Below are positions 1 through 64,000 of a stretch of 64,000 nucleotides of DNA, one piece after another. The notes beneath the pieces were generated by a model. That model did no database searches. It was not told where the DNA came from and worked only from the letters and a program-made list of their open reading frames with translations. The DNA lies in contig NW_003314289.1 of NCBI RefSeq assembly GCF_000143415.4, positions 153,109-217,108 on the forward strand, in the 5' to 3' direction. A program made the position numbers and the translations under genes. The stretch comes from Selaginella moellendorffii (Eukaryota > Plantae > Lycopodiophyta). How positions within the stretch are numbered: the stretch's first letter is position 1; each line of letters begins with the position of its first letter.

Positions 1-39
1 GCCCTGTCGCCGCGCTCAAGGGTGCCGGAAGAAGACGGA

Positions 40-170
40 CCACCGTCCTGCGCCCAATCGCCCTGATCGCCCTGATCAATCGGCGCATCCGCAATGCTGG
101 AGCCGGAGCTACCCCCGGATGCGCCGATTGATCAGGGCGATCAGAGCGATCATCAGGCACAGGACGGTGG
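40..170. repeat. GC-rich inverted repeat / long hairpin
   Basis: 63-91 (CTGATCGCCCTGATCAATCGGCGCATCCG) is the exact reverse complement of 116-144. Pairing extends imperfectly out to 40-50/160-170. Loop is 24 nt. Confidence 0.9.
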
Positions 171-915
171 CGCGTCTAGCTCCACCCTCGGGATGCTTTG
201 GACGAGGCTCCACTCCACAGGTTCTCATTTGATTTTTTCTATCACCATGCTCTTAGGAATGGCGTCCCGCAGTGCATAGCGCCTTCTCTCGTCTGTGAGC
301 ACCTCGAATGCCAGAACGAAGGCCAGTATCCTCACACCCATCTTGAACACTTCTATCAGTCGCTTGGAAACGTGATGCGAGTGCTTGGAAACGGGGATGG
401 ATACTTCGAGGCTCTAATGAAGGCTTCTCGTTTCAAGCTATCAGAAGGCACTGATCCTTGTTCCAACCTCAAGAAGATGGAGGTGGCCGAGGATAGAGAC
501 ATCAAGGACGACCTCTGATTGTCACTTGGTCTATCGATCGTTCCATTTCATTTGTGATTGTTTAGTTTTTTTTTTTCTTATAATGTGAGCCAAGGTCTTT
601 TTCCGAAGCGTCCAACTATCCACAGGCTCCAACCCAGCAGTAGTTTCGCTGGCTCTGTCTTAACCTCATCGGTGTGGGAACTGCGGAATTTTGGGGGTTT
701 GGCTGGGCGTGGTGATGATCCTAGCGATGGCCGTAGAAGCTCAGAGACATGGTGCTGAGTTGTCAGGCGCGCCGTGTGGGCTCACAAGATCTAACAAAAT
801 GCCTAGCGCTGAAGAATTGTGTCAGAAAATGGAGGCTAGAAACGGTTTCTGGATATGCCCAAACAGGGTATCTTTCGAGGTTGATTCATTTCATGCTAAT
901 AAATTGCTTGTACAA

Positions 916-1938
916 CTACATTGAGCATGGATATGTTTGTCTTACAAATGTCATGTTTCCCAGCTTATATGGAATATTTGATAAAAATTTTATAGGTTTG
1001 TTGTAAGTGCTTCCAAACACCCTCTCCCATTTTACTTTAGAAAATTGTACATTCTCCGCATCCCAGTGAATTAAGCACTTTGAAACCAAAGTCCCGTGAG
1101 AACTATACGCATGTAACTCATTATCTTTCATCACAACCAATTGTTTAATTGGCTCTCCATCCAGCTTTCCAGATAAACATTCCCAGGCAGACGTCTCCTC
1201 ATTCCAAAAATAAAGCCAATTTCCACCACTGTCCTTGAACCATTCTATTTTTACCAACAGTACCTTATTTAAAACTGTCATAGCTGGGATTACGCCACTC
1301 TCAATCACGGTAACGGTAAAAGGTTCACACCAACCCTTTGTACAAATGCTATGGCTCCCCATATCCAAGAATCGCAGCTCCAAACTCACTGCCTTAATTC
1401 CAACTGGGAAAGTTACACGCTCAAAAGCGCCCACAATTCCATCTTGAAACACAAGCATCCTCTCAAGCTTGCAATCTGTAGGCAATTCCGCTAGAACGCT
1501 CCATTCCTTTACATCCAAGTCATATCTTCCTAGTGTCTTGCCATCTGCTGCTATGTAGAGACTGCCTCTGAGGTACACCATTTGTGGATTGCTTGAAAAG
1601 GTGGTGGCGCAGAGATCTCTTGTGATTTGAATGCTGCTCCCCTTGGAAAGGTCAAACAGATGTGATTGCCCAATCTCTCGTGAGTACATGATCACAAACC
1701 CCTCGCTACAACACATGACTTCCCAGTTTACTTGATTACCACCAACAATTGGGCATGGAACTGCCTTGATCCCTAATATTTCATAAGGCAATCCTACCAT
1801 CTTCTGTAGCACGTGATTCCATTCGAACACTTCTTGCAAGCCTTGTCGAGTGCCCTTGTCTACCCTTGAAAAGATCTCCGCCAATAACTCCTCTGGTACC
1901 ATGACTCTGCCGCAAGAACAACCTAATATGTTAGCCAT
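916..1938 (-). CDS. Intronless F-box-like protein (340 aa)
   Basis: N-terminal VPEELLAEIFSRV resembles the start of an F-box. CCSEGFV and RYDLDVKEWSVL resemble F-box-associated/kelch-like strands. Confidence 0.6.
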   Translation of the reverse strand: MANILGCSCGRVMVPEELLAEIFSRVDKGTRQGLQEVFEWNHVLQKMVGLPYEILGIKAVPCPIVGGNQVNWEVMCCSEGFVIMYSREIGQSHLFDLSKGSSIQITRDLCATTFSSNPQMVYLRGSLYIAADGKTLGRYDLDVKEWSVLAELPTDCKLERMLVFQDGIVGAFERVTFPVGIKAVSLELRFLDMGSHSICTKGWCEPFTVTVIESGVIPAMTVLNKVLLVKIEWFKDSGGNWLYFWNEETSAWECLSGKLDGEPIKQLVVMKDNELHAYSSHGTLVSKCLIHWDAENVQFSKVKWERVFGSTYNKPIKFLSNIPYKLGNMTFVRQTYPCSM

Positions 1939-2091
1939 CTATTTATGGCTATTTGGAAGGAATAAAGGTATAATATTCTTGGAGATAATTCCACTGTAAT
2001 CGAATTTGGTTTCTTGATGGACAGACTCAGATAAACGTTTGTGGTTGCCCTTATTACGTAGTAGCCTTACAATGTCATACTTTTCCACTGT

Positions 2092-4912
2092 TCATTCTAA
2101 ACTCGTCAACCGTTTTAGATCAGGAAATACTGCTCCGTAGTCAAAGCCATAATAGAAACTGAATGTTCTCTCTGCCATTGCTAAGCATTCCCTTGCGGCT
2201 CCTGTGATCCCTGCAATAGATGCGAGCTTCAGACGTTCATATGCCATTGCAATGTGATCTTTCCCATATATGCGTTCAAGAATCTGAAGAGAACGAAAGA
2301 TAGAACTAAGTCGTCACAAAACAGTAATTTACCTCTATTGACCTTCGTGCGTGAACTATAGCGGCTGCAGGCTGCTGTCCTGCTTCACAATATAGTCTTG
2401 CCACTATGTCTTCCATCTGAAATGCAAAACTCATGAAGATATGATTTGCAAAAAATGAAAACGCACCTGAGCCAACTGCTTGCTGAATGGATGGAAGCAC
2501 TTTCTACCGTTCTCCAATAACCTTAAGCCATCAGCTATTGCCTCGTTCCCATTTAAACGACTGCCGCAAATTTGAAGATCCTCCAGGTTCCTTCTGCCAT
2601 CATCTTTCAAACTTCTAACCGCTTTACATGTCAAGCATCGTTTAGCAGGCAGAATAAACTGGGGTGAATCCTTGTTTATATCCTAGCAACACCCAGCCCC
2701 TCAGCAACGACACCGCGGCATAAAAAGAAAAACATACCTGCGGCAGAATGTTGCAATGCTCGATAAGAAACCTCACTGTGCCAGAACCTCCAGGCAGAAG
2801 TATATCCTCGTCAGAAGCGTCTGGATCCAGCACAATGCCTTGACAGCCAGGTTGACAACAGTAATATGCGATATGGAGCAAGTCCGACACTTAACCCAGC
2901 CGGCAGGCTTCGCAGCACCCAACCGCAAGGTAGTGATCTCTTAGCCATATCTTTCTCTGTGACTTTCAGATTCTCCGACCGGGCCAAAAGCAGTCAGTAT
3001 AAGCTAGTCAGATGAGCTGCTTACTTGAACGCCATAGCTTATCTCGAGCGGACAAAAAGCTGGAAGCGCCTCGGTACAATGAGCACGTAAGGTGCGCTTG
3101 ACATACGAGACATGGACGTTGGGGCTACAAGAATGATTGAACTTGCTACCACGCACAAAAAGAGCTTGAGCAACCACCACCTATCAGAAAACAGTATGGC
3201 ATTAAAACAGGAGTATAATACTACCAATTCTGCTTACATGCTCAATCCCGCAGATGTGCGCTCCCGACGAACTACCAGTCTCATCTGATGAATAGATGTG
3301 TATGATTCCCATCGCATTGAATCGAAGCATTGCAAGCAAAAGAACAAGCTGCATGAAGAGAACAAAATGAGCACGCACTTTTTCCTAGTTGAACAGACCT
3401 TGGCGAGAAGATCTTCAAAAGAAAACGCCAACCAAGAGGCCATCAGGCACTTTGCTAGAGTAGCAGCCAGGAGATAGAGCTCAACTTTAGTTTGAGATGG
3501 AAGATCGTTATAATGGTGGCAGAGATCAACCTCGCACTGCTAAACATTAAAAAGATGTTATAGAATATGTAAGTGTTACCTGTAAATTAGTGACTAAGAT
3601 TCTAGCAGCAAGAACACCCTCTTCGGGAAGAGCAGCAGCCCATCCACTGCCTCCACATTCCAATTTATGCTCCACTGGACCAAGGTTTTACAATTCTTAT
3701 CAGAACGAAACTTGAAATGTTTACCTGTTGCATCATCACGACAAGCATCGTTACAATATGATACAACTCCACATCCGATACAGGGAACAGAATCTGCTGG
3801 TACCACACCGAAACAGCCATGACAATGTGTAGGACGATGTTTTTTCAACAAGATCTGCGATATTGCAAGTGTTTACTCTCAATTCAGAACAAAAAGAAAA
3901 AAAAATGCATACCCCTGCTAAAGCTTCTTCCGAATGAACGAGCGTGCCAGCCTGAACTTCCGATGTTGTTCTCAGTCCCCACTGCTTATCAGCGCTCCAA
4001 TACATCGCCGTCTGAGCCGAAATACCAGCCTTCAAAGATGTGCTTAAATCTAGAGATGTTTTAAGCTTATAAAGAACATAAAAAAAAAAAAACGATCATC
4101 ACCTCTTTGCGCCTGTGGTGAGGCTAGCTTAAGCTTTTGACGAACTTGGAGGAGCTCAACCTCTACTTGCTTTTTGCCGCTCACCGAACACTCGCGAGTA
4201 TGAGCAGCTTCATGTCCAGGACAGCTCCTTGGTAGTCACACAAATCGGCCTTGATAAGTCCTCTCCTGTACCATGCCTCTAGCACCAACATTTATCAGTC
4301 TAGAGTTCCCAGAGCTCACAAACTTACTTTTGCATATGATTCGTTCAGCGCGATTGCTCGGTCACAATCCCTTATACCTTCCAGTTTTAAGCCCGATTTC
4401 TAGCACAGCATGAGCTTATTAGTGGACTCAAACGAGAGAAAAGAAAGAAAGGAACGCAAAGAGGAACCACTCTTACATGAAAGCTTGTCGCACGGTTCGA
4501 AAATATAGTCGCCAAATCATTGCACGATGCGGAATTCCATGGCATGAGCTTCAATGCCTGGTAAGATCCAGAGGAGATGAGTTTTCGTTTTACTTCGCAG
4601 CCATACCTTTGTGTAGTCTTGTATTGCTTGTTTGTAATCCCGCTGCTGAAATGCTCTGTTTCCATCTGCCTTGTGCTTCGCAGCCGATTCGTAATCCTTG
4701 CCACACGTAGTCGGCTGCAAAAGCCGGTCCAATGCCTGGATCGCGCAAAATGTAAGCTCAAACATCAACAAAAAACCACTTACATGACGAAAGACTGGAT
4801 CGCGATCGAGAAATGCGGCAAGCGCGGCTGCTGTAGACTCGATTTCCGCCTCTTTGCTGCGCTCGATGCGTTCCAGTAGTGGCCCTGGAACCCTTGCTCG
4901 TAGGCGCTCCAT
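2092..4912 (-). CDS. SMYD4-like TPR + MYND + SET domain lysine methyltransferase (multi-exon)
   Basis: TPR (KHKADGNRAFQQRDYKQAIQDY), MYND zinc finger (CHGC...CIGC...YCNDAC), SET motifs KFNHSCSP (~3120-3145) and EISYG (~3030-3050), C-terminal TPR-like helices. Stop at 2092-2094. Confidence 0.85.
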
Positions 4913-6204
4913 TCAAAAATCTTTAAAACCCTAAAAGGAATGAGAAACAATGTTTGAAGATTGGTCATGGTCTATTTGGGCGTTGAGACTTGTTAGAATT
5001 GTATGGTCATTATATCAACTTTTATTCAAGATGAGAAGAGAGCAAAGTGACATCATACAATCACCCTATTATTACCTATAATTAAAACAAACTAAAGTAT
5101 ATAATTTATACCTTTAAGTGTACCAATTTATTTGTTATTCTTATAGCTCTTGTATACCAGACATAACACAACTAAATAATATTAATCTTAAATATACCAT
5201 AAACTGGAAAAAATATTGTATGAGATGCAATTTAAATACATTGCAACTTTATCATTTAAAGAAAATGAAACGAATCTAATTTTTATATGTACTTATCATA
5301 ATTAGAATGATATGTCTTATATACTTTAAAATTGGAACATCATGTTTACAAAGTATTGACAATTTATATATTGCATTCTAGAGACTATAAATAGTTTGTA
5401 TCTATTTACAATATTACAAAAGATACTACTTTAAATTGTAAATTATTACTGTATAAATGTTGATCACTTGGATTACTTTTTGTAAGTATTATATTCTACA
5501 AAGACTAGACATGATATCTCATTTGAAACAATTTGTAAGTTAAATTATGTGTTTGTATATATAAAAGACTTCATTTGTTGGTGGTTAGAGCCTACTATGC
5601 TATTATTAATTAGTGAACAATGAACACACTTCTATCCTCTCTATATTAGACTTCAAGTAAAATAAAATAAAATAATTTCATATAGTTTTACCCACCATAA
5701 AAAATTTCACATAGAAGTAAAAAATATTATATTATGATGTATTTAATGCCATAACTTATTACTGACAACTGAGTTAATAGTAATAATAAATAAATTAATC
5801 TTGGAAATATATATATTTTATTTTGAATAAAATAAGAAAAAAACTATGTAAGGATAAATTTTACATGAAAATATACAAGATAAAGATAGAAATAAAAATA
5901 ATATTAATATTTTTTATATATTTATATTTTAGAAACCATTACACAAATATATTGTATATATAATGGAGGTGGTAATAAACTATTATAGGAGAATCATTTA
6001 GCTACATAGTATAACAATCTTATGTTCAGATTTCTGTTTCATTTATTATTATTAGAAGTGAATATTTTCTTATTTATTTTTATTAGAAATTATATATACT
6101 AATAAATTTCAAGTACATTAATAATTAAACTTTTTAGTGTTTTAACGTGTTAATATTTTAGTGACTTCAAATGATATATTTAATAAATGGAAGGTAATTA
6201 AGAA

Positions 6205-9200
6205 TATCTTCTTCGGCCATTGGTACTTGTCAGTACCCAAAAGCAAGATCTAGTTTAGTGAACCAACGACTTCACCCTAGATGATCCAAGAGATCAATAG
6301 TGTGAGGAAGAGGGTACATATCTGAGATCGTCACTTCATTTAACAGATGATAGTCAATGAATACTCCCATTAGACTTTGTCAGATAAGGTTTATATGCCC
6401 AAGGACTCTATGACTTCTAAATAACACCTTTTTCCAACATCTTCTTGATGTTTGCACATAAAATTTTAATCTCTTTTGGTGACCGATGACAAACAAGAAT
6501 CTTGATTAGACAAGCATCCTTATTTGGAATTGGATGATGTATAGCAATCTTGGCCTTAGACGATAGGTCAAATTCAAAGAGATTAGAATACTCCTTCATA
6601 AGCTGGTCAACTGTTACAATACAAAGATTGTCAGAGGGATTAGAAAAAGGAAGAGCAGAACAAGACAGAAACATAGAAAGAAGTAATGAGGGAACAGAAG
6701 TAATGGAAATAGAGGTAAAAGCAAAGGGACGAAAAGGTATAAAAGTGAGAGGAATGGATGAAATATAAGAAAGTATGAGACAAAAGGGAGAAGCCTCAAA
6801 GTCACATTTGGCATGATTGTGTTGCAACAAATTCATACCAAGGATAAAGTCAAAAACTTGACTCAGCACCACCTGCAACGATTGCAACCCAAGCTCGAGA
6901 TCACCTACATGCATAACTAGGTCTACATATGCATGTGTACGGCCATTGCCATAAAGAATGAAACTGGTTCCACTACACAACGCAAGTGTAGATGGCAACG
7001 TGTGGCAACAGGTTGAGCAATAGAAGATAAACTTGAACCTGTATCAACCAATATGAAGAGAATAATAGAAGACTACTTGTTATAAAAATGAGCTTGGAAA
7101 GTAAACACTAGATGAACTGGCGCCAAGTGAACCCTTTGATGTTACTTCCAAAAGAAAGATGGAGGGGTCATTGACTTATTTGCGTAAAGTCCCTCCGTTA
7201 CTTGTGCGACTCCTCATTTCTTAGATGTATCTCGGTGTTCAAAACTTCCACTGCAATAGCACTAACAAGACATTGTTGATGCCAAGGTTTCCACCTAGGA
7301 AATGGCGTCTGCTATCGCAAATATTACTTCGGGTTCGAGTTACCTGTCGGCTAGTCCTTTTGGATATTCTTTCCTTACTGCCATGATGGCAGGAGGTTGG
7401 TATTGCTAGACCCGTTATTAGTTCCCACTTGAGCTAGTTGAGAAACTAGTCATTGACCGTACACTTAAATCGGATAAACATAAGGTAGGAACTCCTATGT
7501 GTTTCTTGCTGAGCATACTCGGCCCAGTTTGAGAAACTCCTATCATTGGCTTGCACTTGCTAATATCAAGAACCCCCGTGATATTGAGCTTGGTCCCTCA
7601 ATATCACTAGATGATAGCTTACCGTGTCTGCCAAACACTTTCGCTATCATGCCCTTTGTGTTAGCCTCATTTTGGTCCCAAATGCTATTTATGGAAAGTG
7701 TCTAAATTTGCTCATTTGGCATATTTACGAAATGTAGAGATTGTCTTGAACATAATAGTATTCATCCCGTGTTCAAATTCACAATCTAGCGCCATTCCAT
7801 ATTTAGTAAGTTTTGACCAAAGATTAACTCTTGATACTAAGGGAGGCTTGGGATGAAAGTCCAAAGCGTGTGTTCCTCAAGGGGAAGGGGGGGGGGGGGG
7901 GGGGGAGTTAGGGGGTTTCAAATGTAAGTAGGGATAGTGGGTAGCTCGGGCATGGCCGACCAACCTAAGGCATAGTTTAGCTCCTGCTTGCGTGCCTATC
8001 CTTGTTCTACGTTCGGCTTGGGTCTAAGCCCAAGTTCCACACCATGTTAGCTGGTGGAGTACCCATGTCCTCGCTTTAAGCCACCAGTATATTGAAATAG
8101 TGCCAGACTCTATTTAGCTCCATTTTGTGTATTGGTCCTGGCATTGAGATGCTGGATACTCTAGGACCGTTCCAAATCACTCTGTGCTCCTGTTCCTTCA
8201 CTCCTTGGGTTGTATGCTCGGGAGTTGTTCCATGGTCCGGGTCTATCACTCCTTGGCTCCATACTTGGGAGTTTGGCACCGTTTCTTCGTTCAGTGGCCC
8301 AAGACCCTGAAACTCGGGTTCCACACCATTGTCTTTTGGACACGTGGCATGTGACACGTGGCATCTGTCATGTGGCACAAAGAGGGTTCGTGGTGTTATC
8401 CTATGGTAAATCACCATAGGATAAAGGGTAAAAACCATATGCGCTACAGCTGCCAATTTGGAAAACACTAACAACACCGATAAATGTGACCAACTTCATT
8501 ACACACCTAACAACAAACATCACAGCCACGACCACAGCTTTGCCCTTGTCCTTAGACTCTAGCAATAGCAGCATCAACCTCCATTGGAACAGGATTATCA
8601 CCCACAGGAAGTTGAGTTGAAGGATGTGCAGCGAGAAGTGGAAGAGGCGACATCTCTTAACATTGTGCCAAGCGAAGATCATTGTCAAGGGTAGCGGGAG
8701 CAAGTGTTTGCACAAGTTCGACAAAATTTTAACGAAGTGTTGGTTACAACATTCTTAGCTTGATCCGCTTCAATATATTTGGCTTTGCACGAAGCAAGAG
8801 GCTTCAGAAATGAATGCCAAATTGCATCACTGACTCATATAGCCCTTGACAAAGATGATGCAATTGTTAGAAGGCATTATCACAATTGTTGACATATTCG
8901 AATGTGTGTTTGAAAACGTTCAGGAGAACACTCTAATCCTCACGAGTGGCTGCGTTCAAACCATTGTACCACTGCAACACTGTCCTTTGGAGACACGTGG
9001 GAAACTCATGCAAATGTCAAGCATTATCCCAAAAATGATATGTGGCAATCATTATGAAGCAATCGAACCAATTATACACATCATCCCCGGGATTCCCACG
9101 AGGCTGAATGAGAGGATTGGCACCAAGAGTAGGAGGAGTTGTACCACGTGCTGTGAATACCGCTATCAATTAAGTTTGGTTGTTCAATTGTAATTGCATA

Positions 9201-9657
9201 GCATCAAACAATTGTACTAACTGCTACTTCAAAGTCAAAGGAGGAGGAGATTATTGATCTACCATGAAGAGAAATAAAAAAGAAAAAGCAAAAGAAGAGA
9301 AATGAAAAAAGCTAGCCTGAAAGGGAAATCTAGACAATGCAAAAAGCTAGATTTAAACCAAAATCCTAAAAAAATAGAATAAAAGAAAGGAAATAGAATT
9401 TAAACAATGCAAAAGCTAGATTTAAACCAAAATCCTAAATTCAAGCACTCCTCAGGGACAATTAAAGATGCCCCTCACCTTCACCAATATGAGTGTATAG
9501 AATATGGAAAAGGAATACAAAAAAATGTGCATATCAATTAGCCCAAAAACCCAAACTTATATATAAGAGCGAATGGTCCGGATTAAAACCAATCCAACGA
9601 CTATCAAAATCCCACTATGCTAATATTAGTATATGGCATTGTAGCTATAACCTCACA
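6205..9657 (-). mobile_element. Degenerate, 3'-truncated Ty3/gypsy LTR retrotransposon (5' LTR 9488-9657, gag, protease, start of RT)
   Basis: Colinear with the element at 31430-35978. Shares the LTR, PBS region, ILYGNGRTH protease segment and the RT start up to about 6205. Many stops and transitions. Confidence 0.9.
7310..8448. mobile_element. Nested ~1.14 kb insertion in the gypsy gag, probable solo LTR of another family
   Basis: Homology to the intact copy (around 34750) stops at ~7309 and resumes at ~8450. The insert starts TG and ends CA, and contains a G-run and repeated CACGTGGCA motifs. No clean TSD seen. Confidence 0.55.
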
Positions 9658-10351
9658 CATCTATATACTTTAAATAAATAACTCTCTAAGTAAAATCAAA
9701 AGTGAACACTGTTGATAAAAATTATCTTTACAGATAAATACATTATACTAGTTTATATAGATTTTAAGACATTTTATAAAGAATATTTGTTATAGTTTAG
9801 CAATAGTTATGTCATACCAAAAGAGGAATATAAGAGAATTGTTAAATACGTACAATGTTATGGGGATTTAAATTCAAGACTTACTTGGCCTTATGTCTAC
9901 ATTGTAAATAGTATATGAATGAATGAATGAAATTGAAAAATGTGATATTTATGTTAAAGTTTAATTCATGCTTGAAATTGCTAAGGTTTGCATATCACTA
10001 TGAAGAAGATGATTGATCCTAAGATACTATCATTGTAGAAGCACAAAATCAAGGTGGAGGGAAGATGCATTTTTGCATTGCAATAAAGAGGGGAAAGAAG
10101 ATGTCTACCAAGTTGAAAAGGGGTCAAGCTCCCATGGGAGTTGCTGCCCTCTAGAGTGGGCAATCTTAAGGCTCTCATGACACAAATATTTCATGAGCAT
10201 AGGACGTTTTTTCTCCTCTAACCAATTCTTGATAAATTAAAATAATTCTTGTATCAAATAGTCAATCTTAGCTGTAAGCTTTTTTTACAAGGCAAAGACT
10301 TTTACTCAAGAATAAAAGGCAATCATTTGTTCTCTGGAATAATATCTCAAA

Positions 10352-11793
10352 ATGATATTTGCCTTCACTTTTTATTTTGCAATTGCTCAAGCAACTGAAG
10401 TTTATAAGGTAGATTTATAAGTAAAATCTAGCTTTAGAAACTCATACTTAATATCACAGCTATCCAATGGAGAAGTTATTAAATGCATAAATTTTGAAGA
10501 GCAAATATCTCTCAATGGGAAAATCAAAGAAATCCAAGTAAGTATGAATAATCGAATGAGTACTATATATTTAATGTCTCAAACAGTTATCTCCACCAAT
10601 TACATTTCCCAGTAAGTCACCACCAAAACCATTTCCTCAGCATTTTTCTATAGAGATTGGCTCATGTCCACAAGGAAAAATACCAGTAATTCAAAACAAT
10701 CTGACAAAAAGTTTCAGATCAAAGTACCCTAAGCTCTCAAACATTAGTCTAGAAAATGCTCCAGTTCACGAGGTTTGCAATTGCAAAAGCAATCAATATG
10801 ATCATTTATATTTATAATTTACAACAGCATGCTGGCTACAGCCACATTCTCCCCAATCCTGTTTTTGGGATGACAACCACAACTAGCCTTTGGCAACCAG
10901 ATACCGAATCCAACAACTTTAGCTTGTCCCAATTCTGGGTGGTGCATTTAGCTGGACAAACAAAAACTACACTCGAAGCTGGATGGCAGGTGTTGTATTT
11001 TATTCCGTTTTACTCTGTTACTAATCCAGTGTTTATGTAGGTGTTTCCATCGATGTATGGGAATAACGAGCCTCATCTGTTCGTTTACTGGACAGTAAAT
11101 GAATCTTCTCTCAATTTAAAGTCCCAGTAACATACTAAATCTTTTTCAACAGGCAGATGATTACCAGGACACTGGATGCTACAATCTGGAGTGCCCCGGT
11201 TTTGTACAAGTGAGCAACAAGATTGTCCCAGGGGCTACTCTAAGGCCAGCTTCTCAACGCGGAGGACCTCAGACATTACTTGGCTTCCTCGTTTACCAGG
11301 TGAGAGCGAAAAATTCTCGAAAGATGCTTTGATGCGAAGCGCAGGACCCCGAGACGACGAACTGGTGGCTTCGAGTGGAGGACGAGTACGTTGGCTACTG
11401 GCCGGGCTCGGTGGTTCCGAATCTCGCCAATGGTGCCACACATGTAGACTTTGGCGGAGAAGTTTTCTACCACAAAGTTGAGACATTGATTTGCTTTGCC
11501 ATGCGATCTTAACTCTTTAATCTTTACGGCAGGGTAGCGAGCACACGACAACGCAGATGGGAAGTGGCGAGTTCCCAGAGGCCGGGTTTAAAAACGCAGC
11601 CTATCACCGAGACATGTACCATGTTCTCCTCGGTAACGATCACGCTTTGCACTACACGCTGTTGGCTCTCAACGGCAGGTTCTCTCGAGTACCCTCCTGT
11701 TATAGAGTGGGACCAGCGCTGAATACCAACGGTGATACGTGGAAAAATTATTTCTTTTTTGGAGGTCCGGGCCGCAACCCAGCGTGCCCTTGA
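10352..11793 (+). CDS. Neprosin-like (DUF239) secreted glutamic peptidase, copy 1
   Basis: Signal-like start, propeptide (GEVIKCI...CPQGKIPV), FSLSQFW, LEAGWQ, GCYNLECPGFVQ, FGGEV, QMGSGEFP, FFFGGPG. Both putative catalytic Glu residues are retained. Start codon uncertain. Confidence 0.85.
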
Positions 11794-12167
11794 GATAGGC
11801 ACCACACGAAAACGAGAGTTCCATTGTTTTGATCCCTGCGAAATGAAATAAGCATTTACATAAACTCCAGAAAGGCTTGAAACCTGGAAAATTCGTTTTT
11901 CTAACGCTCCGCTCCTTGGGATCCTATCAAACCAAAACGAGCCTTGAGTTGAAAAACCAAGCAGAGCGAAGCGAGCGTTGTGCGAGCTATGGGCGTGAAG
12001 AGAGAAAAGAATGCCTTGCACTGAGAAACTTACCGCAAGCAAAGAAGTACGTAGAGCAAGAAGTGTCACCTTTGTTGACGTTGGTGGACAACAGAGTTGA
12101 GACTTCTAAAGACTTGCCTTTGAGACGATATCTTGCGCTGGAAAAATGTGGACTTTGCTGAAAAGGC

Positions 12168-12702
12168 TGGCGAGCACACAACGACGAAGATGGGAAGTGG
12201 CGAATTCCCAGAGGCCGGTTTTTGACGCGCTGCCTATCACCGAGAAGTGTACCTTGTTCGCCTTGGTAGCGACCACGGTTTGCGATACACGCCATTGGTT
12301 CTCGAGCACAGGTTATCTCGAGTGCCTTCCCGTTATAGAGCTGTATAGCAACGGTGAGAAGTGGAAAAATTACTTCTTTTTCGGAGGTCCCGGCCGCAGC
12401 CCCTTGAGATAGCCACCGCACGAAAACGAAACCACTGTTTTGATGCGTGAAAGGAAATAAGTTCTGACAAAACTACCAGCACTAAAAGCTTACTTTTGTC
12501 TTTAGAACGACCAGAAACTGGAGCTTTTCTAAGGCTGAGGTGCTCAACGTGTCCTTAGAATCGTCTCACAAACGGAAACGTGCCTTGAGTAGAGCGTTTC
12601 AGCGAGCGTCGTGCGAGCTATGGCTGTGGAGAGAAAGTAAAGAAATCAGTACCTTGCACTGAGAAACTTACCGCCAAGCAAAGCACAAAAAGAAGTACGT
12701 AG
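12168..12702 (+). pseudogene. Tandem duplicate of the neprosin-1 last exon plus 3' flank
   Basis: 12168-12702 parallels 11535-12052 (GATGGGAAGTGGCGA.TTCCCAGAGGCCGG; WKNYFFFGGPGR; shared downstream sequence) with frameshifts. Confidence 0.8.
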
Positions 12703-12715
12703 TGCTACAGGTGTT

Positions 12716-14853
<2,138 letters not shown>

Positions 14854-15439
14854 TCAAGATGTCCAAAAAGGCCAAGAAGAGCCTCGTCGACCAAGTTGGC
14901 GGAAGAAAAATCCCATCTCCCGTGCACAAACGTGGCAGTCGTTGCATTCTGGGCAGTGTGCTTCGCAGGAGCGCATCCAGGAAGAGAATATGCGCACGTA
15001 TATGCCCGGCCCGCCATATCTCCTCTTTCACAGACTATCCAGTTCTTTCCGTTTCCATCGTAATCGAAGGAAGTTGGATGTTCTGTTCTTCCGCCCCGAG
15101 ATTCTCAACATGCATTCCCCGGTAACTATCCCCGTTCCCGAATTTAGTTCCCTGTTCTTTTAGTTGCTTGGCGACTAGAGCGCCAAGTAGCTTATTGAAA
15201 GACACCTGGTTTTCTTCAATGTTGCTACACTGTTTTGGCGATGTCCTGTAAAGAAGAGGAATGAGACTTTGGAGGGTGTTCTTAACAAACAAGCTTACTA
15301 GTTTGATCCTCTCCGCATACAAACCGCTGCTTGCATCGTTGAGGCAAAACATTGTCATTCTGGGTTTTAAAGCTGCAAGGAACTAGTAAGTAAGCAAAGA
15401 AAGAAAGCAACTGCAGGCAAGGCAGCCTTTGCTCACCTT

Positions 15440-18400
15440 TCACATCGCTGTTCCATCATAAAGTGATGAAAGCCGGGGATCGCTCCTCAGCTTCCTATCC
15501 AGCTCCGTGTACCTACACGAAAAGAGAAGGAAAAAATAAGTTGGCATCGTCAATCGTACAACCGTGAGAACTTACTTCCTCAAAGCTGACTGTTCGTGCT
15601 CTTTTGCTCGTTTTTCCAAAATGCGGATGCGAAAAACAGCAGTCTCGCAGTCCTGCTCATACTTTTCAACTTCATCCACGGTCATTTGTTCTCTATCCCG
15701 TTCAAAGTTTGCTCGCCGCTTTGCTAATGCAGCAGTTTCTTCGTCATAGCGTGTCTGAAACAACAAAATTCCAGATTACTGACGTGTGCTTATTTTCATT
15801 TACCTGAATGATCGTGGCTCGATTCAACAGACGCTGCTTTAGTGCCTTGAGGCAATTTTCTCGAACTTCAAGCATTTGAACCCGCGTCAGCTTTTGCCTT
15901 GGTCTTGTACCCGGTGGCAAAAACGGTGACAAATAATCGGTTGGTGCCTGCAGCCAAATGCAAAAGTCATTGCGATCGAAGCTCCATAACATTTAATACC
16001 TTCTTTTCTGCTTCTCGGTCCTGCAACGAGTCGTCCTGCTTGAAACAAGCAACGTCTGTATATGGCAATTCCAGAATTACGTTTTGCTCTTCCTTGAGGC
16101 GATGCTGGAGAATATCACGAGTTTCATTCTCCCCATCACGGACTGCCTTTATCATTTCCCGTTCAGTTATCAGAAGTTCATGAAACTCATCCATTCTCTC
16201 AAACAGTTCCAGTTCCTTTTCGAAAGGGTCAACCTGTTTTTGGGACAAAAATTTATCCACAGCAATTTTCGTGAACCAAGTACCTGAAGTAGAGTCATTG
16301 TGCCATCTTTCGTATAGACGCGCGAAATGGAAGTGATACGACGACCTATATGATGGTAGTCAATGCGGATCTGATCTTGGCTTAAGCGGAAAACCTTTTT
16401 TGCAACATTCTTCGGGTGTTGCTTGGAGAACCTGAACAAACAAAAATTAAGCCCGTGCCTTCAGCAAGTGAAAAGGGAAGCACTTCAGTGTAAGTTTGGT
16501 GATCGGTAGAAAGTTGTCAGCAACAGTTTTCCTTCTGGCAGCCAGCGAAATTGTGTACGTTCGTTCTGAAACAGTATCTCGTTTATCTCTCACAGGGGTT
16601 CGTGACCTTCTGCTACTAACGCTGCAAGTTACAGTCATTTGCATTATTAGACGAGAGCTGGATCCAAAAGTTGGCATACCTCCTGAACCGAGACATAGTG
16701 CGTGATAATGACTTTCCCCTCGCACTGTCAGAAGATATTCGAGCTCGGCTTGTTCTGCTCGCCGAGTCGCTACGAAGGCTACTCCCACGAGACGAACTTT
16801 TGGTCTTAGGCTCGGCAGTTGCTGCTGTTGATGCTGAATCTGGTTCACTTCGAAAAATAGGACTGCCTTGAGGCAAAGTTACTGGAGCCGGCACACCATA
16901 ACATGCACATCGGTACACCATTGAGCTTTCCGAGTTATCAAACGTTTCAACAAGCTTCTTGCCTAGCAGCTGCACTAGAAGACCCTCTTAAGGAAATTAA
17001 TAAACGTTAGGGAGAGACTCGGTTGCTCACCTCTTCGCGGCAAACCAATCCATCAGTTCGAGCGCCAGAATGGAACATAAATTTTCTGCTCACCCCCTCT
17101 ACTATCTCAATTTCTTTCAGTCCGAACGATGTCCCCTGATTAAAAAATTCATGCACCTACAGAAACGGAAAATGTTATCAATAAACTGGTAAGGCAAGAA
17201 AACCAAACCTTGTTCTCCTGCAGCAGAAAAATTCTCCTTTTAAGGCCATCTTTGCGTCTTTGAAAGTAATCGTGGCATTCCAGAAGGATTCTCCTGTCGT
17301 TGTCAGCGTAGAAGTGCAGGCGTTCGATCAATCCATCCCAGCGAACATAATCTCCATAAAATGCATACATCTCATGAGTACACTTGTCGTAGTGTGTCTT
17401 CTTCATTCCTTTCGGACACCTGCAGGATATTAGAGAATGTTAGAACACGTTTCCTTGAAAAAAATCGTACCATGTACCTTGTGACAAAAGCCTCCATGGA
17501 AATCTCAAGCTTAGGTACCCATGAAGGTGGCAAAAGCCAGTGATGTATATCAGTCTCGCCAATCTTTTCCCCCTCGTCGACCACAGTCTTCTTATCAGAG
17601 CTGATTTTGGATATCGTTTCCTTCGTGGCACCAGAAGTTGCTGAAATCGTTCCAGTAGCAGCCTCTGGAGATGAAGCGCGAGTTGGATCTGGCCTTGAGC
17701 CAGCAGGTGTTGAAGAAGGAGTCGGCTTGGACGACGTATCTTCTTCCTTCTTGCCATCAACAATGGTCAAGTTGTCTCGGAAACGGCCTTCAGTGTCAAG
17801 GCCATCAAAGATTCTTTCCCACTTCACGGTATCCTTCAAATTCCAGGAAAGATTATTGATCCCTGCCCGAGTTGGATTCGGCTGCATGTTGATCCAGACG
17901 TTGCTCTGGTTCCAGACGTACTCAACAGCATAATACGGAGAGTCCGTTAGATGATACTTCCGACCAGTACTAGGCTCGACGAAGAAACTTTCGGTCAGAC
18001 CTCGTTTTCCACTCACAATCATCACCCAGCAATGTACTCGTTTCCTGTCCAGCTTGTCAACCTCTGGTTCAACCGGCGGCTCTGGAGCACTCACGGCCTC
18101 AACCACCATGGAATCCTGTATTTGCTTTTGTACGCCACCACACTCGGTTGCCTCTGGTGTTTCTTCTGCTCCCTCCGGCTTCGGATCGTCCGGTTTCATT
18201 TCTGGCTCTGGCTTCGCCTCATCTGACTTTCCTTCCTGTTTTGCATCGGACTTTTCTTCTTGTGTCGTGCTTGTAGTGCCTGCTTCAGCTGCTGTTTTAT
18301 ATGGATCAGGAGATGATGAAGTTGACGGAGCTTCTGCAGGCTCGGGAGGCTCCGGCGGCTCAACCTCTTCCAAGTCCGGGACGTTGCATCTTTCAACGCA

Positions 18401-21400
18401 GTACCTAAGAAGTGTGTCCTCCTCTTCGTTTTGCCCGTATTTCAATTTGGCATCAACGCTTCCCTTGAAAATCTCAGCAAAGCCTTTTGCTGCAGCATCT
18501 CTGATGTCTTTCTCATTTGAAAGAAATTGATCATTCAATATAGGTGGCGACGGTCTCGAGTATTTTGTTGTTCGTGGTGGCTTTTCAGGAGGCCGCCGGG
18601 AAGCAAGCTCTCGCTCTTCGACAGCTTTGGGACACTCGCAGTGTTTCTGATAGAAAACGACTTAACCAACAAGCAAATCACACAAGAACAAGCTGGCAAA
18701 TATACCTGATTATTGGAAGTTAGAAACAAAGGTGCGTATCCCGCTACACAATATGCATCATAGCGGGCACCAATAAGAAGCGACGCCAGTGCTATTGAAA
18801 AATCAAAACAATCGCCTCTTTGCCACTGGTGGAACAAGTAAAATAAGTTTGCATGTAAATCAACTCTATGAATACCTCAATAACACTCTGTGAAGACGGT
18901 ATGTAAGATGGAAAGTACTTTGGATCTTCAAGGGTATCAAACGCTAGGAAGTTGGATATAAAGCTGGCGCATCCTTGCCACTGGTATAACTCCGTATACT
19001 CCATGTGTGATGGCCGTATTGTCGAGCAAATGAACTTTTCCACGCCACATTCATTTTTCGCTATGAGAAGCAAGGGTCTTCTCTCCGGGTATACTTGTTG
19101 GAACTATAAGCAAATTTCCCGCACGCGTTTCAGGAAAGAAACGAAAAAAGACTTACTCGCTTCTGAAGATGTTTAACGTGCTTCAAAAGAAGTTGCTCTT
19201 TCTGGGATAAAACCTGGTAAGATCTTGGCATCTGGTTTATCTGGGAAACCAAAGCTGTTTAGCCTGGAAAAAAAAGAAGATAAGTCAAGCCTTACTTTGG
19301 TATGTATAATATGAAGAACACGATCTGTTTTAGTATCCAGAGACCTCTTCATCGTAGTTTCTACCATCTGTCATGAAAGTACTTGTGTCTTGAAACAGAA
19401 GTGGTATAAATCAAAATTTCACCAGGGGTTTCAAAGACTCCAGCATTGTCTCCATGTACATATCCCACGTTTCAGTACTAGTATCTGATTCGATTTCGTC
19501 CAAAGTTTCCACCTTGAAGATGATAAGTTTGCTGGCGTGGAAACAAATCCTGAAACGTTCTATAACGTTGTTAACTGCTGTCCAGTCTAAAATAATCACT
19601 TACGTGCACTGTAATGCGGAAGTAATATGGCTTTCGAGTTCTATCCAAGAACCTGAAAAGGCAAAGTGAACAGCCTGTTATCATCAGAACGTTTAAAGTG
19701 GTAGACTACCTTCGTGTGCACTTCGCTTAACTTCTGCTGAAACAGTCACAGCTGGACTGCAGCAAAACAAACACTGATTGTCAATAGTAAAATTTACTTC
19801 TAGTTCTGGTTTAGAAAGCATTACTTTGATGTAGGCTGGCGCAATACTTCGTCCCCGAGAGGAAGAACAAACGCTGAAGTCAACGCCGTTCCATTGCCAT
19901 CAATCCCTCCAGCAATATAAAGCCTGAATCATACAAACACCATCAATCAGTTTTAGCCGTTCAACACACAACCTGTTGTCGAATATGGTAGCGACATGGT
20001 CATATCTTGGAGATGGGCATAGACCTTCGTTTACTAACTGCTCAAAAACTCAGAAAACAATAAGTTTTCCATGTAGCAGTAAAACCCAAACCTTTGTCCA
20101 AACAAGACTATTGACGTCCAGAACATAAATGTCATCTTGCATAACGTTGCCTTTTCCCCCATGTACGTATATATTAGCTCCTATAGCCGCAACAGCAGCG
20201 TGCTCTCTGGGTGCAGGCACAGATCCTTTCGTGCGTTGCGGTATCCAAGACCATGTCTGAAAATTAAGTTTACTGAAACAAATATTTATATGAATGCGAG
20301 ACACTTTGAATAAAAAATACTTGAGATACTTTAAAATGCTAGTACCTGAGTGCAGAGTGTGTACAGATCGTTATGCCGTTGGCGAGTTCCACGGCCTCCA
20401 AATAATATCACCTGGTTAGCAGCAACTGAGAGCGATGCACCTTCACGAATTGAAGGTACAGTCCCTTCTACAAGAGGCTGCAAAATAAAAGTTTCAGCAT
20501 TAGCAACACAAAAACAAAAAAGTCAAATACCTGATACCAAGACATACTCTTGACATCAAGATAGTGCAGGTCATTCAAAAGCTTATTTTCTTCGTTTCGA
20601 CCACCAAAAATATACAACCTGCGACAAACGATAAACTGTAGCCAAACAGAAAGTGCATTGAGGTGACAGCATACCGCTTATGGCCATCATAGGCCGCTGC
20701 GTGACCATCACGAGGCGCAGGAGCATTTCCACTTGTCCCAGGTTTAGCCCACAACAATGTCCGCAAGTCAAACGTGTAGAGATCATCAACCTGATACAAT
20801 CCATGAGCTAAAAAAACCAGGGAAGTTACTGATACCTTTCCGTAATTGGGAATGTTTCCCCCAAACATATACAGTATAGGTCCAGCTTCCGTCATACTGT
20901 GGTGACTTCTCATTGGAGGACCTCCTGGTGCAGACTCAAATCGCGTAGGAAACTGCAAGTAAGAGCCTGGAAACCAATAATGTCGGATGAATCACAGGTC
21001 TCTACATAACATTCTCTTACCAACAATTGTAGGCTGAGGCTTTTGACGAATGAGCTCTTCTAGTTGCTGCTGCGAAAATGACTCCCGCAAAAACTCCATA
21101 AACTCTTCAAAACCCTGTCATGACGGTCGAGGTTTCAAAATCTAAGAAGATCAAAATTCGGTATCTAGGCATACCCGAGAGTAAACTTTGTTGGCAGGCT
21201 CTGCAAGAGGATTTGCTTCGCAGTTGAACTCTTGTAGGTTCTTTAGAAGGCTGAGTGATGGTGGAATATGTACGAGGCGGTTGTTATGGACGTCCAGAAG
21301 TATCAGCTCCTTGAGATTTTGCAAAGCCAGAGGTAAAGTGGAGAGCATGTTTGAGCTGACATCCAAACGTTGTAGGTGTCTAAGCGTTCCAAGCGATTCT

Positions 21401-22126
21401 GGTAGCTCGGTAAGCTGATTATTTGCTACCAGTAAAAAAGAAAACCTTCAAGGCTTTTGAAAAATATACAAAGTACTAAGAGAACTTACCAACATTCAAA
21501 TAAAGCAAGAATCCTAAGTTTTTCCAAAATGTCGGCAGCGACGTCAGATAGTTGCGAGCAAAGTTGAGCTCGCGAAGTGCAATCAATGAACCGACCAAAT
21601 GATCCATCTCCCTTATTTCATTCTCAGAGACATCAAGGACCTGCGAAACCACGAAAATTAATTGGAGCTAAATGCGCGGAAGACTTACCTGAAGCTTATG
21701 AAAGGAAAACACGACTTGAGGTAGCTGATGAAGATTGTTTTGATATAGTCTTAGAGCTCGTAGGCCACGGAACTCAGAAATCTCCGGTATCACATCCGTC
21801 AATTGGTTGCTGAGCAGGAAAATCCAATGAAAAAACAAACAGATTAATCAGTAAAGAATCTTATGCAGCTATAGATCAACAGCCTACTTGTGAAAGTCGA
21901 ACTCGATCACAACATTAGCACCAGCTCCTTTTATCATGTTTACTAATCCTTGTGGCAGCTCTTCAAGCTCCAAGCCGCTGTGAAGACCAAAACATAGTGA
22001 GAAAAAAACCGAGCATTTCGAGATATTGGTTTACCTGAGTACAAGCTTCTGTGACTTCCGGCAATCGGCCATGCGAGCCTTGATCTTCTTGAGCTTCACA
22101 AAGCTTTGTTTGCTCTTCGTCGCCAT
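15440..22126 (-). CDS. DRC7: Dynein regulatory complex subunit 7 (DRC7/CCDC135/FAP50-like) with N-terminal LRR and Kelch-repeat domains, multi-exon
   Basis: DRC7 motifs: YPERRPLLLIAKNECGVEKF, GDCFDFSIALASLLIGARYDAYCV, RVHCWV, FFVEPSTG, DYLSPFL, RKLRSDPRL. LRR exons lie at ~21.0-22.1 kb and Kelch exons (SHHS..YMFGG, PRDGHAA, PREHAA..VHGG) at ~19.8-21.0 kb. The junction exons checked splice in frame. Confidence 0.85.
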
Positions 22127-22570
22127 GGCTGCCGATGGAAGAGATGGACAAAGACTGGAGAAAATGTAAGGCGCTCCTCCTAGACGAGAACTAAACCCCT
22201 AAAACCCTACCCTACGCGATCCAATCCAAGCTCTGGAATCCACAATGCTAAAGCCCTCGCCTGGGATCTCTCAATGCCGCCTCCTAAATCGATCGAAGTA
22301 CCCGCACTGCTACCAAACTCACATGTTTCGAGCACAACACTCCATCGTGAAGCTCATACACGCGATCGATCAATCGCCCCGCCCATTCGCCGCGCGGGGG
22401 CATCCAAAAACCCTAGCCCTAAAACTCTTTCTGCTGAATGCAACAACTGCTTTAAAATGCGGGGTATATTCCCAAAAGCGCGCGAGCCGTCCGATCAAGA
22501 CACCCCTAAAACCCTATCGGCGGGGATTAGGGTTAGGGCTTTAGGAAGGGGGCCGCCGAGTTCTTGAGCA
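22127..22570. promoter_or_regulatory. Short divergent promoter (DRC7 / RPL7) with several telo-boxes
   Basis: AAACCCTA at ~22202, ~22408 and ~22508, and TAGGGTTAGGG at ~22528. Telo-boxes are typical of plant ribosomal protein promoters. Confidence 0.6.
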
Positions 22571-23635
22571 ATGGCGACGGAAGAGATGCAGGTGGACGCT
22601 CCCCCGGCGGCCGTGGTGCCCGAATCAGTGCTCAAGAAGCGCAGGCGCGACGAGCAGTGGAGCGTGGAGAGAAAGGAGCGCCTCGCCCTCGCCCAGAAGA
22701 AGAACAAGAGCAATCGCCGGCTCATTTTCAAGCGCGCCGAGCAGTATGTCAAGGAGTACCGCGATCAGGTATGGGGGTTCTATCGCTCGATTCCCGTGGC
22801 ATTTTCTCACCCCTTGCATTGGGATCTCCAGGAGCAGGATCTGATTCGGCTCAAGAGGGAGGCCAAGCGCAAAGGAGGCTTTTACGTCGAGCCGGAAGCC
22901 AAGCTCATGTTCGTCATCCGGATAAGAGGGTGGGTGAATTTTCCTTCTCGATTTTAAGTCCGTACAAACGGAGTATAAATTTTGTTTTCATCCAGTATCA
23001 ACGACATGCATCCCAAGACCCGGAAGATCTTGCAGCTTCTTCGCCTGCGTCAGGTAAATTCCTTGTGAAAGTTGCGATTGTGATACGAGTTCTCTTACTA
23101 TCACATTCTTTCTTTTATAGATCTTCAATGGGGTGTTCATGAAGGTGAACAAGGCAACCATGAACATGCTCAAGAGAGTCGAGCCGTACGTGACTTACGG
23201 GTAAGTTTCTTTGTTTTCCAAGATCACCATCACGATTTCTAAGCAAAACTCTCCAGGTATCCGAATCTCAAGAGCGTGAGAGAGCTCATCTACAAGCGTG
23301 GCTACGGGAAAGTCAACAAGAAGCGCATCGCTCTCACCGATAACTCGATCATCGAAGAGGTACGATCCTTTTCTACGATGACTTCTAGTTCTCATCGTTT
23401 CTTATTTGTTCTTTCTCAGAGCCTGGGGAAGTATGGAATCATCTGTATCGAGGATCTCATCCACGAGATCTACACGGTTGGGCCACACTTCAAGGAGGCG
23501 AATAACTTCTTGTGGCCTTTCAAGCTCAGCGCTCCTCTCGGCGGATTGAAGAAGAAGAGGAATCACTACATCGAGGGAGGAGACGCTGGAAACAGGGAGG
23601 TCAAAGTTAACGCTTTGATCCGCAGGATGAACTAA
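22571..23635 (+). CDS. RPL7: 60S ribosomal protein L7 (uL30), multi-exon
   Basis: [74 protein letters not shown]. Confidence 0.97.
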
Positions 23636-23794
23636 ATCGCCCTCTCAACACCCTCTTTTTTGCCTGGTTTTATGCTGTGTGTTCTTCCAGAGCGAGACTT
23701 TTTAAATGATCGAGAACATTCGCAACGAAAACTCGAATCTAGGGCAAATCGGTATATGCTAGAGAGATGCGTTTAGGTGATGTTTTAAAAAAAA

Positions 23795-23807
23795 AGGCCC
23801 AACGGCT
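23795..23807 (+). promoter_or_regulatory. Site II (GGCCCA) overlapping an MSA element (CCCAACGGCT) upstream of MAP65
   Basis: Exact match to the YCYAACGGYY consensus at 23798-23807, upstream of a cytokinesis-type gene. Confidence 0.4.
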
Positions 23808-24146
23808 CCTTTGGCGCCCGCCGTCCGTGAGCAAATTCGTGTACGGATAGAATGTGGCCACTTTGCGCCAGGGGCCGTACGACTGCCGGCTGAATGAGCG
23901 CACGTCTTCCCTGCGGGGGCTTTCCTTATTCCCCCCTCTCTCTTTCTCCAAGGCACTTCTTTCAAGGCTCTACTTTCGCTAGGGTTTGATCGATCGAGGA
24001 GCGTGTCTTGCGTTATCGGGCAGGCGGCGCGTGGAAATTCCGTGAATCGGGAGCATTTTCGTCACGATCGACAGTGCTGGAGGTAAGCGGCGCCTTCTTT
24101 CTTGGCCCTGGATCTTTATTTCGAGAGCTGGTTGGGATTTCTAGGC

Positions 24147-26794
24147 ATGGACGCCGCCAGTGAGACGACTTGTGGATCTTTGCTGCGGGAGCTCCAGGTA
24201 AGAGCTGCTTAGATCCTACATTGCACGAGTGGACACTGAAAATGGCACTGCGCAGCACATCTGGGACGAGGTCGGGGAGAGCGATGAAGAAAGAGATCGT
24301 ATGTTACTCCAGTTAGAACAGGAGTGTTTGGAGGTTTATCGGCGAAAGGTGGATCAAGCAAACCATGGGCGAGCTAGGCTACACCGGGCTCTTGCTGATG
24401 CCGAGGCAGAGCTAGCTGCGCTTGTGTCTACACTTGGAGAAAGACCTATCATTGTGAGTTTCTTGGCTCTTGGATCTTTTTCATGTTCTCTCTTTAAACT
24501 TTTGTGGTTGGTTGTGTAGATCGAGAATCGTTTGGGCACGCTAAAGGAGCAGTTTGCAGCAGTTTATCCCATCGTCGAAGAGATGAAACAGAAGAAGGAG
24601 GAGCGCAGTAGACAAATTGCCGATGTGAGGTTCCAGATCCAGAAAATTCGTGGAGACATTGCGGGAGCTCCGATCAACGATACGCCGGTTGAGGAAGATT
24701 TAACGTTGAGGAAGCTTGAAGAGTACCAGCTTCAGCTGCAGGCGTTGCAAAAAGAAAAGGTGAGAGAGCTTTTTCTATACTGGATGGAACATTGAATGCT
24801 CTAACTATATGTCTTTATGTCTAGTGTGATCGAATGAACAAAGTCATGGAGTATGTGAATCTCATTCATGACTTATGTAGCGTTTTGGCTATCGACTTCT
24901 TGAAGACAGTGGGTGAAGTACATCCCAGCCTGGAGAGTCTAGAGAGCACTCACACAAGAAGTATAAGTAATGAGACGTTAGCAAAACTTCAAAACACGGC
25001 GCAACGATTGCAGCAAGAAAAGAAGGAGCGCATGATAAAGGTGATCTCTTTTCTTCTTTTTCGATTCAACCAAAACAATTGTTTATGCAGCTGCAAGAAT
25101 TGGGAGAGGCTTTGATTGAGTTGTGGAGCCTCATGGATACTCCGTCCGAGGAGCAGAACTGTTTTCAGCATATTACCTGCCATCTTGCTGCTAGAGATGA
25201 CGAAGTGACAACTCCTGGAGCGCTTTCTTTGGACGTCATGGAACAGGTTCAAAGCTATAAGACGGTTTTCCATAGAGTATCTTAACTGTTTCATTCTTCT
25301 GGCAGGCGGATTTGGAAGTTCAAAGGCTGAGCCATCTCAAGATTAGCAAGATGAAGGAGCTTGTGCTGAAGAAGCGATCAGAGCTCGAAGATATCTGCCG
25401 TCGCGCTCACATGGAATGTGACGAGAATGTGTCGGAAGAGAAGATCAGCGCTCTCATTGATTCAGGTAACGGCGATCACCGGCTTCTTTCTTACACGATC
25501 TAAATAACGTATCTTGAAGGTATGATTGATGCTGCGGACCTTCTCTCAAACATGGAAGACCAGATTGGCAAGGCGAAGGAGGAAGCATTCTACAGAAAAG
25601 AGATTATGGATAAGATCGAGCGCTGGATAGCAGCATGCGAAGAAGAAAGCTGGCTAGAAGACTACAGCAAAGACGAGAACAGGTATTCTGCCAGCAGAGG
25701 CGCACACTTGAACCTGAAACGTGCTGAACGTGCTCGTGCCACAGTCAACAAGCTACCGGGTATACTTTTGTTTATTGAAAGTCCATGTATGCAATTAACA
25801 CTTCCATGCAGCTCTTATCGAGTCGCTAAAGGCCAAAGCGAGGTCGTGGGAAGAAGAAAGAGGTGCTCCATTCTTCTACGACGGGGTATGCAATTCTCAT
25901 GCTCCATGTTGTTTATCCTTACGCTGATTTGCCAGGTGAGCTTACTCGCAATGCTCGAAGAGTACAACCACTTGCGACGTGAAAAGGAAGAAGAGAAGCG
26001 ACGGATGCGGGTAAGCATTTGCTTTCCTATAGCTACAGCCATGCGAAACAATCGTTTTCTGGCTGGCAGGATCACAAGCGCATCCAGGAGCAACTAATCA
26101 CCGAGCAAGAAGTTCTCTTCGGATCGCGTCCGAGTCCGATCAAGCCCAACAGCATCAAGAAGACCGCGGGTCTAGGCGCAAGGACGACGAACGGCGCCGC
26201 CGGCGGCACTACGCCGGCCAACCGTCGTCTGTCCATGGGAGGAGGAGGGGGAGGAGGCAGGAACGGACGCCTCGCAACAACACCAGCTCCAAAGCTCGAG
26301 GATAACAACGCAGGTGGGTCTGACAGTGAGATCGCTTCTGTCACCACCGATTATCGCCTGCAGGTGCCCATCCTCTGAGCTTCCAGCCCGACCGGAAGCC
26401 ATTGACGCCACTCGTCTACCAGCAGCAGCAGGCTTCCACGAGAATCATCAACTCTGCCGATTGCTTTGCCAGTCCGGTGAAGCCGACCTCGCTATCTCTA
26501 GGTGCCAAGCACAGCAACACCGGCATCGCGAATAACACCAGCTACACCAACAAGAGCAACAGCAGCACCACTTTATACAAGAAGTGCGAGCCGCAAGAGG
26601 AGGTGGTGATCACTCCAGTCGCCTCTAAGCAGGCCGATCAAGGGAGCTTGAGAAGCGGTGGCTCGCTGCTCGTCCCCGAGATTGGCTCGGTTCTTCTTCC
26701 ACACAATGCTCCAGGCATTGTTCCAAGCAGGCTACCGCAGCAGGAGATGGAGTACTCTTTTGAAGAAAGGAGGCTGCTGTGTCTAGCTAGGTAG
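24147..26794 (+). CDS. MAP65: Microtubule-associated protein MAP65, MAP65-3/PLEIADE-like C-terminus
   Basis: TTCGSLLRELQHIWDEVGE, LEQECLEVYRRKVD, ACEEESWLEDY, GAHLNLKRAERAR, and terminal EYSFEERR. The last exon is reached via an inferred intron at ~26314-26363. Confidence 0.92.
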
Positions 26795-27855
26795 GAATCT
26801 CATGTATATAGAGATTAACAGCAATTAGTTTACTACTTTGCCAAAGATGATCCTATCGTTGTTTCTTGTTGACGTGGTATGGTGTGTAGGGAGAAATCAC
26901 CTTGAGGAGCTTCCTTTCTCAAACACTGGAAAAGTTTCCCATGCTGAAAAGCCTCTACCTTCGGGGTTGCGAAACAGTGATTTCAAGTTCCTCAACATTT
27001 CGGGCACCTTTGGCAAAGCCTGCGGGTGATCTTATTGCCGATTTGAAGATTTAAAGTATACTGTGTTATGCCCTGAGATGACTTTGGCTTCTGTTCTTTC
27101 AGGCCGCCAAGGGATAGCTTTTCGGCTATCCAAAATAACTTGGATCCAAAAGAATATTTCGCAACAATGCAACATTGGGAAGATTCAGCAACTTTGGTGA
27201 AACTTGTGCATATGTAGAGAACAAATAAAAAATAAAGAGAAAAAAGAAAAAGAGAAACGTCACTTGATTTTGGTGCACCGTCGATGCGAACTGTAACGTG
27301 GGGCGTTTATGGCGCTTGGATGCAAACTACCGCACGCTTTAATGATAATGGCTGCGATGTCATCCAATCCAGGCCGTCGAAAATGGAGAACGAATCGCGA
27401 ATGCGTGATGATGGGGTGTAATTGTCATGCTCTCCAGAATGGAGCTCGAATCTTGAGAAAAAAAAGCAAGACAAAAAAAAAGATAAATATTTCCCGAAAA
27501 ATCAATCGATTTCTGTAAGTCAGTCTGATTGATCGCGAAAGCAGGAGGAGAAAAATTAAAACGGGTCGATCATTCACTGCCAATTGGCCCAGTAAAAAAG
27601 TTAAAAAAAACTAGGAAGAAAAGAGAAGCTAGTGAAAATCTTTGTAGAGCTCCATTTTTTTTTGGTAGTCCTTGCGTCCCTCAAACCAAGCAATGTGTGT
27701 GTGTGCTCACTCGATTTGGACTCTCTCCTCTTCTCAAAGTAATTTTCCTTCCTTTTCTCCTCTCCTCCAATTTTTTCCTGAAGGGCTTTAGCGTGAAGGA
27801 AAAAAGAAAGAGGAGAGGGAGCGAGTGGAAGACTTCGAGAGAAATTTGGGCTGCA

Positions 27856-29877
27856 ATGCGATGTTGTGGGTTTCCTTGTTTTGATAGAGCCAGGGCGGTG
27901 GTAGCGGTTTTTCTCGTTTTCTATTTGGTTTTGGGTGTGACTCTTGTTTTGGGCGATGACGATAGCGGCCGCCAGCGATCCCTGAGAATCCAGCGCGTTC
28001 TAGAAAAGATCAACAAGCCAGGCATCGCCAGCATCCAGGTCGCTAAGCATTTTCTTTTCTCCACTTCATTTGGGAAGTTCTCGACTAAAGAATCTTCTTC
28101 CTTGATGTTCTTCCTTAAATTATTCGTGGGTGAAGAGTCCTGATGGAGATATTATCGACTGCGTTCCCATCGCCAACCAGCCGGCATTCGATCATCCATT
28201 GCTGCAAGGCTCCAAGCTACAGGTTCTCATATAAATTCTCACTTCCTTAGAAATCTCCTCTAACTTTCATGCCTGCTTGTTTGATCGGTGGTAAACTTGG
28301 TTCCCACGTTTGCGTGTTTTCCTTCGAGCATTCGTATAGTTACGTGTTTCTTCTTGTTCTACCAGTTTGCTCGAGGCATTGGTGTCACTGATCGAGCGAA
28401 TTTTTTGCTATCAACTTTACAGATCTCGCCATCGAATTCCTCGTTTCTTCTGGCCTCCAAGAGTGGCAGAAAGATCCAGCAGCGATGGCACCAAGCCGGC
28501 CAGCGTTGTCCCAAAGGCAGCATTCCAGTCCGCCGGACGCTCGAGCTGGACGTGGAGAGAATCGCTCAGCAGCGCGAAAATCACTCGATCGATTCCTTTG
28601 CTCGCAAATCCCAGGGCCCTCCACACGTAGACAGCCACAAAAGCTTGCAAGCTGCGGTACCTTCTAGCTCCAGGCAACACGAGGTAAGGTTTTCTTTTTA
28701 TTCTTCTTCATTGTTCCTCCAAGTTGATGCATTTGGATTCTTCTCTTCGATCTTTGTTTTCGTGCTGCTGTTTTCCTGTTCACTTTTGTCATGTTTTATC
28801 TTCATTGCCTTACAGTTCATGTTCGCAACTTTGTCTCTGTGCAGCTTTCTTGCACCTTTTCTTTTTTTTAACTTTTTTTTTTTTTTTTGAGATTTAGCAC
28901 GCAATTGCGTATGCGGAGGGTGTGTTTTACGGAGCCGAGGCCGTGATCAACGTATGGGATCCGTCAGTAGAAGGTGCAGATGAGTTCAGCCTCTCGCAAG
29001 TCTGGATTCTCTCCGGAACTTTCAATGTTGATCTCAACAGTGTTGAAGCAGGCTGGCAGGTATTCAGACAGAAAAAAAAAATTTAAAAAAACACAAGAAA
29101 AAAGCAGAAACAACTCACAAGAATTTCCAGGTGAACCCCGCTCTCTACGGCGACAGGAATCCCCGATTCTTCACATACTGGACAGTAAGAAGTTTTCTTG
29201 TTTTGTGTTCATCTTTCTCAGGCCTTTCCAAATATCTCAGAGTGATTCTTACCGTGGCACTGGCTGCTACAACCTTCTGTGCGAAGGCTTCGTGCAAATC
29301 AACGACCAAGTCGTGCTGGGCGGAGCAGTCGCACCCGTTTCATCACTTAACGGCGTCCAATACGACATCCGCATCCTCATCTTCAAGGTACACACAAAAG
29401 CCTCCAAACTTTTCTCTTCAATCTTCTCAACATATCTCAAGCTCTAGAGAAAGAGATCTTCCATCGTCCCAAGAAACGTCTCACAAAACTCTGGAAACTT
29501 TTTATTCGTTTTCGCAGGACTTCATAACCGGCAATTGGTGGCTTCGCTATGGGGACGAGCTCATTGGCTACTGGCCTCCGCAGCTCTTCACTCACTTGGC
29601 CGGCTTTGCAAACGTGATTGAGTGGGGTGGCGAAGTGGTGAACACGAGACCAAACAACAGGCACACGGCAACACAGATGGGAAGCGGTCACTACCCGCAG
29701 TCAGGCTACGCGGTGGCCAGTTATCTCAAAAACCTTCGCGTGGTGGATCTCACCAGCTTGCTGCGCGGCCCGGCCAGCATTTTTACGCTGTCCACCAAGC
29801 CCGACTGCTACAGTATCCGATCCTCGGGTGGAACTTTCTTTTACGGGGGGCCTGGATTGAGTTCTTCCTGTCAATAA
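27856..29877 (+). CDS. Neprosin-like (DUF239) protein, copy 2
   Basis: Signal/TM segment, [72 protein letters not shown]. Confidence 0.92.
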
Positions 29878-30257
29878 CAAACAAATGTGTTAGATTGGAG
29901 GGAGGTGATTCCAAGAGGATGTTAGTGGTACAATTCCACTGATGATCAAAAACGTCGAGAGAAGGGCAAAAAGAGCAGATTGGCACTCAATGTGACTAAT
30001 AAGATTGATCTTCCAATTTATTCATGTGAGAGACAAGAAAAATTAAAATTTAAAATGTTTCTATGGTAATAAGAACAACCGAAATTTTTAATTGCTTTTT
30101 AAAAATGAGAAGTCTGGATTAAACGTTAAGAGTTTTGTACAGATACTCGAAACCTTATAATAAATGTTTGGAAATTACTTGAAACTGGTTTTGTCCTTGA
30201 AGAATCAAAGTGCAACTTACTACGCTTTACTGACGTAAGTTTACTTTTATCTCTTCT

Positions 30258-30610
30258 ATGTGGTGGTGGTGGTGGCGGAGATGGAAGATTAATCATTGAT
30301 TTACATAAGCTAGTCGGATTCTTACCGGAGATGGTGGCTGGGACAGGCGGTGGCCATCAAAGTCTTCAAGCGCATGGCGGCACTCGTCGCGCCACACCCC
30401 CACGTCCTCCAGGTGATCGGCTACCTGGGCACTGGCGATGGCGATCCGGTGGTCGTGATGGACCTCATGGAGATGGTGGTGATAGTAGTTTCGAGCTCTT
30501 GCTGCAAGTGTTTACTACCGAGGTCACAGGAAGCAAAAGAAGGCGAGCTTGAGTTCCTGGCTCGGGAAAGCTCTCGAGAGTGATGCCATGATCGTTCTGT
30601 AACATATATT
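30258..30610 (+). pseudogene. Inverted copy of the ALE2-like 3' UTR, containing a foreign kinase-fragment insert
   Basis: Matches the reverse complement of ~54370-54660. An extra segment at 30338-30479 encodes VAIKVF..HPHVLQVIG..VVMDLME. Confidence 0.75.
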
Positions 30611-30639
30611 TTTGCCAAAGAAAGGACGTTCCATCTTTT

Positions 30640-33600
30640 CGTAGACGCTAGGTAGTTTTCTTAATCTATCGCCGAGATCTTGAAACCAGGGGTAGGGTTT
30701 GATGATATTAGCGATATTGGTTATGCTGAGGCCATGTCCAAGTTCGTCGCCAGAGCTGCACGGCCGCATGAGGAGGAGGCAGCGGCGATGGACGTGCACG
30801 AATGCGCATGCATAGATGCCATGATCGCCAAATGGGACGAGACGCTGTTCCTGGTGCTGGCACTCTGCTACATCACCCGCCTCTCCAATGCCAAGAGGAG
30901 CGGGTGTGCTGCGACGCTGGGTTGGGATGGTGTGCGATCGCAAATGAACTGCATGATTGATTTCGCTCACCGGGTGCTTCTCTCACCAACTGGACTTCCA
31001 AGCCTTGCCATGCTAGACGCATCGACAGATGAGGAGCATCTGGAGCACCTATCGAGCAAGTTTTGCAAGGACAAAGGTTTGTATCCAGACCAAATTTTCA
31101 TTTTCTTACGATATTGTTTTGGAAGTGAGCCCCAAGGAGGTGGAGCATGCCACTATCGACACAGATCTCTTCTCTGCTGAGCCTTACTGCAAGCCTTGCA
31201 ATGGGGAATTCAGATGTAAGAAGTCTTTTTTTTTCCTAGTTTCTTGTTGACAACACTTTCAGGGCATTGTAAAGATCAAAACAAAATAGATGCTCTTGGA
31301 AATAAATTTGGGAGAAAATGGAATGTCCATTTATTTTTTCTAAAATATTAACTCCAAAAATGGCTAAAATGCATCTTAAACGAAGATGATACTGCAATAA
31401 CAAATTTAAATCATTTAAGGAACTACCATTGTGAGTGCTTGGAATATGGAAAGGGAATACAGAAATGTGCATATCAATTAGCCCAAAAACCCTAGTTTAT
31501 ATACAGGAGCGAGTGGTCCAAATTGAAACTAATCCGACGGCTACCAAAATCCCACTACGCTAATATTAGTATACAGCATCATAGCCGTACACTTGGCCCT
31601 CACATCATCCCCTCCTCTCAGAATAATGGAAGACTGTCAGGGTTCTCTTATAGATGGGCCGGGATCTGGAGGAACATCAGGAGGAGGCATCAGCAGATCT
31701 GTAGGTGGTATTAACTGCTCCTGATCCCTTTGTGTGAAGCATTTCAACCGCTGCACATGCACAATCTCTGAAGGATCAACTTGCTAGACATCATGCTGAA
31801 CCTCATAAACTTGAGGTCCAACTGGCCGCAACACCCGATATGGTCCTTTCCACTGCGCAAGGAGCCCCTTAGATAAACCACGTACCGTAAGATGGGGAAA
31901 ATGGACTAACACCAAATCATCCACTTTGTACTCCGCAGGTGGACAATGATAGAAGTTGTACTGCCGTTGTTGTCCCACTTGTATGCGACCTAAGTGTTTG
32001 GTAGACTCCACTCGGACAAATGGAAGAATGCTCATCAAATACTGATCCCACGACCTAGCATCTGCAGTTCGTGGCAATCGTGAAGGTAAACCCAGCTCCG
32101 TTGGTAATATTGGATCATGACCATATAAAAGTTTATATGGTGAAGCACCAACAGAACTCTGCACCCCTGTGACATATGCATACTGAAGAGACGGCAAATA
32201 ACCATCCCAATCCGAATGCTGAAAGTTCACATACTTCGCAATCATCCCCTTGAATGTCCGAACGAGCCATTCCACCAGACCGTCTGATTGTGGATGATAA
32301 GCACTCGTGAAAGTGTGGCGTATTCCCATCCGAGATGTCAAAATATGAAATGCCTTAGCCATAAATGCAGGACCATTATCCAAAAGAATCCATTCTGGAC
32401 AAGAATGCTGGAACACCACTCGATTGAGGAGGAAGTATCTAACAGCAGTTGGACAGGCACTAGCAAGAGCACCAACTTCCACTCAGCAAGTCAAGTAGTC
32501 AGAAGCAATAATAACATACTCATTGCCAGCAGTCAACCGTGGAAAAGGTCCCGTACGATCAAACACCACCAACTCAAACGGACGGGAAACTACAATTGAC
32601 TCCAACCGTCCTTATGTAGCCCGAGGGGGAGTATTACAAGCTTGGCACCAAATGCAACTACGCACATACTGGATAATATCACATCGCATCTCCGGCCAAT
32701 AGAAAGATCTACGTAGCTTCTCAATTACACGACAATGTCCCATATGCCCACCTAGAACAGGAGAATCATGGTAGGCATGGAGAAACCATGGAATAAAGAT
32801 AGAAGGCATCACCAGCCGTAAATGATCATTAGGATCCGTCCCCACAAAATAAAGAAGGTTGTCTTCGAGGCGATATTGAGAATGTAAATGCCGGAAAGGC
32901 AAGTCATCAACAAGTGATGCAGGATTCTCAAACCCATCTCGAAGCCTTCGAATCCACGGCTCAAGCTTTTGAGCCTCACGAACCTCATCAAGAGAAGGTA
33001 GATCTTGCTCTGCGCCTTGTGGACATTGAACGTCAAGTACAACAATTGCCGACGGCACAAAATCCTCATCTAGAAAATCCACAGAGGCTGGAATAACAAG
33101 CTCGTCAGAAACATGAGAAGAGAATGGAGAAGGAAGAGGAACTCGAGAAAGGGCATCAGCATCAGCCAAAGAACTCCCTAGGCAATGAACAACATCAAAA
33201 TCATATATCTGAAACTCAAAGCCCATTAAGCAGTACGACCAACCAGGTTCTTCCACTTCAATAATGAAGTAACAGCAGCATGGTCACCTTCAAGTAACGT
33301 CCGAGAACCATGTAGATATGCATGAAGTTTTTTGAAACCCCAAACTGCTGCTAAACACTCCTCTGTCATGGATTAGTTCATTTCCACTGGTTGTAATGTA
33401 CGGCTTTTATACGGAATGGGATGGCGCTGACCAGGCACACTCAAGCTCTCTTGCATCAACACACCTCCAAGACCAATGTCATAAGCATCCATGCGCAAAA
33501 TAAAAGGTCGAGTGTAGTCAAGATATACCAAAACCGGAGGAGTCGTCAATAGCTCTTTGAGATCCTCGAACGCCCGCTCACAATCCGGAGACCAAATGAA

Positions 33601-36600
33601 AGATGATGTTGATGACTTCAGCAACGTTCGCAATGGTGCAATGCAATCAGAAAGATGATCCACAAAACAACCAAAATACTGCACCTTGCCCAAAAAGCGT
33701 TGCACATCAATCACACACTTTGGAGTAGGGAACTTTAGAACAGCCACAAGTTTGTCAGGATCAACTTGGAAACCCTCACGAGAAATATGGTACCCAAGAT
33801 AAGTTGTATCCTTGGACCCAAACACGCACTTCATCCGCTTCAGCTTTAAACCAACGTCGCATAGCCGATCCAACACTTTACAAACATCACGAACATGTTC
33901 CTCCCATGTCCCCTCCGAATGGATCAAGACATCATCAATGAAGTCAGCAGTCACTTCCGGCATATCGCAAAGAACCTCGTCCATCATCCGTTGGAAAGTT
34001 GCTGGAGCATTGTTCAAACCAAACGGCATCACCAAGAACTCGTACAAACCAAATGGTGTACGAAAAGCAGTCTTCGGAATATCTTCTTCGGCCATCGGTA
34101 CTTGCCAGTACCCAAAAGCAAGATCTAGCTTGGTGAACCAACGACTTCGCCCCAGACGATCCAAGAGATCAGTAGTGTGAGGAAGAGGATACACATCTGG
34201 GATCGTCACTTCGTTTAACGGACAATAGTCAATGCAGAAACGAATACTCCCATCAGGCTTCGTCACAAGATGAGGTTCCCAAGCCCAAGGACTCTCGGCA
34301 GCACCCGCAATGACTGCAACTCAAGCTCGAGATCGCCCACACGCACAACTAAGTCCACCTCATCCCGTGCACAGGCATGCGTACGGCCGTTGCCATAAAG
34401 AATGAAAACTGGTTCTGCTACACGATGCAAGTGTAGACGGTAACGTGTGGCAACAGGTCGAGCAATAGAAGATAAACTCGAACCTGTATCAACCAACACG
34501 GAGAGAATAATAGGAAACCTCTTGTTATAAAAACGAGCTTGGAAAGTAAACACTGGATGAACCGGTGCCGAGTGAACCCCTTGATGATATTCCCGAAAGA
34601 AAGATGGAGGGGTCACTGACTTATTCGCGCAAGGTCCCTCCATTACTCGCGTGACTTCTCGTTTCCCGGATGCACCTCGGTGTCCAAACCTTCCACCACA
34701 ACAGCACCAACGGGACGTTGCTGATGCCAAGGTCTCCACCCAGGAAATGGAGGTCGCCAATTCAGAAAGCACCGACAATGCCGATAAGTATGACCAACTT
34801 CACCACACGCCCAGCAACAAACATCACAGCTACGACCACGCCCTCGCCCTTGTCCTTGGACTCGAGTAGCAGCAGCATCAACCTCCATTGGAACAGGACC
34901 ATCACTCATAGGAAGTGGAGCGGAAGGACGTGCAGCGAGAAGTGGAAGAGGCAACGTCTCATAATGTTGTGCCAAGCGAAGAGCATCGTCAAGGGTGGCA
35001 GGAGCAAGTGCATGCACAAGGCCGACAAGATCTCGATGAAGTGTTGGCCACAACATTCCTAGCTTGATCCGCTCCGACATATTGGGCTCCACACGAAGCA
35101 AAAGACTTCGGAAACGAACACCAAATTGCATCACCGACTCAGATGGCCCTTAGCGAAGATGATGCAATTGTTGGAAGGCATCGTCACAATCGTCGGCATG
35201 TCCGAAGGCGTGTTTGAAGACGTCCGGAAGAACACTCCAATCCTCACGAGTGGCCGCACTCAATCCATTGTACCACTGCAATGCCATCCCTTGGAGACAC
35301 ATGGGAAACTCACGCAAACATCGAGCATCATCCCAAGAATGATATATGAATCACCATGAAGTGATAGAACCAATGGTACACATCATCCCCAGGATTCCCA
35401 CCAAAGAACTCCGGCCAAACGCGAGGATTGGCACCAAGAGCAGGAGGAGTTGGACCACGTGCTGTGAATGCCGCCATCAATTGAGTTTGGTTGTTCAATT
35501 ATAAGCGCATAACATCAAGCAATTGGACCAACTGCTACTCTATAGTCAAAGGAGGAGATTGCTGATCTACCATGAAGACGGACGAAGAAAGAGCAAAAGA
35601 AGAGAAACGACAAAAAATGAGAAGGAAATGGGAGATCTAGACAATGCAAAAAGCTAGATTTAAACCAAAATCCTGAAAGGGAAGAACAAAAGAAAGGAAA
35701 TGGAAAAAGCTAGATTTAGATGATGCAAAAACTAAATCTAAACCAAAATCCCAAATTCAAGCACTTCTCAGGGACAATCAAAAGTGCCCCTCACCTCCAC
35801 CAATGTGAGTGCTTGGAATATGAAAAAGGAATACAGAAATGTGTATATCAATTAGCCCAAAAACCTTAGTTTATATACAGAAGTGAGTGGTCCGGATTGA
35901 AACTAATCCGACGGCTACCAAAATCCCACTACGCTAATATTAGTATACGGCATCGTAACCATACACTTGGCCCTCACACCACGAAGATATAAACATAAAT
36001 ATTGCCTATATCTTAGGGGAAAGCAGAAAAGAAGTGAAACATCAAATTCTCCCTTTGAATATCACATTTATGGGGGAAGTACCAAAGCTACTGGACTTGT
36101 TGTAAACTGGAACTTCTTCCCCGTGGACAACATGAACTCAAATTCTTGAAATCCCTGACCTTTATAAGTTCTTTCCACAAGGGTGGAACATGCAATCGGT
36201 TGTGCGTGACCAAGCTCAACGAGACCAAGTAAAACTGGTTTACTCGCAGCTTGCAGGACATCGAGTACGGTCGCCTTGCCTGTTTGTCGAAATGGACAGC
36301 GTGGAGTCTGCACCCCTGCGGGTCAAGGAACTGGTACTGCTGGATCCACAACAACAAGCTCCTGCGATCGCTCCTCCTCGAGAGACCACCGCTGTCCATA
36401 CCATGCCATCTCGGCTTGCACGCAGAACGCTCGCATCTGGCTTGGGTGCTACGACCTCCGAATCTATTACGACCACAAGTTGACGTGTAAGTTTTGTGCC
36501 TCTCCAGAGTTATATATGTTCAAGTGTTTTGTTGGACTAGATGGCCGGCTTGGGACACAGGATTATAGCACGCAAGAGGAGGGGGAGGTATGTACATGTT

Positions 36601-37100
36601 TGTGTGTGCAAGCTTTTATTCTTTTCTTTCTTGCCAGGTTCTATCAAATGGTTTCTGCAAGGAGCGCACTCCGTCCTTCATGGAGAAAGCTGCGAGGGTC
36701 TGCACTATGGTAGACATGTGGTACGAGCATCCATTCTCTACCAAATCTGGGCATGGTTTTCTTTTTGTGATGCAGGGTGTTCCCCAGCCAAATGGAAAAG
36801 GCATGGCTCATGAACATGCGGCCACGATCTCGCAAAGCCACCGGACACAGCAATATGGCGTGCTTCCTGTGGTGGTTCCAAAAGAGCAGCCCAAGATTGA
36901 AGGCCGCGTTCTTTCCACTATCAACTATAAATACACCCAGTACAACAAAGTTGAAACACAGCGAAGATGGTCTTCTTCCACCCCACACCGAGGCCTTCTC
37001 AAGTAAGGAGCTCAAAAGAGAGGAGATTCCAGTACCAGCTCGTTTCTGCGACATCATTAATGTAATATCAACTAGTTCAATGGAGTGATTTCTCTCTCTG
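30640..37100 (+). pseudogene. Family X copy 1, split by the gypsy element
   Basis: KPGVGF..AMSKFVA..ETLFLVLALCYI at 30680-31180. Homology to copy 2 breaks at ~31275 and resumes at ~36030. Deletions and frameshifts. Confidence 0.85.
31430..35978 (-). mobile_element. Full-length but mutated Ty3/gypsy LTR retrotransposon (gag-PR-RT-RH-INT)
   Basis: 175-bp LTRs at 31430-31604 and 35804-35978 (TGTGAG..CTCACA). PBS TGGTGGAGGTGAGGGG and PPT AGAGGAGGGGATGA on the minus strand. CCHC knuckle, LVDTGS protease, RT (FGLNNAPATFQR, FIDD), integrase H-H-C-C, DNG, YHPQSDG, GPY. Stops and frameshifts. Confidence 0.97.
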
Positions 37101-37596
37101 AGGCGATGCTTAGATGGCGTCGTTGCCTGCGTAGTGCACACACGGTTAGCGATCCTTTCCTTGTTACCTGTTTGAGCTAAGATGGAGCCATTCAACTTAA
37201 ATGCGAAAGAGAAGAAATACTATATGTGGACACGACCAAGTTCGAGGCTCTGGTATGTGAGAAAGTCTTTCTCCTGGCTTTGATTTCCCTTTTCCCTCCT
37301 TTCTTCCAGGACGCATGGCTTGACAGTGCGGAGGTAGACACTTTGAATGCCTCACGAGAAAAGTTAAAGAAGTTTCCGAGCACAACATTTCCCCTCGAGA
37401 TATCAGGCTCACAAAGAAGCGGATTGCTGATGCGCTGGAGCCTGGAGAAATGGTGCTTGTTTTTTATTGTTCGGCATTGTCATGCTTGGTAGTAGCATTC
37501 TATTGTCTTGGGTATGCCACTTACGCGAGCAGTATTCCTTTTGTCTTTCACTGAATGCATGCATATGCTTGTGCCTAGCATAAACATCTCTGTGGA

Positions 37597-38570
37597 TCTT
37601 GACGAGATGAACCACATTTCTACTGAGTAATAGGAACATTCAGGTAAGCATTGATTTTCAAAAGTGTAGTTTTGCTCCTTGTCCTCCGGGAAACTGGGCT
37701 CTGGTTGTCGCAGTTACGTAGCTCCAGAGTATGCAATGACCGGACATCTTTTGGTGAAGAGCGATGTCTACCGCTACGGGGTCGTGCTACTGGGGCTACT
37801 GTCGGGCAGAAGTCGGTCGACATGTCCCAGCCACCCGGTCAAATAAATCTAGTCACATGGGCAAAGACCGCTGCTCAACAGCAAGGAGGGACTGGAGATC
37901 CTCGGCTCTAAACAATGTTCCATTCGACAACCTCGTCAGGGTGGCAGCGATCACCTCCAGCCGGACGTCTCTCACAGGCCTCTCATGCAGTCGTCCAGGC
38001 GTTGAAGCTAATGTACAACGACTCGGACGCCAGCGATGGTATCGTGTCCGGCAATGGCAGCATGCCCAGGGAAAGCCAGCAGCAGGACGTAAAGTCGGGT
38101 GGAACGTACGCAAGCGGTGGTGGTGGTGGCGGTGGTGACAACGAGAGAATCCGCACTGTGGCGAGACACGGCTGGGAGAGTGGCTCGTTCAACAGCATTG
38201 ACTACGACTCTAGGACGTTTGGTGGAGATCGGGCGGGGAAGCCGAAGCGTCCTTGGTACCGAGTGAGAAACGCGTAATGAGATAGTGAGTGAGTCGGCGC
38301 TACTGCGGTACGGACGATGCTAACAGGAACGACCATAGTGACAGCTTTTAGAGGGAGAGGGGCGGCGGGGGTGGTGGTGGCGGAGATGGAAGGGATGGAT
38401 TGATAGTTGTTTCACGCAGGCTAGTCGTATTCTTGCTCGAGATGATGGTTTCGAGCTCGGCTTCTCATCGATTTGGATCTTCTTGATGGGTGTTTGCTAC
38501 TGGAGCAAAAGAAGGCGAGCTTGAGTTCCTGGCTCGGGAAACAAGCAAGATGGTGGTAGTTTGTAACATA
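37597..38570 (+). pseudogene. ALE2-like kinase 3' fragment (end of the penultimate exon, last intron, last exon, 3' UTR)
   Basis: Reverse complement of ~54370-55580 with frameshifts ([34 protein letters not shown]). The intron is retained. Confidence 0.92.
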
Positions 38571-38636
38571 TGCCAGAGTATCGAATAAACGGCTTAATAG
38601 TAAACGTATTGCACAGTATTGGGGCGCCGCGCAGCA

Positions 38637-40527
38637 ATGCTTTCCAGGTTTTCCAGTTCTTTTCGTAGAAGTCTCTCGACGCTAGGCAGTTTTTCTCCGC
38701 TGCCCTCGCGGGGTCGTTGGTCTCCGCTTCCGGGCAGTTTATCTGCGGATCTGAGGCGTACGCTTCATCTATCGCCCGTGTATCGTACCGAGATTTTGAA
38801 ACCAGGGGTAGGGTTTAATGATCTTGTCAACGCAAGGGGTATTGGTTATGCTGGGGCCATGTCCAAGTTCGTCGCCAAAGCTGCACGGGCGCATGAGGAG
38901 GAGGCAGCGGCGATGGACGTGCACGAATGCGTGTGCATAGATGCCATGATCGCCAAATGGCATGCTGAAGATCCGGACGAGACGCTGTTCCTGGTGCTGG
39001 CACTCTGCTACATCGCCCGCCTCTCCGATGCCGAGAGGAGCGCGTGCGCTGCAACGCTGGGCTGGGACGGCGCGCGAGCGCAGATGGACTGCATGGTTGA
39101 TTTCGCTCGCCGGGTGCTGCTCTCGCGGACTCCAACCCTTGACTCGTTAGAAGCATCGAGGCAAGACGAGGAGGTGACGGAGCACCTGGAGCGTTTGTGG
39201 AGCGCGTTTTGCAGGGAGAGGAACATGAAAGGTTTGTAACTTTTCTTGGTTTTCTAATGGCGGTTTTGGATCTTTGTTTTGGAAGTGTGCTCCAAGGAGG
39301 TGGCGCGCACCGATATCGATATGGATTTCTTTCCTGCAGAGCCTTACCGCAAGCCTTGCAATGGGGAATTTAGATGTAAGAAGTTTTTTATTTACCTGGT
39401 TTCTCTTGTCGACAACTCTTTCAGGGCGCTGCAAAGGGGACGTGGAGGAGAAGTGGGACATCAAATTCTCCCCTCTGAGTACCACGTTTGCGGGGGAAGT
39501 GCCAAAGCTACTGGACTTGGTATCCAAAGTTGTGAACAGCGACTTCTTCTTTTTTCACCCGGTGGACAACATGGTGAGTAACTCAAATTCTTGAAATCTC
39601 TGATCTTTATAAGTTCTGTCCACAGGGGTGGAATATGCGATCGGTTGTGCGTGACCAAGCTCGACGAGACCAAGTAAAATTGGTTTACTCGCTGCTTGCA
39701 GGACATCGAGTCCCGCCGCCTTGGCCGTTTGTCGAAATGGACGGCGTCATGTCTGCACCCCTGCGGGTCAAGGAACTGGTACTGCTGCTCGAAGGGATCC
39801 ACAACAACAAGCTCCTGCGATCGCTCGCCCTCGAGAGGCCACCGCTGTCCGTGTTGCCGCACTACCATGCCATCTCGGTTTGCACGCAGCACGCTCGCAT
39901 CTGGCTTGGGCGCTACGACCTCCGAATCTATTACGACCACAAGTTGACGTGTAAGTTTTGTGCCTCTCCAGAGTTATATATGTTCAAGTGTTTTGTTGGA
40001 CTAGATGGCCGGCTTGGGACGCAGGATTCTAGCACGCAAGAGGAGGAGGAGGTATGTACATGTTTGTGTGTGCAAGCTTTTATTCTTTTCTTTCTTGCCA
40101 GGTTCTAGCAAATGGTTTCTACAAGGAGCGCACTCCGTCCTTTATGGAGAAAGCTGTGAGGATATGCACTATGGGAGAGATGTGGTACTAGCACTAGCAT
40201 CCATTCTCTAACACACATTAAAATATCGGCATGATTTGTTTATACAGGGTGTCCTCCAGCGAAAAGGAAGAGGCATGGCTGATGAACATGTGGCCAGAGG
40301 ACTACGATCTCGCAAAGCCACCGGACACAGCGATGTGGCGTGCTTATAGACAATACGTTGGGCATCCCGTGGTGGTTCCAAAAGAGCAGTCCAAGATTGG
40401 AGCAGCCCGAGTCCTTTCGGATATCGACTATGAATACACCCGGTACCTTGGCTGGGAGACAAAGTCGAAACACAGCGAAGATGGTCTTTTTCCACTACCC
40501 GTACCAACTCTCCATGAAATCTTATAA
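38637..40527 (+). CDS. Family X copy 2: intact orphan gene, 7 exons, 522 aa, putative mitochondrial presequence
   Basis: Exons 38637-39231, 39286-39375, 39425-39573, 39626-39950, 40005-40051, 40102-40184 and 40248-40527 splice GT-AG into 1569 nt with no internal stop. N-terminus MLSRFSSSFRRSLSTL. Confidence 0.8.
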
Positions 40528-40839
40528 ATTAAAAAGCTGTATGAAGAGTAAAGAATATATCTAGAATATCCCGGCATATTCTAAAGTATTTTTTAAGCCA
40601 ACGGTCGAGATTTCTCCTGTTATACTAATTTCCCTCCGCACCTGCTATTCGCGGCGATCTGGATCCTCGTGAGATTTTGTTCCTTCCAAAGTTCCTTACA
40701 CATGACAGTTCATGAGCTCAAATCAGTGGAAACCACGAGTCAGGAGGCATTGTTTCATCAACCATGTTCAAATGCCTGTGCAAAACAGAAATCTAGTCTA
40801 TAGTTCTAAAGTGGAGAGCATATAAATCTGTTATTTATA

Positions 40840-43800
40840 GGAGCCATTTGCACCTGCACTTTATATAAAAATATTTTAAAACGTATTTTAATTTTTGTGA
40901 CTGTACTTTAGTAGTTTTTAGGTTGTTTTAAGCTTTAAGTATGCATTTTAAAACATTTTCATTCCCACTTGCATAGGTTTTTATGGTAAAAATTTAATGT
41001 AAAACACTAATGACTTTGCACCTGACTTACTTTAAAATGTCTTCAAAATAGCATTCGAACATGTTTTAAAATATTTTAAAATTTCAAATTCAAATCAAAT
41101 TTGAAATGCTAACCCTAAATTTCAATTTTCAAATATTAAACTTGAACATAGCAACCATGCAGTTCTACGACGCCGCAAACATAGGAAGTTAATTAGGTTC
41201 TCTCGGACCTCCTATGCATCCTCCATCCTATGCAAGTCTTCTTGTGGTTCTCCCTTAGCTACAACAGGATCCTTGTAATTTTCGAAAATCTTTACTTCCT
41301 TCAAGGCTTGAATGTGTTTCTCCCATGCTTTGATCTCAGCATTGATGTTTATCTCACTAACATCAATTAAGAAGTTTGTAAGCAACCAAAGGGAACGACT
41401 TGAGAGATGGTTTATGGGGTTTAAATATATAGGGATGAATAAAAGTGCACCCTCTTTTCCAATTGATTAAGGGTTTTAAAATACTTGGAGTTAAGCGTCC
41501 TTGAGTTTGAATAGTATTGAGCTGGATAACCTCCCAGAAAGTCCAAATTCAGGAACTTACAAAGTTGTGCAAAATGCAACAACTTTTGATGATGTTCGGT
41601 AGGTACTTCTACTTGATCCTTTGTTTTTGATCCAAGCATTTGAATTTCATTTTTAGGAGTCTAAATGCTTTTTCAATAACAATCCGGGCCAGATGGTGTT
41701 GCTGGTACTCCGCCTCAGTCACCGTCAACTGGGAACATGTTTCAAATTAATAATTGAAAAAAAAAAAACAATCAACTTACCCAAGTGAGGGATCATCAAG
41801 TGTTGCTGCAGTTGGTAGTCCTTGTCTCCCACCAGATATGGCTCAATCCACTCGTCAAAAGCAAACTCTCGAAGAACTGTGAGTAATTCCTTCGCTTGGA
41901 TCTTGTGGTATAGCCTAGAGTTCCGAAAAACCCTCATGTCATGAACACTTCTTGGGAAAAAAAAAAACCAATTAGATATATAGAAGAAAAAAATTAAAAG
42001 TAATTACCTGGCCAGCTTGCATAGATATTCAAGAACCTTTTCTGAGCGTCACAAACCCTCTACAAGATCACCTAATACTGTTGTTTTCGATCAAAGTAGC
42101 CCTCACCATCAGGGCCAACTGATCAGATAATCTCAAAATGTGTATAGTTGATTGCCCCAGCCATATTAGGGAGATGGGTCTTGGTGATTTGCTAAAAATT
42201 TGCCACCACAGCTCTAACTTCCGCTGTTGTCTCTGGGAATCGAATCTTGTACCCAAGGCACTTGACAATTGCAGTAGCATGTGCAGTGGCTTCCCCGATC
42301 CCAAATTTGTCAGACAGGTCAGAGTAGTCGGTGTTCTTGAACAACTTGTACAAGGTGACCCCTAAAAGAACATCCACTGGCACCGCTCTCATAAACTTTG
42401 TATCCTGCTTGCAGATTTCAACCTCCAGAATGCCACAAAGCCCAAAGAACATCATCTTCTCCATCCTCAACTTCCGCTTCCATCGACCAGGGTTATACAA
42501 CTCCATGAAGCATACACCGCGGCTTCACCCACCAGAGACTAGTGTCAAGTCACTTGGACAAGACTGCTCGACAAAGCTTGTCTTCGTCCTCCTCCTCATC
42601 CGGAAGAGTTTATGCCACCAGGGTTTTGTCATCGATAATGGATTGAAAAGCCTCCACAGCGAGAAACAAAACTTGTAGAATAAGCAAGATTACCTTGTTC
42701 CTCAATAAAGCATCGATGACTGTTGCTTGATTGTTGAAAGAACCATGTTCCCCCCAAGCATCTCCTTGGTTTTCCCCGAAAGCATCTTTTATTTCCTCGG
42801 GTTGAACTATTGCAAGATCCTGAAAAAAAAATTTGTTAGAAAAAATCTAGAATATCATAGCCTAAACATAGTTTAGTTTAATATTAATAATTAATGTCCC
42901 CCTAAAATCCCAAAAACAAGACAGCTAACTCCTAGATGCAGCCCCATTCAAGAAGTTAGAGATGGAGCTTGCAAGGTTGGAGATGGCTCTAGCTAAAACT
43001 GTTGCAGCTGCAGCCTTCTCCTTCTCAGCCAGGCTATTCTCCTTCATGCAAACAATGCTCTCCTTTTGCCATGCTAGATTCTGCTCATTTCGAGCAGTAG
43101 CGAGAGCATTTCCCTCAGCGAGCAAAGTTGTCATGCTTTTCTCGGCCTTCTTCGGGTTCTTCTGCTTCCCTGAACTCCCTGGCACCTGTGTAGCATCTCT
43201 AGGAGGATCAACACCATCCGCGGGGTCCTCCTCGTGAGCTTCCTCTTCCGAAGCATCTGAATCAACAAGAAATGTTGGAGATGTCGATGTTTGCTTTGCT
43301 AGGAATTCATCCATGATGTTGAAGTACTCGACTAGGAACACCTTCAAGTTCAACTTCATTGGCATAAGCTGCTTTGCATCCTTGTGGCTCAAGCTAAAGT
43401 AGTCAGGGTTCCCAGTTTTCCTTTGGAAATCACAAACACACTTGTAGTTGTTGCAAAGGTTGTTCCAGCGAGTCTAGCAAGCCTTCCAACCCCGCTGCAT
43501 GCCAGCAGCCTGGACCTTCTTCACAATCCTCTTCCAGCAATCAGTTGCTGTCAACGTTGTCTCCTCACTTCCCCACACTGCCCTGATCTTTCCAAGGTGA
43601 TCTTCCCATTTGAAGTCAATGAGGGAAGCCATCTCACCATCTCCCTAGTTTTTCCCGCATTTCTTCCTCACTTTCTTCACAACATGAACACCTGCCTCCC
43701 CTTCCTCGTCGGCATCACCCTCCTCTTCATCACCCCAATCATCTTCTTCCACCTCCTGTTCAATGGCAACGTCGTCTTGCTCCTCCAAGTTATGAAACTA

Positions 43801-44604
43801 GAGTTGCATGTACTACTGTCCTGATGACTGCTCTTGCTCCAGGTCACCTGCTTCACCACCTTAAACCCGAAACCACTCTCCTAGAATCTGAGCTAAACTC
43901 GGTTTGAAGCTTACCTTGTTAGTTGTCATAGAAGAGAATTCAGAGAACAATCAAGTTCTAGAAGCCGTGGGGGGAGAGGCTCCAGCTCCCCGTGCTACAA
44001 CTCCCCATTCTCCAGCTCTGAGTCCACCCTGATTGAGGCCAAGATTCGAGAGATCGGCATCTCCACGGCCTCGGCCCCAAGGCGGCATGCCTCCTTGAGC
44101 AACAGCTGGGCCTGGTGCTCGTCCTCCAACCCCGGATGCTCCTCACTCCACAAACAGCACCTCCTCGCTGGATGCCACTGCCCTGAACCTGTACCATCTC
44201 CTCGTCAAACCCTATAACTCCTCCTTCCGCAAAATCGGCTACTCCTCCTTCCTCAACCGAATCCCCAACATGATCTAACCCTAGGGCGATGACTGCTACC
44301 ATAAAATGCCTGAGCTCACGGCAGCTCGCAGCAAAAAACTGAAACACGTGCTGGAATCTTTGGGGAATCTTGGAGATCCCTTTTAAAAATATTTTAAGTT
44401 CCCCCCTATCTTTTAAAATCGGTCTGAATGTTTTAAAAAGTGAAAACATTGTGTTAAAGTTAGCACTATGTGCAAATGAAATTTTTTTTAAAAATATCCT
44501 AAATTTTAATGTAAAGTAATTTACTTTATTTTAAAACATAGTGCGAATGTATTCATCACTTAAATTTAACACATTTCAAGAATAAAGAGCAGGTACATGG
44601 CTCC
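40840..44604 (-). mobile_element. PIF/Harbinger DNA transposon (degenerate Myb/SANT-like ORF + DDE nuclease)
   Basis: Imperfect TIRs GGAGCCAT(T)TG(C/T)ACCTGC. Trihelix-type RGWKAC*TRWNNL..YK at ~43450-43500. Nuclease motifs LRMEKMMF, LGVTLYKL, DKFGIGEAT, YLVGDKDY, RIVIEKAF, CCILHNF at ~41.3-42.5 kb. Confidence 0.9.
41377..41561 (+). mobile_element. 185-bp solo LTR with 5S rRNA-like core (Cassandra-like TRIM)
   Basis: TGTAAG...CTTACA ends and a 5-bp TSD AAGTT on both sides. 41487-41544 aligns without gaps to the A-box to C-box part of plant 5S rRNA. Confidence 0.8.
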
Positions 44605-45804
44605 TATGGTCTCTTATTCTTCTGTATTGCCAACAACTGGTTGGTCATGGGATCCAGTTCTATGCCAGGTACCTGCATGTCCATAGAATTTGTAGCGTGC
44701 GAGAGCTAGATAGGTTGCTTGTTTCTGGTATATAGTTTTCCAGCGTTACAACAACTCAGCAGCGCGGCATGCTCAACTTGATGACTTGCTCATCCTTACT
44801 GTGCCAGACCAGGAAAACACCTCGAGGTGCAAACCGAGCTCTCACTGCAAATGGCTCTGTCATCAATGATATCATATGGATACGGTACGGTCCTCTTTTG
44901 TATTAATTTTTCTGACATGCTCGTCATTAAGTGTGAGGAACTAGACGCCTGCTCCCTGGTCAACAGTGGTGGTGCCTTCGTTCCCAGGTGAAAGCTCTTC
45001 GTTCCCAGGTGAAAGCTCTTAGTTCTCTGACTCATTTCATTTTTTTTATTATAGGGTCAGTTCACCAAGTTATGTCTTCGTCCAAAATCATCATTGAAGC
45101 TTTATTTTTTGATAGATTCTTTTCCTGTTCTTCTCAAAGGTCAGAAAAAAACTAGAAGTTTCACCAACTGTTACTTCTATGCATCATTGGTTTTTGACAT
45201 ATTGATAGCAATAACCAAAACAATAGAGCTCAAGGTATTATCAATGTTCATTTTTCTATTCTATTGTCTTTTTTTCTAACTATATGAGGATGATTTTGCA
45301 ACTTCTTTATTGTTTTAAAGTCTTTATCTTTCCCGTGATCCAACTATACTTGTAACTACATTAACCAGTTTGCTATTGAACGCTTATATGAATCATATCC
45401 TCAATTTTGTAAGGAAAGCCTACGATAGGCCATTATGTGGACACGACCAAGTTCGAGGCTCTGGTATGTGAGAAAGTCTTTCACCTGGCTTTGATTTCCC
45501 TTTTCCCTCCTTTCTTCTAGGACGCATGGCTTGACAGTGCGGAGGTAGACACTTTGAACGCCTCACGAGAAAAGATAAAGAAGTTTCCGAGAATGACATT
45601 TCCCCTCGAGATATCAGGCTCACAAAGAAGCAGATTGCTGATGCGCTGGAGCCTGGAGAAATGGTGCTTGTTTTTTATTGTTCAGCATTGTCATGCTTGG
45701 TAGTAGCATTCTATTGTCTTGGGTATGCCACTTACGCGAGCAGTATTCCTTTTGTCTTTCACTGAATGCATGCATATGCTTGTGCCTAGCATAAACATCT
45801 CTGT

Positions 45805-46905
45805 GGATCTTGACGAGATGAACCACATTTCTACTGAGTAATAGGCACATTCAGGTAAGCAGTGATTTTCAAAAGCATAGTTTTGCTCCTTGTCCTCTGA
45901 GAAACTGGGCTCTGGTTGCCGCAGTTACGTAGCTCCAGAGTACGCAATGACCGGACATCTTTTGGTGAAGAGCGATGTCTACCGCTACGGGGTCGTGCTA
46001 CTGGGGCTACTGTCGGGCAGAAGCCGGTCGATATGTCCCAGCCACCCGGTCAAATAAATCTAGTGACATGGGCAAAGACCGCTGCTCAACAGCAAGGAGG
46101 GACTGGAGATCCTCGGCTCTAAACAATGTTCCATTCGACAACCTCGTCAGGGTGGCAGCGATCACCTCCAGCCGGACGTCTCTCACAGGCCTCTCATGCA
46201 GTCGTCCAGGCGTTGAAGCTAATGTACAACGACTCGGACGCCAGCGATGGTATCGTGTCCGGCAATGGCAGCATGCCCTGGGAAAGCCAGCAGCAGGATG
46301 TAAAGTCGAGGAATCCTTTTGTCGGCGGTGGTGGAACGTACGCAAGCGGTGGTGGTGGTGGTGGCGGTGGCGACGAGAGAATCCGCACTGTGGCGAGACA
46401 CGGCTGGGAGAGTGGCTCGTTCAACAGCATTGACTACGACTCGAGGACGTTTGGTGAAGATCGGGCAGGGAAGCAGAAGGCACTGTCAAGCTGGGGGAGC
46501 AGCAGCAATGCGCATCAGCTCCCACTGCGGCGACATCGATCAAGCGGAAGCGTCCTTGGTACCGAGTGAGAAACGCGTAATGGGACAGTGAGTGAGTCGG
46601 TGCTACTGCGGTACGGACGATGCTAACAGGAACGACCATCGTGACAGTTTTTAGAGGGAGCGGGGCGGCGGGGGTGGTGGTGGCGGAGATGGAAGGGATG
46701 GATTGACTATTGTTTCACGCAGGCTAGTCGTATTCTTGCTCGAGATGATGGTTTCGAGCTCGGCTTCTCATCGATTTGGATCTTCTTGCTGGGTGTTTGC
46801 TACTGGAGTATAGCGAGATCACAGGAGCACAAGAAGGGAGCTTGAGTTCCTGGCTCGGGAAACAAGCTGTCCAGAGTGCAAGATGGTGGTAGTTTGTAAC
46901 ATATG
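45805..46905 (+). pseudogene. ALE2-like kinase 3' fragment (second + strand copy)
   Basis: 45420-46905 is a direct repeat of ~37200-38570 and retains more of the parental tail (RNPFVGGGG, ..SSNAH). Confidence 0.92.
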
Positions 46906-47672
46906 ATATCGTTGATGACAGAGCCATTTGTGGCGAGAGCTCGGTCTGCACCTCGAGGTGTTTTCTGGTCTGGCACAGTAAGGACGAGCAAGTCGTCAAG
47001 TTGAGCATGCCACGCTGCCGAGTTGTTGTAACGCTGGAAAACTAAATACCAGAAGCAAGCAACCTAGCTAGCTCTCGCACGCTACAAATTCTATGGACAT
47101 GCAAGTACCTGGCATAAAACTGGATCCCATGACCAACCAGTTGTATAAGAGACCATAGTCAATTTAACACCTTGCAAGGAAGAAAAAATAACAAATTTAT
47201 ATGTTAACTTTCTCTCCACTTTAGAATTACACACCAGATTTCTGTTTTGCACGGGCAGTTGAATGATTGATATAACAACGCCTCCTGACTTGTGGTTCCC
47301 ACTGATTTGAGCACACGAACTGTCATGTGTAAGGAACTTTGGAAGGAACAAAATTTCACGAGGATCCAGATCGCCACACGTGCCCTGGAAAGCGAATCGA
47401 TAAGGAGATAGCAGGCGCCAAGGCGCCGCCTGGTCATGTCGCCCTGTGCCCTGGAAACCTCCCCTAACTCGCTTGCTCGCATGCCAAGCTTGTATCGAAT
47501 GAATTCCAGGATATGGATGCTGCCAGTGCGCAGATCAAAAAAATTGTATTACAAATAGTATCCGGTATTAATTAGTTTAACAGGAGAAATCTCGACCGTT
47601 GGCTTAAAAAATACTTTAGAATATGCCGGGATATTCTAGATATATTCTTTACTCTTCATACAGCTTTTTAAT

Positions 47673-49554
47673 TTATAAGATTTCATGGAGAGTTGGTACG
47701 GGTAGTGGAAAAAGACCATCTTCGCTGTGTTTCGACTTTGTCTCCCAGCCAAGGTACCGGGTGTATTCATAGTCGATATCCGAAAGGACTCGGGCTGCTC
47801 CAATCTTGGACTGCTCTTTTGGAACCACCACGGGATGCCCAACGTATTGTCTATAAGCACGCCACATCGCTGTGTCCGGTGGCTTTGCGAGATCGTAGTC
47901 CTCTGGCCACATGTTCATCAGCCATGCCTCTTCCTTTTCGCTGGAGGACACCCTGTATAAACAAATCATGCCGATATTTTAATGTGTGTTAGAGAATGGA
48001 TGCTAGTGCTAGTACCACATCTCTCCCATAGTGCATATCCTCACAGCTTTCTCCATAAAGGACGGAGTGCGCTCCTTGTAGAAACCATTTGCTAGAACCT
48101 GGCAAGAAAGAAAAGAATAAAAGCTTGCACACACAAACATGTACATACCTCCTCCTCCTCTTGCGTGCTAGAATCCTGCGTCCCAAGCCGGCCATCTAGT
48201 CCAACAAAACACTTGAACATATATAACTCTGGAGAGGCACAAAACTTACACGTCAACTTGTGGTCGTAATAGATTCGGAGGTCGTAGCGCCCAAGCCAGA
48301 TGCGAGCGTGCTGCGTGCAAACCGAGATGGCATGGTAGTGCGGCAACACGGACAGCGGTGGCCTCTCGAGGGCGAGCGATCGCAGGAGCTTGTTGTTGTG
48401 GATCCCTTCGAGCAGCAGTACCAGTTCCTTGACCCGCAGGGGTGCAGACATGACGCCGTCCATTTCGACAAACGGCCAAGGCGGCGGGACTCGATGTCCT
48501 GCAAGCAGCGAGTAAACCAATTTTACTTGGTCTCGTCGAGCTTGGTCACGCACAACCGATCGCATATTCCACCCCTGTGGACAGAACTTATAAAGATCAG
48601 AGATTTCAAGAATTTGAGTTACTCACCATGTTGTCCACCGGGTGAAAAAAGAAGAAGTCGCTGTTCACAACTTTGGATACCAAGTCCAGTAGCTTTGGCA
48701 CTTCCCCCGCAAACGTGGTACTCAGAGGGGAGAATTTGATGTCCCACTTCTCCTCCACGTCCCCTTTGCAGCGCCCTGAAAGAGTTGTCGACAAGAGAAA
48801 CCAGGTAAATAAAAAACTTCTTACATCTAAATTCCCCATTGCAAGGCTTGCGGTAAGGCTCTGCAGGAAAGAAATCCATATCGATATCGGTGCGCGCCAC
48901 CTCCTTGGAGCACACTTCCAAAACAAAGATCCAAAACCGCCATTAGAAAACCAAGAAAAGTTACAAACCTTTCATGTTCCTCTCCCTGCAAAACGCGCTC
49001 CACAAACGCTCCAGGTGCTCCGTCACCTCCTCGTCTTGCCTCGATGCTTCTAACGAGTCAAGGGTTGGAGTCCGCGAGAGCAGCACCCGGCGAGCGAAAT
49101 CAACCATGCAGTCCATCTGCGCTCGCGCGCCGTCCCAGCCCAGCGTTGCAGCGCACGCGCTCCTCTCGGCATCGGAGAGGCGGGCGATGTAGCAGAGTGC
49201 CAGCACCAGGAACAGCGTCTCGTCCGGATCTTCAGCATGCCATTTGGCGATCATGGCATCTATGCACACGCATTCGTGCACGTCCATCGCCGCTGCCTCC
49301 TCCTCATGCGCCCGTGCAGCTTTGGCGACGAACTTGGACATGGCCCCAGCATAACCAATACCCCTTGCGTTGACAAGATCATTAAACCCTACCCCTGGTT
49401 TCAAAATCTCGGTACGATACACGGGCGATAGATGAAGCGTACGCCTCAGATCCGCAGATAAACTGCCCGGAAGCGGAGACAAACGACCCCGCGAGGGCAG
49501 CGGAGAAAAACTGCCTAGCGTCGAGAGACTTCTACGAAAAGAACTGGAAAGCAT
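47673..49554 (-). CDS. Family X copy 3: intact, near-identical inverted copy of copy 2 (~519 aa)
   Basis: ORF translations mirror those of copy 2 (coordinates sum to 88200). The only differences seen are a 9-nt deletion and W>L in the presequence. Confidence 0.8.
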
Positions 49555-49599
49555 TGCTGCGCGCAATACTGTGCCCTACGTTTATAAGCCGTTTTTTCG

Positions 49600-50500
49600 A
49601 TAATCTGGCATAGACAGCTTGTTTCCCGAGCCGATCTCGCTATACTCCAGTAGCAAACACCCAGCAAGAAAATCCAAATCGATGAGAAGCCGAGCTCGAA
49701 ACCATCATCTCGAGCAAGAATACGACTAGCCTGTGTGAAACAATGATCAATCCATCCCTTCTATCTCCGCCAACCACCACCGCCGCCCCGCTCCCTCTAA
49801 AAACTATAGCAGCCAAATGTCACTATGGTCGTTCCTGTTAGCATCGTCCCGCTTGTACCGCAGTAGCACCAACACTCACTGCGTGTTTCTCACCCGGTAG
49901 CACTGTCAAGCTGGGGGAGCAGCAGCAATGCGCGTCATCTCCCAGTGCGGCGACATCGGTCAAGCCGAAGCGTCCTTGGTAATTTCCACCAAACGTCCTA
50001 GAGTCGTAGTCAATGCTATTGAACGAGTCACTCTCCCAGCCGTGTCTCGCTGCGTCTCGTCGTCACCACCGCCGACAAAAGGATTCCTCGACTTTACGTC
50101 CTGCTGCTGGCTTTCCCTGGGCATGCTGCCATTGCGGACACGATACCGTCGCTGGCGTCCGAGTCGTTGTATATTAGCTTCAACGCCTGGACGACTGCAT
50201 GAGAGGCCTGTGAGAGACGTCCGGCTGGAGGTGATCGCTGCCACCCTGACGAGGTTGTCAAATGGAACATTGTATAGAGCCGAGGATCTCCAGTCCATCC
50301 TTGCTGTTGAGCAGCGGTCTTTGCCCATGTCACTAGATTTATTTGACCGGGTGGCTGGGACATGTCGACCGGCTTTCTACTGCGACAACCAGAGGTCAGT
50401 TTCTCGGAGGACAAGGAGCAAAACTACGCTTTTGAAAATCACTGCTTACCTGAATGTTCCTATTACTCTGTAGAAATGTGGCTCATCTCGTCAAGATCCG
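49600..50500 (-). pseudogene. ALE2-like kinase 3' fragment (minus-strand copy, with internal micro-inversion)
   Basis: [19 protein letters not shown] and [18 protein letters not shown] on the minus strand. 49901-49981 is flipped. Confidence 0.88.
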
Positions 50501-50949
50501 CAGAGATGTATCATATGCATGCATTCAGTGAAAGACAAAAGGAATACTGCTCGCGTGAGTGGCATACCCAAGACAATAGAATGCTACTACCAAGCATGAC
50601 AATGCCGAACAATAAAAAACAAGCACCATTTCTCCAGGCTCCAGCGCGTCAGCAATCTGCTTCTTTATGAGCCCGATATCTCGAGGGGAAATGTCGTGCT
50701 CGGAAACTTCTTTAACTTTTCTCGTGAGGCGTTCAAAGTGTCTACCTTTGCACTGCGTCCTGGAAGAAAGGAGGGAAAAAGGAAATCAAAGCCAGGAGAA
50801 AGACTTTCTCACATACCAGAGCCTCGAACTTGGTCGTGTCCACATAATGGCCCATCGTAGTATCTCTTCTCGCTCGCATTTAAGTTGAATGGCTCCATCT
50901 TAGCTCAAACAGGTTACAAGGAAAGGATCGCATCGAAGCTCTGCCGTTC

Positions 50950-51740
50950 TAAGCATGCGTGCACTACGCAGGCAACCATCTAAGCATCGCCTCAGAGAGA
51001 GAAATCACTCCATTGAACTAGCTGATATTACATTAATGACGTGGCGGAAACGAGCTTTGAAGTGCTGGTATTGGAATCTCCTCTCTTTTGAGCTGCTTCC
51101 TTGAGAAGGCCTCGGTGTGAAGGTAGCGGGTGCATTTATAGTTGATAGTGGAAAGGACGCGGCCTTCAATCTTGGGCTGCTCTTTCGGAACCGCCACGGG
51201 ATGCCCAACGTACTGTCTGTAAGCGCGCCACATCGCTATGTCCGGTGGCTTTGCGAGATCATAGTCCTCTGGCCGCATGTTCATCAGCCATGCCTTTTCC
51301 ATTTGGCTGGAGAACACCCTGCATCACAAAAAGAAATCATGCAAAGATTTTAATGTGTGTTAGAGAATGGATGCTAGTACCACATGTCTACCATAGTGCA
51401 GGCCCTCACAGCTTTCTCCACGAAGGACGGAGTGCGCTACATGCAGAAACCATTTGCTAGAACCTGGCAAGAAAGAAAGGAATAAAAGTTTGCACACACA
51501 AACATGTACATACCTCCTCCTCCTCTTGCGTGCTAGAATCGTGTCTCCCAAGACGGCCATCTAGTCCAACAAAACTCTTGAACATATATAACTCTGGAGA
51601 GGCACAAAACTTACACGTCAACTTGTGGTCGTAATAAGCCAGATGCGAGCGTGCTGCGTGCAAGTCGAGATGGCATGGTAGTGCGGCAACACGGACAGCG
51701 ATGGCCTCTCGAGGGTGAGCGATCGCAGGAGTTTGTTGTT
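50950..51740 (-). pseudogene. Family X copy 4, 5'-truncated
   Basis: AWLMNMRPEDYDLAKPPDIAMWRAYRQYVGHPV and YYDHKLT. Homology ends at ~51740. Confidence 0.85.
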
Positions 51741-52459
51741 CTCTCAATACCACTACAGTGGAAATAGGAATGAACACTTTGACTTATAAGCTGAGAAATT
51801 GATAATAGATTTTGAATTAAGCTAAGTAGAAATAAAACACCTCTTAACTCCATATTAAAACTCTCAAAATAAATAGATCCACAAGCAATAATATATAAAG
51901 TCTCACCTCTAAGAAACTCTTATTTTCTGAAAGAAAGCCTTATTTGTTGTCATCTTAGTGCTATAGCTGTTGTAACATATAACCTTTGTGCCAGCCTGAA
52001 TTAGTTGCGGAATCCGAAATATCTAAGTATGGACAGTTTCCACAAGGATACGCAAGCACCACACGAAGGAAGAAAAAAGCAAAGCTTGTCATACCCCGTC
52101 AGCCATAGTAATTCTTGGCATTTGCTACAATATCATGTCCAGACAGCGGGACATTACTCGTCTTGGTGTCTTACAATTGAAGAATTCTTACTCACAGGGC
52201 ACATTACTTCCAAATCGCTGGAAGAAGAGAAACCCCATCTCCCATTGCCTCGATGCTGTCGTTACCTCAGTATGCTCTCATCTTCATGCGAAATCCACCA
52301 GAGCGAAAGAGGAAGAATGAATACTTCCACCTCCAGGGAAGCTTACACGGAGCTCACAAGTGCTGGTACTGAAACGTCGAGTGCTGGTACTGGAATCGTA
52401 ATGGCGATTGAATCCCACCACGTCTTTCACTTCGTCAAACGCAGGATCGTCCACTTTTA

Positions 52460-54220
52460 AGAGCATGAATACACCCGGTTCTTGGCCAAGGAGACAGAGT
52501 CGAAGCACAGCAGGGATCATCTCTTTCCACTGGCAATCGAGAAATTCTCAAGGGAGGACCTCATAAAGAGAGGACATAGTTGATAGTGCAAAGGACGAGG
52601 CCTCGAATCCTTCGCTGCTCTCTAAGAACCACCACGGGATGCCCAAGGTACTGTTTATAAGCACGCCACATCGCCGTATCCGGTCCATGCCTCTTTCTTT
52701 TCGTTGGGGTACACCATGACAACAACCAATGCCAGGATTTAAATCTGTGTGTTGAAGAATGGAAGCTATTACCACATTGCTTCAACAGTGCAGTCCCTCA
52801 CAGCTTTCTCCATGAAGGACGGAGTGCGCTCCTTGCAGAAACCATTTGCTAGAACCTGACAAGAAGAAAAGAATCAAAGTTTGTACACACAAACAAGTAT
52901 ATACGTCCTCCTCCTCCTGCGTGCTAGAATCCTGTGTCCCAAGCCGGTCATCTGGTCCAAGAAAACTCTTTAGAAAGAGAACACATATAACTCTGGAGAG
53001 GCACCACTTACACGTCAAGTCGTGGTCATAATAGATTCGGAGGTCGTAGCGTCCACGCCAGATGCGAGCGTGCTGCGTGCAAGCCGAGATGACATGGTAG
53101 TGCGGCAATACAGCCAGCGGCGGCCTCTCGAGAGCAAGCGATCGCAGGAGCTTGTTGTTGTGGATCCCTTCAAGCAGCAACATTAATTCCTTGATACGCA
53201 AAGGGGCAGAGTCGGCGGCGTCCACTGGAACACACGAGTCAGGCAAGATGAATGGATGTCCCGCAAGCTGCGAGTAAGCCAGTTTTGCTTGGTCTTCTCG
53301 AGCGTGGTCCCATCAATGGTTACGTTGGTGAGATCGACCAATCAACGAGATTTTAATGTTATCAGCTACAAGCTCTATCATTCTATCATTCGCGCTGGGA
53401 ACTCAAGGTTAGTTACTCACCAGATTGTCCACTGGGAGAGAACCGAAGCATATCACAACTTTGGACACCAAGTCCAGTAGCTTTGGCACTTCCCCCATAA
53501 ACGTGGTACTCAAAGGGGAGATTTTGATGCTCCACTGCTCCCTCTCTTCCTCTATGCAACGCCCTGCAGCTGTTGTCAACAAGAGAATAAAAAAGACTTT
53601 TCACATCTATATTCCCCATTGGAAAAGGTTCGCCAGCAAGAGATCCGTCCCAATAACGTTGCGCGCCACCTCTTTGGAACTCACTGTACGTAATGAAACG
53701 AGAAAACTTTAGCCTCAATACAAACCTTTGGTGTTCCTGTCCTCGCAAAACTCGCTCCACAAGGGCTCCAGGTGCTCCGTCACCTCCTCGTCTTGCTTCC
53801 ATGAGGCAAGGCTTGTAAGTCCAGTCCGCGAGAGCAGCACCCGGCGAGCGAAATCAACCATGCAGTCCATCTGCGCTCGCGCGTCATCCCAGCCCAGCGT
53901 TGCAGCACAAGCACTCCTCTCCGCATCTGACAGGCGGGCAATGTAGCAGAGTGCCAGCACCAGGAACAGCGTCTCGTCCGGATCAGAGGGACGCCATCTC
54001 GCAAGCATGGCATCTAAGCATGCGCTTTCGTGCTCGTCCAGCACCGCTGCCTCCTTCTCATGCGGCCGAGCTGCTCTAGAGACACTGCCTGAGCATAATC
54101 AATATCTTGCCTTGTAATGGTCATGACAAATTCTAACCCTTCAAGATCTCGGTGGACACACATGGCCCGAGCGGAGAAAAAGTAGCTGAGAGATTCCTAC
54201 GAAAAGCAGAAAACTTGGAA
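52460..54220 (-). pseudogene. Family X copy 5, diverged and probably disrupted
   Basis: DPDETLFLVLALCYIARLSDAERSACAATLGWD, LLLEGIHNNKLLRSLALERPP, DTAMWRAYKQYLGHPV. Deletions, and the tail is inverted. Confidence 0.8.
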
Positions 54221-54673
54221 ACACTGCCAAACTTTTTAGGTTCTTACCGAAGAGAATTTTTTTTAGGGTTAAAAAGGGTATTAAATTAATGGCGGAAGTC
54301 TAACAAATGGAATTATTTAATCAAGTGATTAAATTCAAGGAGCCTAATACTCTAGTCAAATGAAATATGTTACAAAAAAACGAGAGACAACTCACTACCA
54401 TCATCTTGCCTGGCGTCCGCACAATCAAATCACTCTCGAGAGCTTGTTTCCCGAGCCAGGAACTCAAGCTCGCCATCTTCCCTTCTTTTGCTCCCTGTGA
54501 TCTCGCTATCCTTCAGCAGTAAACACTTTCAGCAAGAACATCCAAGTCGATGAGAAGCCGAGCTCGAAACCACCATCTCGAGCAAGAATCCGACTAGCCT
54601 GTGTAAATCAATGATCAATCTTCCATCCCTTCCATCTCCGCCACCACCACCACCACCACCGCTCCCTCTAAAA

Positions 54674-57664
54674 CTATAGCAGCCAAATGTCACTATGGTC
54701 GTTCCTGTTAGCATCGTCCCGCTTGTACCGCAGTAGCGCCGACTCACTCACTGTCCCATTGTCCGCGTTTCTCACTCGGTACCACGGACGCTTCGGTTTG
54801 ATCGATGTCGCCGCAGTGGGAGCTGACGCGCATTGCTGCTGCTGGCTCGCGAAAGTCCCCACGATGAAACTCTCCGAGTTTGACAGTGCCTGCTGCCTCC
54901 CTGCCCGATCTCCACCAAACGTCCCGGAGTCGTAGTCTATGCTGATGAACGAGTCACTCTCTCGGCAGTGCCTCGCCGCCCCGCTGATTCTCTCGTCGTC
55001 ACCACCACCACCGTTTGCGTACGTTCCACCACCGCCGACGAAAGGATTCCTCGACTTTACGTCCTGCTGCTGGCTTTCCCTGTGCATGCTGCCATTGCCG
55101 GACATGATACCGTCGCTGGCGTCCGAGTCGTTGTACACCAGCTTCAACGCCTGGACAACTTCTCCCATGAGAGGCCTGTGAGAGACGTCCGGCTGGACGC
55201 ACATCGAGGCGATCGCTGCCACCCTGACGAGGTTGTCGAATGGAACGTTGTTCAGAGCCGGGTCGACGAGGATCTCCAGTCCCTCCTTGCTGTTGAGCAG
55301 CGGCCTTGCCCATGTCACTAGATTTTCTTGACCGGGTGGCTGGGACATGTCGACCGGCTTTCTGCCCGACAGTAGCTCGAGTAGCACAACCCCGTAGCTG
55401 TAGACATCGCTCTTCACCAAAAGATGTCCGGTCATTGCGTACTCTGGAGCGACGTAACTGCGCCAGAAAACCAGAGATCAGTTTCTCAGAGGACAAGAGA
55501 AAACTACGCTGTTGAAAACCAGAGCTTACCCGAATGTTCCCATCACTCGGGTAGAAATGTGGGTGCTCATCTCGTCAGAGGCCGCTTTTGCGAGCCCAAA
55601 ATCCGACACTTTGGGAGTGAAATCCTCTTCTAGCAGTATGTTGCTGGCTTTGAAGTCCCTATGTATCACTCTGGGATTTGAATCCTCGTGAAGGTAAGCC
55701 AGACCGCGTGCTGCACCGAGAGCTATCTTCAAACGGGTTTCCCAATCCAAAGGTGAAGTTTCTTGATCAATGCCTGCAGTCATAGATAAACGCTAACAAC
55801 GATGAAGTAGCTTGCACGTACCATGAAGGTGGGATTCAACACTTCCATTTGAAATGAGCTCGAAAACCAAGCATCGTGTGTGTTCTTCGATGCAAATGCC
55901 CAAAAGCTTCACCAGATTACGATGGTGAAGGCGGCTCAGCATTTCCACCTCCGCTGCAAACTCACGGCCGCCCTGGTGATCATCTCTAGTCAAAACTTTG
56001 ACAGCAACTCTTGTGTTGTCGTCTAGAATGCCATGATAAACTCGACCGAAACCTCCCTCTCCAATAATATTCTGCGTCTTGAACCCGTTGGTTGCCCGTT
56101 CTATCTCCAGTAGAGTAAATGTCTTTGCCGAGCCGGTATAAGGCGTGAAGCTCGACGCATAAGAGATTGATGTGGAGCTGGCCATGCTGCTAGAGAGCAT
56201 GGATCCTCCACCTGAAACAAACGACTTTGTCAGTAAAAGATGCTTAGTAAACGAGCAGAATACCTGACTTCTTCGTCACAGACGAGCCAGGCAGCATGGG
56301 TTCAACCATCATAGGTTGCTTGGCATGTTTGCAGCGCCATGCAAACCACACCGCTACTAGGCATATAACGGCAAGCAAAGCAGTCAACACCACAACGGCT
56401 ATGGTTCCAGTGCCGGGCCTTGACCTCCTCTTCTTTACATTGACACTGAGTGGTTGTTCGTAAGGACTTTTAGAGCTTGTAGGTCCTCCCGCATTGCTAC
56501 CGGGCGAAGGAGGGGACGGAGGCAAGCCTGATCATGAGACCAACTTAACATAAAGCATAAAGCAACATTTCAAAAAGAGATTTTACCTGGATATCGAACA
56601 TAAAGGACGCTGTAGCTTCCAAACCGGTCCTCACTAATGCCAACCTCGTGATTCCAAAACTTATGAGCTGTTCGCAAAGCAGTCGCATTGTCAAAGGCAG
56701 CTCCCAAAGGAACTAATTCTGCTTTAACTTCTGTTTCGTCCATGTTATTTTCCACTGTGTTCGCACCCAGAATTCGCACCTGGCTTTGCGAAAACGACGT
56801 CCCTGCCGCCAATTCTGAAGCCAACTCTGACACTTGCGGGAAAAACACATAAGGCGGCACTCCAAGCTGAAGGCTCACCAGCATTGGAATAACACAGCCG
56901 CATGGTTCACCAGCAGTTGAAGTGAATGGATCTGTGCATCGTTCGTGACAGTCTGTGACAAAAAGAAAACGTATTTTGATCGACCTGGGGACATCTAAAA
57001 GCGCGTGTTACCCGTGGACGGTGCTGGCAACGAAGGAATAATACCAGGTGGAGGCATTGGAGAAACGGACGGGCCTGGGCCTAGAAGAAAGAACAAACAA
57101 AAAAGAGTGCTGAAGCTTGAAAATGGAGGTGATCGTTGTTACCTGGAGTTGGCGCCTGGATGTGGACATGACGCCGATGGTGTGGCGATTGTGCTGGAAC
57201 CACTCCCCCGTGACCTCGATGTGTTGGTGCGGGAGCGTGATCGTGACGATGATGGCGATGGTGATGGTGCCCAGTGGTTGGAGCCGAGGCAATGCTTACT
57301 TGGTAGGATGGAGAGTGCTGCCCAGAAAGGAGAAACCGCCGGAAGTGAGTCTTCTCGGTTTGATCAGTAGCGCTGCGCAAACCCATATCATCAAAATGCT
57401 CGCAAGAGAAGATCGAGAAGTAGAAAACCAACTTACCGTCTTCCCAAGCCCTCGATTTCGCTCTCCCCAATTAGAACTCCTGGCACCAAACAACCACCAC
57501 ATAAATTCCTACTCGTTTAAACAACGCACCAGAAGAATAGAAGGAAAAAAAAAAAAACCAAAGAGAGAAAACGAGAACTTACCTTGAGAAGCGGCAATGT
57601 AGAGAGCGCTCAAGCTCAGCACCACTAGCACGGCATTCCCAAAACTCATGGCTAGATGTGCCAT
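54674..57664 (-). CDS. ALE2: ALE2-like (extensin-like / Pro-His-rich ectodomain) receptor-like Ser/Thr kinase
   Basis: Signal peptide, His/Pro-rich segment, conserved [22 protein letters not shown] domain, TM helix, kinase motifs [54 protein letters not shown]. Start at 57664 or 57649. Confidence 0.92.
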
Positions 57665-60106
57665 TCACTGCTCGCTCCCCATTCCTCCACTCTTGCTGCT
57701 CGCTTCCTCCTACATTATCCTCTCCGGCGGCCGTGGAGCGACCCTCCCCACAGGAGAGCCGCCTTCCCAGACCTAAAACCAGCTCCACCGCAAATCGCTG
57801 AGAAATCGCGCTGCCGCATGCCACTACTCCAAAATATTCCCCCTATTTCGTGCAATGCCAGCAGGAAATCCCTTCCCCGGGCGCATCACAAGCTCGGCCT
57901 CGCCCCGGAGCGAGAGAATCCCTGCAATCCCTGCCTGGGCTCCATTCCGGAATCCTCCACGGCCGAAATCCAGCAATCCCTGCCTCTAGCAATGCGCGCC
58001 TGGGCGAGAATGCGGCATCGCGACCTGGAAATCTCGCCTCTCCGCGCCGCTGCTCCAAAGCGCCATCGCTGTCGCCTTCTTCACAATCAATGCCCCTCAA
58101 CTCTGCGAGAGAAGGGAAGTGAGGAAAATAAAAATATACCTTTAAGACCACCTCGCTGGTAAAAGAGAGCGCCCGGCAATTTGGCCGGTCAAAAAAAGCA
58201 ATGGGAGTAATGGCCAGTGGCCACGCCCGCTCACATGGGCCACACTGGACAAAGCGTATGCCCGTTGGGCAGAAACACTAACCGCACTGACGGCGTCAAG
58301 TCCCCGTGTACGAACGAAGAGTACAATTGTTTAGCTGGAAATGACGGTGCAACGCTGACGGACGTAATAGCGGATAAAGGCTCTGACCTCTGGGCAAAAG
58401 TGGGCAATTTTGTGCGCGTAATGCTTGGCCAGTGGCAAAGCAACAAGTGGCCACCAAGCTTAACAGTTGTTAGGTGTGATAGTAATTAAGTAAAATCCTT
58501 TTAGTTAGTGGGAATCTCTTTGAATGGCATTTTTCTCTCTTTTATTTTGAGTTTTTGGAGCATGAAGTGGCCATGTTTCTTTTATAGCCTTGAAGAAGAC
58601 GAAGAACTGATTGCTTGATATTGGTCTTTGCATTGGAGGGGATGAACAAAGGTGTTTCCAAGGTCAAAAGTCTTGGTTGCCTTGAGAGAACTTAAACCCA
58701 CATATTTTCTCTCTCTTTGCAATGTACCATCTTGGGGGTTGGAGCTAAGACTTGGATGAATGATCAAACTACTTACTACTTGCATGGTCAGTTTCCATTG
58801 AAGACTGTGAAGGACGAAGCCAACAAACAAGAAAAAATCAAAATAAAAAAGGAGGAGGAAGAAATAGAGTCTTTTTGGTTCTTCACTTTTCAATGTAAAG
58901 GGTTTTGGTTCCTTCTTTTTGACTGTGATGTTTTTGGCCTGTAGAGCCTGGAACAAAAGACAACAATATCTATCCTGCACAAGTTATTCTCTTTTGGTTG
59001 GTTAGTGTATTGCTAGCTCGCTTAATTTAATTACATTCATAAAAAATTTCTAAACAAAGCCATCTGTGGTTATTGTGTTCAAGTAACTTCAAATATAGTT
59101 TTTCTAGAATTATTTTCTCATCAAAGCTATTAACTGAGTCTTGCATTGCTCACATACTAAAACAATTACTGTTTGTGACCTTATATATTTTCTTACAAGA
59201 GTTGAACATCCAGAACAGTTTTGATAACTTTCGAAACAAATATATTTGAAGTCTTTATGCTGTTCAAAAATTAGTATTTAAGTATTTAATGTGACAGCAT
59301 TAAGAGTACAACTAAATTTGGTCATATATATATATATATAGGTTTTTGAGAAATCTTTTTGATAGGTTAAAAGTCACATCATTTGTTAAAATGTTTGACT
59401 TAAGTATCTTTATCTGTAGATGTTAACCTATTTTCAGAACAAAGCTCATGAAAACATTTTTCCTGATTTGTTTTGTCCAATTAGTTGCTCATCAAATACC
59501 TTCAACCATGTGCTTTGGGAGTTCCTATCACATAATGAAATTGCAAGCATCATATCTGTTTCAGAAGTGTGTATAGAATGTTTTACACAATACATGACGC
59601 ATTATCAATGGACCATCACATAGTTGATTGCTCCTTTTTTATTCACAATGTTCAGCAAGGTGATAGAGGCTCAGCATCACCTTCTCCTAATCAAGGAACA
59701 TCAATTACAGGGATTGAAGCTCAAGCCACCTTTAACTTATTACTTTACAAAAGCACACAGGATATTTACAGAGCAGTAGTAAATATTTGAGTGGAATGTT
59801 CGTGTTAGAGTACTGTGTGATCTATGTTCCAAGTCCACCTAGTCCTCCAAGTCATCAAATTCTTTCTTGGAATAGTAATTCTATATGTTTGAAACAATGT
59901 TATTTATGTGGTTGGCCTCATTTCAGTGGTGACAAACTGTATTCCCCAGATGGGCTTGTAATGCTAATTCTAAACAGCAATGACAACCTTCCCCTTTACA
60001 AAGTTTTCATTCAAGACTTCCAAACACGTTTTCAAACACAAGTGGTAATTTTAGGGAGCTACAGTTAATCTCTGGCTACTAGTTTCAATAACCATGGTGT
60101 TTATTA

Positions 60107-62803
60107 TTAAAATGAACTATTATTTATAAACAAACTTACTGATTTTTCATTTGGCATGATAGATTTATTGTGCATGCTCGATCCACACAAAGTCATCCAC
60201 ACCAGATCATCAGGCTCGTATGGCATGCTGTGGATCAAATCCTCGGCCTTGCCAACTTGTCCCGACCGAGCAAGAACATCCACCATGCACACGTAATGCT
60301 CCACACCAGTTGCCACGCCCAAAGGATCAATCTCTCGCAGCCAAAGCCAGCAATGGTGAGCGTGATCCACGAATCCAGCACGGCTGCAAGCACTCAAAAG
60401 AGTGCTAAAGGTGATGGCATCCGGCTGACAAGATCCATCCAGCCTCATCTCCCAAAACATCTCCACAGACTCCTCGCTTCTTCCATTCTGAGCGTAGCAA
60501 GCGAGGATCGAGTTCCAGGACACGATATCACGATGGTGTTCCATCCACGGATCCCGGAACACGAGTACGGCAGCACTCGAGTCTCCACACCGGCCGTACA
60601 TGGAGATTAACGCGTTTCCAAGCTTGTTCCTGGTGTTCTTGCTTGCAATGGTGGCGTCTCCCAGGATCCGGGAGTGGAGAGACTTGGCTTGCGGCAAATT
60701 CCCCATGCCGGCACAAGCATCGATCATTGCCAGGTAGCTGATATCGTTGAGCTTGACACCAGTTTGATCCATGAGCCTGGAAACTCTGAGAGCTCCCTCG
60801 CAATCGCCACTCTGGACGTAGGCCCCAATCAACGCATTGTAAGTCACGGCTTTTCTTTGGCTCTCGCTCACGCTCCAAAAGACCTCACGAGCTCGCTCGA
60901 GCTCGCCAGCTTTTCCATACAGGTCGATGATTCCACTCCACAGCGATTCTAATCCCATCTCCACGACTCTCGCATGGACAAACCTCAAGTCCAACGCTTC
61001 GATGGCGGCCATGAGTGATACTTCGTCAGCTTTTACGCCTTCCAGCTCCATCTCCTGGAAAGTCTTCGCAGCGCTACAAGGAAGCCCACTCTTGGTATAA
61101 ACAGCCACCATAGCAGTCCACAAGACCACATCCAGAGCCTTGGTTCTCTCAAAAACGCTCTTGGCTTGATGTAGATCCCCGCGAAAGCCATAAGCCGTGA
61201 CCAATGACGCTGCTAGATGAGCCTCCATTCCAAGACCTTTAGCGATGGCATGGAGAAGCTGGACCTGTGGCAAATCTTCAACTCTAGTGCAAGCTTCCAA
61301 GACGCTCACCAAGGTGCTCAAAGTCCCCGCGACGCCTTCCAAGCTCATTTCTCGAAAGAGCTGGAGCGCTTCGTCGCAGTGACCGCCGCGAGACAAAGTG
61401 GAGATCATGGAGTTCCAAGTAACTGGATTGCTGCTACTGCTCACAGTTTCGAAAACTTTCCATGCATCTGCAACGCTCCCGCATTTCCCATACATGCTCA
61501 AAATCGATGTAGCGAGGATCACATCCAGAGGAACCCCACTTTCGACCAAGAATTCGTGTAGTATCCGGCCTTGCCTCAAGTATCCCGGATCCTTGGAGCA
61601 AGCATCAAAGAGACTCACGTACACAACCTCGTCGGCTTTCATCCCTTGAAGATCCATGAAGCAAAAGAGCTGTATGGCCTTCTCGCTGAATCCATGCATG
61701 GAGTAAGCTCCCACCAGGGCCGTGTAAGCAACGACATCGCGTTCGAGCTCGTGGATATCATAAAACACAGCGATTGCAGCTTCTAGATCGCCAAACTTCG
61801 CATAAGACGTGATCAATGCGGTTCCGAGAACTCTGGAACGAGAGGTTTTCGTTGCCGAGGCTTGGATCTCCGATTGAACGACGAGGGCGATGCTCAAAGA
61901 CTCGCAAGACGCGAGAACGTTGAGGAAGGAGATGTCGTCCGCTTGGACGCCTTCCAAGTCCATCAAACAAAAAGCCCGGTACGCCTCCGTGAAAAGCCCA
62001 TTCCATGCATACGCCGCCACCATTGCATTCCAAGCAGCAGCAGTGGGAGAAGAAATGTTGTCAAACAGTTGGCGAGCTTTGAAAAGAGACCCTGCCTGTC
62101 GTCCCAGCAAGTGTATCACGGCACTCGCCACGAAAGGATTCGTCAAGTAGCCACTTTCGATGGCGATTTCCACCACCATGTTTGTAAAAGCAGCGGGAAG
62201 GACCCCGCACGCACCGAAAATCCCAGTGAAAGTGAGAGAGCTCGGCTTTACTCCTTCCAAATTCATAAGCTCGAAAAGAATCATGGCTTCCGCAGAATGC
62301 CATTTCTTGGCATAAGCAGTAAGCAAGCTATTCCATGCTACTACATTCTTTTCTGGCATCTTGTCAAAGAACTCTTTAGCTTCTGAAAATTTCTGGTTCT
62401 TGGTGTAGGAAACGAGCATGGTCGTCCGCGAAACCAAATCCTGGGAAGGCATTCTCTCAAAAACATCTCTAGCAGTGTCCAGATCCCCGTTATGGGCATA
62501 TGCTGTAAGAAGCAGAGTCCAGGAGAAAACATTGGGCTGCTGGATCCGATCAAACGCTGCTTGGGCGTCCATGGGACTGCTAAAGTTTCCATACATCTGG
62601 ACGAGCAAGTTCCCGAGGAAAGTATCGGTGTCAAAGCGGGAGTCTATCAGTTTCGTATGGATCTCTTTCCCCTGTGCCATGTCCGTGCAGTTCCGCAGCA
62701 AAGAGGCATAGGTGGAAGATGCCTGCTGAATAGAGAGGTTGCTCACTCGCTCTAATCGCTCCCTGAAAGGCCCAAGCGTCGCCCATCTCTGATCAATGGC
62801 CAT
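60107..62803 (-). CDS. PLS-class pentatricopeptide repeat protein with partial E domain, no DYW (898 aa, intronless)
   Basis: Repeated V.W..M..AY...G...EA...F..M..EGV motifs, and terminal EHYVCMVDVLARSG..MPYEPDDLVW. Confidence 0.95.
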   Translation of the reverse strand: MAIDQRWATLGPFRERLERVSNLSIQQASSTYASLLRNCTDMAQGKEIHTKLIDSRFDTDTFLGNLLVQMYGNFSSPMDAQAAFDRIQQPNVFSWTLLLTAYAHNGDLDTARDVFERMPSQDLVSRTTMLVSYTKNQKFSEAKEFFDKMPEKNVVAWNSLLTAYAKKWHSAEAMILFELMNLEGVKPSSLTFTGIFGACGVLPAAFTNMVVEIAIESGYLTNPFVASAVIHLLGRQAGSLFKARQLFDNISSPTAAAWNAMVAAYAWNGLFTEAYRAFCLMDLEGVQADDISFLNVLASCESLSIALVVQSEIQASATKTSRSRVLGTALITSYAKFGDLEAAIAVFYDIHELERDVVAYTALVGAYSMHGFSEKAIQLFCFMDLQGMKADEVVYVSLFDACSKDPGYLRQGRILHEFLVESGVPLDVILATSILSMYGKCGSVADAWKVFETVSSSSNPVTWNSMISTLSRGGHCDEALQLFREMSLEGVAGTLSTLVSVLEACTRVEDLPQVQLLHAIAKGLGMEAHLAASLVTAYGFRGDLHQAKSVFERTKALDVVLWTAMVAVYTKSGLPCSAAKTFQEMELEGVKADEVSLMAAIEALDLRFVHARVVEMGLESLWSGIIDLYGKAGELERAREVFWSVSESQRKAVTYNALIGAYVQSGDCEGALRVSRLMDQTGVKLNDISYLAMIDACAGMGNLPQAKSLHSRILGDATIASKNTRNKLGNALISMYGRCGDSSAAVLVFRDPWMEHHRDIVSWNSILACYAQNGRSEESVEMFWEMRLDGSCQPDAITFSTLLSACSRAGFVDHAHHCWLWLREIDPLGVATGVEHYVCMVDVLARSGQVGKAEDLIHSMPYEPDDLVWMTLCGSSMHNKSIMPNEKSVSLFINNSSF

Positions 62804-62857
62804 ACATCTTTAAGAGATCGAAAAGATTTGTTAACATAACCTTGATTAGTGTGTGAA

Positions 62858-62928
62858 GCACTGCTGGTCTAGTGGTAGAATAGTACCCTGCCACGGTACA
62901 GACCCGGGTTCGATTCCCGGGCAGTGCA
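62858..62928 (+). tRNA. trnG-GCC: tRNA-Gly(GCC)
   Basis: 71-nt cloverleaf GCACTGCTGGTCTAGTGGTAGAATAGTACCCTGCCACGGTAC..GGTTCGATTCCC..GCAGTGCA with A and B boxes. Confidence 0.95.
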
Positions 62929-62991
62929 GTGTTTATTGAGTTAAGTATAATTCTGATAATACCGCTTTTACTAGGTTAACCAAAAATAGAA

Positions 62992-63062
62992 TGCACTGCC
63001 CGGGAATCGAACCCGGGTCCGTACCGTGGCAGGGTACTATTCTACCACTAGACCAGCAGTGC
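62992..63062 (-). tRNA. trnG-GCC: tRNA-Gly(GCC), inverted second copy
   Basis: Reverse complement of 62858-62928 with one substitution. T5 terminator just downstream on the minus strand. Confidence 0.95.
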
Positions 63063-63179
63063 TTTAGATAGTAAACAAGGTTTTGTAGCAACGGTTTTGA
63101 TATTAATTAAAACGAGCGTTCATGCTAGGAATTCCTACATCAAACCATGAAAGTTCATACAAATTCTCATACAAAGGTT

Positions 63180-64000
63180 CTACACGATCTTCTTGATTTT
63201 CGAGAAAGACCCCGTTTCCGAAAAGTACGTTGATTGGGTACCGCTTCCAAGCAATGCAGCTTGCGCTGATGGATTCGAGAGCTCGATACCCTGCCGAAGA
63301 ACCGAAAAGAAAACCACCATTTCCCTAAGAACAAAAACGAAAGAGGAGTACCTGAACCGGCGTGAATGCTAAACTAGAGGTGAGACCAGACGTAGCTCCA
63401 CTGCTCCCATACTTCTTCTCTTTAAACCTTCAAATCGAAACACAGAGAATCAGCCCAAGTCTCTCAAAAGCTGGCAAACGCGAGGAGAGAAGAGATCTTA
63501 CTTCTTCACTTTGGTCGAAAGCTTGCTCGGTCCAGCCGATATCCTCAGCTTGCCACTCCCTGCCTGGCCGAGCATCCCATAGCCTTCACCCAGCCCGTCT
63601 CCCAGTGAACTCTCCTCCGGGATGTTAAAGCTCATCCGGTTGGCAAGCTTGCGCATGTCCGTCATCGCGTACCTTAAAGCAAGGAAACAAGCTCGTAACT
63701 TGGTCGCAAACCAGCTCACGACGAGGCCATACCTCTCCTTCATCTTCCTCAATCGCCTCCCTCCTCGCTTCTTCTTTGGGTCCGAGTCGGGCACCGGGAG
63801 TGGCTTGGGCTGCTTTGGCGGAGGCGGCTCCTGCCACTTCTCAATCTTCTTTTGTATCTCCTCCCTGAAAGCCCGTCCAGTTTGCCCGAGACGATCTCCC
63901 ATTGTAGCGTCCACACGGGCCGCCAGCGTCGACTTCCCGGACACGAGACGAGCAGCTCGAGTTCTCAGCGATGGCGGGCTGCCCTGGACGATCTCCGAGT
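63180..64000 (-). CDS. PRP31: U4/U6 snRNP protein Prp31, 3' part (runs off the window)
   Basis: KSTLAARVD, KIEKWQEPPPPKQPKPLPVPD..KKKRGGRRLRKMKERY, TDMRKLANRM.F, GLTSSLAFTPVQGIELSNP. Confidence 0.95.

What the first reader, a model, noticed from the sequence alone, without database searches (positions are those of the whole stretch)
38637..49554. Orphan mitochondria-targeted-like gene family held as a near-perfect palindromic pair
Seen: two intact copies of a 7-exon, ~520-aa gene that I cannot assign to any family face each other as a ~2 kb inverted repeat (about 38650-40620 vs 47580-49550). Identity includes the introns, apart from the presequence region. Flanking parts of the same duplication (ALE2 fragments, 40.65-40.83 kb vs 47.2-47.4 kb) and three other X copies are clearly more diverged. 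The N-terminus (MLSRFSSSFRRSLST, rich in R/S/L) looks like a mitochondrial presequence. Inference: arm-to-arm gene conversion or very recent re-duplication keeps the functional pair homogeneous while other copies decay. This birth-and-death pattern is what a cytonuclear-interaction or conflict gene might show. Function is unknown.
Basis: partly seen in the sequence, partly recalled or inferred. Interest (0 to 1): 0.78.

Follow-up and report, generated by a model that had tools for sequence, protein, structure and literature searches.

The report
Spikemoss-only gene as converted inverted pair
Two facing, almost identical copies of a seven-exon gene known only from the spikemoss Selaginella moellendorffii sit inside an older, more diverged inverted duplication; a recent copy-and-paste repair event (gene conversion) most likely made them identical, and what the protein does is still unknown.

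Summary
Window 38650-40622 and 49550-47578 are inverted copies with 1 mismatch in 1,973 bp and no gaps. They sit inside an older ~4.4-kb inverted duplication (36350-40836 vs 51740-47186). Its outer parts differ by 7.7% substitutions plus 24 indels.

Each arm carries an intact 7-exon gene (522 and 519 aa, all introns GT-AG, 49-63 nt). The right-arm product is exactly RefSeq XP_024536178.1 (LOC112348244, "uncharacterized protein", Selaginella moellendorffii). So the gene is already annotated, though uncharacterised.

Every relative found in the 1.84- and 5.8-billion-protein searches is from S. moellendorffii. There was no Pfam, NCBIfam or PDB-sequence match, and AlphaFold models were unusable (pLDDT 36 and 48).

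Best reading: one recent gene-conversion tract of about 2 kb between the arms, ending where indels break homology. Selection for a homogeneous pair, mitochondrial import and cytonuclear conflict are untested.

A second scaffold also holds two copies, and another locus holds a second identical-protein pair.

The scan already noted this gene on another piece of this genome (s1-420297), with the same conclusion.

This is an ordinary kind of event affecting a true orphan family. Interest is modest.

The parts
38637..40527 (+). Left-arm gene X, 7 exons (38637-39231, 39286-39375, 39425-39573, 39626-39950, 40005-40051, 40102-40184, 40248-40527), 522 aa
   Evidence: Exon sum is 1569 nt with a single terminal stop, all introns GT-AG, GC by codon position 0.59/0.44/0.64. 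Exon translations are substrings of P0010 except for codons 3-5 and 28.
47673..49554 (-). Right-arm gene X = RefSeq LOC112348244 (XP_024536178.1), 519 aa; exons 49554-48969, 48914-48825, 48775-48627, 48574-48250, 48195-48149, 48098-48016, 47952-47673
   Evidence: Every exon translation is a substring of P0010.
38650..40622 (.). Homogenised tract, left copy (partner 49550-47578): 1 mismatch in 1,973 bp, no gaps
47578..49550 (.). Homogenised tract, right copy
36350..38568 (+). Outer part of the left arm: 3' part of older copy X' (c2, 36030-36981) plus kinase 3' fragment K1 (37149-38546). Differs from 51740-49613 by 7.7% substitutions and 24 gap events.
49613..51740 (-). Outer part of the right arm: kinase fragment K3 (49614-50931) plus X' 3' fragment c5 (51120-51740)
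40653..40836 (+). 3' tail of the left arm (partner 47375-47186, 86% identical); not kinase-derived as far as could be tested
47186..47375 (-). 3' tail of the right arm
40837..47185 (.). Spacer of about 6.3 kb between the arms. It holds decayed transposon ORFs (41.7-44.5 kb, no Pfam hit) and a third kinase fragment K2 (45420-46905, + strand, 3.5% from K1). K2 is bracketed by a small inverted repeat, 44633-44878 / 47144-46900.
30667..36981 (+). Older copy X' split in two (c1 30667-31274 = exons 1-3; c2 36030-36981 = exons 3-7) by a Ty3/gypsy-type retrotransposon with LTR remnants 31425-31607 / 35799-35981 (92% identical)
   Evidence: c1 ends at 39436 and c2 starts at 39449 in X coordinates. RT/integrase-like ORFs were seen by eye.
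52575..54153 (-). Copy c6, 74% identical to X, lacking the start region and carrying frameshifting indels (pseudogene). It lies directly downstream of the intact kinase gene.
54431..55577 (-). 3' end of the intact receptor-like kinase gene that is the source of fragments K1-K3 (last exon ORF 54674-55435)
   Evidence: Pfam PK_Tyr_Ser-Thr, E = 2.7e-5. K copies align here at 81-87% identity (13-19% substitution divergence).

Best explanation
A tandem unit (kinase gene followed by gene X) was first multiplied. A block X'-kinase fragment-X-tail was then duplicated in inverted orientation, long enough ago for the arms to diverge by about 8% and many indels. Much later, a break in one X copy was repaired using the X copy on the other arm as template. 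This is non-allelic gene conversion between inverted repeats. It overwrote about 2 kb, exons and introns alike. The tract stopped at both ends where indels interrupt homology (38622-38649 and 40629 onward). Since then one substitution (L28W, left arm) has accumulated; the 9-bp difference either arose afterwards or marks the tract edge. X itself is a real protein-coding gene of a family so far seen only in Selaginella moellendorffii. The protein is mostly helical by prediction. Its N-terminus is basic, Ser-rich and free of acidic residues, so it is probably imported into an organelle. Shown here: the anatomy, the step in identity, the coding signature and the species-restricted family. Inferred: conversion as the event, organelle import, and any function.
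For: Inner tract has 1 mismatch in 1,973 bp and 0 gaps, against outer arms with 151 mismatches in 1,969 aligned bp and 24 gap events, and a tail at 86%. Homologous but diverged sequence lies on both sides of the tract, so the copies share position as well as sequence. The tract edges coincide with indels. Both arms share derived residues A82, V360 and W442, where the two copies on the sister scaffold and the paralogues have P, T and R. The two sister-scaffold copies share derived L437. That fits concerted evolution at both places. Gene reality: GT-AG introns of 49-63 nt, an exon/intron GC contrast, GC3 above GC2, an exact RefSeq model, and paralogues at 49-78% identity with long conserved blocks. 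Family range: exon-1 phmmer against 1.84e9 representatives gave 7 relatives, all S. moellendorffii. Profile and C-terminal word searches of 5.8e9 proteins also returned only S. moellendorffii. N-termini of four paralogue lineages have 6-13 R+K and the first acidic residue at position 23-53.
Against: No reads or long-read assembly could be checked, so a consensus artefact is not excluded. The concerted-evolution test therefore rests on gene-model proteins, and on the assumption that the sister scaffold is the allelic or orthologous region. The near coincidence of the tract with the gene (start codon to about 100 bp past the stop) could also point to selection, or to copying of a gene-sized unit. 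Comparison of X with the decayed copies shows no clear third-position excess, so purifying selection on X is not shown from this window. There is no expression or localisation evidence.
Confidence: 0.72

Rival explanations
1. Ongoing, selected homogenisation. The pair is kept identical by repeated conversion because two equal doses, or a conflict-type arms race, are favoured.
For: The tract matches the gene almost exactly. Only the two converted copies are intact, while four other copies or fragments are broken. A second locus has two genes (LOC9631083 and LOC9633316) encoding identical proteins. The sister scaffold's two copies are also alike, with 10 differences in 425 aa.
Against: One event explains the data. 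Both arms carry W at a position that is R in every other family member, which looks like a spreading mildly deleterious or neutral change rather than refinement. There is no dN/dS, expression or dosage evidence. The orientation of the second pair is unknown.
Confidence: 0.15
2. Assembly artefact. The two arms truly differ by about 1-2%, or one arm does not exist, and the Sanger assembly of a two-haplotype genome merged reads into one consensus used twice.
For: The public assembly holds both haplotypes (background knowledge of the 2011 genome paper, not checked here). The two copies on the sister scaffold differ at 2.4% of residues, while here the difference is almost zero.
Against: The window contains no N runs. 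Both flanks are homologous, diverged and assembled in inverted order. The edges carry arm-specific indels and a SNP. A separate scaffold also carries two copies.
Confidence: 0.08
3. Recent re-duplication or transposon-mediated capture. A 2-kb gene-sized unit was newly copied into the other arm rather than converted.
For: The region is full of rearrangements and transposon remnants. The unit is gene-sized.
Against: The identical tract is flanked on both sides by older homologous sequence in the same order, so a new insertion would have had to replace the resident copy precisely, which is conversion in effect. No terminal repeats were seen at the tract ends (read).
Confidence: 0.05

Closest known systems
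Arm-to-arm gene conversion in palindromes (primate Y and X ampliconic palindromes; also reported on willow sex chromosomes) - from background knowledge
   Same: Inverted arms around a short spacer. Arm identity (99.95%) is far above what the age of the duplication predicts. Intact genes sit in the arms. Derived changes are shared by both arms.
   Different: The scale is tiny (2-kb tract, 4.4-kb arms, roughly 6-7-kb spacer). Only part of the arm is homogenised and the rest is 7.7% diverged. There is no link to a sex chromosome or to germline expression. One event suffices.
Interlocus gene conversion between neighbouring duplicated genes in plant genomes (described for rice and Arabidopsis paralogues) - from background knowledge
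   Same: A short conversion tract between nearby paralogues inside an older segmental duplication, with tract ends at breaks in homology.
   Different: The converted gene here belongs to a species-restricted family of unknown function, and the copies are convergent.
S. moellendorffii paralogues: LOC9631083/LOC9633316 (P0019, P0020), SELMODRAFT_416386 (P0004), SELMODRAFT_424789 (P0005), LOC9646138 (P0013)
   Same: Same family at 49-78% identity, the same conserved blocks and the same kind of N-terminus. One of these loci is also a pair that encodes identical proteins.
   Different: They lie on other scaffolds, their arrangement is unknown, and none is characterised.

Membership tests
Palindrome with arm-to-arm gene conversion | Two inverted arms separated by a short unique spacer | tested here: met
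   Arms 36350-40836 and 51740-47186 with a spacer of about 6.3 kb.
Palindrome with arm-to-arm gene conversion | Arm identity much higher than the age of the duplication predicts | tested here: met
   0.05% divergence in the inner tract against 7.7% in the outer arms, within the same duplication. This holds for the inner 2 kb only.
Palindrome with arm-to-arm gene conversion | Copies group by locus rather than by arm when compared with an orthologous palindrome | tested here: inconclusive
   At protein level, 8 sites separate the window pair from both sister-scaffold copies, and at least 4 can be polarised. The sister DNA, its orientation and its allelic status could not be checked.
Taxonomically restricted (orphan) gene family | No relatives outside the lineage in sensitive searches | tested here: met
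   phmmer of exon 1 against 1.84e9 representatives, a profile search and a C-terminal search returned only S. moellendorffii proteins. Unannotated genomes of other Selaginella species were not searchable.
Taxonomically restricted (orphan) gene family | Evidence that it is a real coding gene | tested here: met
   Splice sites, GC contrast and GC3 above GC2; conservation among paralogues at about 50% identity; an exact RefSeq model. Transcription was not testable.
Any Pfam / NCBIfam / PDB family, including transposon proteins | Significant profile or sequence match | tested here: not met
   No Pfam hit for X or its clean paralogues even at E <= 10. NCBIfam gave none. The best PDB sequence match had E = 0.59.
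Leucine-rich repeat (RNI-like, LRR_6) proteins | Recognisable LRR repeats | tested here: not met
   The only basis is an ESM-Atlas lead at 0.84-0.85 with about 120 shared features, within the range reported for chance. No LRR model matched at E <= 10.
Mitochondrial presequence-bearing proteins | N-terminus rich in Arg, Ser and Leu, with no acidic residues | tested here: met
   First 50 residues hold 7 R+K and 15 S+T, with the first acidic residue at 35. Three other paralogue lineages are similar. The same composition fits plastid transit peptides.
Mitochondrial presequence-bearing proteins | Amphipathic helix, cleavage motif, demonstrated import | not testable with these tools
   The hydrophobic moment of 0.28-0.53 is only indicative. 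There are five or six prolines in the first 50 residues. No TargetP run or experiment was possible.

The most novel reading that the evidence does not exclude
The family arose within the Selaginella lineage and encodes organelle-imported proteins. It persists as homogenised twin genes at more than one locus (this pair and LOC9631083/LOC9633316) because conversion between twins is favoured, for example for dosage or in a cytonuclear interaction tied to Selaginella's unusual organelle genetics.
Probability: 0.08. Interest if true: 0.6.

Novelty: new member of a known kind. Interest (0 to 1): 0.3.

Why it matters
It is a clean small-scale example of gene conversion inside an older inverted duplication in a lycophyte. 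The unconverted flanks act as a built-in clock. It also marks a genuine species-restricted, probably organelle-targeted family for which the public JGI model is partly misframed. It does not open a new kind of mechanism. Its value lies in annotation and in providing a test case for concerted evolution, and possibly in pointing to a recurring twin-gene habit in this family.

Tried and rejected
1. Pfam, NCBIfam and PDB-sequence searches of the exons, the RefSeq protein and the paralogues found nothing.
2. The word search with exon 1 alone was blank because of the tool's length limit. The exhaustive search then found the family.
3. AlphaFold2 on the 519-aa protein with the 11-row family alignment gave mean pLDDT 36. 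On exon 4 alone it gave 48. The models are unusable, so no fold search was run.
4. The ESM Atlas gave recognition 1655 with no usable hit for exon 1, and only weak LRR leads for residues 72-519. I rejected these as a family assignment.
5. A codon-position and synonymous/non-synonymous count between X and the decayed copies was uninformative, since the decayed copies evolve neutrally.
6. The 3' tail was tested as a kinase fragment and showed no similarity.
The sister scaffold and the second twin locus could therefore not be fetched, and the organism was identified from cluster names instead.
8. Literature searches for the locus tags, and for Selaginella nuclear palindromes or gene conversion, found nothing relevant.
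9. The left-arm exons were never joined into a typed or saved sequence. Searches were done exon by exon by reference, and the right-arm product was available by reference as P0010. The joined left-arm step was left out.
Full report
**Observation**

The repeat finder reports a 1,981-nt inverted repeat, 38650-40630 against 47570-49550. A base-by-base alignment shows exactly one mismatch between 38650 and 40622 (38719 G on the left arm). At the 5' edge there are a 9-bp in-frame indel (38641-38649) and a 6-bp indel (38622-38627). Beyond 40629 the alignment breaks up. The window contains no N runs.

**Extent and age of the duplication**

It runs from about 36350 to 40836 on the left and from 51740 to 47186 on the right.

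The outer part (36350-38568 vs 51740-49613) has 151 mismatches in 1,969 aligned bases (7.7%) and 24 gap events. The 3' tail (40653-40836 vs 47375-47186) is 86% identical. The inner tract has 1 mismatch in 1,973 bases and no gap. At the flank rate, so few differences have a probability of about 1e-64. The step in identity is therefore real and sharp, and its two ends lie at indels.

**Anatomy of the region**

On the minus strand at the right end of the region there is an intact receptor-like kinase gene. Its last exon is 54674-55435 (Pfam PK_Tyr_Ser-Thr). It is followed by c6, a decayed copy of X (54153-52575, 74% identical).

Next on that strand come an X' fragment (c5, 51740-51120), a kinase 3' fragment (K3, 50931-49614), the intact right-arm X (49554-47673) and the tail.

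On the plus strand the mirror order is X' (c1 30667-31274 plus c2 36030-36981), K1 (37149-38546), the intact left-arm X (38637-40527) and the tail. c1 ends at X coordinate 39436 and c2 starts at 39449. So c1 and c2 are one old copy split by a retrotransposon, whose LTR remnants (31425-31607 / 35799-35981) are 92% identical.

A third kinase fragment, K2 (45420-46905), lies in the spacer. It is bracketed by a small inverted repeat. The spacer also holds decayed transposon ORFs that have no Pfam hit.

The history that fits is this: tandem growth of a kinase-X unit, then inverted duplication of an X'-K-X-tail block, then late homogenisation of X only.

I found no similarity between that tail and the kinase gene. 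The kinase fragments are on the 5' side of each X copy.

**The gene**

Relatives found later fixed the splice model. The exons are 38637-39231, 39286-39375, 39425-39573, 39626-39950, 40005-40051, 40102-40184 and 40248-40527. They sum to 1,569 nt, giving 522 aa.

All six introns are GT-AG and 49-63 nt long. Intron GC is 0.35-0.37 against exon GC of 0.47-0.62. GC by codon position is 0.59/0.44/0.64.

The right arm gives 519 aa. Every one of its exon translations is a substring of P0010, which is RefSeq XP_024536178.1, 'uncharacterized protein LOC112348244 [Selaginella moellendorffii]', on a 1,968,525-bp scaffold.

The left-arm product differs only by three extra residues after Met-Leu-Ser and by L28W. 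L is the state in the sister copy and in paralogues, so W is a new change.

The older JGI model SELMODRAFT_415614 (P0001, 431 aa) starts at Met75. It skips the true exon-4 acceptor and reads that exon in the wrong frame.

I did not build or submit a joined left-arm protein. Searches were done exon by exon by reference, and P0010 served as the referenced spliced product.

**Family and range**

Exons and full proteins have no Pfam, NCBIfam or PDB-sequence match.

phmmer with exon 1 against 1.84 billion representatives found seven relatives, all from S. moellendorffii. An eighth weak match (E = 3.4e-4, a repetitive protein) was not followed up. A profile search and a search restricted to residues 270-519 over 5.8 billion proteins again returned only S. 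moellendorffii proteins.

The family sits on at least four scaffold groups. Members share long conserved blocks at 49-78% identity, which argues for real, constrained proteins.

AlphaFold2 gave pLDDT 36 for the whole protein and 48 for exon 4. Both predictions are mostly helical and unusable, so I ran no fold search. ESM-Atlas leads to LRR proteins score 0.84-0.85. That is within the chance range, and no LRR profile backs them.

The N-termini of four paralogue lineages are basic, Ser/Thr-rich and free of acidic residues for the first 22-52 positions. This fits an organelle import signal but does not separate mitochondrion from plastid. The many prolines weaken a simple amphipathic-helix reading.

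**Concerted evolution**

The same 90% cluster as P0010 contains two proteins from a different scaffold of 1,751,465 bp: SELMODRAFT_418592 and 418593 (P0016, P0017).

Over 425 comparable residues these two differ from each other at 10 sites. They share 8 differences from the window pair.

Outgroup paralogues polarise several of those sites. A82, V360 and W442 are derived and present in both window arms. L437 is derived and present in both sister copies.

The arms' flanks are 7.7% diverged, which is more than the distance between the scaffolds' X copies. Shared derived states within each scaffold therefore point to transfer between arms.

This rests on proteins only, and on the sister scaffold being the corresponding region. 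That agrees with my inference but is unchecked.

W442 replaces an Arg that is invariant in all other members. It reads as a neutral or mildly harmful change that conversion carried to both arms.

**A second twin**

Two RefSeq loci on a 3,149,477-bp scaffold, LOC9631083 and LOC9633316, encode identical proteins. The two neighbouring JGI models (P0011, P0018) are identical over about 510 residues. The orientation and nucleotide identity of that pair are unknown.

**Mechanism and rivals**

The best-supported account is a single recent non-allelic gene-conversion tract of about 2 kb between the inverted copies, ended by indel heterology on both sides (confidence about 0.72).

- Selected, repeated homogenisation (about 0.15) is compatible with the data but not needed.
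- An assembly artefact (about 0.08) is made unlikely by the diverged flanks assembled in inverted order, the arm-specific edge differences and the second scaffold. Only long reads can exclude it.
- Fresh re-duplication of a gene-sized unit (about 0.05) would have had to replace the resident copy precisely.

The protein's function is unknown. My working guess is an organelle-imported helical protein. The basis for that guess is weak.

**Verdict**

The gene is already annotated as uncharacterised, and the scan has reported its sister locus. This is a new instance of a known kind of event acting on a genuine orphan family, and its interest is modest.

Noticed in passing
window 38859-40527 (+), JGI model SELMODRAFT_415614 (P0001): The public JGI protein starts at Met75 and reads exon 4 (39626-39950) from a wrong acceptor and in the wrong frame. 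This produces about 85 residues of low-complexity nonsense. The RefSeq model of the other arm is correct.
   Followed up: yes
window 30667-36981 (+): c1 and c2 are the two halves of one old X copy, split by a Ty3/gypsy-type retrotransposon. RT/integrase-like ORFs lie at 31784-35134 on the minus strand, and LTR remnants at 31425-31607 / 35799-35981 are 92% identical.
   Followed up: partly
other scaffold (3,149,477 bp): LOC9631083 / LOC9633316; proteins P0019, P0020, P0011, P0018: A second pair of neighbouring family members encodes identical proteins. Near-identical twins may be a habit of this family. Their orientation and DNA identity were not obtainable.
   Followed up: partly
window 40273-40275 and its mirror on the right arm (codon 442): Both arms carry Trp where every other family member, including the decayed copies c2 and c5, has Arg (CGG to TGG at a CpG). 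This looks like a derived change spread to both arms.
   Followed up: yes
window 44633-44878 and 46900-47144: A 246-bp inverted repeat (94% identical) brackets the third kinase fragment K2 (45420-46905) inside the spacer. It suggests a further small inversion or duplication event.
   Followed up: no
window 60107-62803 (-), 29131-29877 (+), 12716-14823 (-), 17372-18538 (-): Neighbouring genes: an 898-aa single-exon PPR protein, a neprosin-domain gene, a beta-amylase-like gene (identified by eye) and a CEP76-peptidase-like domain gene.
   Followed up: partly
The spacer ORFs I scanned had no Pfam hit, and I did not test the 5S claim.
   Followed up: no
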